From contig WGEY01000088.1 of the NCBI GenBank assembly GCA_015492495.1, positions 2,959 to 66,958 of the forward strand: a stretch of DNA of 64,000 nucleotides, read 5' to 3'. The DNA comes from Deltaproteobacteria bacterium (lineage in GTDB: Bacteria; Desulfobacterota; GWC2-55-46; DRQE01). Positions 1 through 64,000 of this stretch are shown here, one piece after another (the stretch's first letter is position 1; each line of letters starts with the position of its first letter). The translations under genes were made by a program, and so were the position numbers. The notes beneath the pieces are model-generated. The model made no database searches. It was given only the letters and a program-made list of their open reading frames with translations, and had not been told where the DNA came from.

Positions 1-629
1 TGGCCGAGCTTACCGGCGGCAGGCTTCACATAGCGCATGTCAGCACGCGCGGCTCGGTCGAGCTGGTGAGGTCCGCAAAGAAGCGGGGGCTCGATGTCAC
101 GGCAGAGGCCACCCCTCACCACCTGGCCCTGACGGACGAGATGCTCCTCGGCTATGATACGGACTGCAAGATGAACCCGCCGCTCAGGACCGTTGAAGAC
201 AGGGATGCCCTGAGGGAGGGGGTCAAGGACGGCACCATTGATACCATAGCGACAGACCATGCACCGCACTCGTCCATAGAAAAGGATGTAGAGTTCGACG
301 ATGCGGCATGCGGGGTCGTGGGGCTTGAGACGGCCCTCGGCGTGGTTCTGTCACTGGTGGATGACGGTGTCCTGACACTCGACGAGGCGATACGTGCGAT
401 GACCGTTAACCCGTCCCGTGCCGTTGGCATCGATGCCGGAACACTTGAGGTGGGTGGAGCCGCAGATATCGCGATAGTCGACCTTGAAGAACGCTGGACA
501 GTGGATCCTTCCCTCTTCAGGTCCAGGTCCAGGAATACTCCGTTCAAGGGCATGGAGATGAAGGGCAGGGTGATGAAGACGATAGTGGACGGTGAAGTGG
601 TGTACGATCGAGAGGGTAAATCCTCCTGA
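1..629 (+). CDS. pyrC: dihydroorotase, C-terminal part (5' end lies outside the window; reading frame starts at nt 3)
   Basis: Translation ...[15 protein letters not shown]...[33 protein letters not shown]... matches the metal-dependent amidohydrolase / dihydroorotase signature (HIAHVST; DHAPH). It lies upstream of carA-carB (pyrimidine context). Confidence 0.85.
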
Positions 630-718
630 GATGCACGGCGAACGCATGTATACAGGCATCATGGAAGATTCCCCGCGGCCTGCTCAGCGGGAGGCTTCAA
701 AAGAGGAAAAGGCGGAGA

Positions 719-1864
719 ATGGTACAAGGCATGAAGGAGCGTAAAAGGGCCATACTGGCGCTTGCCGACGGTACGGTCTTCGAGGGCTACTCCCTCGGGG
801 CCGAAGGCGAGGTCTCGGGCGAGGTCGTCTTCAACACGTCCATGACCGGCTACCAGGAGATACTCACCGACCCTTCCTACAGGGGACAGATAGTAACCAT
901 GACCTATACCCAGCAGGGCAACTACGGCCTGAACCCCGAGGACATCGAGTCATGGAGACCCTGGGTCGAGGGGTTCGTCGTAAAGGAGCCATCGCTGTAT
1001 CCCAGCAACTGGCGCTACCTGAAGGGGGGAGAGACGCTCGATGAGTACCTCGGGCGTAACGGCATAGTAGGGATATGCGGCATAGACACGAGGGCCCTTA
1101 CAAGGCACATAAGGGAGAGCGGGGCCATGCCGGGTGTTATCTCAACCGTCGACGACGTCGCCGAGAACCTGGTGGAAAAGGCCCGGAGCATACCGGGGCT
1201 TCTCGGCAGGGACCTCGTCAGGGAGGTCACGTGTACGGAGCCGTATACATGGGACGAGGGGCTGTGGAACATCGAAGGGGGCTATGGAACCGGCAGGGCC
1301 GGGGTAAGGCACAGGGTCGTTGCCTATGACTTCGGCATAAAACGCAACATCCTGAGGAACCTCTTCTCGGCCGGATGTGACGTGACGGTCGTTCCCGCGG
1401 ACACCCCCGCCGAGAAGGTACTCGAGATGGACCCTGACGGTATCTTTCTTTCGAACGGTCCAGGGGACCCCGAGCCGGTGAGCTACGCCCAGGAGAGCAT
1501 AAGGAAGCTCATGGGCAGAAAACCCATATTCGGGATATGCCTCGGCCACCAGCTCCTTGCGCTCGCCCTCGGCGCAAAGAGCTTCAAGCTGAAGTTCGGC
1601 CACAGGGGCGGAAACCAGCCGGTTAAGGACCTCACGACCGGCCGCGTCGAGATAACGGCCCAGAACCACGGCTTCGCCATAGACATGGATTCCATGAAGG
1701 GTGTTGCAAGGCTCACCCACGTAAACCTCAACGACAACACGGTGGAGGGCATGGAGGTCAGGGAAAAGAGGCTCTTCTCGGTCCAGTACCATCCAGAGGC
1801 CGCGCCCGGACCGCACGACTCATCGTACCTCTTCGAGAGGTTCGTGAAGATGATGGAGGGATGA
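719..1864 (+). CDS. carA: carbamoyl-phosphate synthase small (glutamine amidotransferase) subunit
   Basis: 381 aa. N-terminal CPSase small-chain domain plus class-I GATase motifs ([24 protein letters not shown]), immediately upstream of carB. Confidence 0.95.
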
Positions 1865-1904
1865 GATCCGGCGGCCCCTCCGGCTCATACAGGAAGATGA
1901 CATC

Positions 1905-4900
1905 ATGCCAAAACGTACTGACATAAGAAGGATCCTTCTCATCGGCTCAGGCCCCATCGTCATAGGCCAGGCATGCGAGTTCGACTACTCCGGCACCCAG
2001 GCCTGCAAGGCCCTTAAGGAGGACGGCTACGAGGTCGTGCTCGTCAACTCGAACCCCGCGACCATCATGACCGACCCAGACTTCGCGGACAGGACCTATG
2101 TCGAGCCCATCACCCCGGAGATGGTCGAGAGGATAATCGAACGCGAGAGACCTGATGCACTCCTTCCGACCATGGGCGGGCAGACCGCGTTGAACGTATC
2201 CGTGGCCCTCGCCGAACGGGGCGTGCTCGAAAGGCACGGGGTGGAGCTCATAGGTGCCAGCATAGAGGCCATAAAGAAGGCAGAGGACAGGGAGCAGTTC
2301 AGGCAGGCCATGTGGAAGATCGGGCTCGAGGTCCCGGGCAGCGGTGTGGCCAGGACCCTTGACGAGGCGAACGAGCTTGTTAAACGCTTCAACTACCCGG
2401 TCATCCTCCGGCCCTCCTTCACCCTCGGCGGAACCGGCGGCGGGATAGCCTACAACCGAGAGGAGTTCGAGGAGCTCGTGCGCCACGGGCTCGATGCAAG
2501 CCCCACCAGTGAGGTCCTCATCGAGGAGTCCGTCATCGGCTGGAAGGAGTACGAGCTCGAGGTGATGCGCGACAAGTTGGACAACGTCGTCATCATCTGC
2601 TCCATAGAGAACTTAGACCCCATGGGGGTGCACACAGGCGACTCCATAACCGTGGCCCCGGCCCAGACACTCACGGACAAGGAGTACCAGCTGATGAGGG
2701 ACGCGGCACTCAGGATAATCCGCGAGATAGGGGTGGACACCGGCGGCTCGAACATCCAGTTCTCGGTAAACCCGAGGAACGGAAGGATGTACGTCATAGA
2801 GATGAACCCCAGGGTGTCGAGGAGTTCGGCCCTTGCGAGCAAGGCCACCGGTTTTCCCATAGCCAAGATAGCGGCGAAGCTCGCCGTGGGGTACACGCTC
2901 GACGAGATACCCAACGACATAACCAGAAAGACCCCGGCATGCTTCGAGCCCACGATAGACTACGTGGTCACGAAGATCCCGCGCTTTGCATTCGAAAAAT
3001 TTCCGAAGGCAGACCCCACGCTCACCACCCAGATGAAGTCCGTGGGCGAGGTCATGAGCATAGGAAGGACCTTCAAGGAGTCCCTTCACAAGGCGCTCCG
3101 CTCCCTCGAGACCGGCTCCTCGGGCTTCGAGCGGGTGGTGCTGCAGAGGTCACGGGTGGGGACGTTACATGCACCGACGGATGTGGAGAAGGACGCCATC
3201 CTGTCGTGGCTCAAGACCCCCAGGGCCGAGAGGATATATTACATCGCAGAGGCCATGCGTGCCGGCATCGACGTGGCGAAGATCCATGAACTCACTGGGA
3301 TAGATCCCTGGTTTCTGAACAACATAAAGGAGATCGTGGACCTCGAAGCAAGGATAGTCGAGGCATCCGCAAGCGGCGGACTTTCTTCCGAGCTACTGCG
3401 GAACGCCAAGGAGTGGGGCTTTTCGTACGAGATGCTGAGCGCCCTCACTGGAGACGATGTGGAGGTGCTCGTAAAGAGGGGCTCTGAGGCCGGTATCGAG
3501 CCGGTGTACAAGTGCGTGGATACCTGTGCAGCGGAGTTCGAGGCGTACACGCCGTACCTGTATTCGACCTACGAGCGCCCCTTCTACAACATAACAACCG
3601 GGCGGTCGAGGAGGGCCGAGTGCGAGTCTGCGCCTACCGGCAACAGAAAGGTCATTATACTTGGAAGCGGCCCCAACCGGATAGGCCAGGGCATAGAGTT
3701 CGACTACTGCTGCGTACACGCAAGCTTTGCCCTAAGGGAGGAGGGGTTCGAGTCCATAATGGTGAACTGCAACCCGGAGACGGTCTCAACGGACTACGAC
3801 ACATCCGACAGGCTCTACTTCGAGCCCCTTACCTTCGAGGACGTGATGGCGATAGTCGAAAGGGAGAGGCCCTACGGTGTCATCGTCCAGCTCGGGGGAC
3901 AGACCCCCCTCAAGCTCTCCGTGCCCCTTGAGAGGGCCGGGGTCAGGATACTGGGCACACCGCCGGATTCCATCGACATCGCCGAGGACAGGGAACGCTT
4001 CGACGGGCTGCTCGATAGGCTCGGGCTCAAGAGACCGGAGAGCGGTATCGCCCGCAGCATAGACGAGGCGGTAAGTGTCGCAGGCGGTATCGGCTATCCG
4101 GTCATGGTAAGGCCCTCATACGTGCTCGGCGGAAGGGCCATGGAGATAGTCTACGACGAACCAAGCCTCATAGGCTACATGAGCAGGGCAGTGGAGGCCT
4201 CGCCCGAACACCCGGTGCTCATAGACAGGTTCCTCGAGGGCGCGGCGGAGGTGGATGTTGACTGCATAAGCGACGGCGGGGTGGTCGTCATAGGCGGCAT
4301 AATGGAGCACATAGAAGAGGCTGGCGTTCATTCGGGGGATTCGGCCTGTTCGCTTCCGCCTTATTCGCTCGGGGCAGATGTTCTTGACGAGATAAGGCGA
4401 CAGACGAGAGAGCTTGCCAGGGAACTCGGTGTCGTGGGGCTCATGAACGTACAGTTCGCCATAAAGGACGGTACGGTCTACATACTGGAGGTGAACCCGA
4501 GGGCGTCACGCACCATACCGTTCGTGAGCAAGGCCATCGGCAGGCCGCTTGCAAAGCTTGCGACAAAGCTCATGGTCGGAAGGACGCTCGAGGAGTTGGG
4601 TGTGACCGAGGAGGCGAAGCCCTCATACATCTCGGTCAAGGAGGCCGTTTTTCCGTTCATCAAGTTTCCCGGGGTGGACACCCTCCTCGGCCCCGAGATG
4701 AAGTCAACCGGAGAGGTCATGGGAATCGGCATGGACTTCGGAAGGGCCTTTGCAAAGGCGCAGATAGCAGCCGGCAACACCCTGCCGCTTGAGGGATGTG
4801 TCTTCATAAGCGTAAGGGACGAGGACAAGGCCGCGGTCGAGGGGGTTGCAAGGGAGCTCAAGGAGATGGGCTTCAGTATATTAGCTACAAAGGGGACCGC

Positions 4901-5216
4901 TCGCTACCTGACGCAAAGGGGGATCGAGGCCGAGATGGTGTACAAGGTCATCGAGGGGATGCGTCCCCATGTGGTGGACAGGATAAAGAGCAACGAGATC
5001 TCCATGGTCATAAACACATCCTTCGGCGCAAAGAGCGTGGAGGACTCCTACTCCATAAGACGGACCTCGGTGGAGATGGGGATTCCGTACTTTACCACGA
5101 TCGCCGGTGCGCACGCAGCCACATGCGCCATAAAGGCGATAAAGAAGGAAGGGCTTGCGGTGAGGACCCTCCAGGAGTACCATGCCGGGGAGGCCGCCCT
5201 TCCAGGGACCGGATGA
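1905..5216 (+). CDS. carB: carbamoyl-phosphate synthase large subunit
   Basis: 1103 aa with two ATP-grasp halves (duplicated ...[10 protein letters not shown]... / ...[10 protein letters not shown]...) and a C-terminal MGS-like domain. Canonical CarB length. Confidence 0.97.
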
Positions 5217-5251
5217 GCCGCCAACACCGCAGTCCCGCCCTTTTCCGGTAT

Positions 5252-7720
5252 ATGCAGACCCGCGTGCAGGAACAGCTTTTCCGTATCATAGACTCCATTG
5301 AAAAACCGGTGAACTTCGCCTCGAGGGACGGTTTTGCCCGTATTTCGAGCATAAGGGGGCTCGAGTCCCTGGTTGTGTCCCTGTGTGAGGAGGCATCGGG
5401 GACCGGTCTGCCCGGGGCGGTGTTGCGAAGCCTCGATGAACTGAAGTCGCTTTTCGAGGGGTTCGACGGCCTCCCGGTCGAGGTGAAAAAGGAACGCATC
5501 CGGAGGGCCGGGGAGATACTGGCATTGCTGAGGAATGTCTCGGCGTACAGCGGCGAGGACCGAAATAGTATTCGTGTTCCACCGGTCTCCGAGGTCCTGG
5601 ACAGGCTCGGAAGGCTCTCCACCCCGCTCCGGTACGTAAAGGGTGTGGGGCCGAAGCTTGCCGAGAGGTTTAAGCACAAGGGGCTTTCCACGGTCGAGGA
5701 CCTGCTCTACTTCCTCCCGATCCGCTACGAGGACCGCCGTTTCATGAAGAGGATATCCGATCTGGAGCCAGGCAGGCCCCAGGCAGGCACCGGTGAGGTG
5801 CTGGCCTCCTCTGAGGTGAGGTACGGAAGGCGCAGGGTCTTCGAGGCGGTGGTCTCGGACGGCTCGGGTCTTTTGAGGTTGAAGTGGTTCAACTACAGGC
5901 TTCCGTACATGAAAAAGAGATACACACCCGGCCAGAGGCTCACCTTCTACGGGACGGTCTCCGTCTTCGCACACCGCAAGGAGATGGTGCATCCCGACGT
6001 AGAGCTCCTTGAAGCCTGCGGTGAAGATGAGGAGACAGCCCGCCAGGCTGAAGGTATAGTGCCCGTTTATTCGCAGGTAGAGAACTTTCACCAGAAGACC
6101 GTAAGGGGGCTTGTTCACCGGATAGTCGAGGGTTACGCCTCCGTTGCACCGGGCTGCGTGCCGGAGGAGGTCCTTGAGCGGTGCGGATTCATCCCCCTTA
6201 AAGATGCCTTTTTCGGCGTCCACACCCCCGGGGACACCTCCTCGGTGGAGCTTGCAAGAAAGAGCCTCGTATTCGACGAGCTCTTCTCCCTCGAACTCGG
6301 TCTCGCGCTCAGGAGGAGGGGGATAAAGAGGGAGAGCGGTCTTGCGATGGACGGTGCCGGTAGGCTCTGTAAGAGGTTCCTTGAGATGCTACCCTTCGAT
6401 CTCACCGGTGCCCAGAAGAGGGTCGTGGAGGAGATAAGGAAGGACATGGCCTCACCGCACCCGATGAACAGGCTTATACAGGGGGATGTTGGCAGCGGAA
6501 AGACGGTGGTCGCCTTTATGGCCGTTCTTCTGGCCGTGGAGTCGGGCTTCCAGGCGGCTATTATGGCACCCACTGAGATACTTGCGGAGCAGCATTTTCT
6601 TACGACCCGTTCGTATTGCGAGGCGTTGGGTATTGAGTCCGCCTTGCTCACGGGCGCCATGACGAAGTCCGAGAGGGAGAGGACGCTCCGTTCGGTGGGA
6701 GAGGGGGGCGTGGACCTTGTCATAGGCACGCACGCGCTCATCCAGAAGGGGGTGGCGTTCAGGAGGCTCGGGCTGGCGGTCATAGACGAGCAGCACCGCT
6801 TCGGCGTGGTGCAGAGGAGCGAGCTCAGGAAAAAGGGTACCGTGGGGGAAGAAGGTGGGCTGGGCGGTGTATCGCCCGACATCCTGGTCATGACGGCCAC
6901 CCCCATACCGAGGACGCTTTCGATGACCGTCTTCGGTGACCTGGACGTGTCCGTCATAGACGAGCTCCCCAGGGGAAGGAGGCCGGTCGAGACCCGGATA
7001 CTGAGGGAGAAGGACAGGGAAGAGGCGTACAGGATCATCCGCGACGAGGTAAGGGCAGGGGGGCAGGCCTATATCGTGTACCCGCTCGTCGAGGAGAGCG
7101 AGGAGCTGAGCCTGAGGGACGCCACCAACATGAAGGAGCACCTCGAAAGGGATGTCTTCGCAGACTTCAGGCTGGCCCTTCTCCACGGTAGGATGAAGTC
7201 CGCGGAGAAGGAGGCCGTGATGAAGGCGTTCAAGGCGGGCGAGGTCGACATACTGGTTTCGACCACCGTTGTGGAGGTGGGCGTTGACGTGCCGAATGCA
7301 ACGCTTATACTCATAGAGCACGCAGAGAGGTTCGGTCTTGCTCAGCTTCACCAGCTAAGGGGCAGGGTCGGCAGGGGCTCGAAGAGGTCCCTTTGTCTTC
7401 TCCTTGCCCAGTATACGCAGAGCGATCTTACGTGGAGGCGTCTAAAGGTCCTCGAACAGACCATGGACGGCTTCAGGATAGCCGAGGAGGATCTAAGGAT
7501 AAGGGGACCGGGTGACTTCATGGGAACACGACAATGGGGTATGCCCGCGCTCAGGATGCAGGATGCCCTGGCCGACCTACAGCTCCTCAAGATGGCAAGG
7601 GATGAGGCCTTCCGTTTCCTGGAGAGGGATCCGGAACTGTCTACAGCCGAGGGGCAGGCCATCAAGGCGGTGCTCAGGGCCAGGTGGAACGACAGGCTGG
7701 AGCTTGCCGAGGTGGGGTAG
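5252..7720 (+). CDS. recG: ATP-dependent DNA helicase RecG
   Basis: The six-frame ORF 4796-7720 runs back into carB. The first in-frame ATG after the carB stop is 5252 (MQTRVQEQLF...). Supporting motifs: wedge-domain region LRYVKGVGPKLAERFKHKGLSTVEDLLYFLPIRYEDRR, Walker A GDVGSGKT, DEQHRFGV, helicase C motifs, and the C-terminal RecG TRG region (QLHQLRGRVGRG). Confidence 0.9.
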   Translation: MQTRVQEQLFRIIDSIEKPVNFASRDGFARISSIRGLESLVVSLCEEASGTGLPGAVLRSLDELKSLFEGFDGLPVEVKKERIRRAGEILALLRNVSAYSGEDRNSIRVPPVSEVLDRLGRLSTPLRYVKGVGPKLAERFKHKGLSTVEDLLYFLPIRYEDRRFMKRISDLEPGRPQAGTGEVLASSEVRYGRRRVFEAVVSDGSGLLRLKWFNYRLPYMKKRYTPGQRLTFYGTVSVFAHRKEMVHPDVELLEACGEDEETARQAEGIVPVYSQVENFHQKTVRGLVHRIVEGYASVAPGCVPEEVLERCGFIPLKDAFFGVHTPGDTSSVELARKSLVFDELFSLELGLALRRRGIKRESGLAMDGAGRLCKRFLEMLPFDLTGAQKRVVEEIRKDMASPHPMNRLIQGDVGSGKTVVAFMAVLLAVESGFQAAIMAPTEILAEQHFLTTRSYCEALGIESALLTGAMTKSERERTLRSVGEGGVDLVIGTHALIQKGVAFRRLGLAVIDEQHRFGVVQRSELRKKGTVGEEGGLGGVSPDILVMTATPIPRTLSMTVFGDLDVSVIDELPRGRRPVETRILREKDREEAYRIIRDEVRAGGQAYIVYPLVEESEELSLRDATNMKEHLERDVFADFRLALLHGRMKSAEKEAVMKAFKAGEVDILVSTTVVEVGVDVPNATLILIEHAERFGLAQLHQLRGRVGRGSKRSLCLLLAQYTQSDLTWRRLKVLEQTMDGFRIAEEDLRIRGPGDFMGTRQWGMPALRMQDALADLQLLKMARDEAFRFLERDPELSTAEGQAIKAVLRARWNDRLELAEVG

Positions 7721-7899
7721 TCAGTTCAACGCGGTTTTCCGGGTTTCGGCCCGACGGTGCGCGCAGAACACCGCCACTAATACGGGCCTTATCCGTAACA
7801 TCCAGTGCCAGGTTTTTTTCAGGCACCATAAACAGACCTGCACAGCGGCAAAGGCAACAGTGTATGTGTTGCAGTCTGGATGTTGATCTTCAAAAAAGA

Positions 7900-7928
7900 T
7901 TGACAGATTTCCGCTGTCGTGATAAAGA
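7900..7928 (+). promoter_or_regulatory. possible sigma70-type promoter (TTGACA - 17 nt - TAAAGA) upstream of the protease-like gene
   Basis: Perfect -35 hexamer TTGACA with a 17-nt spacer to a weak -10 (TAAAGA). Sits in the 260-bp recG-downstream intergenic region. Confidence 0.25.
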
Positions 7929-8008
7929 GATCAGTGATTATTGAAGGATATGGGCGCATGCTCCCTGAATGACACGGTTTGCATGCAGAATTTGTTTATT
8001 CATCTTTA

Positions 8009-9070
8009 ATGGAGGGTGTAAAGGTGGCCGTTAAGACCAAAGGGACGAGAGGAAAGGGTAAGGGTGGAGGCAAGGGAGATGACAGGAAGAGGTTGCTTTC
8101 TAGGCTCTTCCATATCAAGAGGGAGCTGGAGCCACTTCTATGGAAGCTGCCGTGCATACAGGGGGTGGGGGTGGGTTACAAGTATACAGGCGGAAGGATG
8201 ACGAGGCAGCCCGCCATAATCGTCTTCGTGGCGAGAAAGGTTCCGGCCAGGTTCCTGGCGGTCTCCGGGATAGTGCCGGCAAAGCTCGTCATACCGGATC
8301 CCATGGAGGACGGAAAACCAATGGAGGTCGTAACGGATGTCTTCGAGTCCGGCTACTACTCGGTTCATTCATACACCTCAAAGCACAGGCCGGCCCACGG
8401 CGGTGACAGCATAGGACACATCGATGTGACCGCCGGCACATACGGTTGTGTTGTGCAGGATATGCAGGCCCTCAGGCAGGAGGACAGGATGGAGATGGTC
8501 ATACTGAGCAACAACCATGTGCTGGCAAACAGCAACAACGCCTCCCCAGGGGATCCCATCCTGCAACCCGGACCTTATGACGGGGGCACGATAAGGGATA
8601 AGATAGGCGTGCTCAAACGTTTCGTCCCGATCAGTTTTTCCAAGGACGAGTGCAACTACGTGGATGCGGCCATCGCAACCGCGGAGTGCGGCGACATGTC
8701 GTTCGACATACACGATGTCGGCGGTATCACAGGTTCCTACAACGTAGGTATAGGGGACCTCGGCAAGGAGGTTCAGAAGACCGGCAGAACGACGGGGCAC
8801 ACGACCGGAAGGATCATTGCGATCGACGCCACCGTCAGCGTCAACTACGGCGGTGGACTCAAGAAGAAGATAGCGAGGTTCTGCAGGCAGATACTGACGA
8901 CCGACATGTCGGAACCCGGTGACTCGGGCTCGGCCGGCATGACCATGGACGGCAAGGTCTTCGGACTCCTTTTCGCCGGCAGCGACCGGCAGACCATCTA
9001 CAACAGGATCGAGCTTGTTGAGAGTGCCCTTGAAGTAAAGGTCGTACCCGGCAATGGCACGGTCTGCTGA
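8009..9070 (+). CDS. hypothetical protein with C-terminal trypsin-like (S1 family) serine-peptidase features and an uncharacterised N-terminal domain
   Basis: ORF 7979-9070. Probable start is ATG 8009, or GTG 8024 preceded by GGAGGG. Shows an NNHVLAN (His region) and GDSGSAG...GLLFAGSD (GDSG-type catalytic Ser region) arrangement typical of chymotrypsin-fold peptidases. The N-terminal about 80 aa (..CIQGVGVGYKYTGGRMTRQPAIIVFVARKV..) is not a known domain to me. Confidence 0.55.
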   Translation: MEGVKVAVKTKGTRGKGKGGGKGDDRKRLLSRLFHIKRELEPLLWKLPCIQGVGVGYKYTGGRMTRQPAIIVFVARKVPARFLAVSGIVPAKLVIPDPMEDGKPMEVVTDVFESGYYSVHSYTSKHRPAHGGDSIGHIDVTAGTYGCVVQDMQALRQEDRMEMVILSNNHVLANSNNASPGDPILQPGPYDGGTIRDKIGVLKRFVPISFSKDECNYVDAAIATAECGDMSFDIHDVGGITGSYNVGIGDLGKEVQKTGRTTGHTTGRIIAIDATVSVNYGGGLKKKIARFCRQILTTDMSEPGDSGSAGMTMDGKVFGLLFAGSDRQTIYNRIELVESALEVKVVPGNGTVC

Positions 9071-9076
9071 GGTGTT

Positions 9077-9322
9077 CTAACGCGCGTGGAACTCACCTGA
9101 CTCCTGCACATCCACGCCCACGCCGTCAAGCTCCTTGGGGATGAGATCCCCGGCCTTAAGGTGTGCAGGATCCACCTTCTTTTTCACGTAGACCACGATA
9201 CACCTCTCGTCGGTGTATTCACCCTCTCTCTCCCGCAGCCCCACGGCGACACCTGTCACATTCGGGTATGACAGGAGCATGGATTCGTACTTCTCCTTTA
9301 TCTTTGATATGTCCCGGCCCAT
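9077..9322 (-). CDS. small protein (81 aa) homologous to the N-terminal domain of the adjacent protease-like protein
   Basis: MGRDISKIKEKYESMLLSYPNVTGVAVGLREREGEYTDERCIVVYVKKKVDPAHLKAGDLIPKEL..ESG aligns with KRELEPLLWKLPCIQGVGVGYKYTGGRMTRQPAIIVFVARKVPARFLAVSGIVPAKL..ESG of ORF 8009-9070. It has its own RBS (TGGAGGT) and its own promoter. Confidence 0.5.
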   Translation of the reverse strand: MGRDISKIKEKYESMLLSYPNVTGVAVGLREREGEYTDERCIVVYVKKKVDPAHLKAGDLIPKELDGVGVDVQESGEFHAR

Positions 9323-9336
9323 TTTGTTATACCTCC

Positions 9337-9365
9337 AATTTATGCCACTAGTGTGGATTTGTCAA
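9337..9365 (-). promoter_or_regulatory. sigma70-type promoter (TTGACA - 17 nt - TAAATT) for the 81-aa gene
   Basis: On the minus strand: TTGACAaatccacactagtggcaTAAATT, followed by the RBS TGGAGGT and the ATG at 9322. Confidence 0.45.
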
Positions 9366-9522
9366 CCGTCGCCGCAGTCGGCGTGTCTCCTGTCGAATAT
9401 TTTCCTGCGGCCGTTGACGGTACCGTCCGGAGGTGTTTGCAGATTTCGCTAACATAAAATCCTTACGCTGCCGATATGTATTTGTAGGGCGGTAAAAAAA
9501 ATCACATTCAGGAGATGAGATC

Positions 9523-10947
9523 ATGTCGAAGCGTAAGACGCACGGGCTGAGCTTCCGTCATAGTGTCGACCGCATGGTCGACCGTGCCATAGAGGTTGTA
9601 GGCCTCGAGCCCGGGCTGGCTGACGCCATAAAGGGCTGTAACGCGGTCATAATGGTTCGGTTCCCGGTCGAGATCAAGGGCAAAATAGAGGTGTTTACGG
9701 GCTGGCGGGCTACTCACAGCATACATCGCCTCCCGGCAAAAGGAGGCATCCGTTACGCCACGACGGTGGACCAGAACGAGGTCGAGGCCCTGGCGGCGCT
9801 CATGACATACAAGTGCGCCATAGTCGATGTGCCTTTCGGAGGCTCCAAGGGCGGGTTGCATATAGACCCGCGCAAGTATACCAGGAGCGAGATGCAGCGC
9901 ATCACCCGGCGTTTCGCCAGGGAACTTGCGACAAGGGGGTTCTTGAGCCCTGCCACAAATGTGCCTGCACCCGACATGGGCACGGGTCAGCGCGAGATGG
10001 CCTGGATAACCGACACGTACAAGCACCTCTACCCGGAGGACATAAACTACTTTGCATGTGTTACCGGCAAACCCGTGCACATGGGCGGCATCCGCGGACG
10101 CGTGGAGGCGACCGGTCGGGGGGTACAGTACTCATTGCGGGAGTTCTTCCGCCACCCAGAGGATGTCAGGGCGGCCGGCCTGAGCGGGGGGCTCGGCGGA
10201 AAGCGCATAATCGTTCAGGGGCTCGGAAATGTGGGATACCATGCAGCCAAGTTCCTCTCGGAGGAAGACGGTGCCAGGATCGTCGCCATAGTGGAGCGTG
10301 ACGGGGCGATCGTCGACGAGAGAGGACTTCCTGTGGATGAGGTCAAGCAGTTCATGCTCGAAAACGGCGGTGTGAAGGGCTTTCCCGGTGCCGTGTACGT
10401 GGAGGACGGTGCCGGGGTCCTGGAGATGGAGTGTGATATACTCGTTCCGGCGGCGCTCGAGGGTGTGATACATAAGGAAAACGCCCCGCGCATCAAGGCG
10501 AGGCTAATAGCGGAGGCGGCAAACGGCCCCACGACATTCGACGCCGACATGCTCTTGAACGAGCGCGGTGTGGTGATCCTGCCGGATGCCTATGTCAATG
10601 CAGGGGGCGTGGTCGTATCGTACTTCGAGTGGGTGCGAAACCTCAACCACATCCGCTTCAGGCGCATGGAGCGAAGGCTCGAAGAGCGCCGCGGGCAGCA
10701 CATCATAAACGCCCTTCAGGAGGCCACCGGCAGGGATCTCCCCGAGTGGGTAATAAACGAGTTGACCCACGGAGCGGATGAGCTCGATCTCGTGCGCTCC
10801 GGCCTCGACGACACCATGCGGCTCGCCTACCAGCACATCCGTGAGCTCAAGGCATCGAACCCGAAGGTTACCGACTACCGTACCGCTGCGTACGTCATAG
10901 CCATAGAGAAGATAGCGCGCTCCTACCTGGATACAGGGGTATACTGA
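9523..10947 (+). CDS. gdh: glutamate dehydrogenase (Glu/Leu/Phe/Val dehydrogenase family)
   Basis: 474 aa. Catalytic-Lys motif KCAIVDVPFGGSKGG and a Rossmann GLGNVG motif. RBS AGGAGA upstream of the ATG. Confidence 0.9.
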   Translation: MSKRKTHGLSFRHSVDRMVDRAIEVVGLEPGLADAIKGCNAVIMVRFPVEIKGKIEVFTGWRATHSIHRLPAKGGIRYATTVDQNEVEALAALMTYKCAIVDVPFGGSKGGLHIDPRKYTRSEMQRITRRFARELATRGFLSPATNVPAPDMGTGQREMAWITDTYKHLYPEDINYFACVTGKPVHMGGIRGRVEATGRGVQYSLREFFRHPEDVRAAGLSGGLGGKRIIVQGLGNVGYHAAKFLSEEDGARIVAIVERDGAIVDERGLPVDEVKQFMLENGGVKGFPGAVYVEDGAGVLEMECDILVPAALEGVIHKENAPRIKARLIAEAANGPTTFDADMLLNERGVVILPDAYVNAGGVVVSYFEWVRNLNHIRFRRMERRLEERRGQHIINALQEATGRDLPEWVINELTHGADELDLVRSGLDDTMRLAYQHIRELKASNPKVTDYRTAAYVIAIEKIARSYLDTGVY

Positions 10948-11076
10948 AACTCGCGGCTGCCGGGCCGTAAATCCGCGTGGTTCAAGGACCGCCCGTAGGG
11001 TTTGCAACACAGTACGTCGTCTAGCGGCGGGGTGCGGTCCCGCCTTTCCGGGGTCGTCTTGCGGCCGTGGAAATCC

Positions 11077-13779
11077 CTATCCCGTCGTATTACCTTCGAT
11101 GAGCTCTCTTACGGCCCTCAGCAGATCCGTCAACGTGTATGGTTTCTGCAAGAAGCGAAACCCCTTTTCGCGTATAAGCTCCAGTTGCGACTTCCGTCCC
11201 GTGTAGCCGCTTGTCAAGAGCACCCGGAGATCCGGCTTGCTGGAGAGGAGCCTGTTGACCAGTTGAACGCCGTTTTCATCTGGCAGGACGACGTCGCTGC
11301 AGACAAGGTGGATCCGGTCCTTTTCCCTTTCGAATGTGTCCATGGCCTCCTTGGCGTTCGTTGTCTCAAATACGGTGTAGCCGTTTTTGCGGAGCAGCGA
11401 CGCGCACGACCTGAGCACGATCTCTTCGTCCTCCACCAGAAGAATCCGCTCTCCTTTCCCGTTGAGCTCCTCTTTGGGGATGTCCCTTGTCTTGTGTTCG
11501 CTCCTTTCCATTGCACGGCAGGCGGGCAGGTAGACCTTGAAGGATGTACCTTTTCCTTCTTCACTCTGAACATTGATCCAACCTTCGTGCTGTTTGACGA
11601 TGCCATAGACCACGGCAAGCCCCAGCCCGGTGCCCTTTCCGACATCCTTTGTGGTGAAGAACGGCTCGAAGATGTGCTGGATGACATCCTTGTCCATGCC
11701 TTCACCGGTGTCCTCGACGGTGAGGCAGACAAAGCTCCCCGGCCGTGAATAGGGTATCAGCCTGCTTGAGGCTTCATCGATGACAACATTTTCCGTCCTG
11801 ATGGTAAGTATACCGCCGTGCTGCATGGCATCGCGTGCGTTTATGGCGAGGTTCATCACAACCTGCTCGATTTGGGCAGGGTCGATCTTCACCCTCGGCA
11901 GATCGGCCGCGAGCTCGGTTGCAAGCTCGATGTCCTCGCCTATGAGACGTAAAAGGAGCTTTTTTATGTCCGTGACGAGGTCGTTGATATCAAGCACCTT
12001 TGTCTGGAGCACCTGCCTGCGGCTGAAGGCCAGGAGTTGACGCGTAAGCGATGCAGCCCTCTCTGCGGACTTTCTGATCTCTTCAACGTTTTTGCGTAGC
12101 CGTTCTTGGTCGCCGAAGCTGTCCAGGACGAGCTCTGAGTATCCCATTATCGCTGTTAGCAGGTTGTTGAAGTCATGTGCAACTCCACCTGAGAGCTTTC
12201 CGATGGCCTCCATCTTCTGTGCCTGGAGCAGCTGGATCTGGAGCCGCTTTTTCTCTTCCTCATAGAGTTTTTTCTGTGTAACGTCTTCCTTGAGTGCGAC
12301 AAAGTGAGTGATGGTTCCATCTGCGTCGGTTATCGGTGAAATACACGTATGCTCCCAGTAAAGCTCGCCGTTCTTTTTCCTGTTGTAAAGCTCTCCGGTC
12401 CATACGCCGCCGGATGTGATCGTCTTCCACAGCTCTCTGTAGAACTCCGGCGGGTGGTGGGAGGACTTGAGGAACCGCGGATTCCTTCCTATGACCTCTT
12501 CGCAGGCGTAGCCGGTCAGCTCCGTGAACCTTGGGTTGACGTATTCGATGTTACCCCTGGTGTCCGTGATGATGACGCTGCTCGGGCTCTGTTCCACCGC
12601 GTGAAAGAGCTTGCGAAGCTGCTCCTCGGTCTTCTTGCGCCCGGTGACGTCTGTGTAGAATTCTATGCGTCCACCGGCATATAGCCCGGACCTGATCGGC
12701 TGGCTCCAGTGCTCGAGATGCCGCTCCTTGCGTTCGCCTTCGGGCAGCACATGGCACTCGAAGCTCCTTATGGATGTATTGTCCTCGTATGTCTCCAGTA
12801 TCCTCTCTGCAAAAGCTTCGGGTTCCTCGAAGATATACTTTATCCGTTCGCGGACGAGCCGCCTGTTGTCCATTCCGATGATATCTTCTCTTCTCAGGCC
12901 GAAGAACTGTTCAAGGGCCAGGTTCAGCCAGACGATCCGGAACCCTGAGTCGAGTATGACGATACCCACTCCGGAGCTGTCGAGGACATCGTTTGTCAGT
13001 GAACGGTGCTTTGCTTCACTCTCCTGTAGCGCCCTCTCGGCTCGTTTGCGGTCAGTGATGTCGCGCCATATGCACCTGCAGAACGATACGTTTCCATGTT
13101 CATCACGCACCGCCGATACCTTCAGGCTCACGTCTATCCTGCTACCGTCTTTTCTTTTCAATTGCAACTCGGCATTATCTGCCTCGTCCGTCTCGACGAA
13201 CAGGAGGCCGTCCTTTCCCGGATCCTCGACACATTCCATATGGTATATGTCCGAGACTGGGCGGCCTACGAGCTCGTCCTTGCTGTAGCCCAGCGTTGCG
13301 GCCAGCGTCTGGTTGCACTGAATGATCTTTCCGGTCCTGGCGTCAACTGATCCGAACATATCAGGGGCGTAGTCATACAGGTCCTGGTACTCCCTTTTGG
13401 ACCTTCTCAGTTCACGCTCCCTTTTTTCCAGGGCATCGACCTTTTCGGAAGCAGCCCGCACATTCGAGTAGAGCAGCGCCGAAAGGGCGAAGACTATGAA
13501 AGTAATGCTGTTTATGCCTCCGCTGACGGGTGAGAGCGCATGCCACACATCGGGATACCCGGCGGTCATGAGCACCCTTTTGACTATGTGTGCAACCGAA
13601 CGGGAGATAGCGAAGACGGCGAGGGCAAGCGTCTGGGCGTAGAGGAAAGTATAGAGGGCGGTATAGCGTCTCTTCCTGTAGATCTCCTTCATGAGCCTTA
13701 CACCGTAAATGCTCATGAGGATCATGGTTGACGAGCCGAGGACGTCTATCAGCCATACCAAGGACATCGGCGCCTGCAT
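11077..13779 (-). CDS. hybrid sensor histidine kinase / response regulator (N-terminal TM segments, multiple PAS domains, HisKA, HATPase_c, C-terminal receiver)
   Basis: The long ORF 11077-14040 was trimmed to the ATG at 13779, which has a strong RBS (AGAAGGAGGAGCCGTGATG). H-box AHDFNNLLTAIMGYSEL; G-boxes (DTGEGM, GTGLGLAVV); receiver ILLVEDEEIVL...LVCSDVVLPDENG. Confidence 0.85.
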   Translation of the reverse strand: MQAPMSLVWLIDVLGSSTMILMSIYGVRLMKEIYRKRRYTALYTFLYAQTLALAVFAISRSVAHIVKRVLMTAGYPDVWHALSPVSGGINSITFIVFALSALLYSNVRAASEKVDALEKRERELRRSKREYQDLYDYAPDMFGSVDARTGKIIQCNQTLAATLGYSKDELVGRPVSDIYHMECVEDPGKDGLLFVETDEADNAELQLKRKDGSRIDVSLKVSAVRDEHGNVSFCRCIWRDITDRKRAERALQESEAKHRSLTNDVLDSSGVGIVILDSGFRIVWLNLALEQFFGLRREDIIGMDNRRLVRERIKYIFEEPEAFAERILETYEDNTSIRSFECHVLPEGERKERHLEHWSQPIRSGLYAGGRIEFYTDVTGRKKTEEQLRKLFHAVEQSPSSVIITDTRGNIEYVNPRFTELTGYACEEVIGRNPRFLKSSHHPPEFYRELWKTITSGGVWTGELYNRKKNGELYWEHTCISPITDADGTITHFVALKEDVTQKKLYEEEKKRLQIQLLQAQKMEAIGKLSGGVAHDFNNLLTAIMGYSELVLDSFGDQERLRKNVEEIRKSAERAASLTRQLLAFSRRQVLQTKVLDINDLVTDIKKLLLRLIGEDIELATELAADLPRVKIDPAQIEQVVMNLAINARDAMQHGGILTIRTENVVIDEASSRLIPYSRPGSFVCLTVEDTGEGMDKDVIQHIFEPFFTTKDVGKGTGLGLAVVYGIVKQHEGWINVQSEEGKGTSFKVYLPACRAMERSEHKTRDIPKEELNGKGERILLVEDEEIVLRSCASLLRKNGYTVFETTNAKEAMDTFEREKDRIHLVCSDVVLPDENGVQLVNRLLSSKPDLRVLLTSGYTGRKSQLELIREKGFRFLQKPYTLTDLLRAVRELIEGNTTG

Positions 13780-14224
13780 CACGGCTCCTCCTTCTCGTCC
13801 TTGAACGACTTTATCCCCATGACAAAGGCCGCCATCGCACCGACCGAGAGGAAGTGATCGAGGATCTTGCCCGCATAGAACACCTTCGCAATCAATGTGG
13901 ATATGTCGATCTTCTGGGTCCATGCACGCACGGAGCCGGAAAAGAACTCGGGCGATAGCGGTTCTCTTATCCAGTGGACCGTAAATGTATCGATGTTCCA
14001 TAGAAGGAACAGGAAGGCCGCTATGCCGATGAACCTCCACCCCGGGGCAGCGTTGGGACCCGCTTTATCTGTATGAAAAGGACGGCCATGGAAAACATGA
14101 AGAAGAGGTGGGCGATCTGATGGGTGTAGAGCCCCTCTGGATCTGCATGTTCCTGGGTAGCCAACGCATCCGGACAGGCTATCAATATCAACAGGACGAC
14201 GACGGGAATAACCTTTTTAAGCAC
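13779..14224 (-). pseudogene. small polytopic membrane protein gene with an apparent 1-nt frameshift in a C4G4 homopolymer; translationally coupled (TGATG) to the sensor kinase
   Basis: Frame A (GTG 14224 with RBS GGAAG; MLKKVIPVVVLLILIAC...HQIAHLFFMFSMAVLFIQIKRVPTLPRG) stops at 14021. Frame B continues protein-like (WRFIGIAAFLFLLWNIDTF...FLSVGAMAAFVMGIKSFKDEKEEP*) to a TGA overlapping the kinase ATG. Inserting one nt in ccccgggg (14041-14048) fuses them into a protein of about 148 aa and 4 TM segments. Confidence 0.35.
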
Positions 14225-14623
14225 CGCTATACTTCCTCGGGGTACGCGTGTCCGGTTGCAGTGACCATGTACCCCTTTCCGGTGACGGACTGACCCGGGA
14301 CCTTCGTGAGCCACCCCCTGTTTGGCGTGGTTGTAGTGACGGACGTCGTTGCGCAGACTTATGTAACCGTTCCCCACCAGTTATAATTCGGCGGAATTCC
14401 GGAAATCTGTAGATGAGATTAAAGCGTGGCAACATATGTCCGCCGGGCGGTGCTCTACGTACTTAACGATGCGTTTTTGATGCCGTGGCCGGTGTAAGGA
14501 TCGTGGGCGCAGTTATATGCGGAAGGAAGGTCAAAGGCACATGCGGCAGGTAGGTTACCCGAGATGCCTTCGTTGCAAAAGACGCTAAAGCGCCCGAGGT
14601 GTGCTCGACCTCGCACCGTATCT

Positions 14624-15655
14624 TCAGAACCACAGGAGGAACTGATCTGCGGGAAGGCTTCTTTGAAGGAGAGAGGTGAGGGGACGCGAAAGGTTCAGAA
14701 GGGATGTGGCGGCCTTGCCGGTTCGTCCGAGGTGCCTGCCGAGTATCCCGGTCAGGTCGGAGAGTGCATCGAGTATCCAGGAGACAGGCTGGTTACGCTC
14801 GGTCCGGCCGAGCCCTCGGGCAAGGCCCCTTGCCTTGGTTATTCTTTTCTCGGCCATCCCAAGGGCCGAGCCGATATCCGTGCCGCTCATGATTATGTGG
14901 TTTTTCCCGGAGCGTTTGCGGTCGTACTCGAGGTCCATGGCGTCGTCTATCAGCTGGCCGGCCTCGCCAGTGAGCCTTCCTATCTCGGCGTACCGCTGCC
15001 TTACGTCACAGCCGGCGCTTGCCGTGGGAAAGAGCACGCCTATGACCCTGTCTCCGCAGGACTTCCTGTATAGGTATGTTTGGGGATCGGTCGCCTCCTC
15101 GCTCGATATGAGTGTCTTAATGACATCGAAGAGGCGGCTCCTTATGGCGCGCAGCTCTTCGAGGTTTATCTCACCGCGGCGAACCTCCTCGGCCAGGGCC
15201 ATGTCCATGAGGTCCCTGTACGCATGGGAGATATACAGGAGCCTTTCACCGAACCTGTCGTAGCTGGCCTCCTTGTCCAAGAGGTCATCCATACACGCGA
15301 CCATGGATGAGAAGAAGCCTGCGGCCACCTGCAGCTCACCCCTCGATCCGAGGATATCGGCCATCACGCCGATGCAGACCTCGGTGAGGGCGCCGCCGTC
15401 GGCGTTTAGTGGATAATCTCCGATCATGCCGCGGGTATAGGCGAGCTCTACCGCTGGCCTTATGACTGGACCTGCGAGGTCGAGTTCACTCCTCATGATG
15501 TGGGATGCAACGGGGTCCGTCTCTCGGAGGTAGGGGGGTGTCCTTGGCTTTGCGGATATGGAGAGGTAGTCGCGTATTATCAGGCCACGCCGGAGCGAGG
15601 ACCTATTCCTTAGCCTTCTTATGGAAGCCGGTGGTATGGTATTCGACGGCGCCAT
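14624..15655 (-). CDS. hypothetical protein, possible class-I isoprenoid synthase-like fold (two Asp-rich DDxxD-like motifs)
   Basis: 343 aa. ...VACMDDLLDKE... and ...QLIDDAMDLEYD... lie about 120 aa apart, the spacing seen between the first and second Asp-rich motifs of trans-isoprenyl diphosphate / terpene synthases. Otherwise divergent. Confidence 0.4.
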   Translation of the reverse strand: MAPSNTIPPASIRRLRNRSSLRRGLIIRDYLSISAKPRTPPYLRETDPVASHIMRSELDLAGPVIRPAVELAYTRGMIGDYPLNADGGALTEVCIGVMADILGSRGELQVAAGFFSSMVACMDDLLDKEASYDRFGERLLYISHAYRDLMDMALAEEVRRGEINLEELRAIRSRLFDVIKTLISSEEATDPQTYLYRKSCGDRVIGVLFPTASAGCDVRQRYAEIGRLTGEAGQLIDDAMDLEYDRKRSGKNHIIMSGTDIGSALGMAEKRITKARGLARGLGRTERNQPVSWILDALSDLTGILGRHLGRTGKAATSLLNLSRPLTSLLQRSLPADQFLLWF

Positions 15656-15898
15656 GGGTTTAAATGCATGGCGGGCTCATTACCTGAAGCCCGCCGCGTG
15701 TTGGCGGGTGAATATGATACAAACTCCCTTGCGTTCGGTGGCCATGCAGCTTGCTGCATGATGCTTCAAAAGATACAACAATGCGGCCAGGCATGCAAGG
15801 GGCTTTTAAAAACTCCACAGCTCCTTTTGTTAAGGTTTTCCCTTGTGGTGCCTGTCTGGCGGAGGTCTTAAGGGTTTTCCTTGTTATTCCGCTTGCTT

Positions 15899-17125
15899 CT
15901 ATGTCTCATCGATGTTTCTTGCACCTGTAGGCCTCCAGGAGGGGGATATGACGCCTGTTTCACCTCTGCTTTCAAGGATGGTCCCCCAGGTAAGAGTAAA
16001 CTCGCCGAAGCTTTCGTTGACCGTATCCATGGCCCGAAGGAGATCGGTCCGTCTCCTGTCCTCTTCAAAGAGACTTTCCTGGCAGAGGTGCCTTGCAAGT
16101 ACGTCCATGGCTATACCTATGAGCCTTACGGCCTTTTTGAGCTCTATGGAGTCCATTATCCTCAGTGCATGGAGGTATACCGCGCGGGTGTCGTTTGTTG
16201 GGCAGGGGAGAGGCCGGCTCCTTGTGAAGGTATGGAAGTCGCTGTATCTGACGGTGAGTATGAGCCTTGTTCCGGCAAGGCCGTGCTTTCTTGCCCTGCT
16301 GCATACCTTCTCGGAGAGCCTTAGGAGGTACGCCTTAAGGGTTTTCGTATCAGAGGTGTTACGGGGCAGTGTGATGGAGTGTCCCACGCTCCTTGTCCGC
16401 TCCTGTTCTTCCACGCTTGCAACCGGGCTCGTATCTATCCCCTGTGCCATGAGCTTGAGCCTCTCTCCGGTCATGCCGAAGCTGCTTTTCAGTATGCCCG
16501 CCGGACAGTCCGCAAGCTGACCGCAGGTCCTGATGCCCATTGCGTTCAGGCGTCCCGCGAGCTTTCGTCCTATGCCGCAGAGGCGCTCGACGGGCAGCCT
16601 TTCCAATACACTTCGCACCTCTCCTTCCTCTATGAGCACCAGGCCGTCGGGCTTTTGCATGGACGAGGCGAGCTTGGCCATGAGCTTGTTAGGGCCTATA
16701 CCAACGGATGAGCCGAGCCCGGTCTCTTCCCTTATCCTCTTTTTTATGGAGAGCGCTATGGTCCGTGGCGTGCCGAAGAGGGAGGTCGAGCCTGTAACAT
16801 CGATGAACGCCTCGTCTATGGAGAATGGTTCGATCTTGGGGCTGAAGCCCTCAAGTATGGCCAGTATGCGCCTAGAGGTGTCGGTGTAGATGCGGTTGTT
16901 GGCCTTTACGAAGACGACCTGCGGACAGAGCCTTCTTGCCTCGTATATGTTCATCCCCGTCCTGACCCCGTACCGCCGGGCATGGTACGAGGCGGTCGTT
17001 ATAACGGTCCTGTGGCCCCGGCCTATAACGGCCACCGGCCTCGAGCGGAGCGCCGGGTTGCGCCTCTGTTCTATCGATGCGAAGAAGGCGTCCATGTCTA
17101 TGTGGAGTATGGTGCGTGCGGCCAT
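15899..17125 (-). CDS. dinB: DNA polymerase IV (Y-family translesion polymerase)
   Basis: ORF 15899-17185 trimmed to the ATG at 17125 (MAARTILHIDMDAFFASIEQRRNPALRSRPVAV...), which has a GGAGG RBS. Classic DinB N-terminus and SIDEAFIDVTG motif. Confidence 0.85.
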   Translation of the reverse strand: MAARTILHIDMDAFFASIEQRRNPALRSRPVAVIGRGHRTVITTASYHARRYGVRTGMNIYEARRLCPQVVFVKANNRIYTDTSRRILAILEGFSPKIEPFSIDEAFIDVTGSTSLFGTPRTIALSIKKRIREETGLGSSVGIGPNKLMAKLASSMQKPDGLVLIEEGEVRSVLERLPVERLCGIGRKLAGRLNAMGIRTCGQLADCPAGILKSSFGMTGERLKLMAQGIDTSPVASVEEQERTRSVGHSITLPRNTSDTKTLKAYLLRLSEKVCSRARKHGLAGTRLILTVRYSDFHTFTRSRPLPCPTNDTRAVYLHALRIMDSIELKKAVRLIGIAMDVLARHLCQESLFEEDRRRTDLLRAMDTVNESFGEFTLTWGTILESRGETGVISPSWRPTGARNIDET

Positions 17126-17126
17126 G

Positions 17127-17420
17127 CTACGCCTCCACCTGCTCGAGCCTCCACACCATGGTGTAGGGGTTGTAGGATAGCTCAAAGAGTGTTGTCCCGT
17201 CGGTCACCGAGAAGTGGACTATGCTCGTGTGTCCGTGCCGCGTGCGCCACGTGTAGGTTATCTCCTTCACGGGATATACCCTGCCGTTCCACCTGAACTT
17301 CACGGGCCTTACCCCATTGTCGAAGACGGCGATGACCTTTATGGGTTCCTGAAGATGCATGGCGAGCGAATGAAATCTCCTTGAACGTGCATTGCGAGCG
17401 CCTGTCTGCGTGTGGTTCAC
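17127..17420 (-). CDS. small conserved-looking hypothetical protein translationally coupled to dinB
   Basis: Stop TAG at 17127-17129 sits 1 nt before the dinB ATG, and its last codons (GTGGAGGCGTAG) form the dinB RBS. The listed GTG start is 17420; the alternative ATG at 17360 (MHLQEPIKVIAVFDNGVRPVKFRWNGRVYPVKEITYTWRT...) is more likely, giving about 77 aa. Confidence 0.4.
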   Translation of the reverse strand: MNHTQTGARNARSRRFHSLAMHLQEPIKVIAVFDNGVRPVKFRWNGRVYPVKEITYTWRTRHGHTSIVHFSVTDGTTLFELSYNPYTMVWRLEQVEA

Positions 17421-17433
17421 CCTAACAGGCAGG
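17401..17433. repeat. inverted-repeat element CCTGTCTG-(17 nt)-CAGGCAGG
   Basis: Arms CCTGTCTG / CAGGCAGG. The same arms recur 100 bp away with a 3-nt loop. Confidence 0.5.
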
Positions 17434-17502
17434 CATTTCCCGAAGCCCGCTACGGGTTAGCGAGCGAAATACAATCGGATAATTCCTTACATGAGAAGAT
17501 TC

Positions 17503-17521
17503 CCTGTCTGCTACAGGCAGG
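17503..17521. repeat. inverted-repeat element CCTGTCTG-CTA-CAGGCAGG (second copy)
   Basis: Same arms, including the same T/C asymmetry, as 17401-17433. Lies between lexA and the small-ORF/dinB unit. Confidence 0.5.
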
Positions 17522-17570
17522 CCTTAGCCCACTCGATGGAGCTTCAATTTGAAGGTCTTTTGCAGTGCAT

Positions 17571-18200
17571 CTATTTATTACTGGACCGTCCGTCCATGTG
17601 TTTTATTACCGATACGACCTTGCCTATGATTGAGAACTCCCCGGCCTCCAGTCTGATGGGCTCCATCTGCGGGTTTTCGGGCTTCAGTACGACAGCCCTA
17701 CCCGTCCTGAAGAACCTCTTTACAGTGGCATCGCCGTCCACCATGGCAACGACTATTTCGCCGTTGGATGCGTCGGCCTGCGGCCTTACTAGGACGTAAT
17801 CGCCGTCCTCGATGCCCGCATCCACCATGCTTTGGCCCTCGACCCTCAACATAAACGCCCCCCTGCACTTGAAAAAGTCCGGATCAAGGGTGACGTAGCC
17901 GGTGATGTCCTCTACGGCCGGATGGGGCTTGCCGGCCCTGACCCTGCCGGCTATCGGCACCTGTACGGCCCCGGTGCGTGACAATATGTCTATGGCCCTT
18001 GAACGGTTCGCGCTCCTCCTTATGAAGCCCTTTTTTTCAAGGGCCTCGAGGTGCTTTCTCGCGTTCTGGGGGCCTTTGATGCCGAACCTTACGCATATTT
18101 CCCTCAAGGAGGGGGCATAGCCGTGCTCGGAGATGAACTCCCTTATGAACTCCAGAACCCCTTTCTGCCTGTGGGTGAGCCTTCTTTCATCCATGAACAT
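17571..18200 (-). CDS. lexA: LexA repressor (SOS regulator, S24 peptidase)
   Basis: 209 aa. N-terminal wHTH (LTHRQKGVLEFIREFISEHGYAPSLREI), Ala-Gly cleavage region (VPIAGRVRAGKP), and C-terminal S24 domain with Ser (VEGQSMVDAGI) and Lys (TVKRF). Confidence 0.9.
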   Translation of the reverse strand: MFMDERRLTHRQKGVLEFIREFISEHGYAPSLREICVRFGIKGPQNARKHLEALEKKGFIRRSANRSRAIDILSRTGAVQVPIAGRVRAGKPHPAVEDITGYVTLDPDFFKCRGAFMLRVEGQSMVDAGIEDGDYVLVRPQADASNGEIVVAMVDGDATVKRFFRTGRAVVLKPENPQMEPIRLEAGEFSIIGKVVSVIKHMDGRSSNK

Positions 18201-18299
18201 GCATGCTGGCGCCCGCCTGGGCGGGAACGCTCGCAGTCAGGCGATTCGTCAGCCAAGCGTGCATTCCCCGCCTTTAGGCAGAGTATTGTGTTATCTTTT

Positions 18300-18317
18300 G
18301 GGTAACTTTTGTTATCC
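18300..18317. promoter_or_regulatory. candidate LexA operator: near-palindrome GGGTAAC-TTTT-GTTATCC (core TAAC-N4-GTTA)
   Basis: About 100 bp upstream of the lexA start. Shares the AAC-N4-GTT core architecture of many LexA boxes. Flanked by a further GTTATC half-site at 18290-18295. Confidence 0.3.
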
Positions 18318-18464
18318 TATAGTAAGGCGAAACCTCCTGGATGTCAAGGTGTAAATGCGGTATCTGTAGGGAATGTTCGGATTTGTTCCCATTGGGCCAA
18401 CGGCTGCCTGGGCACGTGGATACCCCGAAGGCACGAAACGTTTTCCGCTGGTTCTGTTTTTTTA

Positions 18465-18493
18465 TTGACACGGTTCGGTCCAGCTAATAAAAT
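18465..18493 (+). promoter_or_regulatory. possible sigma70-type promoter (TTGACA - 17 nt - TAAAAT) about 215 nt upstream of ORF 18709
   Basis: Consensus -35 and near-consensus -10 in an AT-richer stretch. The intervening leader contains the inverted repeat CTTCACG...CGTGAAG. Confidence 0.3.
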
Positions 18494-18708
18494 GAAGGTG
18501 ACTTCACGTAAGCCTTTCACGGTGAGCTGCGTGAAGTCCGTGTGCCAACGCATCTTCACCATTAAGGATACGCATCATCACGGCTTTCACTTCAACTTTG
18601 ATCATCACATCTTGACGGGTTCTCCACAGCTTTCCGTGTTCGCTCACGGCTGCTACACCTTTGAGATGCATCAAGGATCCACTTTTTGACATACCACTTT
18701 GATATACC

Positions 18709-19638
18709 ATGGCGGGAGTTTCGCATCTGTGGGAGCCCGATTCAGGGCTTCTCAGGGATATAGAGTCAATGGCCCGAGATTACAGGCGCAGGGCCGAGGA
18801 GCATCTCAAGCCCATTGTATCCTCATACTATCCGGCGCTTCTCGATGGCGGCGGGGAATACCGCAAGATGATAGAGCTCTCCACCAAGATGACAATGGTA
18901 GGCCATGCATGCACGGAGATAGGCGGATACCGCTTCGACGAGAGGAGGCGGAGGATGAGCGCGCTCTTCGGTGCGTGCTGCTTCATCGGCGACAGCTTCA
19001 TAGATGACTTCGGTGATGATGCGGCAAGGGAGTACATCGAGCGCTACGAGCTCTTGCTGACCAGGGGCTGGTTCGATATAAGGAACGACCGCGAAAGGCT
19101 GTTCTTCGTCATCCTCACAAGGCTCTTCGGGGAGCGTGACGTGCTTGACCCTATGCTTAGACAGGCGATATTCTCGCTCTTCCTCGCCCAGAAGAGGGAC
19201 GTTGATCTGAGGCTTGATCCCGGGTGGCTGAAAGTGCTCAGGCGCAGGTCAAGGCTCGATCAACTCAGGGTGTGCGCGCGTGACAGGAGCGGGCATGCCA
19301 TCACGGTGCTTTCGCTTTTCCTGGTTCCGGGCTTTCCGCTCAGGTACCACCACCTGCTGTACACGGCCGGTGCGCTCATAATGTACATAGACGACCACGG
19401 CGACTGTTACTCGGACCTGTACCACAACAGGGTCACCTACATGAACCAGGTGAAAAACCCTTCGGTCACCCTTCTCAGGGCCTTTGCCAGGGGCACCGAG
19501 CGCCTGAGAAAGGGGCTTCCCGAGGGCAGGGGACGGGAGATACTCCTGGCGTTCCTGTACAGGTACTTCATCACCAGGATCGAAAAGCACCGGCTGGAGA
19601 GGGACCGGGGAAGGTACTCTTGGACAGTGTATGAGTAG
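18709..19638 (+). CDS. hypothetical protein, possible isoprenoid-synthase-like fold (Asp-rich motifs IDDFGDD and IDDHGD)
   Basis: 309 aa. ...CFIGDSFIDDFGDDAAREY... and ...LIMYIDDHGDCYSD... lie about 135 aa apart. Architecture resembles ORF 14624-15655 but the sequences are divergent. Confidence 0.4.
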   Translation: MAGVSHLWEPDSGLLRDIESMARDYRRRAEEHLKPIVSSYYPALLDGGGEYRKMIELSTKMTMVGHACTEIGGYRFDERRRRMSALFGACCFIGDSFIDDFGDDAAREYIERYELLLTRGWFDIRNDRERLFFVILTRLFGERDVLDPMLRQAIFSLFLAQKRDVDLRLDPGWLKVLRRRSRLDQLRVCARDRSGHAITVLSLFLVPGFPLRYHHLLYTAGALIMYIDDHGDCYSDLYHNRVTYMNQVKNPSVTLLRAFARGTERLRKGLPEGRGREILLAFLYRYFITRIEKHRLERDRGRYSWTVYE

Positions 19639-27954: not shown

Positions 27955-29808
27955 ATGCGCCGTCCTCATGTGTTGCTCTTATTCCTCGTCCTTTTGCCCG
28001 GGACGCTCCTGGCAAAGGACGTGCCTTCACGTAAACACGCCTACGGTCCCGGCGGTGTATACAACTACCAGCTCTCCTTATACAACTTCCTGACGGGCCG
28101 CTACACCTCTCCCCCGCTCCCTACCGGCCTTTCCATCGAAGCCCCCGATCCTCCGGATGTAGATATATTCTACCCGCTTGCAAGGCTTCCGGAGCTTCAG
28201 AGGGTTTACTTCGCCAGACGATACCAGAACTTCGTTACCGGAGATGGTGCCGGAGACAGGGTGCCGCATCTGGTGTGGCTAATGGACGGGCTCTACAGGG
28301 ATGGTGGTCACGAATACCTGTTGACAGTGGCGGACGGGAATGCGGATGAGGCGGATGCTGCCGCTTACTTCAGGGGGATGAGCCTCCTGAGGCTGAACAG
28401 AACGAAGGAGGCCGTAAGGGAGCTTGCGCTGGTGCCGGAACAGAGCGGCCTCTATCCCTACGCAAGGGTGGCGATGGCACAGATCCATGTTATGCGCAAG
28501 AACTTCGACGCCGCTGAAGACGAGCTCAGGCGCATAGCTTCGCCCAGGTATGAGGACCTCTCCGACAGGATATCGATACTTCTCGGCAAGGTCCTTTTTG
28601 AAAAGGGAGACTTTTCGACCTCGCTTCTTGAGTTCATGAAGGTCCCACACTCAAGCCCGTACTACAAGGACGCATTGATGGGAATGGCTTGGAGCCTCGT
28701 AAAGCTCGGCTCCTTCGAGTCTGCCATACCCCTTATAAAGGAGATGAACCCGGTTCCGCCCTACAGCAGTGAGGAGTGGGAAGGCCTTGTCATGCTCGGC
28801 TACTGTTATCTTAAGCTCGGCAGGTTCGAAGAGGCCTCGGTGCACTTCAACGATCTCTTGGATGCGGTAGCCGAGGAGAAGGACGGGCTTGAGCGGATCA
28901 TGGCGGATGAGTCCACCCCCGGACGCTACCTTGACTTTCTTCTCGGAACCGAGCCTCCGCCGGGCTCCACCCCGCTTACGGAAGAGGAGAGGTTCTATTA
29001 CTCCATGCTCGTGGAGGATACCGTTTCAAGGAGGCTCGCAGACGAGTACGCTGTACTGAGGGATACGATCTCCGCCCTGCGCGCGAGAATCAGGGATATA
29101 GAGCAGATACGGACCTATCTGATGAACATGATAAAGGATATGGAGGACCTTTTCTTCGAGGTCGACATGGAGACGAGGTTCATCAAGAGGATACTGCAGA
29201 AGATAAGCAGAAAGGCAGAATACGGTGTAAGGGGGGCAGCCGGCATCCTGGAGGAAAACCGCCTGTTCTTTGCCAACGTGGAAAAGGAGCTGTACAGGCA
29301 CTGGGCCATGATAAAGAAAAGGAAGATCAGCGATGCAGAGAAGGAGGTCGTAAGGCTTCTTCTCTACGAGGGCGGCGAGGCTCTCGACTGCACCACATCC
29401 CCGCTCATATGTACCATAGTCGACATGGCCGAGTCTGAAACATCCTCGCTGAGCGGGGAAGACCTGACCAAGCTGAAGAAGGTAATAAAGGTGCTCGAGG
29501 CCATTGCAAAGGACCTTGCAAGCGTGCGCAACGGCGAAATGATCGAGTACGAGAGGGAGATAGAGGAACTCAGGGCGTATACGCGGGCCATGGTTGAAGA
29601 TGCGTGGGATGTTATAGGACAACTCGAGGCGTTGAGGAAGAGGATAAAGGTGGCCGTCATAAAGGCCGACAACGACGCACGCACGAGGATGGAGGCCATC
29701 CTGGCCGGCCTTGTGAAACAGAGGCTCGAGGAGGTCAACTACGAACTTTCAAACTTCAGGGCCTACATCATGACAGGGCTTGTAAACTCCCAGCGCGCCC
29801 TGGAGTAG
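27955..29808 (+). CDS. secreted TPR-repeat protein with coiled-coil C-terminal region
   Basis: ATG 27955 follows an AGGTGAG RBS. Signal peptide MRRPHVLLLFLVLLPGTLLA. TPR-like helical repeats. Confidence 0.7.
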   Translation: MRRPHVLLLFLVLLPGTLLAKDVPSRKHAYGPGGVYNYQLSLYNFLTGRYTSPPLPTGLSIEAPDPPDVDIFYPLARLPELQRVYFARRYQNFVTGDGAGDRVPHLVWLMDGLYRDGGHEYLLTVADGNADEADAAAYFRGMSLLRLNRTKEAVRELALVPEQSGLYPYARVAMAQIHVMRKNFDAAEDELRRIASPRYEDLSDRISILLGKVLFEKGDFSTSLLEFMKVPHSSPYYKDALMGMAWSLVKLGSFESAIPLIKEMNPVPPYSSEEWEGLVMLGYCYLKLGRFEEASVHFNDLLDAVAEEKDGLERIMADESTPGRYLDFLLGTEPPPGSTPLTEEERFYYSMLVEDTVSRRLADEYAVLRDTISALRARIRDIEQIRTYLMNMIKDMEDLFFEVDMETRFIKRILQKISRKAEYGVRGAAGILEENRLFFANVEKELYRHWAMIKKRKISDAEKEVVRLLLYEGGEALDCTTSPLICTIVDMAESETSSLSGEDLTKLKKVIKVLEAIAKDLASVRNGEMIEYEREIEELRAYTRAMVEDAWDVIGQLEALRKRIKVAVIKADNDARTRMEAILAGLVKQRLEEVNYELSNFRAYIMTGLVNSQRALE

Positions 29809-29863
29809 GTATGGACGGATGTTGGAGCGCTGTGATCGAATATCATCCCGCCTGATCCACCGT

Positions 29864-32656
29864 ATGGGCTGGTGCATGTTGGTGGTCGTGCTCGCTGTCT
29901 TTGCGACCTCATGCAAAACCGTGGAGACCGTGCCGGTCGAGGAGCCCGTGGGACCGCTCGCTGTTTGGGGGGATGGAGATCCGTGGCAGACCATGATAAA
30001 GGAGTGGGAGGATTACATGGCCCTCATGGAGCACGATGAAGAGCTCTCCGTCGATACCATACTCCGCTTCACCGACGGCTACCTCGACGCAAAGGATGTA
30101 CTTTACAGGAGGCAGGTGGAGGCCTATGAGAGGGCGCTCGACCTCTACAGAAGGGGGCGTCTGGAGAGGGAGCCTGTAGCCCCGCGCAAGGATTATTCGA
30201 AGCTTATCAGGTACTTCAGCATCTTTTCAAAGCGTTACAGGGACGTTCACGGCGCCGACGCCATACTTTACGCCCTCGGCTACGGACTCCAGGAAGAGGG
30301 ACGGCTGGACGACGCCGCCGAAGTTTACGAGGAGCTTGTAAGGGAGTATCCGCGAAGTTCCTACTTCGCCGAGGTCAACTTCAGGCTCGGAGAGTTCTAC
30401 TTCGATACAGGCCGTATGGCCGAGGCGCTGGAGGCTTATTCGAGGATACTTGCGCACCCGGTGTCGGAGTTCTACGACAAGGCCCTTTACAAGCTCGGCT
30501 GGATATACTACAAGCTCGACGACCTCGCAAAGTCCGTAGACTCCTTCCTGAAGGTTGCCGACCTCATCGACGAGGCTGACTACGACCAGGGCGGGCTCCA
30601 GGACGAGGCGCTTTCCGGTGCCGTGATGAGCCTGAGCAGGTACAGGGAGGTCTCAGATGCGGTGGGTTACCTCGAGGAGCTGTCTGACAGGGGGTACGCG
30701 CGGCTGCTGTACAAAAGGCTTGCCTCGAGGCTCCTGCACGAGACGAGGTACAGTGCCGCGATATCGGTGTACAGCTCCTTTGTGGAGCTCTTCCCTGATG
30801 ATGGAGAAGTTCCGTTCATATACGGCAAGATGGCGGACCTCTACGAGAGGATAGGCGATAAAGACGCCTCCCTGGAGATGAAGTTCCATCTCGCCCGCCG
30901 CTACAACAGGGCGACCGCCTGGTACAGGGAAAACCATCCCGGCGGCTCGGAGAGGCTGGACAGCCTTGTTGCCTCCGCCACACTGTCGGCAACGAGGGCG
31001 TACTACAAGAGGGGGAAGAAGTCCAAGTCCATGAAGGACCTCGGCATGGTGATCGAGGGGTGCCGGTTGTTCCTGCTGTCGTTTCCGGACCGCACCCGTG
31101 AGTACAGGGAGGTAAACCTCATGCTCGCCGAAACGCTCTTTGATGCGAGGATGTATGCCGAGGCCGTTGATGAATACGTGAAGGCAGCGGCACTTTATCC
31201 GAGCGGCAGGAAGAAGGCCGATATAGCCTACTCCGCCTTTCTCACCTACGAGATCATGTTCTACCGCTCCAAGGAAGGACACAGGGAGAGGTTCATCGCG
31301 GGCGCTGAGAGTGTGCTGAATGCATACCGGGAAGACCTTTCGGCCCACGGTAGCCTCGAGAAGGCGCTTTACAAGCTTTCGGACATGTACAGCGTGGCAG
31401 GGGCCTATGCAAGGGCGAGAGAGGTCATAGAGCCTCTTGTAGAAGGCAGAAGGCCGATCGATGCGCTCAAAAAGAGCGCGGAGCTCTCCGTGGCCGGAGG
31501 CGACCTTCCATCTGCGGAACGTTTTTATGCAAGGCTTGTCAGGCTTTCCGGCGATCCGGTCTACCGCGAAAGGCTTGCCAGGGTACGCTACAGGATAGCC
31601 GAGGGGCTTCTTGCCGAAGGGAGCTTGAAGGACGCCTCCGTCAAGTTTGACGAGGCCTTCAGGGCCGCCCCGGGGGCAGGGGCCGGAGAGTCCGCCCTTA
31701 TAAAGCTCGCCCGTATTCACATACAGGAGAGGAACATGGACGAGGTCAAAAGGGTCGCAAGGCGCCTTGAAAAGGCCTATCCAAGGTCGAACGCACCGGT
31801 CTCCATCGTAGTAGAGGCTGCGCGTGCAATGGAGAAGGAGGATGCATCGAGGGCCGCGGACCTCTATGAGTATGCCTCAACCCTTGCCCGGGCCGAGGAC
31901 GACTCGTTGAACCTGCTTTTCGCCGCAGGCGTACTGTACGAGAAGGCGGGAGATTACTCGAGGGCCGAGAGCGCATTCAGAGTCTGTGCCGGCAAGAAGG
32001 GGATGGACGCACGGATGGAGACCGAGCTCCTTTTCCGGCTCGGCCGTATCCTGGTTCGGACCGGGAAGAAGAAGCAGGGGATCAGGACCTTGATGCGTAT
32101 CGCCGGGCGCAGGGGGCCTGAGGCTGCCCCGTTTGCGGTAAGGGCTGGGCTTATGGTACTGAACGACAGGCTCGACGAGTATCTGAAAATAAGGCTCGTA
32201 CAGCCCTTCGAGAAGACGCTGAAGAGGAAGAGCGGACTCCTTCAGGATCTCTTGAGCGGATATTCGGACCTCGGACAAAGGGCCGGCAGCCATGCACCGG
32301 AGCTCCTGCCGGAGATATTCTTTTCTATGGGTATGGCCCTCGAGGACTTCAGGGACTCGATACTCACCTCCCAGAGGCCGGCCGGTCTTACACGCGACGA
32401 ACTTGAGGAGTACAGCTTCCAACTCGAAGAGATGGCCTATCCGTACGATGAAAGGGCGGTCGGTGCGTACGAGAAGAGCCTTAAGGTCGGTGTGGCGCAG
32501 AGGATATACGACGAGTGGTTCGAAAAGAGCCTCGAAAGACTTGCAGATCTCAGGCCGGCGTTGTATAAGAGAAGTTTTGATGAAGAGATGCCGAGCCCTG
32601 TGTATGTGCATGAATGGGCGACAGGGGCCGTGGCCATGGGAGGGGGAGGGGAATGA
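29864..32656 (+). CDS. large TPR-repeat lipoprotein
   Basis: MGWCMLVVVLAVFATSC carries a lipobox. Many TPR-like repeats (about 930 aa). Confidence 0.7.
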   Translation: MGWCMLVVVLAVFATSCKTVETVPVEEPVGPLAVWGDGDPWQTMIKEWEDYMALMEHDEELSVDTILRFTDGYLDAKDVLYRRQVEAYERALDLYRRGRLEREPVAPRKDYSKLIRYFSIFSKRYRDVHGADAILYALGYGLQEEGRLDDAAEVYEELVREYPRSSYFAEVNFRLGEFYFDTGRMAEALEAYSRILAHPVSEFYDKALYKLGWIYYKLDDLAKSVDSFLKVADLIDEADYDQGGLQDEALSGAVMSLSRYREVSDAVGYLEELSDRGYARLLYKRLASRLLHETRYSAAISVYSSFVELFPDDGEVPFIYGKMADLYERIGDKDASLEMKFHLARRYNRATAWYRENHPGGSERLDSLVASATLSATRAYYKRGKKSKSMKDLGMVIEGCRLFLLSFPDRTREYREVNLMLAETLFDARMYAEAVDEYVKAAALYPSGRKKADIAYSAFLTYEIMFYRSKEGHRERFIAGAESVLNAYREDLSAHGSLEKALYKLSDMYSVAGAYARAREVIEPLVEGRRPIDALKKSAELSVAGGDLPSAERFYARLVRLSGDPVYRERLARVRYRIAEGLLAEGSLKDASVKFDEAFRAAPGAGAGESALIKLARIHIQERNMDEVKRVARRLEKAYPRSNAPVSIVVEAARAMEKEDASRAADLYEYASTLARAEDDSLNLLFAAGVLYEKAGDYSRAESAFRVCAGKKGMDARMETELLFRLGRILVRTGKKKQGIRTLMRIAGRRGPEAAPFAVRAGLMVLNDRLDEYLKIRLVQPFEKTLKRKSGLLQDLLSGYSDLGQRAGSHAPELLPEIFFSMGMALEDFRDSILTSQRPAGLTRDELEEYSFQLEEMAYPYDERAVGAYEKSLKVGVAQRIYDEWFEKSLERLADLRPALYKRSFDEEMPSPVYVHEWATGAVAMGGGGE

Positions 32657-33588
32657 AGCCTTCGAGGTTTTTTGTTTTGTTGGCGGTCATTGTGATACTC
32701 ATGGCAGGCTGTGCCGTGCCGCAGAGGCCTCCCCTTGAGCCGGAGAGTAGCAGCGTGCCGGATGAAGCACCCGGCACCCGGTTGGTATTCGAGGTGCAGG
32801 GCGGTGAAGAAGGCGACGGGATCCGTAAGGGGACGGCCGACGGCACGGACGCCGATCTTGTGGCTGCCATGGATCGCCTGAAGAGGTCCGTGTCGCTCGA
32901 GCCCGGAAGGTGGGACGTGCACTACGACCTCGGACTTCTATACATGAGGCTCGATGCGCTGGATATGGCAATGGCGGAGTTCCGAAAGGCCCTTGAGCTC
33001 AAAGGGCCTCCCTCCAAGGTCTATAACGCACTCGGTACGATAAGCAGCTCCATGGGGAGAAAGAGCGAGGCCGTGGAGTTCTTCAGGAGCGCCCTCACGC
33101 TGAAGAGGTCGCCTGCGGTGCTGATGAATCTGGCCAATACATACGTGTCGCAAGGGCTTACGGACAAGGCGCTCGGCTACTACAAGGAGATAGAGTCTAT
33201 GGACCCCTCCAATCCACTGCTTCATTACAACATCGGCATACTCCTGTACAGGAGCGGAGAATACGAGGAAGCACTCGAGCACTTCGACACGGCCGTTGCT
33301 TACGGCAGGAAGGATGTCAGGACGTTGTCTGCGAGGGCGCAGGTACTTTTGAAGCTCAGGAGGTACGAGGATGCGCTCGATGCCTTCGAGGAGTTGAAGC
33401 TCATGGCCCCGAAGGATCCGCTCCCCTACAGGAACGCTGGAGTGATATACGAGATGTATCTGGGTGACATGCAGAAGGCCCTTGACAATTATAACGCCTA
33501 TATAGACATGAAAGGCAATGATGCCGGAGATGTCAAGGTCTGGGTCGAGGTCGTCAAGGCGAGGCTTGCTTCGGGAGGCGGACGGTGA
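32653..33588 (+). CDS. TPR-repeat lipoprotein
   Basis: ATG 32653 follows GGAGGGGGAGGGG. MKPSRFFVLLAVIVILMAGC carries a lipobox. Canonical TPR repeats. Confidence 0.7.
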   Translation: MKPSRFFVLLAVIVILMAGCAVPQRPPLEPESSSVPDEAPGTRLVFEVQGGEEGDGIRKGTADGTDADLVAAMDRLKRSVSLEPGRWDVHYDLGLLYMRLDALDMAMAEFRKALELKGPPSKVYNALGTISSSMGRKSEAVEFFRSALTLKRSPAVLMNLANTYVSQGLTDKALGYYKEIESMDPSNPLLHYNIGILLYRSGEYEEALEHFDTAVAYGRKDVRTLSARAQVLLKLRRYEDALDAFEELKLMAPKDPLPYRNAGVIYEMYLGDMQKALDNYNAYIDMKGNDAGDVKVWVEVVKARLASGGGR

Positions 33589-33890
33589 AGGCAAGGATAC
33601 CCGTGTCGGTGATAACTGTGTTTCTTTTTGTCGCTTTTGTGCTGTTTGCGGCGATGGGTGCAGGCGCGTCTACGGCCGGTCCGCAGGAGCGTAATGAGCC
33701 GGTTGTGATACAACGCATCATAAAGATAGAGGGTACCGTGGAGAAGCCGAGGGTGCTGTTCATAGTGCCCCGGGCGAGGCTGTGGAGAGGGGGCTTTTTG
33801 AACAAGTCGTTCGTGTCGGATATACTGGCTCCCGTGTACCCTGAATCATTGATAAAAGAGGGAGGACCAGCATCCCGTAAAGGAGGTTAG
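33585..33890 (+). CDS. small secreted/membrane-anchored hypothetical protein (101 aa)
   Basis: Overlap-coupled (ATGA). N-terminal TM/signal sequence VSVITVFLFVAFVLFAAMGAGAS. Confidence 0.45.
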   Translation: MKARIPVSVITVFLFVAFVLFAAMGAGASTAGPQERNEPVVIQRIIKIEGTVEKPRVLFIVPRARLWRGGFLNKSFVSDILAPVYPESLIKEGGPASRKGG

Positions 33891-33896
33891 CACTCG

Positions 33897-34535
33897 ATGG
33901 AAAAGATAGCGTTGTTCTTCAGGGACGGCGGGGTGTTCATCAACTTCATCCTCGTCGTCTCTGTGGTTGGCATGGCCATAATCGTCGAAAGGGTCAGGTT
34001 CCTCGTCTTCAAGTATAACGTGGATGGAAGGGCGCTCTGGGAGAAGATCAGCGGGCTCATCCATGAAGGGGACAAGCAGAGGGCGCTTGAGCTCTGCAAG
34101 GATACCAGGATCCCGCTCATGAGGATACTGAACAAGGGTATCTCCGCCTCTGGAGGATCGGAGAAGGACATACAGAACGCGATAGACGAGGCGGCGCTTG
34201 AGATAATACCTACCATAGATAAACGCGTGGCCTATCTTGCCACCTTGGCCAACGTGGCCACCCTGCTCGGGCTCCTAGGAACCATCCAGGGTCTCATACA
34301 GGCCTTTTCGGCCATAGGCGCGGCCGATCCCTCACAGAAGGCTACCCTCCTGGCGAAGGGCATATCCATAGCTCTTTACTCCACGGCCGCCGGCCTTGTC
34401 GTGGCCATACCGATGCTGGTCATGTACACGGTGCTCAAGGCAAAGGCACAGAAGATCATAGACGAGATAGACGAGTTCTCGGTAAAACTCATAAACCTTC
34501 TCAGCAGGCGTAAGGATGGCTTACAGGCCGAGTAA
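33897..34535 (+). CDS. exbB: MotA/TolQ/ExbB-family proton channel
   Basis: 212 aa. RBS AAAGGAGG. Three TM segments; conserved ...LATLANVATLLGLLGTIQGLIQAF... region. Confidence 0.85.
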   Translation: MEKIALFFRDGGVFINFILVVSVVGMAIIVERVRFLVFKYNVDGRALWEKISGLIHEGDKQRALELCKDTRIPLMRILNKGISASGGSEKDIQNAIDEAALEIIPTIDKRVAYLATLANVATLLGLLGTIQGLIQAFSAIGAADPSQKATLLAKGISIALYSTAAGLVVAIPMLVMYTVLKAKAQKIIDEIDEFSVKLINLLSRRKDGLQAE

Positions 34536-35010
34536 GAAAAGGCGTCATCATGTGGAGGGGATGGACCTGAACATCATTCCGCTCCTGAACGTCTTCGTGA
34601 TCATAATCCCCTTCCTGCTTTTGACCGCGGTCTTCGCCAGGACGGCTATCATAGACATCCTGCTGCCCGGTGAATCCGGGGCCGCGGCCTCTACGTCACC
34701 GGCCGAAGAGGGCCGTTTCCTTACCGTAAAGGTGACCGGAAAGGGGTTCCGTCTCGGCGGTATCGGCAGGGGACGCTTCATTCCCAAAAAGAACGGCAGG
34801 CTCGACTTCGAGGCCCTTACGGACCGGCTTGTGAAGCTCAAGGACAGGTATCCCCAGGTCGAGGAGGTGGCCATACTCTTCGACCCCGACGTGTCGTACG
34901 ATCTCGTAATAAAGGTCATGGACTCTGCGAGGGAAGCCTATACAGTAAAAGACGGAAAGAGGATAAGGCGTATACTCTTCCCGGTCGTGTCTCTCGGAGA
35001 GAACAGGTAG
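34516..35010 (+). CDS. exbD: ExbD/TolR-family biopolymer transport protein (copy 1)
   Basis: 164 aa. Basic N-terminus, single TM segment (LNIIPLLNVFVIIIPFLLL), periplasmic domain. Confidence 0.8.
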   Translation: MAYRPSKKRRHHVEGMDLNIIPLLNVFVIIIPFLLLTAVFARTAIIDILLPGESGAAASTSPAEEGRFLTVKVTGKGFRLGGIGRGRFIPKKNGRLDFEALTDRLVKLKDRYPQVEEVAILFDPDVSYDLVIKVMDSAREAYTVKDGKRIRRILFPVVSLGENR

Positions 35011-35014
35011 GATC

Positions 35015-35509
35015 ATGCCGCTTCCACCATCGAGGAAAAAGCGCAGGAACACAAGGCTCGGTACGGCGACGCTCTCGCTTACGGCGTTGATGGACGTCTT
35101 CACCATAATACTCCTGTTTCTTCTAAAGAGTTATTCGGCCGAGGGCGACATACTGGCGGCCGACCCCAGGCTCAAGCTCCCCCTGTCCACATCCACCGAG
35201 CCCCCCAGGGTAAGGCTGCTCGTTCAGGTGACCCCGGACGACATCATAGTGGATGGAGTGAGGATCACCGGGGTCAGGGATGCGCTTTCCGGCAAGGGGC
35301 TCCTCATAAAACCCCTCTACAAGGAGCTCAATGCACAGGCCAGAAAAACGGAGTTCATTGCAAGGCGGAACCCGGCCGTGAGGTTCACCGGGGAGCTGCT
35401 CATCCAGGGCGACAGGAGCATACCGTTCAGACTGCTTGAAAAGGTCATGTATACCTCCGGACAGGCCGGTTACAACGGAATAGCGCTGGCGGTGATTTCC
35501 CGTGAGTAA
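35015..35509 (+). CDS. exbD: ExbD/TolR-family biopolymer transport protein (copy 2)
   Basis: 164 aa. RRNTRLGTATLSLTALMDVFTIILLFLL... Confidence 0.8.
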   Translation: MPLPPSRKKRRNTRLGTATLSLTALMDVFTIILLFLLKSYSAEGDILAADPRLKLPLSTSTEPPRVRLLVQVTPDDIIVDGVRITGVRDALSGKGLLIKPLYKELNAQARKTEFIARRNPAVRFTGELLIQGDRSIPFRLLEKVMYTSGQAGYNGIALAVISRE

Positions 35510-36908
35510 AAAGGTCTTCTACGTATCAATCCACAAGGAGGGCAAAGCCCCTATGGAGGTACGCCCGGGGAGGCACCTTACCATAGGTGAGTCGTACGAC
35601 TGCGATATAGTGGGTGCGCTCCCCGGTGTCAAGGCCCGGCGTTTCCGCCTCGTCCAGAGGTCGGGCTCCGGTCATTACCTGAGGATACCCGAGGGTTTGA
35701 AGGGAACCGTAAACTGTGCGGGGAAGATCCTGTCCATCGAAGGCCTCGTTGAGCTCGGCCTCCTCAAGAAGAGGAGGGGGGCCTACATCTTAAGGCTGCC
35801 GAGGGACAAGCAATGCACCGTTACGGCGGGGGACATGACCATCACCATGGGCTACCGGGAGGAGGCCCGGCCCCAGGCCGTCGCCGTGCGCATAGACGGT
35901 TCGCTCAAGAGGGCATGGATATCCAGGGAGGACTACTCCTTTCTGACGCTCCTCGTAATATTCGCGCTCGTACACTTTGCAACGGTCAATATACTCCATA
36001 CGATAGAGGTCAGTAAGCCCGAGCCCATTACAGCCATCAAGAAGATGCCTCCCAGATTCGCAAGGCTCATCTTGCAGCCTCCTGAAGAAAGGCCCGTAAG
36101 GAGGACCGTGTCCAGACCGTTTACGGGAGAGGTGGACAAGGGTGGGGCCGATGGCCCTGCAGGCCGGAAGAAGGCCGGCAAGGGCAAACCGGCAAAGGCC
36201 GTGGAAAAGCAGAAGTCCACGGCGGTCGCGAAAAAGGCCGTACCTGTCAAGAAGTCGCTCAAGCAGAGGGTGAGGTCAAAGGGCCTCTTGGGGGTGATAA
36301 CGGCCAAGTCCAGGCTTGCGGTCGTGCCGGCCGACATATTCGAGAAGGCGGATACCGCAATCAAGGATATCAGCAGAACCAGAAGAGTCGGCAAGGACGA
36401 GGTCGACAGTATCGTATCCTCGGTGTCCAGCAGGTTTGCAAAGGCTGAGGTCTCATCCGACGACGTCGCCCTCGCGGTGCCCGAGGTGAAGGGCAAGGAT
36501 ACTGGAAAGCTGCTTACGGAAAAGAAGAGGGTGAAGCTGCTCAATGACGACGGAGGCAGCGGGGGCAAGGGCAAGGGGACAGGCAAGGCCAGGATATCAA
36601 AGGCCGAGCTCAGGCTGAGGGACGAGGCCGAGGTCTACAAGAAGGTTCGTGCCTACATAGGAGGGCTCAAGTACATATACAACAACGCCCTCAGACACGA
36701 CCAGACGCTTAAGGGCAAGGTCACCGTGAGGTTCGTCATAACGCCCGAGGGCAGGGTCAGGGATGTGGTGCTTGTTTCCGCAAGCCTTAAATCATCCGAG
36801 GTGGTGGATAAGATCTTGAAAAAGATATACAGGTGGAAGTTCTCGAGGCTCAAGAGCGGAGAGGACTTCTCCATCACCTATACCTTCGACTTCTCGCCGG
36901 TCGGTTGA
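35502..36908 (+). CDS. TonB-family energy transducer with about 130-aa N-terminal cytoplasmic extension
   Basis: 468 aa. TM segment FLTLLVIFALVHFATV, then a Pro/Lys-rich spacer, then a C-terminal TonB-like domain (LKGKVTVRFVITPEGRVRDVVLVSASL...). Confidence 0.7.
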   Translation: MSKKVFYVSIHKEGKAPMEVRPGRHLTIGESYDCDIVGALPGVKARRFRLVQRSGSGHYLRIPEGLKGTVNCAGKILSIEGLVELGLLKKRRGAYILRLPRDKQCTVTAGDMTITMGYREEARPQAVAVRIDGSLKRAWISREDYSFLTLLVIFALVHFATVNILHTIEVSKPEPITAIKKMPPRFARLILQPPEERPVRRTVSRPFTGEVDKGGADGPAGRKKAGKGKPAKAVEKQKSTAVAKKAVPVKKSLKQRVRSKGLLGVITAKSRLAVVPADIFEKADTAIKDISRTRRVGKDEVDSIVSSVSSRFAKAEVSSDDVALAVPEVKGKDTGKLLTEKKRVKLLNDDGGSGGKGKGTGKARISKAELRLRDEAEVYKKVRAYIGGLKYIYNNALRHDQTLKGKVTVRFVITPEGRVRDVVLVSASLKSSEVVDKILKKIYRWKFSRLKSGEDFSITYTFDFSPVG

Positions 36909-37110
36909 TAACGGTCTGAAGCTCTGCGTGGAACTTTGCCGCATGGTGTGCGGAGGGGCGATCTTCGGCTGAGAGTGAGAAAAGAGCAACCCTCCTTTCT
37001 TCAACCAGCGAAGCTTCTTGCTTCGGCCGGCGTCACGGCACATGGACTGTCGGCTTCATGTCCTGAAGCCTCTCAGTGTTTCCCCGGATTTGCCGCGGCC
37101 GAGCCCTGGC

Positions 37111-37569
37111 CTACTTGTACTTCAGGTGTGGAACCGCATTTGCGGGTTCCGGTACGCTGCCAGGCTCTTTTGTCCACCTCTTCACCGCTTCGCGGTCGGT
37201 ACCGTCGACTACGTTCATATGCGGGGCGGATGCCGGTAGCGGCTCAGAGGTCTTTTCCCATACCGCCTCCAAGACACCGCTTATGTCGCTCAGGACATCT
37301 TTGGGCTTGAACTTCAACACGTTGAAGCCCTTTGATCTGAGCCAGTTGTCCCTTCTTTTTCTCTCTATCTCGTTTTCCGTTCCGGACGGCGTGGAGTCGA
37401 CCTCCACCACCAGCCGTTTTTCGTGACAGACGAAGTCCACGATGTAGTTTCCTATTCGTTCCTGTCGCCTGAAACTGAGCCCCTTCAACTGCATTACACG
37501 CAGGTATCGCCACAAAAGCAGCTCCGCTTCTGTGGGCCATCTGTCTGCATCCCTTTTCAAGAGCGTCAC
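37111..37569 (-). CDS. DUF559-type (Vsr-like) endonuclease-domain protein
   Basis: 152 aa. ...IGNYIVDFVCHEKRLVVEVDS... Confidence 0.65.
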   Translation of the reverse strand: MTLLKRDADRWPTEAELLLWRYLRVMQLKGLSFRRQERIGNYIVDFVCHEKRLVVEVDSTPSGTENEIERKRRDNWLRSKGFNVLKFKPKDVLSDISGVLEAVWEKTSEPLPASAPHMNVVDGTDREAVKRWTKEPGSVPEPANAVPHLKYK

Positions 37570-37871
37570 CTCCGTCGGTACCCTTCACCTGATGATTAGA
37601 TATGGCTACGCTTCACATGTCTGAGAAATATGCAAAGTGTATGCCAGATATGCCTGTTTGTAACATCTTGATTTTAATGGGGTATTTCGGGGTGGTTTTT
37701 TGCGCCTTGTTGTTTGCGGCAAAAATGTAAACACTTCCGACACCGGGGTGTCAAAAAATTCCCGTTTTGCGCCGGTAGTATGACGGTGAACGGTACCGGA
37801 CAGGCGCGGTGCACACCCGGCCGTGGCGTAAGCGAAGCAGGCCTCGTCCGGCCGGATTCTCCACCCTTACT

Positions 37872-38807
37872 TCATCGGCCTCTCGGTACTTCCATCCTTA
37901 TGCGGGGGAGGAGTTTGCGAAAGTCCTCCTTGCGGCAAAGGGCCGTTCCCGGCCTCATCGTGGTTGCTGTACCCGCTGCCACGGCGCAGGCAAGGGCATC
38001 CTTTTCGCTCTCGCCCGTCGACAGTCCGTATACGAAACCGGCCACAGCCGCATCTCCGGCTCCGATTGTATCTATCACCTCTACCTCTGGAGGAGACGCA
38101 AGATATCGTCCCCGCTCTCCGACCATGAGGATGCCCCTGGCCCCCATGGAGACCAGCACGGTCCTTATTCCCTGTTGATGGACACACTGGGCCGCATCGA
38201 TGATCTCGTCCACCGTCTCCAACTTCTTGTTCACTAAACGGCTCAACTCATTGACATTAGGCTTGATGAGATCCGGCATGCCCTGAACCCCAACCTTCAG
38301 CGCCTCCCCGTCCGTATCGAGCAAGACCCTTGCCCCTCTGTCTTTGGCCATCTCTACGATCTTACGGTAAACCACGGGGTGAACGCCCGGCGGCAGGCTG
38401 CCGCTTACCGTTAATATGTCCGGCGGGGCAGCCGCCTCCATCTTGTGGATCAGTTGCATAAGTTCGTACGATTTTATCCTCGGTCCCTTGTCGTTCAGGA
38501 GTATCTGGTTGCCCGTGCTCGCCTCGTTGATGATGATGTTTATGCGGGTTTCGCTCGTTATCTTGACGAAGTCGCATGCAATGCCCTCGTTTATGAGCAG
38601 GCTTTCAAGCTCTTCTCCTGTGAAGCCGCCTACAAAACCGAAGGCCTTGTTTGCGGCACCGAGGGTGGTCAGTACCTTCGATACGTCTATGCCCTTGCCG
38701 CCGGCGTACCTGCGTTCCTTTTTGATCCGGTTGGCGTCGCCAATACGTATCTTGTCGATCCACAACGCCCGGTCGAGGGCCGGGTTGAGCGTTACTGTAT
38801 AAATCAT
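37872..38807 (-). CDS. PfkB-family sugar kinase (1-phosphofructokinase / tagatose-6-phosphate kinase-like)
   Basis: 311 aa. N-terminal MIYTVTLNPALDR, a GGKG motif, and the C-terminal DTIGAGDAAVAGF anion-hole motif. Confidence 0.8.
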   Translation of the reverse strand: MIYTVTLNPALDRALWIDKIRIGDANRIKKERRYAGGKGIDVSKVLTTLGAANKAFGFVGGFTGEELESLLINEGIACDFVKITSETRINIIINEASTGNQILLNDKGPRIKSYELMQLIHKMEAAAPPDILTVSGSLPPGVHPVVYRKIVEMAKDRGARVLLDTDGEALKVGVQGMPDLIKPNVNELSRLVNKKLETVDEIIDAAQCVHQQGIRTVLVSMGARGILMVGERGRYLASPPEVEVIDTIGAGDAAVAGFVYGLSTGESEKDALACAVAAGTATTMRPGTALCRKEDFRKLLPRIRMEVPRGR

Positions 38808-39035
38808 GGTATGTTCATCCAGTAATCGTTAGGGAAACTCGGGTTTACTGCCTGTCTCGTCATTGCGCAGCAAAGCACCGGCGGGCTTACTTAGACACGT
38901 TGGATGGACGGTTCCGGGAGAATTGAAGCTCCCTGCAGCAAGCTGCAGGGAATCTTCTCATGTAAGGAATTATACGATTATACTTCGCTCGCTAACCCCG
39001 AAGCCCGCTGCGGGGTTGGTGCTCGCGATGCATGT

Positions 39036-40496
39036 TCACAACAGCGGCGAGAAGACCCGGCATATCTCTTCGGAGAACCTGCGAATCTTGCCCTTGTCCT
39101 CTGTGTCCCTGGTCGTCACCTGCCTGGATTCCTCGATGATCGATTCTATCACCCCGCTCACCTGCTGCACGTCGCCGGGGCTGTAGAGGAAGGTTGCTAT
39201 CTCGAAGTTGAGGTGAAAGCTCCTCATGTCCATGTTGGCGGTGCCTACCATGGCCAACCGGCGGTCTATGGCGATCAGCTTGGCATGGAGCATCCTCGGC
39301 CTGTAGAAGTAGAACCTTACACCAGCGGTCATCAAGTCCGGCAGAAATGACCTGCCGGCGAGATCAACCAGCGGATGGTTGGACCGTTCCGGTATCACCA
39401 CACGGACGTCGACCCCCAGGCGGGCCGCCATGGCCAGCGCCGCGGACAGCGGCTCGTCCGGGACGAAGTAGGGGGTGACCACCCATATGCTCTCGCGGGC
39501 CTGGCCGAGCGCGGCAAGGACACCGGAATAGAGCGGACGTTCGAGTATGTCCGGGCCGTCGCCGACCACCTGGACCATGCTGCCGTCACCGTCCTTGTAG
39601 GGAACCGCCCGGGAAGGCATGCCGCAATCCGGATCTTCACCCGTGGTGTATGTCCAGTCCTGCATGAAGACGGTGAGAATATCATTGACTCCGCTCCCCT
39701 CGACCGTCAGGGATACGTCCTTCCATCTCTTTTCATATGGTGAGGGTCCCATGTATTCCTTGGCAAGGTTCATTCCTCCCAGCATGGCCCGCTTGCGGTC
39801 TACTATCACTATCTTGCGGTGGTTGCGCAGGTTTGCCGACCACTTCCTCCTTATGGGCAGAAGCGGCAGGAATATTCCCACCTGACCGCCTGCATCCCTT
39901 ATGGGCTGGACGAACCTGCCCCTGGTGCGGAGACACCCGAGCGCGTCCAGCAAAAGACGTACCTTGACGCCCTCTTCGGCCTTGCGCGCCAGAAGGCTTA
40001 CAAGGGCCCTGCCAACATCGTCACGGCCGAGTATAAAGGTTGCTATCTCGATCGACTCCCTGGCGTCTTTTATCATCCCTACGAGGGTTGCGTAGGCCTC
40101 TGCGCCGTCGTCGATCAACCTGACATCGTTGTCCGATGTCAGGGGAAATGTACCCGACCGCATGAGCAATGTCGCTATCCTCCGGCCGTCGGGCGAGATG
40201 GAGACATCCTCGGGCAGGTGAGGCGGGGTGCTTTCATCGGCCATGCTCCACCTCTTCTCATTGCGTATCTTCTGGATCCTCTTGCCCCCGATAAGGAAGT
40301 AAAGGGGAACCCCGACCACCGGGATCAGTCCGATGGCCATCACCCAGGCGATCGTGGCGCCGGGATGACGACGCTCGAGGAGGATGCGGGGGATCAGTAT
40401 GAGCGCCATTAGGTAACCGGCTACTTCGAGAAAGTGGCCTATGATCCACAGGGAGGTATTCACTGGCAGAGCCGAAGTCCTTTCCTTTTGGTGCAT
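39036..40496 (-). CDS. cls: cardiolipin synthase (two PLD/HKD domains, N-terminal TM segments)
   Basis: 486 aa. HKD motifs (HRKIVIVDRKRAMLGGMNL; HAKLIAIDRRLAMVGTANMD). Confidence 0.85.
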   Translation of the reverse strand: MHQKERTSALPVNTSLWIIGHFLEVAGYLMALILIPRILLERRHPGATIAWVMAIGLIPVVGVPLYFLIGGKRIQKIRNEKRWSMADESTPPHLPEDVSISPDGRRIATLLMRSGTFPLTSDNDVRLIDDGAEAYATLVGMIKDARESIEIATFILGRDDVGRALVSLLARKAEEGVKVRLLLDALGCLRTRGRFVQPIRDAGGQVGIFLPLLPIRRKWSANLRNHRKIVIVDRKRAMLGGMNLAKEYMGPSPYEKRWKDVSLTVEGSGVNDILTVFMQDWTYTTGEDPDCGMPSRAVPYKDGDGSMVQVVGDGPDILERPLYSGVLAALGQARESIWVVTPYFVPDEPLSAALAMAARLGVDVRVVIPERSNHPLVDLAGRSFLPDLMTAGVRFYFYRPRMLHAKLIAIDRRLAMVGTANMDMRSFHLNFEIATFLYSPGDVQQVSGVIESIIEESRQVTTRDTEDKGKIRRFSEEICRVFSPLL

Positions 40497-40623
40497 CAGG
40501 CCTTTCGCTTGGCCTGTTGCGATCGAGGTGGGGACCGGTCCATTCCACGTAACAAGTGAGACGAGCCTTAAACGGCCAGGGCCTGTATCGTTTGGTTACC
40601 GCGGCAATCCTTCGGCAGGGCGT

Positions 40624-42522
40624 TCAGGTGACGTTGGCCTCTTGCAGGTCCACACCATGCAACATCTGTTTTACCTCTTCGCCGCTTATGACCTCCTTCT
40701 CGTGCAGGCGTGCAGCTACGGCATCGAGGGCTGTGCGCTTCTCCTTCAGTATCTGACGCGCCCTGTTCTGCCCTTCTTCCACCAGGGCACGCACCTCGTC
40801 GTCTATGATGCGCGCCGTCTCTTCACTGTAGTTGCGTTCGGCGGACTCTTCCACACCCAGGAAGACGAGTTTTCTCTGCTTGCCGTAGGTGAGCGGGCCG
40901 AGTTTGTCGCTCATGCCCAGCTGGGTCACCATCGCTCGTGCGATCTCCGTTGCCCGCTCCAGGTCGTTTTGTGCACCGCTGGACACGTCGCCGAAGACCA
41001 GCTCCTCGGCCACCCTTCCGCCAAGCAGGATGGCGATCTGGTCCTTCAGCTCGCGCTTGGTCGAAAGAAATTTTTCCTGCACGGGAAGCTGCAGCGTGTA
41101 ACCCAGGGCGGCCGCACCGTGCGGAATGATGGATACCTTGTGCACCGGCTCTCCCGTCGGCACGGTCACCGCCACCAGGGCGTGTCCCGATTCATGGAAC
41201 GCCACGCGGCGTTTTTCCTCTGCGCTCAGGGTGCGGTGCTTCTTCTCCGGACCGGCTATCACGCGGTCGATCGCCGCCTCGAAGTCCTCCATGGTCACCG
41301 CGTCGTGGTTCTTCCGCACGGCACGGATTGCCGCCTCGTTGGCGATGTTGGCAAGGTCCGCGCCGACGAACCCTGGCGTGCGTTTAGCTATCACCCTCAA
41401 GTCCACGTCATCGGCCAGCTTCATCTTGCGCGTGTGCAGCTTGAGGATGGCTATGCGCGCCTCGAGGTCCGGCTTGTCCACCACGATCTGGCGGTCGAAG
41501 CGTCCGGCGCGCAGAAGCGCCTTGTCGAGTATCTCGGGACGGTTGGTGGCCGCCATGACCACCACGCCGACGGACGGGTCAAAGCCGTCCATCTCCGTAA
41601 GCAACTGGTTCAGGGTCTGCTCGCGTTCGTCGTGTCCCCCCATGGCGGGTCCAGCGCCCCTGGCCCTGCCGATTGCGTCCAGCTCATCGATGAAGACGAT
41701 GCAGGGCGCCTTTTGTCTGGCCTGCTCGAAGAGGTCGCGCACCCGGGCCGCCCCGACGCCGACGAACATCTCGATGAACTCGGAGCCGCTTATGTTGAAG
41801 AACGGAACCCCGGCCTCGCCGGCGACTGCGCGGGCCAGAAGTGTCTTCCCCGTGCCGGGCGGTCCCATAAGCAGTATCCCCTTCGGCATGCGCCCGCCCA
41901 GGCGCTGTATGCGCGTAGGATCCTTGAGGAACTGGATGACCTCCTGCAGCTCCTGCTTGGCCTCCTCAGCGCCGGCCACGTCGTCGAAGGTCACCTTGAC
42001 ACCGCCTTCCGGGTGTATACGAACCCTGTTGCCGATGTTCAGAAACCCCCTGCCGGGACCCATTCGGTTGGCGATCCAGCCCCACAACAGGAACAGGAAT
42101 CCAAAGGGCAGCACCCAGTTGAAGAAGAAGTTGCTCAGCCAGTCGTTGGAAGGACGCACCGTGTATCTTACGCCGTGCTCCTCCAGTGTCTGCGCAAGCT
42201 CGTCGTTCCAGAGGGGTACCGTGACGAAGCGCCTTGGCTGCCCGGTCTCCTCGTCTTTCAGCTTCAACGTTCCGGTGATGAGCTTGTCCGTGACCACGGC
42301 ATCGGCGACCTGCCCCTCCTTTACGTAGCGAAGAAAGTCGCTGTAGGGCAGCTCCTCGCGGCGCATCTTCTCGGCACCCTGCCAGACATAGAGCGACAGC
42401 GCAAGAAATATCAGGTACATCAGCAGCAGTACATTCGGGTTCTGCCAGTACCTGCGCTTGGCCGGCTTGTTGATCTCTATATCGGGCTTCTTGCCACCGG
42501 CGTTGAAGTCAGTCTTTTTCAT
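40624..42522 (-). CDS. ftsH: ATP-dependent zinc metalloprotease FtsH
   Basis: 632 aa. Walker [12 protein letters not shown] region, HESGHA zinc motif. Confidence 0.95.
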
Positions 42523-42600
42523 ACCAGTTCTTCTCCTGTAAAGCGGGCTTGGAAACCGACTTGTGGATTGATCTCTCCGGATATGGCTTATCGTTTTTTG

Positions 42601-43860
42601 TTATACCCCGATCTCACAGATCCGTCCGGCTTCATCCCATTTTTTGACGAGGTAGGGCTTGAGCTCCTCGAAGCGCTGTGCGTACTCCTCGATGACACCC
42701 TCTGCCTCGGCGTTCGTCAACGCTTCGGTCCTGTTTATGAAAGACGCGACATTGGCATAGTAGAGCGGGGTCATGGTGTTTACGAGCTTCACCCTGTTCT
42801 TCGGCCACCTGTGAAAGGTGGCGGCGAAGTCGTAGACGATGCGCGCCCAGAGGTCAATATCGAGTTGCAACTCATCGCGGTGCGCCTTCTTGAGCTCCCT
42901 TACGGCCTTCATGTCCTCCTTTGACAGGATCGATTTCCAGAGGGGAGCGAAGTGCTCGCAACCCAAACGGAAGCTCTCCACGAGTAGTTCCTTGTCCACG
43001 GGGAACGGCTCAGGCTCCTCCGACGGCACTTCACCGACCATGTCGACGGGTGTACTGCCCTTGACCGCCTTCCACTGTCTCTCGTACTTCTCCATGAGAC
43101 CGAACATGGTTGCCACCACCTCCCGGAACATCGGGCCAAGGGATTCTCCGGGGTCCTTCTTGCCGTGCACCTTCACCCCTAAGGGCGCCTGGCAGAGGCG
43201 GTGCCCCCCTGTAATGGCCGTCGTTGTCATCCAGATGTCTATTCCGAATGTGGCAACGTCCGTATCCCATACGTCCTCCTTGAGGTAGGTCTCCGCAAGG
43301 GACGTCGAGAAGCAGAAGTCGCCCCCTATGGGCTGGCGTATGCGTTTTCCGTAGAGCATGCGGGTCATGTTGTAGGCTATGTTGTTTGTGATCGTCCCGT
43401 CATACTTGTACCTGTTGTAGAGTGGCGCCACGAAGTCGTACTCTCCTGAGATCACGGGCGAGGCGAGTTTCTGGATCCAGTCCGGCGTGATGGAACGCAG
43501 GTCCGCATCCAGCACGACCGTTGCCTGTACCTTGAGGTAGCTGGCCGCCTCGAATATGGACCTCAGGGCCGACCCCTTGCCCGGTATGCCCCTGTAGATC
43601 TGGACGAGTTTTTCCACGTATGGATCGAGTATAACATCCTTGGCCTCGTCCCTTGTGTCATCGGTTGAACCGCCGTCGGAGACGAAGATGAGCGTTCTCA
43701 TGCCAGGAAACGAGAGCATCGCCCCGTGTGAGGCGGTCTTCATCACATGGCGTATCGTCTGGTCGTTGTTGTAGGAAGGTATGCCTATGAGAAGATCGGC
43801 CCGTCTTATCTCTTCAAGCCGCTTGATGGTGTACTCGCGTAGAGAGGTCAGAAAGGACAT
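42601..43860 (-). CDS. family-2-type glycosyltransferase, glucosyl-/mannosyl-(3-phospho)glycerate synthase-like
   Basis: 419 aa. GT-A fold features (LLIGIPSYNNDQTI; DAD motif in VVLDADLRSI). The specific assignment is tentative. It has a sigma70 promoter and a long leader. Confidence 0.5.
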   Translation of the reverse strand: MSFLTSLREYTIKRLEEIRRADLLIGIPSYNNDQTIRHVMKTASHGAMLSFPGMRTLIFVSDGGSTDDTRDEAKDVILDPYVEKLVQIYRGIPGKGSALRSIFEAASYLKVQATVVLDADLRSITPDWIQKLASPVISGEYDFVAPLYNRYKYDGTITNNIAYNMTRMLYGKRIRQPIGGDFCFSTSLAETYLKEDVWDTDVATFGIDIWMTTTAITGGHRLCQAPLGVKVHGKKDPGESLGPMFREVVATMFGLMEKYERQWKAVKGSTPVDMVGEVPSEEPEPFPVDKELLVESFRLGCEHFAPLWKSILSKEDMKAVRELKKAHRDELQLDIDLWARIVYDFAATFHRWPKNRVKLVNTMTPLYYANVASFINRTEALTNAEAEGVIEEYAQRFEELKPYLVKKWDEAGRICEIGV

Positions 43861-44164
43861 GGGCGTTTCCCCCTTTTCACGTTCGGATACCGTTGCGTCG
43901 TAGGTAATGCCGTCTTCGCAGGAGCTGTATGTCCGTCCCGGGGACCACTTGACGGATAAGGCCTTATCGGCCTGCAGGCCTTTTTTTGCAAAAACAAGAA
44001 GATTGGCCTTGGTTCCGGCCTCAGCCCCGTGGGGACGGACCTGCTTATAATAGTCCTTCCTTGCTCACCATCGCTTCCCTGATACGGAGGTCTGCAAAAC
44101 GATTGCTCTGGCGTCCACTGTAAGATTGTTCCGCCGCCGGTCCCTTCATGGGTTGCCTGATTTA

Positions 44165-44193
44165 AGTATAGTCCCCTGTAATTTCTTTGTCAA
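44165..44193 (-). promoter_or_regulatory. sigma70 promoter (TTGACA - 17 nt - TATACT) about 300 nt upstream of the GT gene
   Basis: On the minus strand: TTGACAaagaaattacaggggacTATACT. Confidence 0.45.
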
Positions 44194-44255
44194 TTTGGCG
44201 ATATTCTCAGGCGGATGGTGCCGTTCGGTGAAGGCCCCCGGGTGCACGCATCCGG

Positions 44256-46964
44256 TCAGGTGCTGGAGCGTCGGTTCCAGAGTTTCGTGATCTCTGCAAA
44301 AACGAAGATGGGCACGGCGATCGCGAGCATGAGCCCCCAGTCGTTCAGGCCGAGCGGCACGGTATGGAGCGCCTTCTGAAGGAACGGAACGTAGACGGCG
44401 CACACCTGGAGTCCGACGGTTACGCCCCAGGCCATGAGGACCCATGGATTGGTGAAGAAACCTACCACGTACAGCGGCTCCCGCAGCGCACGGAAGTTGA
44501 AGACGTTCATCTTCTCGAACAGTATTATCCCTGTGAAGGCGACCGTCTCCGCGGTGGCCACGGCGTTTTCGTGCCCGCTGGCCAGGTAGTGGTGAAAGAG
44601 CCAAAGCGTTCCTGCGCCGATGTAGCCGCCGAGCAGTATTATCGTGACGATCCCCCTGCGGTCGAGCACCGGCTCCCTGGCCGCCCGGGGGGGACGGTTC
44701 ATTACACCCTTCTCGGCAGGCTCAAGCCCCAAGGCCACGGCGGTCATGCCGTCGGTGACGAGGTTCATCCATAGTATCTGGACCGGGAGCAGTATGAGCG
44801 GGCCGCCGAGGAGGATGTTCACGAATATGGCCACCACCTCGCCGGTGTTGGATGAGAGCAGGTAGCGGACGAACTTCTGGATGTTGTCGTACTGGCGCCG
44901 GCCCTCCTCCACGGCGCCGATGATGGAGGCGAAGTTGTCGTCGGTCAGTATCATGTCCGCCGCACCCTTGGCCACATCGGTGCCGCGTATGCCCATCGCA
45001 ATGCCTATGTCGGCCTTCTTGAGCGCCGGAGAGTCGTTGACCCCGTCCCCGGTCATTCCCACCACGTGTCCCATCTCCTTGAGAAGCGTCACTATGCGGA
45101 GCTTGTGCTCCGGGGTCGTGCGCGCGAACACGGCCTCCTCTTCGAGGACGCTTCGCAGCGTCTCGTCGTCCATGGAGTCTATCTCCGGCCCGGAGTATAC
45201 CTTGTCGCTCCTGAGCCCTATGCGCCTGGCTATTGCGAGGGCCGTCTTGGGGGCATCCCCTGTTATCATGAACAGGCGTATTCCGGCGCTGTAGGCCGTT
45301 TTTACGGCCTGCGGAACCTCCGGGCGCGGCGGATCTATTATTCCCACTATGCCGAGCAGCGTGAGTTCCTTTTCCACGCCATCTTCGTCGAGCGGTACGT
45401 CTTGGGGAAGCGTGCGCCGTGCAATGGCAAGCGTCCTCAGACCCTCCGCGGCCATCGCCTCGTATGCCGCTGTGGCGGCCTGCCTGTCGGCAGGGCTCAT
45501 TTCCCTTTCCTGCACACCGTCGAGGATCCGGCTGCATCGCTCTATGATGACCTCGGGCGCCCCCTTTACGTGGGCCAGCATCCCGTCAGCGCGATGCTCT
45601 ATAACGGTCATCCTCTTCCTGCGGGAGTTGAAAGAGAACTCGCTTACTGTGTGCGATGGCTCGTCGGGATGAAGCCATGCCTTGTATGCGGCCACAACGA
45701 GGGCGGCCTCCGTGGGCTCGCCCACCTCGTGCCACCCGTCCTCGTCCTTGTACAGCCTGGCGTGGTTGCAGCGTAGCCCGGTCTCGAGCAGGGCGAGAAG
45801 GTCCTGCCTTTCACGGTAGTCCATCTTTTTGCCATTTGTCTCAAAGTGCCCGGCCGGGTCGTAGCCGGAGCCGGTTATGTCGATCGTTCCGGTGCGAAGC
45901 CAGACCCTCTGTACCGTCATCTCGTTCTGGGTGAGGGTGCCTGTCTTGTCGCTGCATATGACCGTCGCAGCCCCGAGGGTCTCGGCCGCCTGCAATCTGC
46001 GCAGCAGGGCCTTTCTGCGCACCATGGTCCTTATGCCGAGGGCGAGCGTGATCGTGACCACCGCCGGAAGCCCCTCAGGGACGACGGCCACCGCGAGGGA
46101 TACGCCGGTGAGGAACATCTCTACCGGGGGCTTGCCGAGCAGGTACCCGCTTGCGGCCACTATCGCGGATATGGCTATGGCGAATACACCGAGCTGCTTG
46201 CCGAGAACGGCCAGCTTTTTCTGCAGCGGGGTGGTCTCTTCACCCACCGTCTGGGCAAGCCGCGCTATGCGCCCGAACTCGGTCGCCATGCCCGTTGCAA
46301 CGACTACGCCGCGTCCGCGTCCGTTCGTGACCACGGTCCCCATCCATGCCATGGAGCTGCGTTCTGCCAGAGGAGTGTCTCTGTCGACGGACCTTGCATC
46401 CTTGGATACGGACTCTGATTCCCCTGTAAGTGACGACTCGTCGATCTTCAGGTTCAGTGCCTCTACGAGACGGAGGTCCGCCGGCACGCGGTAGCCTATC
46501 TCCAGCACCACTATGTCTCCGGGCACGAGCCTTTCCGCGTCTATCTCCTCTTCCCTGCCTTCCCGTATCACCCTGCACCGCGGCGAGAGCATCCGTTCGA
46601 GGGCCTCCATGGCCTTCTCCGCCTTCCACTCCTGGACAAAACCCAGTATCCCGTTGAGCACGACTATCACGAGGATGGTTACGGAATCGGCGGCCTCGCC
46701 TATGAGGAATGCTATCAGGGCGGCTGCGAGGAGTATGACGATGAGCACGTCGGTGAACTGGCGCAGGAGTACCGCATACCAGGGTGTTTCCTTTATTCTC
46801 TGGAGGGTGTTTGGCCCGTAGCGAGAAAGCCGCCGTCCGGCCTCTTCCCTGCCGAGCCCTTCGAGCGGGTCGGTTTTCAGGTTGTCTATAACCGACTTGA
46901 GATCCAGTGCGTGCCAGGCGAGCGGCTCGGTCTGCGCGGTATGCGGGTTTTCGCCGGTCGCCAT
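44256..46964 (-). CDS. P-type cation-transporting ATPase (P2-type, Ca2+/Mg2+-ATPase-like)
   Basis: 902 aa. DKTGTLT phosphorylation motif, TGDAPKTA, GDGVNDSPALKKADIGIAMG, and 10 predicted TM segments. Confidence 0.9.
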   Translation of the reverse strand: MATGENPHTAQTEPLAWHALDLKSVIDNLKTDPLEGLGREEAGRRLSRYGPNTLQRIKETPWYAVLLRQFTDVLIVILLAAALIAFLIGEAADSVTILVIVVLNGILGFVQEWKAEKAMEALERMLSPRCRVIREGREEEIDAERLVPGDIVVLEIGYRVPADLRLVEALNLKIDESSLTGESESVSKDARSVDRDTPLAERSSMAWMGTVVTNGRGRGVVVATGMATEFGRIARLAQTVGEETTPLQKKLAVLGKQLGVFAIAISAIVAASGYLLGKPPVEMFLTGVSLAVAVVPEGLPAVVTITLALGIRTMVRRKALLRRLQAAETLGAATVICSDKTGTLTQNEMTVQRVWLRTGTIDITGSGYDPAGHFETNGKKMDYRERQDLLALLETGLRCNHARLYKDEDGWHEVGEPTEAALVVAAYKAWLHPDEPSHTVSEFSFNSRRKRMTVIEHRADGMLAHVKGAPEVIIERCSRILDGVQEREMSPADRQAATAAYEAMAAEGLRTLAIARRTLPQDVPLDEDGVEKELTLLGIVGIIDPPRPEVPQAVKTAYSAGIRLFMITGDAPKTALAIARRIGLRSDKVYSGPEIDSMDDETLRSVLEEEAVFARTTPEHKLRIVTLLKEMGHVVGMTGDGVNDSPALKKADIGIAMGIRGTDVAKGAADMILTDDNFASIIGAVEEGRRQYDNIQKFVRYLLSSNTGEVVAIFVNILLGGPLILLPVQILWMNLVTDGMTAVALGLEPAEKGVMNRPPRAAREPVLDRRGIVTIILLGGYIGAGTLWLFHHYLASGHENAVATAETVAFTGIILFEKMNVFNFRALREPLYVVGFFTNPWVLMAWGVTVGLQVCAVYVPFLQKALHTVPLGLNDWGLMLAIAVPIFVFAEITKLWNRRSST

Positions 46965-47377
46965 CAGTGCATGTCCTTTTTGTCTATGGGGACGACGAGC
47001 ACCGGAACCGGGGCCAGCGATATCACCGTCCTTACCGAACTGCCCACGTAGATGCGTTCCCTCCTGGCCTTTTGCCGATGCCCCAGGATCACCATGTCCA
47101 TTCCTTTCTCCCGTATATAGCCCACGATCTCTTCTTCAACGCACCCCCTGCGGACGACCACGGACTCGGGCTCGAGGCCTTCCATGGTCGCATCCGTAAA
47201 CCGTTTCAGCCTGGCCCGCGCCACGGGCTCGGTTTCGGGGCTCCGGTCCGGAAGTACGTAGAGTACGTGCATCGGCCGGTTCATGCTCTTTGCGTATACT
47301 GCGGCAAGGCGGGCAAGCTCCTCCGAGCCCGCCTCGAGGTCGAGACACAGGAGTATAGGTCTTTTTTCATCCGGCAT
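46964..47377 (-). CDS. universal stress protein (UspA family)
   Basis: 137 aa. ...VLYVLPD...MDMVILGHRQ...VLVVP... Its stop overlaps the ATPase start. Confidence 0.75.
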   Translation of the reverse strand: MPDEKRPILLCLDLEAGSEELARLAAVYAKSMNRPMHVLYVLPDRSPETEPVARARLKRFTDATMEGLEPESVVVRRGCVEEEIVGYIREKGMDMVILGHRQKARRERIYVGSSVRTVISLAPVPVLVVPIDKKDMH

Positions 47378-48629
47378 ACTTCTCCTCCTTTTGTGTCGGG
47401 ATATCCCTCGGTCTCCTCAACTCCTCTCCCCAGTAGCGCATCATGAGGGTGAAGACAAGCGGCACGGCGATGGTGGAGAATGATGATGCCGCTATAAGCG
47501 CGGTGAAAAGGTCCACGTCGATGAGCTTCGCTTCAAGGAGCAGTTGAGCCACTATTATCTCGGTTGTAAGCCTTGCATTAAGGCCTATTCCTATGGTCCA
47601 TGCCTCGCGCACGTTCAACCTGCCCATGGGAACCATCAGGAATATGCCTATCAGTTTGCCGAGGAAGGCGGCGAGGAACAGCAGTACGGCAAGCAGGGGC
47701 GCCTCGATCATGCCCCCGAGGTCGACGCTCAACCCTACCCAGAAGAAGAATATGAGGCCGAATAGACCGTAGCTCATCGACTGGATCGTCTGGATCGCCT
47801 GCTCGCCGGCTAGTCCGATGGAGTTGAAGAGCGGGCGCATCAGGACGCCTGCCGTTATGGCCCCTACCACCATGCCGAGCCCTCCGTACTCCGACATGCC
47901 GCCGAAGACGAATAGTACGAGCATCGCGAGCATGATGAGGTTGCGCGGATTCCGCGGAAGCCACCTCCCCAGGAGGGGTATCAACCAGCGATAAGACATC
48001 CATGCCAGCGCCGCGAAGACGAGGAGCGAGACGAGTATTGCGAGCACCTCGTTCTCCAATACGGCTGCGGAGAAGGATGCCGAGGCCCGTTCACCTATCC
48101 ATACGGACACGAAGGCCACGAGAAAGACCTCTATCACGTCGTCGAGGGTGCCGGCGCCTATGATGAACGCGCCCACGCGCGTACGTATGAGCTGGAACTC
48201 GTCGAGTATGGGGACTATCACCGCCTCGGCGGTAGGCATGCGTGTAAGGCCTATGACAAAGGCCATTATCCAGCCGTAGCCGAGGGCCAGCATGACGGCG
48301 GCGCCGAAGAAGAAGGGCACGGCCGTATTGAGCGCGGTACACCATATGATGTTCCCGCTCAGCCCTTTCATCTCCTTGAGGTCGATCTGGAGCCCTATGT
48401 AGAAGAGAAGAAAGAGTACTCCGAGTTGAGCCAGGAAGCTGAAGGGCTCATGCAGGGGATGCGTTAGAAGGCGCTCGCCGATGGGCGTGTAGTGTGCGCC
48501 CATGGCCACGAAGAGGCCCCCGAGGATGCCTGGTATCCTGAGCCTCGTGAGAAGACCGGCCACGAGGTAGGTCGCCACAAAGAGCAGGGCAAGGAACAGG
48601 AGTATTTCGCCGGTCTGGGTTTCGGTCAT
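47367..48629 (-). CDS. Na+/H+ (cation:proton) antiporter, CPA family
   Basis: 420 aa. About 11-12 TM segments. Sodium/hydrogen-exchanger-like N-terminus (LLFLALLFVATYLVAGLLTRLRIPGILG). Confidence 0.8.
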   Translation of the reverse strand: MTETQTGEILLFLALLFVATYLVAGLLTRLRIPGILGGLFVAMGAHYTPIGERLLTHPLHEPFSFLAQLGVLFLLFYIGLQIDLKEMKGLSGNIIWCTALNTAVPFFFGAAVMLALGYGWIMAFVIGLTRMPTAEAVIVPILDEFQLIRTRVGAFIIGAGTLDDVIEVFLVAFVSVWIGERASASFSAAVLENEVLAILVSLLVFAALAWMSYRWLIPLLGRWLPRNPRNLIMLAMLVLFVFGGMSEYGGLGMVVGAITAGVLMRPLFNSIGLAGEQAIQTIQSMSYGLFGLIFFFWVGLSVDLGGMIEAPLLAVLLFLAAFLGKLIGIFLMVPMGRLNVREAWTIGIGLNARLTTEIIVAQLLLEAKLIDVDLFTALIAASSFSTIAVPLVFTLMMRYWGEELRRPRDIPTQKEEKYAG

Positions 48630-48769
48630 TGAAAATGCACACTGGATGCCCGTCTGCGTGCGGCCCTTCCGTACAGGCGGATGTTGTCCGCAGTGGGCTT
48701 TGGAGTTTGGGAGTTGATATTATGCAAACTTCCATGCATTCGATCATGCATTCCCTGCGGCAAGGAACC

Positions 48770-51196
48770 TCAACACCTGTCCGTACCCGTCTCCCTCTCG
48801 ATCGCCTTTTCAATCTCCTTGACCTTGAGGGTGATCTTCATAACCGAGTCCGGGTTAAGTGAGATGGCTTCTATGCCTTCCCTTACGAGAAACTCCGCGA
48901 ACTCCGGGTAGTCGCTCGGCGCCTGTCCGCATATGCCGCTGTGACGTCCGTTCCTTCTGGCCCCCTGGACGGCCATGGAGATCATCTTCATAACGCCCGG
49001 GTCCCGCTCGTCAAAGTCATGCGCCAGGAGCTCCGAGTCCCTGTCCACCCCCAGGGTGAGCTGCGTCAGGTCGTTGGAGCCTATGGAGAAACCGTCGAAG
49101 ATGCGGCTGAACTCGTCTATCAGCATGACGTTGTTCGGTATTTCGCACATGACATAGACCTTGAGGCCGTTTACCCCCCTTTCGAGACCGTTCCTTTCCA
49201 TCTCGGCAAGGACCTTCCTGCCTTCATCCACGCGCCGGCAGAACGGTATCATGATGACGAGGTTGGTGAGCCCCATTTCGTCGCGGACCCTTTTCATGGC
49301 CCTGCACTCGAGCGCAAAGCCTTCCATGTACCGTTCGTCGTAGTAGCGCGCAGCCCCCCTGAACCCTATCATGGGGTTCTCTTCCTTGGGCTCGAAGTAC
49401 CGTCCTCCGACGAGGCTTGCATATTCGTTGGTCTTGAAGTCGCTCATGCGAACGACGACAGGCTTGGGGTAGAAGGCGGCGGCTATGGTGCCCACTCCGT
49501 GGGCAAGCCTTTCCACGAAGTACTCCGTCTTGTCTTCGTACCCGAAGGTGAGCTCTTCCACCTGCCTTCTGACCTCCTCGTCCTCCATCTTCTCCGGATG
49601 GACGAGAGCCATGGGGTGTATCTTTATGTAGCTGTTGATGATGAACTCCATGCGAGCAAGCCCCACGCCGTCGTTCGGTATCATGGAAAGGGAGAAGGCC
49701 TCGTCCGGGTTGCCGAGGTTCATCATGATCTTTGTCTTCGGCCGTTCGAGGTCGCCGAGGCTGAGCCTCTCGACGTGAAAGGGCAGTATGCCGTCATAGA
49801 GGATCCCCTTATCGCCCTCGGCGCAGCTCACGGTGACCGCCTGGCCTGTACGTACCCTTTCCGTGGCCCCCTCCGCCCCCACCACCGCAGGGATTCCGAG
49901 CTCACGGCTTACTATGGCGGCGTGACAGGTCCTGCCCCCCCTGTTTGTCACGATCCCTGCGGCCGTTTTCATGACAGGTTCCCAGTCCGGCGTGGTGGTG
50001 TCGGTTATGAGTATCTCGCCCGGCCTGAAGGAGGAGAGGTGTCCGACGTCGGGTATCACCCGTGCGTTGCCGCAGGCTATCTTTTCGCCCACGCTCTTTC
50101 CCACGGCAAGGACTGGCCCCTTTTTGTCCAGGTGATATGTTTCGAGCACATCCATCGCCTTCCTGGACTGGACGGTCTCGGGCCTTGCCTGCACGATGAA
50201 GATCTCTCCGGTCACACCGTCCTTGGCCCACTCTATGTCCATGGGACGTCCCTCTCCGGCCTTTTCAGAGTAATGGTCCTCTATGGTTATTGCATATCCG
50301 GCCAGCTCGATGATCTCGTCGTCCGTCAGGCAGAACCGTTTTCTTTCCGCCTCAGGGACCTCCACGTTCCTCGTAAGCACCTTCGAGTCCCCGCGGCCGT
50401 AGATCATCTTGATCCTCTTGTCGCCGAGCCTCTTTCTTATGATGGACCTGAAGCCCTTCCTGAAGGTGGGCTTGAAGACATAGTATTCGTCCGGGGTTAC
50501 CGCGCCCTGGACGATGTTCTCTCCCAGCCCGTAGGATGCGGTGATGAAGACCACGTCGCGGAAACCGGTCTCCGTGTCGAGTGTGAAGATCACCCCGCTT
50601 GTGGCCATGTCCGAGCGCACCATCTTCATGACCCCTATGGACAGGGCCACCTTGAAGTGGTCGAAGTTGTTGTTTATGCGGTACGATATCGCCCGGTCGG
50701 TAAAGAGCGAGGCAAAGCACTTTGCGCAGGCCTCCCTCAGGGACTGGTGGCCGCGAATGTTTAGGTAGCTCTCCTGCTGCCCTGCGAAGGAGGCGGTAGG
50801 GAGGTCCTCTGCCGTTGCAGAGCTTCGTACGGCAACGTCTGTGTCGGGACCGTACTCTTCACAGAGCCTGTCGTAGGCGGCCTTTATCTCCTCCCAGAGG
50901 TCGTCCGGGATGCCCGCACCTATGATGAGGTCTCTCGCCCGCTTTGCCCGCACAGCAAGATCGTCGACATCCGCCTTGTCGATGCCTGACATGGCCTGCC
51001 TGAGCCCGTCGAGTATCCCGGCCGAACCTATCACATACCAGTATGCCTCGGCGGTTACGGCGAAGCCGTTGGGAATCCTGACCCCTCGGCCGGCAAGCTC
51101 CCGGTACATCTCGCCCAGCGAGGCGTTCTTCCCGCCTACGAGCGGAACGTCTTTTATGTCGATTTCTTCAAACCACTTGATATACATAGGCTTCAT
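48770..51196 (-). CDS. ppsA: phosphoenolpyruvate synthase (pyruvate, water dikinase)
   Basis: 808 aa. N-terminal PPDK ATP-binding domain, phospho-His domain (GGRTCHAAIVSRELG), C-terminal PEP-utilising domain. Confidence 0.9.
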   Translation of the reverse strand: MKPMYIKWFEEIDIKDVPLVGGKNASLGEMYRELAGRGVRIPNGFAVTAEAYWYVIGSAGILDGLRQAMSGIDKADVDDLAVRAKRARDLIIGAGIPDDLWEEIKAAYDRLCEEYGPDTDVAVRSSATAEDLPTASFAGQQESYLNIRGHQSLREACAKCFASLFTDRAISYRINNNFDHFKVALSIGVMKMVRSDMATSGVIFTLDTETGFRDVVFITASYGLGENIVQGAVTPDEYYVFKPTFRKGFRSIIRKRLGDKRIKMIYGRGDSKVLTRNVEVPEAERKRFCLTDDEIIELAGYAITIEDHYSEKAGEGRPMDIEWAKDGVTGEIFIVQARPETVQSRKAMDVLETYHLDKKGPVLAVGKSVGEKIACGNARVIPDVGHLSSFRPGEILITDTTTPDWEPVMKTAAGIVTNRGGRTCHAAIVSRELGIPAVVGAEGATERVRTGQAVTVSCAEGDKGILYDGILPFHVERLSLGDLERPKTKIMMNLGNPDEAFSLSMIPNDGVGLARMEFIINSYIKIHPMALVHPEKMEDEEVRRQVEELTFGYEDKTEYFVERLAHGVGTIAAAFYPKPVVVRMSDFKTNEYASLVGGRYFEPKEENPMIGFRGAARYYDERYMEGFALECRAMKRVRDEMGLTNLVIMIPFCRRVDEGRKVLAEMERNGLERGVNGLKVYVMCEIPNNVMLIDEFSRIFDGFSIGSNDLTQLTLGVDRDSELLAHDFDERDPGVMKMISMAVQGARRNGRHSGICGQAPSDYPEFAEFLVREGIEAISLNPDSVMKITLKVKEIEKAIERETGTDRC

Positions 51197-51512
51197 TGAT
51201 CCCCTCCTTGATCACCTCTTCGCCGTTGTCAAGGATCCGGACGGTCTCCGACCGGCATGGTTCCGTTGTCGGCGTGGGTGTGCTCAAATTATATATTAAC
51301 CCGTGGAATCCGGCAACCGGCGGATTCCACGGGAGCAGTCGGGCTGCGGCGCCCGTTACCCTGGCTGGCGTGGCTGCGCCGCATGGTGACGTGGCATGAT
51401 TATGCAGGGAAGGAAGGATAGTGCCGTCGTCCGGAGGGCGGATGACGGCATGGGTGACTTCCGCAAAAAAGAAAGGAGGTTACGGGAACCACCGTAACCT
51501 CCTTAGATTTAC

Positions 51513-51588
51513 TGGTGGAGCTGAGGGGGGTCGAACCCCTGACCTCATGGCTGCCAGCCATGCGCTCTCCCAACTGAGCTACAGCCCC
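51513..51588 (-). tRNA. tRNA-Ala (anticodon GGC), CCA encoded
   Basis: Reverse complement GGGGCTGTAGCTCAGTTGGGAGAGCGCATGGCTGGCAGCCATGAGGTCAGGGGTTCGACCCCCCTCAGCTCCACCA folds as a cloverleaf. G3:U70 Ala identity pair; anticodon loop CTGGCAG. Confidence 0.85.
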
Positions 51589-51702
51589 GTAATCTATATA
51601 CTTCTAACATCTACTCCACCGCCGTGTCAATCGATTTTTTACTCGGAGAGGCTCCGGAGCGCTTCGTTGCGCCGGTGACGGGCGGGGAACACCTGAAGTG
51701 GG

Positions 51703-52563
51703 TCAGCGCCTGTCCATCGTATCGAAGACGGCGTTCCTTATATCCATGATGGGGACGGGCTTTATTATGTATCTTAGCCCGTTTTCTTTGAAAAATGCCA
51801 GACGGCTCGGGTTATCGTAGGTCGTCATGAAGATGAAGCGTTGCTCCATGTTTGGGTATCTCCTGGAGGCGGCCGTGTAGAGCTCGATTCCGTCCATGAC
51901 CGGCATGTCCACGTCGGCCAGTATGACGGCGAAGTACCTCTTGGCGAGTTTTTCGAGGGCCTCCTTGCCGTTGGATGCGCACTCGACCGCACCCTCGCTG
52001 GACAGAGCCTCTGATAGAAGGTAGGCCGTGGGCACGGAGTCGTCGACCACGAGCAGGTTCTCGCGCCAGAGCGAAGGGAGCCGCCTTATGTTCTCGATGA
52101 ACCTGTTCGACCCCGACTGCGACTGGATGAACCTCTCTACATACCTTTTGTGGTGCTGGATGCTGGCGACGAATGGTATGAACTCCCTCGATGTTTCCTT
52201 CAACGAATTGATGACGTATTGAAAGACCTCGTTCCATTCGGCGAACTCGATGTCAGCTACGCAGTCCAAGAGTGTCTCCCTTGTAAGGCACCCCCGGTCC
52301 AGTTCCTTTCTGCACGCGGCGATGCCGAGGTGGACTTTGGTCATCGGGTCTTCGTCGAGCGACCTGAAGCAGGAAAGGGAGGGAAGGGTTTCGAGGGATT
52401 CGTCGGCCTCGAGCAGCGTTTCATGGTGGTATCTTTCGTCGTCTGCAAGGCGCCGGAGGAACACGGTCAGCTCCTTGTCCGAAGAGAACGCATTCGCGGC
52501 CTCTTCATAAAAGCTGCCGAAAGACGCCTCCATCAATGTCAGCCACTGAATGATCTCCTTCAT
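51703..52563 (-). CDS. response regulator with C-terminal receiver domain and uncharacterised N-terminal helical domain (paralog 1)
   Basis: 286 aa. Receiver LLVVDDSVPT...ILADVDMPVMDG...IIKP at the C-terminus. N-terminal domain ...ASFGSFYEEAANAF...LADDERYHHETL... Confidence 0.7.
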   Translation of the reverse strand: MKEIIQWLTLMEASFGSFYEEAANAFSSDKELTVFLRRLADDERYHHETLLEADESLETLPSLSCFRSLDEDPMTKVHLGIAACRKELDRGCLTRETLLDCVADIEFAEWNEVFQYVINSLKETSREFIPFVASIQHHKRYVERFIQSQSGSNRFIENIRRLPSLWRENLLVVDDSVPTAYLLSEALSSEGAVECASNGKEALEKLAKRYFAVILADVDMPVMDGIELYTAASRRYPNMEQRFIFMTTYDNPSRLAFFKENGLRYIIKPVPIMDIRNAVFDTMDRR

Positions 52564-52756
52564 GCCGGCCCCCGGTCGGTAAGGTTTATAAGTCCTAATG
52601 GTTTATATGTAAGTAATGGACCGGGAAAGCCACACTTAGGTTCTTACTTAAAGTATAGTGTGACTTTCAGGCATGTCAACCGATCGCCTGTTCCTTAGTG
52701 TTGTTAGGTGCCTGCAAGGGGGGTGAATGGCCTTCTGTAGAACTATGTGGTGGAGA

Positions 52757-53620
52757 CTACCGCCTGTCCAGGAGTTTGACCACTGATTCGCGTATCTCGC
52801 TTATAGGGGCTGGTTTTATCATGAACTTGAGCTTGTTCTTCTTGAAGAACATTATGCGCTCGGAGTCGTCGTCCGCGGTGAAGAACAGGAAGCGCTGCTT
52901 CATGTTGGGGTACTTGTTGGCTGCGGCTATGTAGAAGTCGATGCCGTCCATCTCCGGCATCTCCACATCCGCTATGATGACGGTGAAGTACTTCTCCTTT
53001 ATCTTCTCGAGCGCCTCCCTTCCGTTCGACGCCGTCTCGACAATGCCTTCTTCGCAGAGCGTGGCCTTGAGCAGGTGCAGCTCCGGCTCCGAGTCGTCCA
53101 CCACCAGGACCCTTTCCTGCCAGAGCGGCGGAAGGTCCTTAACCCTTTGGAGGTAGCTCTCTCCCTCGGGCAGCCTCGAGAGGAACCTCTCGATGAACCT
53201 CTTGTGTTGCTGTATCTTCGCCGCAACGGGTATGAAGTCCTTTGAGTGGGCCTTCAACGTCTTGATCGCATACAGGAAGATTTCATTCCACTCGGAGAAC
53301 TCTGCGGCTATGACGGCATCCAGTAGGGCGTTTTTAGAGAGTTCGTTCCTGTCCATTTTGGATGTGCACTCGTCGAAGATGTGAAGGAGCTTTTTTTTCG
53401 TATCCGTGTCGACGGATATGAGCGAGGGGAGGTTGTTGCGGCTTTTCAGGCCTTCAGCAGCCTTGAGGATTATGGCTTTGTGTTTCTTCTCGTCATCACA
53501 CAGTCCCTTCAGGAACTGAGCCAACTCCGTGTCGCCGGAGAAGTACTCCGCGGCCCTTCTGTAGAAGTTCGCGGCCGTATCCTCCATCTGGACGAGCCAG
53601 TCTATAACTTCCTTCATCAT
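52757..53620 (-). CDS. response regulator with C-terminal receiver domain and uncharacterised N-terminal helical domain (paralog 2)
   Basis: 287 aa. Collinear with 51703-52563 (MMKEVIDWLVQMEDTAANFYRRAAEYF...LCDDEKKHKAI...; receiver VLVVDDSEPE...IIADVEMPEMDG...MIKP). Confidence 0.7.
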   Translation of the reverse strand: MMKEVIDWLVQMEDTAANFYRRAAEYFSGDTELAQFLKGLCDDEKKHKAIILKAAEGLKSRNNLPSLISVDTDTKKKLLHIFDECTSKMDRNELSKNALLDAVIAAEFSEWNEIFLYAIKTLKAHSKDFIPVAAKIQQHKRFIERFLSRLPEGESYLQRVKDLPPLWQERVLVVDDSEPELHLLKATLCEEGIVETASNGREALEKIKEKYFTVIIADVEMPEMDGIDFYIAAANKYPNMKQRFLFFTADDDSERIMFFKKNKLKFMIKPAPISEIRESVVKLLDRR

Positions 53621-53879
53621 GATCTTACCCCGGATTTGAGCAATTGGTATCCGTTTACATCGCTAAGACTCCGGTGCAGCTGTACGCATGGAAGTGCCAG
53701 ATGACGGTCTGGGATAAAGCACCTACATTGTAATGTATGATAAAGTCGTTGTCAACGGGATATGATGGTCGTAAATTCCGAGTTGACCACCTGTGGGCCG
53801 GGCTTGACAAGCCGTTGCGGCGCGGATATACTTGACCGGACAAGTGAGTGTTTGCTCACCAACGCCGGTTGTTGGAAAA

Positions 53880-54529
53880 TGAAGACCACGAGGGCAGCGG
53901 AAAAAAATACCGGACCGAGGCGGATGACGAGCCTCGAGCGCAGGCGCCAGATTGTGGATGTAGCCGGCAGGCTCTTTTCCAGAAAGGGCTTCAAGGGTAC
54001 GACCACCCGTGAGATAGCCCGGGAGGCCGGGATAAGCGAGGCCACGATATTCAAATACTTCGCCCGCAAGGAGGCGCTCTTCGAGGCCATAATAGACCGC
54101 TGCTGCAATGACGAGAGCGGCAACCTGACGCTCATGAAAAAACTCGACGGCAAGCAGGGCAGGGAGGCCTTCGAGGAGGTCGTGGAGTTCTTCATGGAGA
54201 GATACGCCGAGGATCCTTCGTTCGCCAGGCTTCTGATGTTCAGCGCGCTGGAGCGCGAGAAGTTTTCGGAGATATTTTTCAGGTCAAAGGGCATGGAGGT
54301 GCTCGGATACCTGTCCAGACAAATAGAAGGCATGATGGAGAAGGGGGTCTTCAGGCCGCTCGACCCCGAGCTGTGCGCAAGGGCGTTTCTCGGCATGGTC
54401 ATCCATTACTGCATGGTCCAGGAGATCTTCGGGTTCAAGAGGTTCTTCGACCGTCCCCGCGCAGTGGTTGCCGAGACCTTCGTCGATATATTCCTGAACG
54501 GCATGGTTACGAGGGAGAGGCATAAATGA
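53880..54529 (+). CDS. TetR-family transcriptional regulator
   Basis: HTH RRRQIVDVAGRLFSRKGFKGTTTREIAREAGISEATIFKYF. Start is ATG 53880, or the alternative ATG 53925. The stop overlaps the next start. Confidence 0.75.
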
Positions 54530-55863
54530 GAAAGCCAGTTTTGCATCCACGACGCTTTCGCGGCCTGCCGTGCACGGCAGCGCTTGCGGCCTTTTTATTA
54601 TCCCTGCTCGTGCCTGCAGGGCTTCTTGCTGGAGAGGTCGTAGACATACGCAAGGCATGGCGAAGCGCCCTTGAAAACCACGAGGCCGTGCTGATCGCGA
54701 GGGAGTCCCTTGCCAGGAGCGAGATGGAGATCAAGAGGGCCTACTCGAAGTTTCTGCCGACGCTCGGCGTTGAAGGCACCTACACGCGGTACACGGAAAA
54801 AAAGACCACCAGTGGGTTCCTCATACAACCGGATGACAGCACCAGGTACGAGGTCAGGCTCAGGCAGTACCTGTACACAGGTGGAAGGGCTATGAGCCTC
54901 CTGAGACAGGCCAGGGCAAGCCTTGATGCAAGCCGCAAGGGCCTTGGGGACGTCCGAGAGACCGTGTTGATCGAGGCATCGAGGGCGTACTACGGGTTGC
55001 TCAAGGCCGGCAAGGAGGTGGGTATCCGCGAGGCATCTTTAAGGCGTGCGAATGAGCAGCTCAAGGCCGCCAGGGCGCGTTTCAGGGTAGGCACGGCGAC
55101 AAGGGCCGACGTGCTGAGGGCCGAGGCCGAGGTCGCCTCCAAGGAGGCCGAGCTCTCAACGGCCGAAGCCGCGCTCAAAGACGCAAGGGACCTTTTCTCG
55201 AGGGTCACAGGCATCACCGGTGAGGTCGAAGCAGATTCGGCCGTGCAGGTCTCCACCGTAGAGATGGGCGTGGAAGAACTCGAGCGGCTCGCCTTTGAAA
55301 AGAGAATGGATTACCAGCAGAAGAAACTCGCTGAGGATATTGCAAGGGAGCAGGTGAGGTATGCAAAGGCCAACTTCATGCCCACGCTCGACGTGCAGGG
55401 TGTCTACGAGTACAGGGAACAGACCCCGGAGACGACCTTCCTTCTGAACGATGTCACGTACGGAACGGTGACGCTCTCCATACCGCTCTTCGAGGGCGGG
55501 CTCAAGCGGGCCGAGCTCAAGCAGGCGCGGAGCAGGCTCAGGGAGGCGGAGCTTGAAAGGCTGCGTTACAAGCGCGACGTCAAGCTCGAGGTCCGCCGGG
55601 CCTACAACAAGATGGAGGCCGCGCGTTCCGTGATCGCATCCTATCGAAAGCAGGTCACCTTTGCGCGCGAGAATTACTCCATGGTCTTCAAACAATACAG
55701 GCACGGACTTGCCGACAGCACCGACCTAATAGACGCGGATACCATCCTTGTTTCGGCAGAGCTCGGGCTTACGAGGGCGAGCATAGACTATGAACTCTCG
55801 GTCCTCGAGCTCAAAAGGAGCACCGGGATACTGCTCGACGAGGTCGAGGAGATGCTCGAATAA
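54526..55863 (+). CDS. TolC-like outer-membrane efflux protein (OMF)
   Basis: 445 aa. Signal peptide, two repeated coiled/beta halves, SLDASR/SYRK motifs typical of outer-membrane factors. Confidence 0.8.
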   Translation: MRKPVLHPRRFRGLPCTAALAAFLLSLLVPAGLLAGEVVDIRKAWRSALENHEAVLIARESLARSEMEIKRAYSKFLPTLGVEGTYTRYTEKKTTSGFLIQPDDSTRYEVRLRQYLYTGGRAMSLLRQARASLDASRKGLGDVRETVLIEASRAYYGLLKAGKEVGIREASLRRANEQLKAARARFRVGTATRADVLRAEAEVASKEAELSTAEAALKDARDLFSRVTGITGEVEADSAVQVSTVEMGVEELERLAFEKRMDYQQKKLAEDIAREQVRYAKANFMPTLDVQGVYEYREQTPETTFLLNDVTYGTVTLSIPLFEGGLKRAELKQARSRLREAELERLRYKRDVKLEVRRAYNKMEAARSVIASYRKQVTFARENYSMVFKQYRHGLADSTDLIDADTILVSAELGLTRASIDYELSVLELKRSTGILLDEVEEMLE

Positions 55864-55926
55864 ACGGGATGCGGCCAGTCCGGGCCGCATCCATATGGAC
55901 ATAAAAAATCAGGAGCAGCATCAATC

Positions 55927-57039
55927 ATGAAAAGACTGTCGCTTTTTTGCCTGATCTTCCTGGCCGCGGTCCTCTTTCAGGGGTGCAAGGGCGAAGAAAA
56001 GCCCGGTGTAAAGGGACACGGGGTGCGCGCCGCCGCCGTCTTCAATGTCAGGGCATGGCGGGCTTCGAGGCAGGATTTACCCAAGACCATCCGGGCCGTG
56101 GGGACGCTCGAGCCCGAGCAGGATGTCATAGTGAGCTCAGAGGTCACGGCAAGGCTTACAAGGCTCCTTCACGACGAGGGGGACAGGGTACGCAAGGGAG
56201 AGAGTCTTGCGCTCCTCGACAATGAGAAGTTCAGCCTCAGGGTCTCCAAGACCGAGGCTGACCTGAAGAGGGCCAGGGCCGCGCTCCACTACGCAGAAAA
56301 GGACCTCGAAAGGAAGAGGGAGCTTCTCGATGAGGGCATGGTCACGCAGGAGGCCTATGATCAAGCGCTTTCCAGGCGGGATTCGGCGATGGCCGACGTT
56401 GAGAGCATGGAGGCCGCGCTCAGGCTCGCCCAGAGGGATCTCATGGAGTCGAACGTAAAGGCGCCGTTTTCCGGCCACCTCGCCGAGAGGTTCGTATCCG
56501 TGGGCAGCTACGTAGGAGAGGGTGAGAGGCTCTTCAGGCTGATAGACATAGGCCATCTGAAGGTCTCCGCCTCCATCCCGGAGAGACATCTACCGGAGGT
56601 ACGCATCGGGCAAAAGGTGCTCGTTACGACCAGTACGGGCGATGACGGGGAGTTCAGCGGTGCCATCTACTTTATAAGCCCGCACGTGGACGAAAAGACG
56701 CGGAGCTTCGAGATAAAGGCAAGGATAGGGAACCCCGGCGAGGTGCTCAAGCCCGGTCTCTTTGTCGACGTTACGGTCGTAACGGGCATGAGAAAGGGGG
56801 TCTTCCTCGTGCCGGAGTCCGGTGTGCTCAGCCGCGACGGCCGGAACGTCGTCTTCGTGGTCTCTGACAATACGGCCCACATGAGGGAAGTGACGGTTCT
56901 GGACAGGGCAGACGGCATGGTTGTGGTGGGAGAGGGGCTTGGAGAGGGCGAACTGGTGGTCGTCGACGGGGCGTATGATCTGCAGGAAGGTTCGAAGGTC
57001 AGGGTTGTCGACTCCCGTGGGGAGGCAGGAGGTCATTGA
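55927..57039 (+). CDS. RND efflux periplasmic adaptor (membrane fusion protein, HlyD family)
   Basis: 370 aa. Lipoprotein signal (LFQGC), coiled-coil hairpin, barrel domains. Confidence 0.85.
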   Translation: MKRLSLFCLIFLAAVLFQGCKGEEKPGVKGHGVRAAAVFNVRAWRASRQDLPKTIRAVGTLEPEQDVIVSSEVTARLTRLLHDEGDRVRKGESLALLDNEKFSLRVSKTEADLKRARAALHYAEKDLERKRELLDEGMVTQEAYDQALSRRDSAMADVESMEAALRLAQRDLMESNVKAPFSGHLAERFVSVGSYVGEGERLFRLIDIGHLKVSASIPERHLPEVRIGQKVLVTTSTGDDGEFSGAIYFISPHVDEKTRSFEIKARIGNPGEVLKPGLFVDVTVVTGMRKGVFLVPESGVLSRDGRNVVFVVSDNTAHMREVTVLDRADGMVVVGEGLGEGELVVVDGAYDLQEGSKVRVVDSRGEAGGH

Positions 57040-57164
57040 TGGTACGTACATGCACGTTGCACGTGTCGTCTTCGGCCGATGCGTTTTTTTTGCAGCCGTT
57101 TGCGGTGCCTCGATGCACCGGCCCGCGCCTGTTACGGTGAAGAGAAGATTGATAGGATGCCTGG

Positions 57165-60100
57165 ATGATATTACCTGAGATAGCGATAAGAAGGCCTGTA
57201 ACCACCTTCATGATGATGGCCGCGCTCTTGGTCTTCGGGCTGATCGGTTACACGAGGCTGGGGGTAGACCAGTACCCGAAGGTCGACTTTCCCGTGGTGA
57301 CGGTCACCACCGTGCTCGAGGGCGCCAGCCCCGAGGTCATAGAGGAGAACATAACCGACGTGATCGAGGAGGAGGTGGCGACCATAGAGGGTGTCAGGAG
57401 GCTCACAAGCATTTCCTCGCACGGTGCGTCGGTTGTGACCGTCGAGTTCAACATGGACAGGGACATAGACCTCGCGGCCCAGGACGTGAGGGACAGGGTG
57501 AACCGCATCCTCAGGGAGCTCCCCGACGACGCTGAGGTCCCGGTGGTGGACAAGCTCGACATACAGTCGCAGCCCATCATGTGGATAGCCGTCTCCGGAC
57601 GGCGTCCGATACAGGATGTGACCGGTTACGCGGACGATGTCCTGAAACCCAGGCTCGAGACGGTAAAGGGCGTGGGGTCGATCATCCTCGGAGGCAAGAG
57701 GGAGAGGGCCATAAGGGTGTGGCTGGACAGGGACAGGCTCGAGGCGTACGGGCTTACCTCCGGTGACGTGGTGGCGGCGCTGAGGCGCGAAAACGTCGAG
57801 ATCCCGGGCGGCTTCATAGAGAGCAGGAATGTTGAGTTCAGCGTGAAGACCGAGGGCAAGTTCAGGGAGGTCCGGTCGTTCGAAGATCTCATCGTGGCCT
57901 ACGATAAGGGGAGCCCGGTAAGGATCAGGGATATCGGCCGTGTGGAGGACGGGCTCGAGGACAGGCGCAGCCTCGCCCGGTACAACGGAGAGCCTGCGGT
58001 AGGACTCGGCGTAATAAAGAAGTCCGGGGCCAACACCGTGGAGCTCGCCCGGCTGATCAAGGAGGAGCTCGCCAGGGTACAGAAGGACCTGCCCGCCGGC
58101 ATAAAGACCGAGGTTGCCTTCGACGCGTCGGTCTTCATCGAGGACAGCATCGAGGAGATGGAGTTCGCCCTGGCGTTCGGCGGGCTCCTGGCCGCGGTGG
58201 TGGTCTTCTTCTTCCTGCGCAATCCCACGGCGACGATAATAACCGGGACCACCATCCCGCTCGCCATCATAGGTAGCTTCGTCTTCATCTACTTCATGGG
58301 CTTCACCATGAACACCATGACCATGCTCGCCTTAACGCTGGCCATAGGTGTAGTCATAGACGACGCCATAGTCATAGTGGATAATATCCACAGGCACAGG
58401 GAGAAGGCTCGGGACTCCATTGAGGCGGCCAGGAACGGCACAAACGAGATAGCCTTCGCCGCCGTGGCCACCACCTTCGCCCTCGCCGCGGTCTTCATCC
58501 CAGTGGCGTTCATGAAGGGCATTGTGGGAAGGTTCTTCTTCGAGTTCGGCATAACGGTGGCCGTCGCCGTTTTCCTTTCCACCTTCATCGCACTCACCTT
58601 CACCCCGATGCTGTCGTCGAGGTTTCTCAGGCCCACGCGCCGGGATTCGCGCTTTTTTACCACCATGGAGTCCTTTTACTCGCGGGTCGAGGCCACATAC
58701 AGGAGGCTTCTGGCGTGGGCGCTCACGCACAGGGCGCTCGTGGTCACCTCGGCGGTGGTCATATTCCTTGGAAGCCTCGCGATATGGGTCTTCATCGGCA
58801 AGGAGTTCATACCGCCCGAGGACCAGTCGAGGTTCATAGTCAGGTTCGAGACCCCCATAGGCTCTACGATGGATTACACGGACGAAAAGCTCAGGTTCAA
58901 CGAGGCCGTCCTGAAGGATCTGCCGGAGATAAAGAGCTTCTTTGCGGCCGTCGGGCTCGGCGATGCCTCGAACGTGAACAAGGGGCTCATGTTCGTGAGG
59001 ATGGTCCCCAAAGAAGAGAGAGAAAGGAGCCAGAGCGAGGTCGTGGCCTTCCTGAGGAGGAAGCTGAACAGCGAGCCGGGGCTCAAGGTATATGTTATGC
59101 CGCTGGGCTTCGGGTTCGGCGCCAGAAGGGGCACCCCGCTTGAGTTCATAGTGATGGGGCCGTCCGTCGAAGAGCTCGACAGGCTGACGACAGAGATCAC
59201 GGAGAGGTTCAAACGTGTCCCGGGCATAGTCGGCGTGCATACGGACTTCGACGCCGGCCTTCCCGAGATCCGTGTCTACATAGACCGCGACAGGGCCGCC
59301 GACCAGGGGGTGGATACCACCACGCTTGCGTCGACGATAAACACGCTCATAGGCGGAAGGGATGTTACAAAGTACAAGGAGGGCGGAAAGCGTTACGACG
59401 TGAGGGTCAAGCTCGTTCCCTCTCAGAGGATGACCCCCCAGGACATAGACAAGCTGCACGTGAGGAACAGGGACGGCAGGCTCGTCAGGCTCTCGGGCAT
59501 GATAAGGATCGAGGAGGGGACCGCACCGAGCGTCATAAACAGGTACAACAGGCAGAGGAGCGTCACAATCTTCGCAAACATGGAGGAGACCAAGACCCTC
59601 GGCTCCGCCATAGACGACATATCGAGGATCGCCGAGGATGTGCTTCCCGAGGGGTACACGACCGAACTGGGGGGCAGGGCCGAGCAGTTCAGGGAGTCGC
59701 TCGAGGGGATGCTCCTGGCCTTCTTTCTTGCTGTCCTTATAACCTACATGGTGCTGGGCTCCCTCTTCGAAAGCTTTCTGCACCCCTTTACCGTGATGCT
59801 GGCCCTGCCGCTCAGCACGGTCGGCGCACTCGGCGGGCTGTGGCTCACCGGCAACACCATAAACATCTACAGCCTCATAGGCCTCACGCTCCTGGTGGGC
59901 CTCGTCACCAAGAACTCCATCCTGCTTGTGGACTACACTAACACCCTGCGCCACAGGGGGCTCGGCATGCGCGAGGCTGTGCTCGAGGCAGGCCCCGTGA
60001 GGCTCAGGCCCATACTCATGACCGCGCTTTCCACGATATTCGGCGTGCTTCCGACGGCGCTCGGCGTGGGGCCGGGCAGCGAGTCGAGGGCCCCCATGGC

Positions 60101-60227
60101 CATAGCCATAGTGGGGGGGCTTTTCAGCTCCACCGTGCTCACGCTCGTCGTCATACCGGTCGTCTATACGTTGTTCGATGATCTCAAGGGGAGGATCTAC
60201 GGGCGCAGGTCCGCTGGTTCCGTTTAA
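57165..60227 (+). CDS. RND-family efflux transporter permease (AcrB/CzcA-like)
   Basis: 1020 aa. 12 TM segments and two large periplasmic loops. Conserved RND N-terminus [25 protein letters not shown]. Confidence 0.9.
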
Positions 60228-60267
60228 AATCCTTGTTTTACAGGGACTTTTCCTGTATATTGCCGGT

Positions 60268-60735
60268 ATGAGGTGTCCTTACTGTTCCCATCTCGAAGAC
60301 AGGGTCATGGATTCACGGCTCTCTCAGGACGGAAGCGTGACCCGCAGGCGCAGGGAATGCCTCGCCTGCCTCAAGAGGTTCACCACCTACGAGAGGATCG
60401 AGGAGACGCTTCCGCTCGTGGTGAAAAAGGACGGTACGAGGGAGCCGTACGACAGGGGAAAGGTGCTTTCGGGCATAAAGAAGGCCTGCGAGAAGAGGCC
60501 GGTCGGCATAGACGACATCGAAAAGGCCCTTGACCGGCTCGAAACGAGGTTCTCCGAGACCGGGGAAAAGGAGATACCGAGCTCTGTGATAGGGGAGGCG
60601 GTGATGGAAGAGCTGAGAGCCCTCGATGAGGTCGCATACGTGAGGTTCGCATCCGTATACAGGGACTTCAGGGACATAAACGAGTTTATGAAGGAATTGA
60701 GGGAACTTATTGATTTAAAAAAGAAAAAAGATTAG
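60268..60735 (+). CDS. nrdR: transcriptional repressor NrdR
   Basis: ORF 60178-60735 trimmed to the ATG at 60268. [17 protein letters not shown]...[12 protein letters not shown] (zinc ribbon) plus an ATP-cone. Confidence 0.9.
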
Positions 60736-60737
60736 TT

Positions 60738-61817
60738 ATGTCTCATGAGCGCTTTATGCGCACCGCGCTGGCCCTTGCCAGGAGGGGGCTTGGTCATACC
60801 AGCCCGAACCCGGCGGTCGGCGCGGTCGTGGTAAGGAACGGCGGGATAGTATCAAGGGGGTACCACAGGAAGGCCGGACTTCCGCATGCCGAGGTCTTGG
60901 CCCTCGAGGGTGCTGGTAAGGGCTCGAAGGGAGCGGACCTCTACGTAACGCTCGAGCCCTGCAACCACCACGGAAGGACCCCGCCGTGTACCGAGGCCGT
61001 AATCGCGGCCGGCATAAAGAGGGTGTTCATCGGCGCCGTGGACCCGAACCCCGAGGTGGCGGGCAAGGGCATGGAAAGGCTCAGGAGAGCCGGCGTAGAG
61101 GTTACGTCCGGCATACTCGCCGAGAGGTGCCGCAGGCTCAACGAGGCGTATGAGAAGTACATCACTACCGGTCTGCCGTTTGTAACGCTCAAGCTCGCCT
61201 CGACACTCGACGGACGGATCGCCACTAAGACCGGAGAGTCCATGTGGATAACATCTGAGGACTCGAGGCGCCGCGTGCACAGGATGAGGTCCCTGGTGGA
61301 CTGCGTCATCGTGGGCAGCGGCACCGCCTTGAAGGACGACCCCGAGCTTACGGTCAGGCTGGTACGCGGAAGGAACCCTCTGAGGGCCTTGATCGACAGC
61401 GATCTCAAGGTTCCACCGGATTCCAGGCTCTTTCACCCCTCCGGCGCCGGTTGCTTCGTCTTTACGCGCAGGGGGGTGGACCGGGAAAAGGCCCGCCTGA
61501 GAGAGGAAAGGGGGGCAGAGGTCATCCCAGTACGGCGGACAAGGAACGGGCTCAGCCTCAAGGGCGTACTGAGGGAGCTTGGAAAAAGGGAGATAACGAG
61601 CGTGATGGTTGAGGGAGGCTCCGCCCTTGCGGCCGGCTTCCTGAGTGAGGGGCTCGTGGACAAGGTCGTGTGGTTTGCGGCCCCGGCGCTTTTGGGCGGC
61701 GATGCATTGTCCGCCGTGGGAGAGTTGAATATAAGGAGGATCAGCGGTGCGCTCAGGCTGAAGGATGTGACGACGAGCCGGGTGGGCGTGGACATACTCG
61801 TAGAGGGCTACCTTTGA
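60738..61817 (+). CDS. ribD: bifunctional riboflavin biosynthesis protein RibD (deaminase/reductase)
   Basis: 359 aa. CMP/dCMP deaminase zinc motifs (HAEVLAL; PCNHHGRTPPC) plus a C-terminal reductase domain. Confidence 0.9.
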   Translation: MSHERFMRTALALARRGLGHTSPNPAVGAVVVRNGGIVSRGYHRKAGLPHAEVLALEGAGKGSKGADLYVTLEPCNHHGRTPPCTEAVIAAGIKRVFIGAVDPNPEVAGKGMERLRRAGVEVTSGILAERCRRLNEAYEKYITTGLPFVTLKLASTLDGRIATKTGESMWITSEDSRRRVHRMRSLVDCVIVGSGTALKDDPELTVRLVRGRNPLRALIDSDLKVPPDSRLFHPSGAGCFVFTRRGVDREKARLREERGAEVIPVRRTRNGLSLKGVLRELGKREITSVMVEGGSALAAGFLSEGLVDKVVWFAAPALLGGDALSAVGELNIRRISGALRLKDVTTSRVGVDILVEGYL

Positions 61818-61934
61818 TAGTACGGGACCTCCATCTGTCGTAGTCCCGAAGAGCCGGATGCAACGGTGTGCCGGAGTGTCCGGAACGCTTCCAGCAGAGA
61901 GGCTTCAACACGCAGCGAATGGATGTGACAGAAG

Positions 61935-62582
61935 ATGTTTACAGGCATAGTTGAAGACTTAGGTGTTGTAAAATCTGTTGAAAAAAAAGGCACGTCTGGT
62001 AGAATAACGGTTGAGTCCGGTTTCGGGCCCGGTGCGCTTGCAACCGGCGACAGCATAGCCGTGGACGGGGTCTGCCTCACGGTCGTCGAGTACCGTGACG
62101 GCCTGTTCAGCGCCGAGATCAGCGGCGAAACGCTCGGGAATTCGACACTCGGCGGCATCGAGGTCGGCTCAAGGGTCAACCTTGAAAGGCCGCTTACACC
62201 GTCGAAGCCGCTCGGCGGACACATAGTGACGGGTCACATAGACTGTACGGGCACCATCAGGAGCAGGCACAGTAGCGACGACGGGGCCGAGTTCGAGATC
62301 ACGGTCCCACGCGCCTCACTGGGCCTGATCGTGCACAAGGGCTCGGTGGCCGTGGACGGCGTAAGCCTTACCGTTGCCTCGCTCACCGGGGACGGATTCC
62401 GGGTGGCCGTCATCCCGCATACCCTCAAGACAACGACACTGTCGCTCAGGCGGGTCGGTTCAAGGGTCAACATAGAGACGGACATAATAGCCAGGTACGT
62501 CGAGAGGCTCATCTCCTCCTACCGCAGGACCGGTATCACTCAAGACTTCCTGGCTGAGCACGGGTTCTTGAAAAAGGATTAG
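61935..62582 (+). CDS. ribE: riboflavin synthase (alpha subunit)
   Basis: 215 aa. MFTGIVEDLG N-terminus. Duplicated lumazine-binding halves. Confidence 0.85.
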   Translation: MFTGIVEDLGVVKSVEKKGTSGRITVESGFGPGALATGDSIAVDGVCLTVVEYRDGLFSAEISGETLGNSTLGGIEVGSRVNLERPLTPSKPLGGHIVTGHIDCTGTIRSRHSSDDGAEFEITVPRASLGLIVHKGSVAVDGVSLTVASLTGDGFRVAVIPHTLKTTTLSLRRVGSRVNIETDIIARYVERLISSYRRTGITQDFLAEHGFLKKD

Positions 62583-62618
62583 GATCGAAATGGCAGCAAA
62601 CACAGGGGGAAGGGAAAG

Positions 62619-63878
62619 ATGTCCATTAGAAGGATAGAAGAGGCGCTCAAGGACATAAGGGAAGGCAGGATGGTGATCCTCGTGGACGACGAGGACAGGG
62701 AGAACGAGGGGGACCTCTGCATGGCCGCCGAGAAGGTGACCCCAGAGGCCATAAACTTCATGGCCAAGTACGGTCGGGGCCTCATATGCCTGACCCTCAC
62801 GGAGGACAAGGCCGATGAGCTCGGGCTGCCGCCCATGGTGACCGACAACACCTCCATGTTCAGGACCGCCTTCACCATATCCATAGACGCGGCCCATGGT
62901 GTAACGACCGGAATATCGGCATCCGACAGGGCCGTTACCATCCTCACCGCGGTAAAGGACGGTGCGAAGCCGCACGAGCTGGCAAGGCCGGGCCACGTCT
63001 TTCCTCTCCGCTCCAAGAAGGGCGGGGTCCTGGTAAGGACCGGCCAGACCGAGGGGTCGGTGGACCTTGCAAGGCTCGCCGGACTTAAGCCCGCCGGGGT
63101 CATATGCGAGATCATGAAGGACGACGGCTCCATGGCCAGGATGCCGGACCTCGAGATAATGGCCCGCGAGCACGGCTTGAAGATAGTGACCATAGCGGAC
63201 ATCATAGAGTACAGGCTCAGGAAGGACCGGCTCGTAAGGAGGGTGGCGACCGCCAGGATCCCCACGAGGTACGCCGGAGAGTTTACTGCGGTGGCCTACG
63301 AGAACGACGTGGACTGCCATGAACACCTGGCGCTCGTAAAAGGGGATATGGACGCCATCGACCCTGATGAGCCCATACTTGTGAGGGTGCACTCAGAGTG
63401 CCTTACAGGTGACGTGCTGGGCTCTGAGAGATGCGACTGCGGGGAGCAGCTCGTCGGTGCCATGAAGATAATAGAAAGGGAGGGCAAGGGGGTCCTCCTT
63501 TACATGCACCAGGAGGGCAGGGGCATAGGACTTGCGAACAAGCTCAAGGCCTACATGCTGCAGGACGAGGGGCTCGACACCGTCGAGGCGAACGAGCGGC
63601 TCGGCTTCAAGGCGGACCTGCGCGACTACGGCATTGGGGCGCAGATACTGCTGGACCTCGGCATAAGGAAGATGCGGCTCATTACGAACAACCCGAAGAA
63701 GATAAAGGGGCTCGAAGGGTACGGACTCGAGGTCGTAGGCAGGGTGCCCATCGAGACTACGCCGAGCAGGAGGAACGTGGAATACCTTAAGGTGAAGAAA
63801 GAGAAGATGGGGCACATCCTCACGAAACTCGATGAGGTGGTCTGCTGCGGCGACAAGACCGATCTGGTGACGAATTAA
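62619..63878 (+). CDS. ribBA: bifunctional 3,4-dihydroxy-2-butanone-4-phosphate synthase / GTP cyclohydrolase II
   Basis: 419 aa. DHBP synthase half ([11 protein letters not shown]) plus the GCHII zinc motif ([15 protein letters not shown]). Confidence 0.9.
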
Positions 63879-63887
63879 GGAGGACAT

Positions 63888-64000
63888 ATGCCGAAGACAT
63901 TCGAAGGCAATCTTTCAGCAAAGGGGCTCAAGGTGGCGGTGGTTGCGGCAAGGTTCAACGACTTCATCGGAGACAGGCTCTTGAGCGGTGCGCTCGACAC
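63888..64000 (+). CDS. ribH: 6,7-dimethyl-8-ribityllumazine synthase, N-terminal part (runs off the window end)
   Basis: ATG 63888 follows [45 protein letters not shown] is the classic RibH start. Confidence 0.8.

Follow-up and report, generated by a model that had tools for sequence, protein, structure and literature searches.

Two divergent proteins with a predicted class I isoprenoid-synthase fold around lexA-dinB, one of them heading a conserved operon

Described relatives and layout of the locus

Within the isoprenoid-synthase superfamily, ComQ and PalQ are enzymes that prenylate a peptide whose gene adjoins their own (PMC5331326, PMC10853753). In ComQ the second Asp-rich motif is gone, and a DDxxD at this place is reported not to suit the prenylation of Trp (PMC5331326). 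Mining of structure models has also identified non-canonical class I terpene synthases, classes IB-IF, such as BalTS / tetraprenyl-beta-curcumene synthase, AsR6 and PeuTPS (Abe et al. 2024, PMC11234867), with the motifs DYLDNLxD and DY(F,L,W)IDxxED in class IB and D(N/D), ND and RxxKD in class ID (PMC11234867).

We compared with these systems two ORFs, A and B, in a window of 64,000 nucleotides from a Deltaproteobacteria bacterium (the whole stretch that was analysed). Both ORFs were present where the initial annotation had placed them (Table 1). They flank lexA-dinB on opposite strands as it described, except that A shares the strand of lexA and dinB and only B is divergent. The paired Asp-rich motifs were likewise recovered (M122-DDLLD127 and I236-DDAMD241 in A; I98-DDFGDD104 and I227-DDHGD232 in B), with 114 aa in A and 129 aa in B from first Asp to first Asp. 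The best explanation, to which as a whole we assign a probability of about 0.7, is that A and B are evolutionarily separate members of the class I isoprenoid-synthase superfamily, A being a strongly diverged relative of the trans-isoprenyl diphosphate synthases (prenyltransferases), and that their place around lexA-dinB is coincidental. The description of A and B as a pair bracketing an SOS module is not supported, as no relatedness between them was detected by BLASTP or hhalign (probability below 1%) and no linkage to lexA/dinB was seen in the other loci examined.

Table 1. Positions in the window of ORFs A and B, their motifs and the surrounding features
Feature	Position	Strand	Description
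ORF A	14624-15655	minus	343 aa; divergent protein, predicted trans-prenyltransferase (IDS-like) class I fold
A motif 1	in ORF 14624-15655	minus	D123-D124-x-x-D127; from alignment
A motif 2	in ORF 14624-15655	minus	D237-D238-x-x-D241-x-x-x-D245; from alignment
dinB	15899-17185	minus	between A and B; confirmed by Pfam and NCBIfam
lexA	17571-18200	minus	between A and B; confirmed by Pfam and NCBIfam
lexA promoter match	18347-18319	minus	divergent from B promoter match; consensus match only
Sigma-70-like promoter match	18465-18493	plus	TTGACA-17-TAAAAT; ~215 nt upstream of B; consensus match only
ORF B (operon gene 1)	18709-19638	plus	309 aa; predicted class I terpenoid-synthase fold, unannotated family
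B motif 1	in ORF 18709-19638	plus	D95-x-x-x-D99-D100; from alignment
B motif 2	in ORF 18709-19638	plus	D228-D229-x-x-D232-x-x-x-D236; from alignment
Operon gene 2	19631-20317	plus	228 aa; start overlaps B end by 8 nt
Operon gene 3	20386-20601	plus	71 aa; acidic, pI 4.2
Operon gene 4	20598-21032	plus	144 aa; overlaps gene 3 by 4 nt
Operon gene 5	21107-21850	plus	247 aa
Operon gene 6	21872-22747	plus	291 aa
Operon gene 7	22744-23064	plus	106 aa; N-terminus His/Cys-rich
Operon gene 8	23127-23924	plus	265 aa; N-terminus Lys/Ala-rich
Flavoprotein stub	23961-24197	plus	78 aa; FAD-binding Rossmann N-terminus only
Operon gene 10	24214-24423	plus	69 aa; conserved in only part of operons
Operon gene 11	24440-24904	plus	154 aa; N-terminus His/Cys/Tyr/Pro-rich
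Operon gene 12	24810-25625	plus	ORF of 271 aa
Operon gene 13	25843-26376	plus	177 aa; last conserved gene

Predicted fold of both proteins and relatives of ORF A

Confident AlphaFold models (pLDDT 89.6 for A and 91.6 for B) predict for both proteins an all-alpha bundle that can be superposed on solved class I enzymes, and neither model shows a non-terpene-synthase fold, which would have refuted the initial reading. The two acidic motifs, of the metal-binding type that defines the superfamily, each end a predicted helix at its C-terminal end (H108-127 and H216-240 in A; H78-99 and H211-231 in B). Lack of conservation of these motifs had been set beforehand as a possible refutation, and we found D123, D124, D127, D237, D238, D241 and D245 invariant in 28 aligned A sequences and D95, D99, D100, D228, D229, D232 and D236 in 30 of B. 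By these models both proteins have the class I isoprenoid-synthase fold, and we infer that they are catalytically competent and act on isoprenoid substrates. As in known class I enzymes, the two Asp clusters at the helix ends would hold a Mg2+ cluster by which an allylic prenyl diphosphate is bound at its diphosphate and ionised; the resulting carbocation may be captured by IPP, an internal double bond or another acceptor. In the B operon, reduction of double bonds in the prenyl product would follow, through a flavoprotein of the geranylgeranyl-reductase family; this step appears to have been lost in the lineage of this window.

The absence of canonical polyprenyl-synthase signatures that had been claimed for both ORFs stands for B, which has no match to the Pfam PF00348 and NCBIfam polyprenyl synthase models or any sequence match whatever to trans-isoprenyl diphosphate synthases, and whose second-motif context differs from their GxxFQxxDDxxD. 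For A it is only partly correct. The A family profile matches hexaprenyl and octaprenyl diphosphate synthases at 'GxaxQLiDDxxDYxxD..gkN' in the second-motif region (E = 1.9e-5), and its GEAGQLIDDxMD aligns with GTAFQLVDDIMD of 4jxy. A alone has the motif pair of the trans-enzymes, i.e. DDx2-4D followed by DDxxD in the GxxFQxxDDxxD context (DDLLD / DDYLD). A scores 17.5 bits with PF00348 (polyprenyl_synt; cut-off 27) in a match confined to aa 217-252, and at most 14 bits with NCBIfam equivalogs (cut-offs 412-600). Also, only the second-motif region aligned when the A profile was compared by hhalign with an approximate query sequence of E. coli IspA. The first-motif region could not be aligned with the trans-isoprenyl diphosphate synthases (PF00348; FPP, GGPP, hexa- to nonaprenyl), and neither could the IPP-binding signatures (GGKRxR and the RRG after the first motif; also sought were KT and the Lys after the second). 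Chain elongation by A is therefore at most putative, given these signatures and the scores below the Pfam and NCBIfam cut-offs. A further differs from these synthases in its short motif spacing, in an additional helix at its N-terminus and in a C-terminal '...WF' that does not vary. R55, R147, K198 and N252 are also invariant in the A family and might substitute for IPP-binding residues. It may be noted that A is a stand-alone gene of a small family with different neighbours at every locus examined; the named members are all Thermodesulfobacteriota, and two members carry the NCBI name 'class 1 isoprenoid biosynthesis enzyme'.

ORF B and its operon

B is a separate family of the isoprenoid-synthase superfamily without a curated model: no Pfam or NCBIfam model covers it, its members are annotated 'hypothetical', and a search of Pfam, NCBIfam and PDB sequences gave no match, terpene synthase families included. 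The family forms a single 50%-identity cluster, yet it is present in 55 species from at least ten labelled phylum-level groups. Besides the Asp residues, R191, Y286, R290 and K293 are invariant and R285 nearly so, while residue 103, the third acidic position of the first motif, is D, E, A, H or P across the family. Set against the cyclase triad (DDxxD/E with NSE/DTE, a sensor Arg and an RY pair), B has D99-D100-x-x-(D/E/A/H/P)103 with D228/D232/D236 at i, i+4 and i+8, R191, and R285-Y286, all placed by sequence. The number of helices between the two motif-bearing helices is like that of bacterial terpene cyclases. As the model is structurally equidistant from every subclass, B may be called 'cyclase-like' just for this helix count, the putative sensor Arg and the RY pair. 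Most likely B would ionise a prenyl diphosphate with Mg2+.

Compared with bacterial class I terpene cyclases (the pimaradiene-type diterpene synthase Sat1646, epi-isozizaene synthase, pentalenene synthase), B has no terpene synthase HMM match, its first motif is D-x-x-x-D-D and not the conserved DDxxD/E, its second motif is all-Asp, and its operon lacks P450 or other typical tailoring genes. Its motifs DSFxDDFG and IDDHGDxxxD also differ from those of classes IB and ID, the two classes that this comparison covers, and thus B does not carry the motifs of the class IB large terpene synthases (BalTS / YtpB family); nothing comparable to its fixed operon of 13 genes is described in Abe et al. 2024 (PMC11234867). 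No sequence similarity of B to ComQ or PalQ was detected. These peptide tryptophan prenyltransferases share the superfamily with B and use a prenyl diphosphate donor with the substrate gene adjacent, so that an action of B on proteins of its operon has a precedent. However, ComQ has only the first Asp-rich motif and a 'pseudo-SARM' whereas both motifs of B are invariant, and the B locus has no small ComX-like precursor and no ComP/ComA genes.

The conserved operon downstream of B was overlooked in the initial annotation. It consists of 12-13 collinear genes (18709-26376), of which B is the first and translationally coupled one, the start/stop overlaps in the window being -8, -4 and -4 nt. At 55 GTDB species loci the same genes follow B in the same order as far as each contig reaches, B being the first gene at every locus but one (L013, where it sits downstream of the other genes), and metagenome contigs keep the order likewise. 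Since this order recurs across at least ten phylum-level groups, as the genomes are labelled, horizontal spread of the operon is implied; a search for a mobile-element signature of the operon found none.

The operon flavoprotein is of the geranylgeranyl-reductase family and has ~490 aa in other genomes, with a tandem duplication in Caulobacter sp. BK020 (L036). Full-length orthologues score 198.7 (L036) and 194.7 bits (L010) with TIGR02032 GG-red-SF, above its cut-off of 158.8, and the Pfam GGR_cat domain is present, which provides the isoprenoid link for B. In this they are like the known geranylgeranyl reductase family (TIGR02032; archaeal lipid reductases, BchP/ChlP, MenJ), but they have an extra C-terminal region and reach no equivalog cut-off (MenJ 133 bits vs 700, DGGGPL reductase 104 vs 580). 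The full-length protein matches the window at 23979-24137 only, the next conserved gene starting at ~24214, and the window's own 78-aa N-terminus, with Pfam FAD_binding_3 over aa 7-56, does not reach the TIGR02032 cut-off. As the flavoprotein was also not detected in L015, either the reduction step is dispensable or these operon copies are decaying. By tblastn no canonical IDS gene was found within 10 kb of any B operon, a weak test with an approximate E. coli IspA query.

Apart from B and the flavoprotein, the operon proteins are soluble, some of them Cys-rich, and no homology was detected for them; membrane segments and signal peptides are predicted in none of the operon proteins. They look structural or metal-binding rather than biosynthetic, and a classical terpene gene cluster is a poor fit. 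Gene 2, collinear wherever the B-locus sequence includes it, gave no match in family searches; its conserved features are a His/Cys pattern (LHR-x-x-C then C-x-x-C-x-P) like that of a zinc ribbon and a helical part at the C-terminus (D..G..S...QF..V..ERG). Gene 3 has the conserved core 'RLGP.V....G..C.E...AL.G...LN..VD.M.SDLA..VYP'. Homology was undetectable for gene 4, gene 5 had neither a family nor a PDB sequence match, and the family matches of gene 8 were all sub-threshold (Cep192_D6, E = 0.036). Short 'IDPL.V' type repeats occur in the conserved N-terminal ~180 aa of gene 6, whose C-terminal tail is variable, and gene 7 is found in only part of the homologous operons. The C-terminal domain of gene 11 (~95 aa) is paralogous to that of gene 12 and ends '...ARxRWCE..CC'. 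Gene 12 probably starts at M53 (~24966), as the full ORF would begin 95 nt inside gene 11, and contains a Cys-rich 'GFC..C.HP..KC.CG.RECRKE.KELLV' followed by 'GGGCCVHLS.EY' and the end 'ARVRWCEVFSC'. A helical segment is conserved in gene 13, whose C-terminal tail is Cys-rich.

Alternative readings of the locus

Membership of A, the B operon or both in the LexA regulon, which would tie DNA-damage signalling to isoprenoid/membrane remodelling, is highly improbable. A does lie 243 bp downstream of dinB on the same strand, with no promoter or terminator match between them in consensus scans, and B and lexA have a 508-bp divergent intergenic region in common. Yet this adjacency is found nowhere else: queries with lexA, dinB and A gave nothing within 10 kb of B at any of the 55 B loci, those with the B operon, lexA and dinB nothing at three independent A-homologue loci within the stretch examined per locus, and A and B never co-occurred across the examined loci. 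The operator search, an inverted-repeat scan between lexA and B, yielded one short palindrome beside the lexA start codon, ~250 bp upstream of where B has its promoter match, and no operator candidate near that match. With no conserved lexA/dinB linkage found, nor a LexA operator by that scan, the comparative context largely refutes this reading, and the SOS adjacency of A and B is coincidental.

We also consider it unlikely that B is a ComQ/PalQ-like prenyltransferase lipidating one or more operon proteins (products of genes 11-13 or of the small genes 3 and 10) at conserved C-terminal-proximal Cys/Trp, with the reductase-family flavoprotein then saturating the chain. The precedent of prenylated peptides encoded alongside the enzyme (PMC5331326, PMC10853753) is matched by the near-invariant ends of genes 11 and 12 ('...RWCEVFSC' or '...RWCE..CC') and the Cys-rich tail of gene 13; lipidation could give these proteins membrane affinity, and their strict co-inheritance with B would make more sense if B acted on them or together with them. 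But B keeps the second motif that ComQ has lost, a DDxxD reported as unsuitable for Trp prenylation (PMC5331326). The RWCE motif, moreover, resembles the last strand of a folded domain and not a flexible tail, and gene 11 of two loci (L011 and L016) loses its internal and terminal Cys together, which argues for metal binding or a disulfide and against a site of lipidation. Non-catalytic members of the superfamily have a precedent in the small subunits of heteromeric prenyl diphosphate synthases, and to regard A and/or B in the same way, as a scaffold, regulatory subunit or lipid/diphosphate binder, would suit the lack of recognisable IPP-site signatures in A and an operon of mostly structural-looking proteins whose sole clear enzyme partner of B is dispensable here. 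We hold this to be about as doubtful as lipidation: to our knowledge, the known non-catalytic subunits have lost their Asp-rich motifs, whereas in the A and B families alike none of the Asp residues of the two motifs varies, for B across all those labelled phylum-level groups, and B is the best conserved protein of its operon (45-66% identity).

Reading frames, Asp motifs and predicted fold

The initial annotation described two isoprenoid-synthase-like ORFs on either side of lexA-dinB, here called A and B. Both are open reading frames that carry the two Asp-rich motifs read from them (see the table). The divergent arrangement that it also described holds for B with respect to lexA and dinB; A lies on the same strand as these two genes, 243 bp downstream of dinB, and is not divergent from them.

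Features of the window in the region of A and B
Feature	Position	Strand	Remarks
Glutamate dehydrogenase	9523-10947		flanking gene
Hybrid PAS/histidine kinase/receiver protein	11077-14040	minus	flanking gene
A	14624-15655	minus	343 aa, both Asp motifs present
dinB	15899-17185	minus	IMS domains; NCBIfam DNA polymerase IV equivalog
97-aa ORF between lexA and dinB	17127-17420	minus	sub-threshold DUF6504 match, E = 5e-4
lexA	17571-18200	minus	TIGR00498, 228 bits
Near-palindrome GTTAT-N7-GTAAC	18286-18306		between lexA promoter match and lexA start codon
Sigma-70-like promoter match for B operon	18465-18493		consensus match
B	18709-19638	plus	309 aa, both Asp motifs present
B operon (B and genes 2 to 13)	18709-26376		
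Gene 2	19631-20317		
Gene 6	21872-22747		
Reductase-family stub (gene 9)	23961-24197		78 aa, FAD-binding Rossmann part alone
Genes 11-13	24440-26376		
Flanking region downstream of B operon	27877-32656		two large TPR proteins

The motifs are conserved beyond what chance would give. In the alignment of the A family (28 sequences, 42-55% identity) residues D123, D124, D127, D237, D238, D241 and D245 are invariant, and in that of the B family (30 sequences) the same is true of D95, D99, D100, D228, D229, D232 and D236, and also of R191, G195, Y286, R290 and K293. It may be noted that position 103, the third acidic residue of the first motif of B, varies within the family. AlphaFold2 models that used the family alignments as input were confident for both A (pLDDT 89.6, pTM 0.90) and B (pLDDT 91.6, pTM 0.90), and in each model the Asp motifs are carried at the C-terminal ends of long helices. 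Between the two motif helices there are three helices in the A model, as in FPP synthase, and four in the B model, as in bacterial cyclases. All 50 Foldseek matches listed for B belong to the class I isoprenoid enzymes; their E-values are modest (best 1.6e-3), and the top TM-score is 0.61/0.64, to Sat1646. Against solved structures the B model scored 17.8 for the Sat1646 diterpene synthase, 17.7 for MoeN5, 17.4 for tetraprenyl-beta-curcumene synthase, 16.9 for epi-isozizaene synthase, ~16 for several isoprenyl diphosphate synthases (IDS) and 14.4 for CrtM, so that the scores are nearly flat between the subclasses of class I enzymes. The class I isoprenoid-synthase fold proposed for both proteins is supported by these models and, for B, by the Foldseek matches.

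The B family and its operon

We found 372 homologues of B. For the 120 listed, all source names read "hypothetical protein" and no Pfam domain is present; the names retrieved from RefSeq, UniProt and JGI for members of the family are all "hypothetical" or "uncharacterized". B itself has no sequence match to Pfam or NCBIfam models or to PDB chains and is outside every curated family. The family is extremely conserved: a search of 1.84 billion cluster representatives with the B-family profile gave one full-length cluster at 50% identity, into which all members fall, plus fragments, and also weak relatives (E 1e-6 to 1e-3), ten of which were scanned and have no Pfam domain. Five distant relatives (P0200, P0202, P0204, P0205 and P0210), ~290-340 aa long, have paired D/N-rich motifs, in most cases DDxxD with (N/D)DxxDxxxD; a 'KGG' segment occurs in four of them and a Pfam domain in none. 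They hint at a broader clade of class I-like proteins that lacks annotation; the contigs of the weak relatives are too short for gene context.

Records of B come from 55 GTDB species, plus metagenome contigs. The labels of the 55 include Deltaproteobacteria (SEEP-SRB2), Syntrophobacterales, Gamma-, Alpha- and Betaproteobacteria, Nitrospirota, Nitrospinota, Acidobacteriota, Actinomycetes and Solirubrobacterales, Verrucomicrobia, Dehalococcoidia (Chloroflexota), Calditrichaeota (Calditrichota), Methylomirabilis (Methylomirabilota) and one uncultured Bacillaceae MAG. A plasmid collection held no match for B, and a literature search of incomplete coverage, which does not prove absence, found no description of the family or the operon.

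B is found with the same gene set in every locus and, a single locus apart, heads that set. The genes downstream of B form a collinear run on the same strand, both in the metagenome contigs and in the 55 GTDB species. The sole rearranged layout in the 55 loci is that of a gammaproteobacterial MAG (L013), where B is at 10001, downstream of the other operon genes at 420-7317. In the window B is followed by genes 2 to 13, with start/stop overlaps of 8, 4 and 4 nt at three junctions. No consistent association of the operon with tRNA genes or integration sites was seen. A tblastn search with IspA as query, a weak test, likewise detected no canonical IDS gene, either close to the operons or within the window.

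The operon's one recognisable partner of B is a flavoprotein of the geranylgeranyl-reductase family, ~490 aa long in other genomes. It contains the Pfam GGR_cat domain, and operon flavoproteins score 198.7 and 194.7 bits against TIGR02032, above the cut-off of 158.8. The linkage of B to this enzyme is obligatory in most genomes. In the window only a stub is left at this position, with the next conserved gene starting at 24214, 17 nt on, and in the operon of a genome labelled Nitrospirota (L015) there is no match at all to the reductase-family gene. Either the reductase step is dispensable, or the operon copies of the window and L015 are decaying. In Caulobacter sp. BK020 (L036, 14450-17361) two tandem reductase-family paralogues of 487 and 483 aa take the place of one, and several loci with Alphaproteobacteria labels show the same widening of the interval from the first reductase gene to gene 11 (e.g. 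L035, L037, L042, L043, L045, L046).

The other companions of B, about a dozen in every case, are proteins without detectable homology. Where scanned against Pfam, NCBIfam, PHROGs and PADLOC, the operon proteins gave no significant match except the FAD stub, and profiles of genes 5, 6, 8 and 12 had no match among all PDB sequences. None of the operon proteins is predicted to contain a membrane helix or a signal peptide. Gene 2, which matches no family, encodes a conserved 'LHR..C..IP ... C..C.P' His/Cys pattern resembling a zinc ribbon; after a linker that varies, conservation resumes in a helical segment, 'D..YG..S..DQFG.VL.ERG.EYR'. In gene 6, which has no PDB or Pfam match, the N-terminal ~180 aa are conserved and hold short 'IDPL.V(E/D)'-type repeats (as in 'HIKELNQIDPL.VESLRID.VRNIDPL.VD.FNVT.LP.VN') and the C-terminal tail is not. 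Genes 11-13 encode three strikingly Cys-rich soluble proteins, of which the first two have a common C-terminal domain ending in "ARVRWCEVFSC" or "ARLRWCE..CC" ('...RWCE..CC'); gene 12 has in addition "GGGCCVHLS.EY" and a Cys-rich N-terminal region, and gene 13 a Cys-rich C-terminal tail. Two further B loci, L011 and L016, have lost the internal and the terminal Cys of gene 11 together, and this joint loss suggests that they form a shared metal site or a disulfide.

Possible activity of B

The invariant Asp motifs of A and B are of a metal-binding type and lie at the expected helix ends. With a Mg2+ cluster, both proteins would hold an allylic prenyl diphosphate and then ionise it. Features of B that would seem to recall bacterial cyclases are its helix topology, the invariant R191, the pair R285-Y286 and an acidic triad at i, i+4 and i+8. 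MoeN5 and DabA transfer prenyl groups to acceptors, and their scores against B are as good as those of cyclases. Since the operon does not look like a classical cluster of terpene genes, we keep the reading that B may prenylate an operon-encoded protein. ComQ and PalQ, enzymes of the isoprenoid-synthase superfamily, are able to prenylate partners encoded beside them (PMC5331326, PMC10853753), yet the second Asp motif is lost in ComQ whereas B retains both. The most novel form of this reading, in which the operon is a horizontally mobile self-contained system where B covalently prenylates the soluble Cys/Trp-rich proteins of genes 11-13 and the flavoprotein saturates the lipid, so that lipidated proteins build an assembly or a coat within the cell or on its surface, is in our view improbable; if true, bacteria would have a protein-lipidation or organelle-like system of an undescribed kind.

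B matches the idea of "non-canonical class I terpene synthases" found via structural models (Abe et al. 2024, PMC11234867). The motifs reported for classes IB and ID differ from those of B. Class I isoprenoid synthases missed by sequence models are an active area of discovery, in which each new subclass has so far brought new chemistry (PMC11234867). B with its horizontally spread operon is a new form with real potential. The one tight cluster, its wide scatter and the constant company of homology-less proteins point to a selectable, transferable function that is not yet named. Since the operon occurs in cultured strains (Caulobacter sp. BK020, Paraburkholderia panacisoli DCY113, Rhodospirillales URHD0017 and Nitrospira sp. 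T9), the B family, as a candidate for class I synthases beyond sequence models, can be tested directly. The B proteins of the first two strains are WP_132094602.1 and WP_149674245.1, respectively.

A and the SOS genes

A has ~38 homologues among 5.8 billion proteins, and a search with the A-family profile found no members past these. Those with a named taxon are mostly Thermodesulfobacteriota, and two carry the NCBI name "class 1 isoprenoid biosynthesis enzyme". By formal membership tests A falls outside PF00348, with a match at the second motif of 17.5 bits (cut-off 27). The A-family profile matched hexaprenyl/octaprenyl diphosphate synthases in the PDB over "G.A.QL.DD..DY..D...GKN" (E = 1.9e-5), and on hhalign against E. 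coli IspA nothing aligned outside the second-motif region. Because structural comparison prefers IDS and the second motif is of the long-chain type, a prenyl-transfer or condensation reaction would be favoured; as IPP-site signatures were not found in A, chain elongation is only putative. The description that suits A best is that of a divergent, IDS-like protein within the superfamily, and automated naming by NCBI already places it at that level. A is a modest addition to this superfamily and matters less than B; it widens the divergence known for the prenyltransferase fold, and its family is known almost wholly from uncultured, metagenome-derived bacteria. The plasmid collection had no match for A either.

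No relationship between A and B was detectable by BLASTP or hhalign, and their second motifs alone line up, so we rejected paralogy. The view of A and B as a pair around the SOS module was also not supported: lexA, dinB and A queries had no match in any of the 55 B loci, and lexA, dinB and the B operon were not found in the DNA examined around three independent A loci (L003, L004, L005), where A itself is the only gene common to all. With lexA, dinB and A missing from all B loci, the SOS adjacency is most simply a coincidence specific to this lineage. A small DUF7836-like gene is present near A in two of these three loci (L004, 11318-11575; L005, 3441-3614; 61% identical to each other) and absent from L003 and the window. 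The genes that flank the region on both sides have no evident tie to A or B.

The near-palindrome upstream of lexA could be a candidate LexA operator, and lies ~180 bp upstream of the B promoter match. On an inverted-repeat scan of the lexA-B intergenic region we found a short palindrome adjoining the lexA start and nothing else, and the idea of a LexA operator for B was dropped on this ground. An Rfam scan of window 13500-27500, the 5′ leader of B included, gave no match. The annotated start of dinB is overlapped by the 97-aa ORF that lies between lexA and dinB, and in view of its weak DUF6504 match the SOS cassette may consist of three genes.

Follow-up and report, generated by a model that had tools for sequence, protein, structure and literature searches.

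A predicted LexA-controlled lexA–imuB-C–polY operon of the Geobacter type in an uncultured deltaproteobacterial lineage

The family of stand-alone ImuB-C proteins, which are predicted to assist error-prone DNA polymerases as a subunit, was described in 2013, with GSU0042 of Geobacter sulfurreducens as its prototype (Aravind, PMC3765255). Their genes have been found next to those for DinB, DnaE2, UmuC/YolD, Ku/ligase, SplB photolyase and SRAP (PMC3765255). The G. sulfurreducens operon lexA1-GSU0042-GSU0043 is co-transcribed and induced by DNA damage according to Jara 2003, as cited in PMC6511836, and an AlphaFold-Multimer model of its PolY-ImuBC-RecA complex was published in 2026 (pLDDT 90.4, pTM 0.85, ipTM 0.83; PMC12926913 supplement). 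For Geobacter, the LexA box is given as GGTT-N10-AACC (PMC8565304).

Here, we analyzed a window of 64,000 nucleotides (contig WGEY01000088.1 of assembly GCA_015492495.1) with a locus of the same composition. A first-pass annotation had read it as an SOS module of lexA, a small ORF and dinB with tight translational coupling, had set the small protein apart from UmuD, YolD and ImuA, and had proposed it as a possible new partner of Pol IV. The module, its coupling, the separation from those three families and the conservation of the small gene all hold up: the three genes lie on the minus strand, and their order is kept in complete loci of relatives. The idea of a new Pol IV partner is not supported, because the small protein is by sequence an ortholog of GSU0042 and belongs to a family known since 2013, with the complex modeled in 2026. 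We conclude that the small gene is real and conserved, and that the locus adds one more, unremarkable case to a known type of DNA-damage operon. The features are listed in Table 1.

Table 1. Features of the lexA–imuB-C–dinB locus, in positions of the window
Feature	Position	Strand	Description
Predicted sigma-70-type operon promoter, TTGACA-17-TACTAT	18319..18347	minus	consensus scan, 10/12 matches
Candidate LexA operator GGATAACAAAAGTTACCC	18300..18317		palindrome directly downstream of the -10 hexamer
lexA	18200..17571	minus	209 aa
lexA to imuB-C spacer	17361..17570	minus	210 nt, unusually long for this operon type
Small ORF (imuB-C)	17360..17127	minus	77 aa, all-beta, stand-alone ImuB-C / DUF6504 by sequence
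Shine-Dalgarno GGAGG for dinB	17132..17136	minus	within the last imuB-C codons (V-E-A)
dinB / polY	17125..15899	minus	408 aa, Y-family polymerase, GeoPolY-like type
Putative beta-clamp-binding motif QESLF, aa 349-353	16067..16081	minus	Q..LF nearly invariant in 31 orthologs
UmuC-like C-terminal extension, RecA-NT-like part of DUF4113, aa 357-384	15974..16057	minus	profile matches
Extreme C-terminal tail GVISPxWRPxGV+xV, aa 391-408	15902..15955	minus	nearly invariant

The stop-to-stop frame of the small ORF spans 17420..17127. Translation from a GTG would give 97 aa, and from the ATG at 17360 it would give 77 aa; homologs and public gene calls favor the 77-aa form. Its TAG (17129..17127) is followed by the single base 17126 and then by the dinB ATG (17125..17123), so that the minus strand reads ...GGTGGAGGCGTAG C ATG and the stop lies 1 nt from the dinB start, as had been noted. 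The ribosome-binding sequence of dinB was likewise correctly placed in the last codons of the small ORF, with GGAGG 6 nt from the ATG. The mechanical ORF of dinB begins at a TTG (17185), but conservation points to the ATG at 17125 as the start. imuB-C itself has a Shine-Dalgarno sequence (AAGGAG) 16 nt upstream of its start, which is a poor spacing. A scan of this locus revealed neither a terminator nor a second operator inside the operon. The long spacer between lexA and imuB-C contains no LexA box, Rfam match or same-strand terminator, and its predicted fold is not significant (z-score -1.4); in most relatives, the two genes are separated by roughly 10-270 nt, in many cases by <100 nt.

The lexA-imuB-C-polY order is constant in every complete locus examined, Brocadiales and Elusimicrobiota included, across several phyla, and the arrangement is conserved far beyond chance. 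The small gene is conserved next to dinB, so that the refuting condition given with the first-pass annotation, a lack of this conservation in relatives, does not apply. In most loci of relatives, imuB-C and polY are joined by ATGA overlaps or separated by gaps of 1-14 nt. This tight coupling is not universal, because in four distant loci unrelated genes lie between imuB-C and polY, with imuB-C still beside or near lexA.

The identity of the small protein rests on its similarity to GSU0042 (AAR33377), with 45% identity over 78 aa in BLASTP (E=2e-23). It is 38% identical to the ImuB-C protein of Calditerrivibrio (E=1e-14), and tblastn matched a plasmid copy of ImuB-C in Geobacter anodireducens (E=1e-10). 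On these sequence grounds, we assign it to the stand-alone ImuB-C proteins (Pfam DUF6504). The match of the protein itself to DUF6504 (PF20114) has 20.7-21 bits (E=4-5e-4), short of the gathering threshold of 24.2. Among the close homologs, several have PF20114 as a precomputed match, and 82 of 124 diverse family members match the model at E<=0.01. The 38 close homologs are 56-97% identical, their alignment has 16 invariant columns, and the family comprises 874 representative clusters. The AF2 model, made as had been suggested and for the small ORF alone, is all-beta with seven strands (pLDDT 94.3). The protein is a globular domain of ~80 residues without a catalytic motif; within the family, the C-terminal Trp (W70) is invariant and the basic residues K21 and R27 are nearly so. 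Both the invariant W70 and the all-beta structure agree with how ImuB-C has been described (PMC3765255).

A profile of the family aligned with the ImuB-C protein of D. deserti (Deide_1p01890; hhalign 91.6%, E=8e-7), which is annotated as a "DUF6504 family protein" and scores above the DUF6504 threshold (30 bits). Similarity to the fused domain is fainter: with the C terminus of A. fabrum ImuB, hhalign gave an in-register alignment at E=1.9e-4 with a probability of only 48%, A. fabrum ImuB matched DUF6504 at E=0.004, and Burkholderia ImuB gave no signal. The published ImuB-C/ImuB searches were similarly modest, with e-values of 1e-4 to 1e-5 (PMC3765255). The ImuB sequences for these comparisons were obtained through DnaE2 neighbors; tblastn of ImuB-C proteins against plasmids recovered no ImuB, and the matches listed in a broader-profile protein search were all stand-alone proteins, with no ImuB among them.

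The families of UmuD, YolD (YqjX) and ImuA were rejected as candidates, given the seven-stranded all-beta model of 77 aa and the lack of any Pfam or NCBIfam match to them even at E<=1. A likeness to archaeal family-B polymerases was dismissed as well, the PDB sequence matches being at chance level only (E=0.011). We found no literature under the name DUF6504, and the connection came through the name ImuB-C. For the ImuB-C family, the literature in effect already contains the co-occurrence analysis and multimer modeling that had been proposed for the small ORF. In public records, the small protein and many of its relatives are labeled "hypothetical" or are unannotated.

The polymerase contains IMS (PF00817, 2.5e-53), IMS_C (PF11799, 3.8e-26) and HhH families of Pfam and matches the NCBIfam models of DNA polymerase IV. 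It reaches 139 bits against the NCBIfam UmuC model, for which the cut-off is 431, and it groups with DinB/PolY-core and not with UmuC. Along its entire length, including the ISPxWRPxG tail, it aligns with the GeoPolY-like protein of Calditerrivibrio (ADR18604; 36% identity, E=5e-86). The catalytic motifs DMDAFFA and SIDEA are intact in this protein and in nearly all orthologs, and from the intact carboxylates the enzyme is predicted to be catalytically competent. Clamp-binding pentapeptides follow the consensus QL[SD]LF, with which QESLF agrees. The region behind this motif matches DUF4113 at E=0.044-0.059, below threshold, and 20 of 20 ortholog tails match the same model (best E=3.5e-5). A profile of the polymerase tails aligned with the C terminus of E. 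coli UmuC (hhalign 89.9%, E=1.7e-6), and the direct match to the RecA N terminus is weak (E=0.046). At the extreme C terminus, I393, S394, P395, W397, P399 and G401 do not vary among 20 ortholog tails, in which V392 and R398 are nearly invariant. G391 to G401 are invariant in a set of 10 orthologs, and almost all of the 31 orthologs show the motif, as does the GeoPolY of Calditerrivibrio. We infer that this GVISPxWRPxGV tail may serve as a docking site.

LexA combines a winged-helix DNA-binding domain (LexA_DNA_bind, PF01726, 2.7e-23) with an S24 autopeptidase domain (Peptidase_S24, PF00717, 4.5e-35) and exceeds the cut-off of NCBIfam TIGR00498 (227.8 bits versus 110.95, E=1e-67). The residues for self-cleavage can be read in the sequence, namely an Ala-Gly site within RAGKP and a Ser/Lys dyad in GQSM and TVKRF, respectively. 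In related loci, the equivalent position upstream of lexA has a TTGACA and, after it, a TATAAT-like hexamer. The candidate operator has the family consensus GGGTAAC-N4-GTTACCC. In ~27 loci, the palindrome (<=3 mismatches) is located upstream of lexA at a distance of 0-100 nt and adjoins or overlaps the -10 hexamer; no second copy of comparable quality (<=2 mismatches) was found elsewhere in these loci. Its size class is that of the Geobacter LexA box (PMC8565304), but the motif is different. The range outlined by the first-pass annotation ends at 18317, which is the end of this 18-bp palindrome.

From the combined analysis, we propose that this is probably a LexA-autoregulated lexA-imuB-C-polY operon of the GeoPolY-like type known from Geobacter, in which ImuB-C acts within the polymerase complex. 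LexA would bind the palindrome that overlaps the single operon promoter, and upon DNA damage, RecA-stimulated self-cleavage of LexA would derepress the entire transcript. This would lead to joint production of the 77-aa ImuB-C and the Y-family polymerase, with translation of the polymerase coupled to termination of imuB-C. By means of the QESLF clamp motif, the polymerase could gain access to the replication fork, and it would probably contact RecA through its UmuC-like RecA-NT motif, so that the outcome would be a Pol V-like translesion complex of PolY, ImuB-C and RecA. The most likely role of ImuB-C in such a complex is that of a LexA-controlled, noncatalytic accessory subunit of the polymerase.

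The role of a subunit has to be weighed against other functions for the small protein. Aravind et al. 2013 originally proposed a DNA-binding or damage-sensing role for ImuB-C (PMC3765255), and here the protein might mainly recognize lesions or stalled structures and recruit the repair enzyme encoded next to it, without being a stable subunit. The several different repair partners beside stand-alone ImuB-C genes (PMC3765255), the conserved basic residues K21 and R27 and the loci in which unrelated genes part imuB-C from polY while imuB-C stays by or near lexA would all agree with such a sensor, which we consider unlikely as an account of this locus. [quoted passage not shown] We regard this adaptor as a quite improbable idea; if true, it would be a role not previously described for any bacterium.

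It is very improbable that the small protein is some other SOS effector that only happens to be encoded in the operon, such as one that restrains the polymerase or LexA/RecA, or a division inhibitor like SulA, YneA or SidA. Genes for small SOS-induced inhibitors do often adjoin lexA (lexA-sulA in Pseudomonas, yneA by lexA in Bacillus), ImuA, the neighbor in the related cassette, is a reported RecA modulator, and the function of ImuB-C has so far been predicted. However, the protein shares homology with a domain that occurs as a fusion to the polymerase-like ImuB and is required in the mutasome architecture, it is all-beta and soluble without a Pfam or NCBIfam match to SulA or YneA-type families, and a Y-family polymerase accompanies it in every complete locus. 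The ORF could even be thought of as a chance open frame in the leader between lexA and dinB that only provides a ribosome-binding site, given its shortness, the poor spacing of its own Shine-Dalgarno sequence and the "hypothetical" or missing annotation in public records. This explanation has practically no chance of being right and is refuted by the conservation of the protein, as seen in the homologs, invariant columns and clusters counted above; the confident AF2 model and the fixed synteny across phyla likewise stand against it.

The locus carries little weight as a discovery, as the literature already covers its gene family, this type of operon and the predicted complex. Its practical value lies in annotation, where proteins now called "hypothetical" can be named ImuB-C/DUF6504. 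Stand-alone ImuB-C accompanies mutagenic polymerases in many phyla, and the wider family is worth experiments, for which the conserved variant of the operator and the invariant tail of the polymerase offer concrete handles.

Among known systems, the ImuA-ImuB-DnaE2 mutasome (Caulobacter, Mycobacterium, Pseudomonas and plasmids of Agrobacterium/Burkholderia) is likewise an SOS-linked translesion cassette and shares the ImuB-C domain and a RecA-NT-like motif after the Y-family fold. In the mutasome, however, the ImuB-C domain is joined to a Y-family protein that is catalytically dead, and DnaE2, partnered by ImuA, serves as the active polymerase, whereas the operon in the window has a separate ImuB-C and a polymerase that keeps its catalytic residues, and contains neither imuA nor dnaE2; similarity between the two ImuB-C forms is marginal. 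[quoted passage not shown] With the UmuD/YolD-UmuC-type systems, the common logic is a LexA-controlled Y-family polymerase with a DUF4113/RecA-NT extension and a small all-beta accessory protein encoded immediately upstream. UmuD is an S24 autopeptidase and YolD is SH3-like, while ImuB-C is neither, being unrelated and, according to the literature, a different beta-barrel; the polymerase of the window groups with DinB/PolY-core instead of the UmuC type.

The closest counterpart is lexA1-GSU0042-GSU0043 (PolY-ImuBC-RecA) of G. sulfurreducens. The window differs from it in the 210-nt spacer between lexA and imuB-C, in its host, an uncultured hydrothermal-vent lineage, and in the operator, which is reported as GGTT-N10-AACC for Geobacter and has the candidate GGGTAAC-N4-GTTACCC here. 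Both have the identical three genes in the identical order with ImuB-C proteins that are 45% identical, an 18-bp palindrome at the lexA promoter, and a polymerase with the same clamp motif, RecA-NT-like extension and ISPAWRPxG tail, and both belong to the same taxonomic neighborhood, the Thermodesulfobacteriota (former delta-proteobacteria).

The lexA, imuB-C and polymerase genes follow one another on the minus strand (table). The identities of LexA (TIGR00498 in NCBIfam, 228 bits) and of the polymerase (Pfam IMS, 2.5e-53; IMS_C, 3.8e-26; NCBIfam DNA polymerase IV models) are unambiguous as judged from these domain matches. The first-pass annotation had described a single base between the stop of the small ORF and the polymerase ATG, with the ribosome-binding site inside the last ORF codons, and the sequence bears out both. 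It had also staked its proposal on the small ORF being conserved beside dinB in relatives, which the 28-locus scan and the homolog look-ups described below clearly demonstrate. Among the genes flanking the operon (18709-21032, plus; 14624-15655, minus), no Pfam family was matched at E<=0.01, with one exception, a weak polyprenyl-synthase match (E = 0.0026) in a 343-aa protein downstream of dinB. DDxxD-like motifs (LIDDAMD, FIDDFGDD) are present in this protein and in a 309-aa divergent neighbour.

Features of the lexA-imuB-C-polymerase operon in the window and insertions in related loci
Feature	Position	Strand	Details
Sigma-70-type promoter	18347..18319		TTGACA-17-TACTAT
Palindrome	18300..18317		GGATAACAAAAGTTACCC; directly downstream of promoter
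lexA	18200..17571	minus	209 aa
lexA-imuB-C spacer	17361-17570	minus	210 nt
imuB-C (small ORF)	start ATG 17360, stop TAG 17129..17127	minus	77 aa, conserved form
GGAGG	17136..17132	minus	within last small-ORF codons, 6 nt ahead of polymerase ATG
Polymerase gene	ATG 17125, end 15899	minus	408 aa, Y-family
Polymerase segment RRRTDLLRAMDTVNESFGEFTLTWG			after QESLF; DUF4113 match
Polymerase C-terminal tail GVISPxWRPxGV+xV	15902-15955	minus	aa 391-408, nearly invariant
Unrelated genes inserted within operon, relative locus L033	4480-5692
Unrelated genes inserted within operon, relative locus L036	2801-3874, 4303-5145
Unrelated genes inserted within operon, relative locus L037	4333-5127

We conclude that the small ORF encodes a genuine, conserved protein. 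Word-indexed searching yielded 38 homologs (77-99 aa, 56-97% identity, 16 invariant columns), and an exhaustive search with a profile, covering 1.84 billion cluster representatives, yielded 874 families at E<=1e-3, 264 of them at E<=1e-10; the best 150 of the 874 matches were all short stand-alone proteins. AlphaFold2, run on the alignment, confidently predicted a seven-stranded all-beta domain (pLDDT 94.3, pTM 0.83). That the ORF is non-coding is much less likely. A 97-aa form starting at an upstream GTG was supported by none of the homologs and by no public gene call.

The protein is a previously unannotated ortholog of the known ImuB-C family. It is 45% identical to GSU0042 of Geobacter sulfurreducens over 78 residues (E=2e-23) and 38% identical to the Calditerrivibrio ImuB-C. 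Its own match to Pfam DUF6504 is sub-threshold (20.7 bits, cut-off 24.2), the domain is found in the precomputed annotation of several close homologs, and a direct scan matched it in 82 of 124 diverse family members. W70 is invariant across the 124 sequences. The ImuB-C domain was defined in 2013 by Aravind and colleagues from small GSU0042-type proteins, as a predicted all-beta domain of ~80 residues with a conserved C-terminal tryptophan and basic residues, whose gene usually adjoins DinB and often LexA too (PMC3765255). The Deinococcus deserti protein called ImuB-C (PMC8072749), which PGAP names "DUF6504 family protein" and which lies within lexA-imuY-imuB-C-dnaE2, scores above the DUF6504 threshold and matches the family profile with 91.6% probability (E=8e-7). 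Bona fide ImuB sequences came from plasmids of Agrobacterium and Burkholderia, where imuB is part of imuA-imuB-dnaE2 cassettes. The Agrobacterium ImuB C-terminus aligned in register with the family (E=1.9e-4), weakly, at a probability of only 48%, and matched DUF6504 below threshold; Burkholderia ImuB gave no signal against the family. This marginal link is at the level reported in the original ImuB-C paper (PMC3765255). The only matches of the family profile to PDB sequences were weak (archaeal family-B DNA polymerases, residues 280-333, E=0.011-0.38; a few to anthrax toxin receptor 1, E~0.2); they are most likely due to chance and found no support in the fold search. The window ortholog comes from an uncultured hydrothermal-vent Thermodesulfobacteriota-like lineage.

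The gene order is widely retained. In all five homolog look-ups, lexA was followed on the same strand by the small gene and then by an IMS/IMS_C polymerase gene; three of these loci lie in clearly different genomic surroundings. Scanning GTDB species representatives gave 28 loci, and tblastn with the LexA, ImuB-C and polymerase sequences of the window recovered all three genes in this order wherever the locus was long enough; more distant Brocadiales (Planctomycetota) and Elusimicrobiota members share the arrangement. In most loci, the small gene and the polymerase are joined by an ATGA stop/start overlap or separated by 1-14 nt, and four distant loci (Thermodesulfovibrionales, Nitrospirota, a Clostridia MAG) have unrelated genes between the two. 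The inserted genes are read from their sequences as acyltransferase-like, PDDEXK/DUF1016-like, Bro/KilA-like and others. The module also occurs on the 110-kb Geobacter anodireducens plasmid pSD (CP014964.1, locus L040, 3380-5200). The plasmid table lists no CDS for its dinB part, which tblastn matched in more than one piece and which may therefore be a pseudogene. On plasmid pPRO1 of Pelobacter propionicus there is an unannotated imuB-C-like ORF with no adjoining polymerase.

We propose GGGTAAC-N4-GTTACCC as a plausible candidate for a clade-specific LexA operator. It lies 0-100 nt upstream of lexA in ~27 loci, and no second comparable copy (<=2 mismatches) was found elsewhere in these, including before imuB-C and polY; in the 64-kb window, the 16-nt core GGTAAC-N4-GTTACC occurs once at one mismatch. 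In length, the window palindrome is comparable to the LexA box published for Geobacter, GGTT-N10-AACC (PMC8565304). The Thermodesulfovibrionales and Nitrospirota loci (L033, L035, L037) lack GGGTAAC-N4-GTTACCC upstream of lexA and have TATACATTTGTATA-type palindromes at the promoter instead, ~100-150 nt before the lexA start, which suggests that the LexA box has diverged in these lineages. The lexA-imuB-C spacer is 210 nt long, against roughly 10-270 nt, often <100 nt, in most relatives; neither a terminator nor an Rfam match was found in it, and its predicted folding is not significant (z-score = -1.4). It carries a GCCTGCCTGT...CAGACAGG inverted-repeat motif twice, the regions 17400-17434 and ~17500-17525 (minus) being the most notable, and might represent a small repeat element that was inserted.

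The catalytic motifs DMDAFFA and SIDEA are intact in the window polymerase. Past the little-finger domain, Q..LF is nearly invariant among orthologs; the window version, QESLF (aa 349-353), fits the beta-clamp-binding consensus and is a putative clamp motif. The following RRRTDLLRAMDTVNESFGEFTLTWG segment matched DUF4113, the UmuC C-terminal family, in all 20 orthologs tested (best E=3.5e-5, window E=0.044), and a tail profile including it matched the E. coli UmuC C-terminus (89.9%, E=1.7e-6). In the literature, this region is termed the RecA-NT-like motif; aligned directly with a RecA N-terminus, the region was in register and non-significant (E=0.046). The extreme C-terminal tail, GVISPxWRPxGV+xV, is better conserved than this segment, being almost invariant clade-wide and also present in the Calditerrivibrio and Geobacter GeoPolY. 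We consider it a candidate docking site.

In the best-supported mechanism, of which the sequence-level parts were observed here, lexA, imuB-C and the polymerase gene would form a single LexA-autoregulated transcript. ImuB-C and the active Y-family polymerase, as translationally coupled products, would assemble into a Pol V-like complex that probably includes RecA, bound via the RecA-NT-like motif, and would be brought to the clamp. Complex formation is predicted from published AlphaFold models and by analogy with ImuB. The principal alternative, put forward when the family was first described (PMC3765255), has ImuB-C sensing or binding damaged DNA and recruiting a range of repair enzymes. A brake-like or division-inhibitor-like role for ImuB-C is much less likely.

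The first-pass annotation was right that the small protein is not of the UmuD, YolD or ImuA type (no such Pfam or NCBIfam match). Of its suggestion of a new Pol IV partner, the partnership probably holds; the novelty does not, since the ImuB-C family and the operon type were already described in 2013, 2019 and 2026. The polymerases were named "GeoPolY-like" (PMC6511836), and the window enzyme shares 36% identity over its full length with a Calditerrivibrio polymerase named as a member of this group. Damage induction and co-transcription have been reported for the Geobacter operon (Jara 2003, as cited in PMC6511836). The 2026 survey lists "PolY-ImuBC-RecA" among 11 association modules with AlphaFold models (PMC12926913), and its supplement gives the sequences for the G. 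sulfurreducens PolY-ImuBC-RecA model (pLDDT 90.4, pTM 0.85, ipTM 0.83).

Follow-up and report, generated by a model that had tools for sequence, protein, structure and literature searches.

Tandem response regulators joining a ferritin-like domain with a putative di-iron site to a C-terminal receiver

The window analysed here, a stretch of 64,000 nucleotides from contig WGEY01000088.1 of a Deltaproteobacteria bacterium, encodes on its minus strand two neighbouring response regulators, RR-A (287 aa, 52757..53620) and RR-B (286 aa, 51703..52563), in which a ferritin-like N-terminal domain precedes a receiver. It is well supported that both are phosphorylatable receiver proteins whose ferritin-like domain holds a cation-binding, probably di-iron, site. 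The most likely reading, which we hold at about even odds, is that they work as orphan regulators in which the di-metal bundle is the input, responding to O2, peroxide or Fe(II) and thereby gating the receiver. More tentatively, we propose that they stand for a new class of bacterial sensor domain, in which a ferritin-like bundle would use a di-iron centre, one carboxylate of which is relocated (E, ExxH, ExxE, H), to read O2/peroxide/Fe(II) and gate the receiver. What is new here is a partner domain not so far described, to our knowledge, for response regulators, a candidate ferritin-fold analogue of the hemerythrin di-iron signalling domains.

The preliminary description of this DNA had proposed tandem paralogous response regulators at 51703-53620, and two minus-strand ORFs were found exactly there, the products of which align over their full length without a gap and with 48% identity (E 2e-101). 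In RR-A, recognised by its ORF and by Pfam matches, the N-domain comprises residues 1-168 (53117..53620, minus strand) and the receiver residues ~170-285 (52766..53113, minus strand); in RR-B, a paralog of the same architecture recognised by its ORF and a Pfam match, the two domains comprise residues 1-167 (52063..52563, minus strand) and ~169-284 (51712..52059, minus strand), respectively. The window matches assemblies of uncultured organisms (MAGs): a protein identical to RR-A (P0001) was found in several MAG assemblies, and a relative of RR-B (P0006) is 99% identical to it across the N-domain. Proteins from other organisms (P0164 and P0171) reach 48% identity with the regulators, which is the same value as that between RR-A and RR-B. 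Since the two regulators are no closer to each other than to these foreign proteins, we consider them old paralogs. A recent tandem duplication was rejected on this ground and because the tandem pair occurs nowhere else: none was seen at any other family locus compared, and only the genome of the window has one. Two copies of the family, unlinked or distant, were found in each of at least two other genomes (L018/L020 on contig CAWKAV010000010.1 and L012/L023 in MAG JAOUDB01), indicating that several paralogs per genome are common and that tandem placement is not; among other genomes with two copies, one contig carries them ~21 kb apart.

RR-A and RR-B are separated by a spacer of 193 bp. Promoter-like sites, each a match to the sigma-70-like consensus only, were located upstream of RR-A (TTGACA-17-TACAAT, 11/12, 53727..53755, minus strand) and within the spacer upstream of RR-B (TTGACA-16-TATACT, 11/12, 52652..52679, minus strand), the spacer site suggesting that the two genes may be transcribed separately. 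Between the latter site and the start codon of RR-B lies a direct repeat (GGTTTATAAGT / GGTTTATATGT, 17 bp spacing, 52583..52610), which may serve as an operator or may have arisen by chance.

When 1.84 billion cluster representatives were searched exhaustively with an HMM profile of the N-domain, 294 were recovered at E<=1e-30, 463 at E<=1e-10 and 687 at E<=1e-3. Word-indexed searches with single N-domains had given 5 and 3 proteins, and the very rare family that these numbers pointed to was rejected in view of the hundreds of members found by the exhaustive profile search. Nearly all of the best 150 profile matches were 280-300 aa long, consistent with the two-domain architecture, and almost all of the 120 relatives listed by the word-indexed profile search had PF00072 as their sole precomputed domain. 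No fusion of the N-domain to a GGDEF, HK or MCP module was present among these 120 relatives, which showed the receiver only or were fragments. The names under which relatives are deposited are 'response regulator' and 'CheY-like chemotaxis protein', with four JGI entries called 'CheY-like chemotaxis protein/rubrerythrin'; some automated annotations already register both domains. The named hosts, surveyed with one narrow peptide pattern that gives a lower bound, were mostly Desulfuromonadales, Desulfobacterales and other 'delta-proteobacterial' MAGs, plus a few Verrucomicrobiota, and the organism-named entries were from Geoalkalibacter ferrihydriticus (WP_040096111.1) and Trichloromonas sp. 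(WP_432823963.1).

In the AlphaFold model of the RR-A N-domain, DSSP assigned four core helices and, besides these, a crossover helix at 72-90 and a linker helix at the C-terminal end (153-162), that is, a predicted four-helix bundle with one crossover connection in which helix C is kinked (DSSP break at 108-110). The four-helix domain suggested earlier is thus recovered as far as its core is concerned, but it is not a bare bundle, as the crossover and linker helices are added to it. Its supposed likeness to ferritins was borne out by searches of PDB sequences, both single-sequence and profile, which returned diiron-type four-helix-bundle proteins only. Among these were the Pyrococcus protein 2fzf (E 4e-6 with a profile of 55 sequences), the designed Due Ferri (DF) diiron proteins (E 1e-4), many ferritins, and TM1526 (1vjx), which entered the PDB under the name 'putative ferritin-like diiron-carboxylate protein'. 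A further match, weak at the sequence level (E 0.53), was to 3ezu, a GGDEF protein from Geobacter, in its N-terminal domain. The Pfam family Rubrerythrin (PF02915, cutoff 22.8 bits) matched RR-A with 22.8 bits at full length and with 25.0 bits when the domain was isolated, and RR-B with 14.3 bits, which is below the cutoff; the match was limited to profile positions 8-61 of 137, which correspond to helices A and B. When 55 N-domains of the family were compared with Pfam, Rubrerythrin was matched by 26 (at E<=0.1), Ferritin_2 by 12 and COQ7 by 8, all weakly. Neither RR-A nor RR-B matched Pfam Hemerythrin at E<=1, and both lack a CxxC pair and with it a rubredoxin-like Fe(Cys)4 domain, having the receiver at the C-terminus instead.

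Conservation was counted in 249 full-length family members, using RR-A numbering. E107, E110, N112 and H139 are kept in all 249 members, Y20 in 248, E44 and H47 in 247 each, and E13 in 246 of 246; only two His of the N-domain are invariant in this set. Given that the mean column identity of the N-domain alignment is only 43%, the invariance of these residues reflects strong selection. The counterparts in RR-B, identified from alignments and sequence, are E12, Y19, E43xxH46, E106xxE109, N111 and H138, and the motifs quoted in the preliminary description are all present (E13..FY20..AA..F27, DDE44(K/R)xH47, and EF(S/A)EWNE at 107-113). E13 aligns with the helix-A Glu, and E44-K-K-H47 on helix B (53480..53491, minus strand) with the helix-B ExxH, of DF proteins and ferritins in the same register; judged by sequence, the helix A/B pair is a canonical diiron half-site. 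The second half-site departs from the canonical combination of a Glu on helix C with ExxH on helix D, in that E107 and H139 are present and Glu136 is missing. The three commonest residues at position 136, the place of the Glu in the canonical ExxH, are Ile, Met and Leu, and this replacement makes the site atypical. On helix C, the motif E107-F-S-E110-W-N112 (53285..53302, minus strand) is situated at the predicted helix break, which E107 and E110 flank and where three residues are inserted relative to 1vjx; on helix D, the motif is Q137-Q-H139 (53204..53212, minus strand), position 137 being occupied by Q in 150, by E in 48 and by D in 31 members. The invariant E110 on the helix-C insertion may substitute for the missing helix-D Glu. 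The second half-site (E-F-S-E-W-N ... Q/E-x-H) appears to be family-specific, and a comparison of its motif with PDB sequences gave no meaningful match among solved structures.

With four carboxylates and two His, the ligand count equals that of a canonical diiron-carboxylate centre, whereas the arrangement differs. As a rough estimate, based on where the helices begin and end and on the up-down-crossover-down-up topology of ferritins, all six residues (E13; E44xxH47; E107xxE110; H139) share one central layer of the bundle, and buried there, with Y20 and N112 nearby, they would most likely bind two metal ions, probably iron; the site could also be mononuclear, or hold Mn or Zn instead of Fe. 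From TM1526 (1vjx) and the COG1633/rubrerythrin-like proteins 2fzf, 2oh3 and 2qqy, all of them stand-alone proteins of ~150 aa, the domain of RR-A and RR-B differs by its fusion to a receiver, and RR-A further differs by the three-residue insertion and kink of helix C that carries E110 and by (Q/E)xH instead of ExxH on helix D.

Pfam Response_reg (PF00072, cutoff 30.2 bits) matched residues ~171-280 of the two proteins (171-279 in RR-B) with 54.9 and 55.1 bits (E ~1e-14, and 1.1e-14 for RR-B), in agreement with the C-terminal CheY-like receiver that had been noted for both, and the (beta-alpha)5 fold of a receiver was found. D175, D176, D218, T248 and K269-P270 are present in RR-A and, by alignment, in RR-B, and both receivers therefore appear complete and phosphorylatable. 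Across the family, K269 is kept in 241 and the phospho-acceptor D218 in 212 of the 249 members. The other 37 members (15%), including P0003, P0005 and P0009, are pseudo-receivers with E, N, G, S, C or T in place of D218, and 35 of them retain the entire set of metal-site residues, whereas the remaining two carry K and R at positions 44 and 47. This indicates that the site in the N-domain is more indispensable than phosphorylation, and it argues that the bundle does more than assist the receiver and that some members of the family cannot derive their signal from phosphorylation. On helix D, an acidic residue (Glu or Asp) at position 137 was found to be enriched among the pseudo-receivers.

The reading that we favour places the input in the bundle, and the chain of events that we infer, from metal binding and the identity of the metal through the direction of signalling to a downstream partner, would be the following. 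The input would be the occupancy or oxidation state of the metal centre, and the signal Fe(II) availability, O2, H2O2 or NO. A change in metal state would alter the part of the bundle that surrounds helix D and the kinked helix C, and would travel via the linker helix and a fixed interdomain contact to the receiver, the phosphorylation, dephosphorylation or partner binding of which would be altered in turn. The protein would in this way combine a redox/metal signal with phosphoryl groups delivered by a distant kinase or phosphorelay. In a covariation scan, the strongest interdomain pairs joined helix D residues 130/134 to receiver residues 211/213/237, one of these pairs ranking second overall. 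Residues 211-213 and 237 are taken to form the 'bottom' face of the receiver, at the N-terminal end of beta3 and in the alpha3-beta4 loop. The scan thus hints weakly that helix D meets this receiver face at a fixed interface, although the covariation may be phylogenetic.

We favour a sensory role because a ligand-binding module is positioned N-terminal to a signalling module, because an analogous arrangement of a ferritin-like domain and GGDEF exists in 3ezu, because the members without a phospho-acceptor mostly keep the metal site, because there is no electron-transfer domain or metabolic neighbour, because the hosts are anaerobic, and because hemerythrin di-iron sensors such as DcrH set a precedent (PMC9388753). 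[quoted passage not shown] The functional logic of these sensors is the same as that proposed for RR-A and RR-B, whereas the fold family and the ligands differ, the hemerythrin set consisting of five His, one Glu and one Asp. In 3ezu (Geobacter sulfurreducens NP_951600.1), which comes from structural genomics and contains an unidentified ligand, the ferritin-like domain is joined to a diguanylate cyclase and not to a receiver, and its sequence similarity to the N-domain is marginal. Within an incomplete coverage of the literature, we found no functional work on 3ezu or TM1526/COG1633 and no paper in which a receiver is fused to a domain of the ferritin-like or rubrerythrin-like kind. Non-kinase proteins with an N-terminal functional domain and a C-terminal CheY-like receiver are represented by CheV (CheW-REC) and the PatA-type proteins (PATAN-REC). 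Their N-terminal domains, CheW-like and PATAN, are unrelated to the N-domain of RR-A and RR-B, and these families have defined pathway contexts, whereas the family described here has none.

Response regulators are conventionally taken to have their output in the non-receiver domain, and the signal could therefore flow the opposite way. RR-A and RR-B would then be receiver-controlled diiron enzymes, with a ferritin-like output (a rubrerythrin-like peroxidase, an oxidase or a ferroxidase) switched by phosphorylation of the receiver, and this reading, although unlikely, is the main rival. Enzymatic partner domains are well known among response regulators (CheB, PleD, RpfG), but in these the receiver is normally N-terminal. 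The fold neighbours of the N-domain include catalytic diiron proteins (R2-like oxidase, aldehyde deformylating oxygenase and Mn catalase), and the invariance of the ligand set is equally expected of a catalytic site; against this, the domain is small (168 aa) and a substrate-binding extension is not evident. Rubrerythrin (PF02915) belongs to the same superfamily as the RR-A N-domain, and the ExxE pair on helix C recalls the extra Glu among the ligands of D. vulgaris rubrerythrin, a likeness that we count in favour of an enzyme. RR-A and RR-B, however, lack the helix-D Glu and have a receiver in place of the rubredoxin-type domain, so that no electron-donor domain, be it rubredoxin or another, is part of them; a conserved neighbour to supply electrons or substrate was not found either. 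Lastly, nearly all of the 15% of members without a phospho-acceptor keep the site, which implies that control by phosphorylation is dispensable.

A role as phosphorelay intermediate or phosphate sink, in which the N-domain would report iron status only and would tune the flux through a His-Asp-His-Asp relay, we regard as distinctly unlikely. Fe(II) would here be bound as a ligand, as at the ferroxidase site of ferritin, and the protein would control iron/respiratory metabolism in metal-reducing bacteria. The receivers of RR-A and RR-B do score best against those of hybrid kinases (EspA, LvrA, BarA, CckA and ArcB), which would suit a relay, but their NCBIfam scores are far below every family cutoff and leave the receiver subtype undefined. 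The succession E, Y(i+7), ExxH, E, Q on helices A-D presumably resembles the ferroxidase centre of H-ferritin, and the enrichment of the family in Fe(III)-reducing Desulfuromonadales, e.g. Geoalkalibacter ferrihydriticus, points in the same direction; neither an Hpt protein nor a hybrid kinase, on the other hand, is a conserved neighbour. Such a role would, moreover, be a special case of the sensor reading and not a true alternative to it. Very unlikely, finally, is a metal-free helical adaptor, in which the ferritin fold would be a dimerisation or protein-binding module and the polar residues a hydrogen-bond network, as some ferritin-fold neighbours that are not classical diiron proteins (DUF305, CopM, PA2169) and the missing helix-D Glu might suggest, because six buried Glu/His at ferritin ligand positions, invariant or nearly so in 249 members, are hard to explain without a cation and because the motifs of true diiron proteins line up in register with the A/B half-site.

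So far, bacteria are known to sense through non-haem di-iron centres in hemerythrin domains. If the sensor reading holds, a ferritin-fold domain dedicated to signalling would be a second, independent solution to this task and would take its place beside the hemerythrin and globin-coupled sensors, and it would provide anaerobic metal- and sulfate-reducing bacteria with an integrator of redox status and phosphorelay input in a single protein. The family is sizeable (~300 clusters at 50% identity) and concentrated in environmentally important anaerobes of the iron and sulfur cycles, and its unusual ligand arrangement is of interest to bioinorganic chemists. Geoalkalibacter ferrihydriticus, which we take to be a cultured species, makes the hypothesis directly testable in a host of WP_040096111.1, and the subset with a degenerate phospho-acceptor represents a natural experiment on the use of receivers without phosphorylation.

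As described before, the pair adjoins a tRNA-Ala gene and ppsA: tRNA-Ala(GGC) is located at 51513..51588 and a PEP-synthase-type gene (ppsA, 808 aa) at 48770..51196, and these lie downstream of the pair, as does a Na+/H+ exchanger-Usp-P-type ATPase cluster. Upstream of the pair and divergent from RR-A lies an efflux operon encoding a TetR regulator, an outer-membrane factor (OEP), a periplasmic adaptor (MFP) and an RND pump (53762..60227, plus strand). The absence of an adjacent kinase was confirmed for ~10 kb on either side. Among ten large ORFs scanned, the only kinase was a hybrid sensor kinase of 987 aa with at least two PAS domains, HisKA, HATPase_c and a C-terminal receiver (11077..14040, minus strand), which lies ~38 kb from the regulator pair and is a conceivable, if unsupported, phospho-donor. 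Clustering of the ORFs from 21 loci revealed no recurring neighbour family besides the regulator itself, and the seven member contexts annotated with Pfam were all different and contained no shared neighbour or adjacent kinase. A functional link to ppsA, to tRNA-Ala or to the TetR/RND operon was rejected, as none of them recurred across the 21 loci and the seven annotated contexts.

Some minor features of the window were also recorded. A strong intrinsic-terminator-like hairpin with a 13-bp stem and a T-run (51473..51504, minus strand) is situated directly after tRNA-Ala and upstream of ppsA, which argues against co-transcription of tRNA-Ala and the regulators with ppsA. For two long ORFs, 40441..42924 (plus strand, 827 aa) and 35502..36908 (plus strand, 468 aa), Pfam gave nothing at E<=1e-5; since they overlap other long ORFs of the opposite strand, they may be spurious or encode unannotated proteins. 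Comparison of the efflux operon with the otherwise matching MAG locus L002 shows a 30-bp difference in the spacer that separates the OEP gene from the adaptor gene, and the adaptor called in L001 has a length of only 216 aa.
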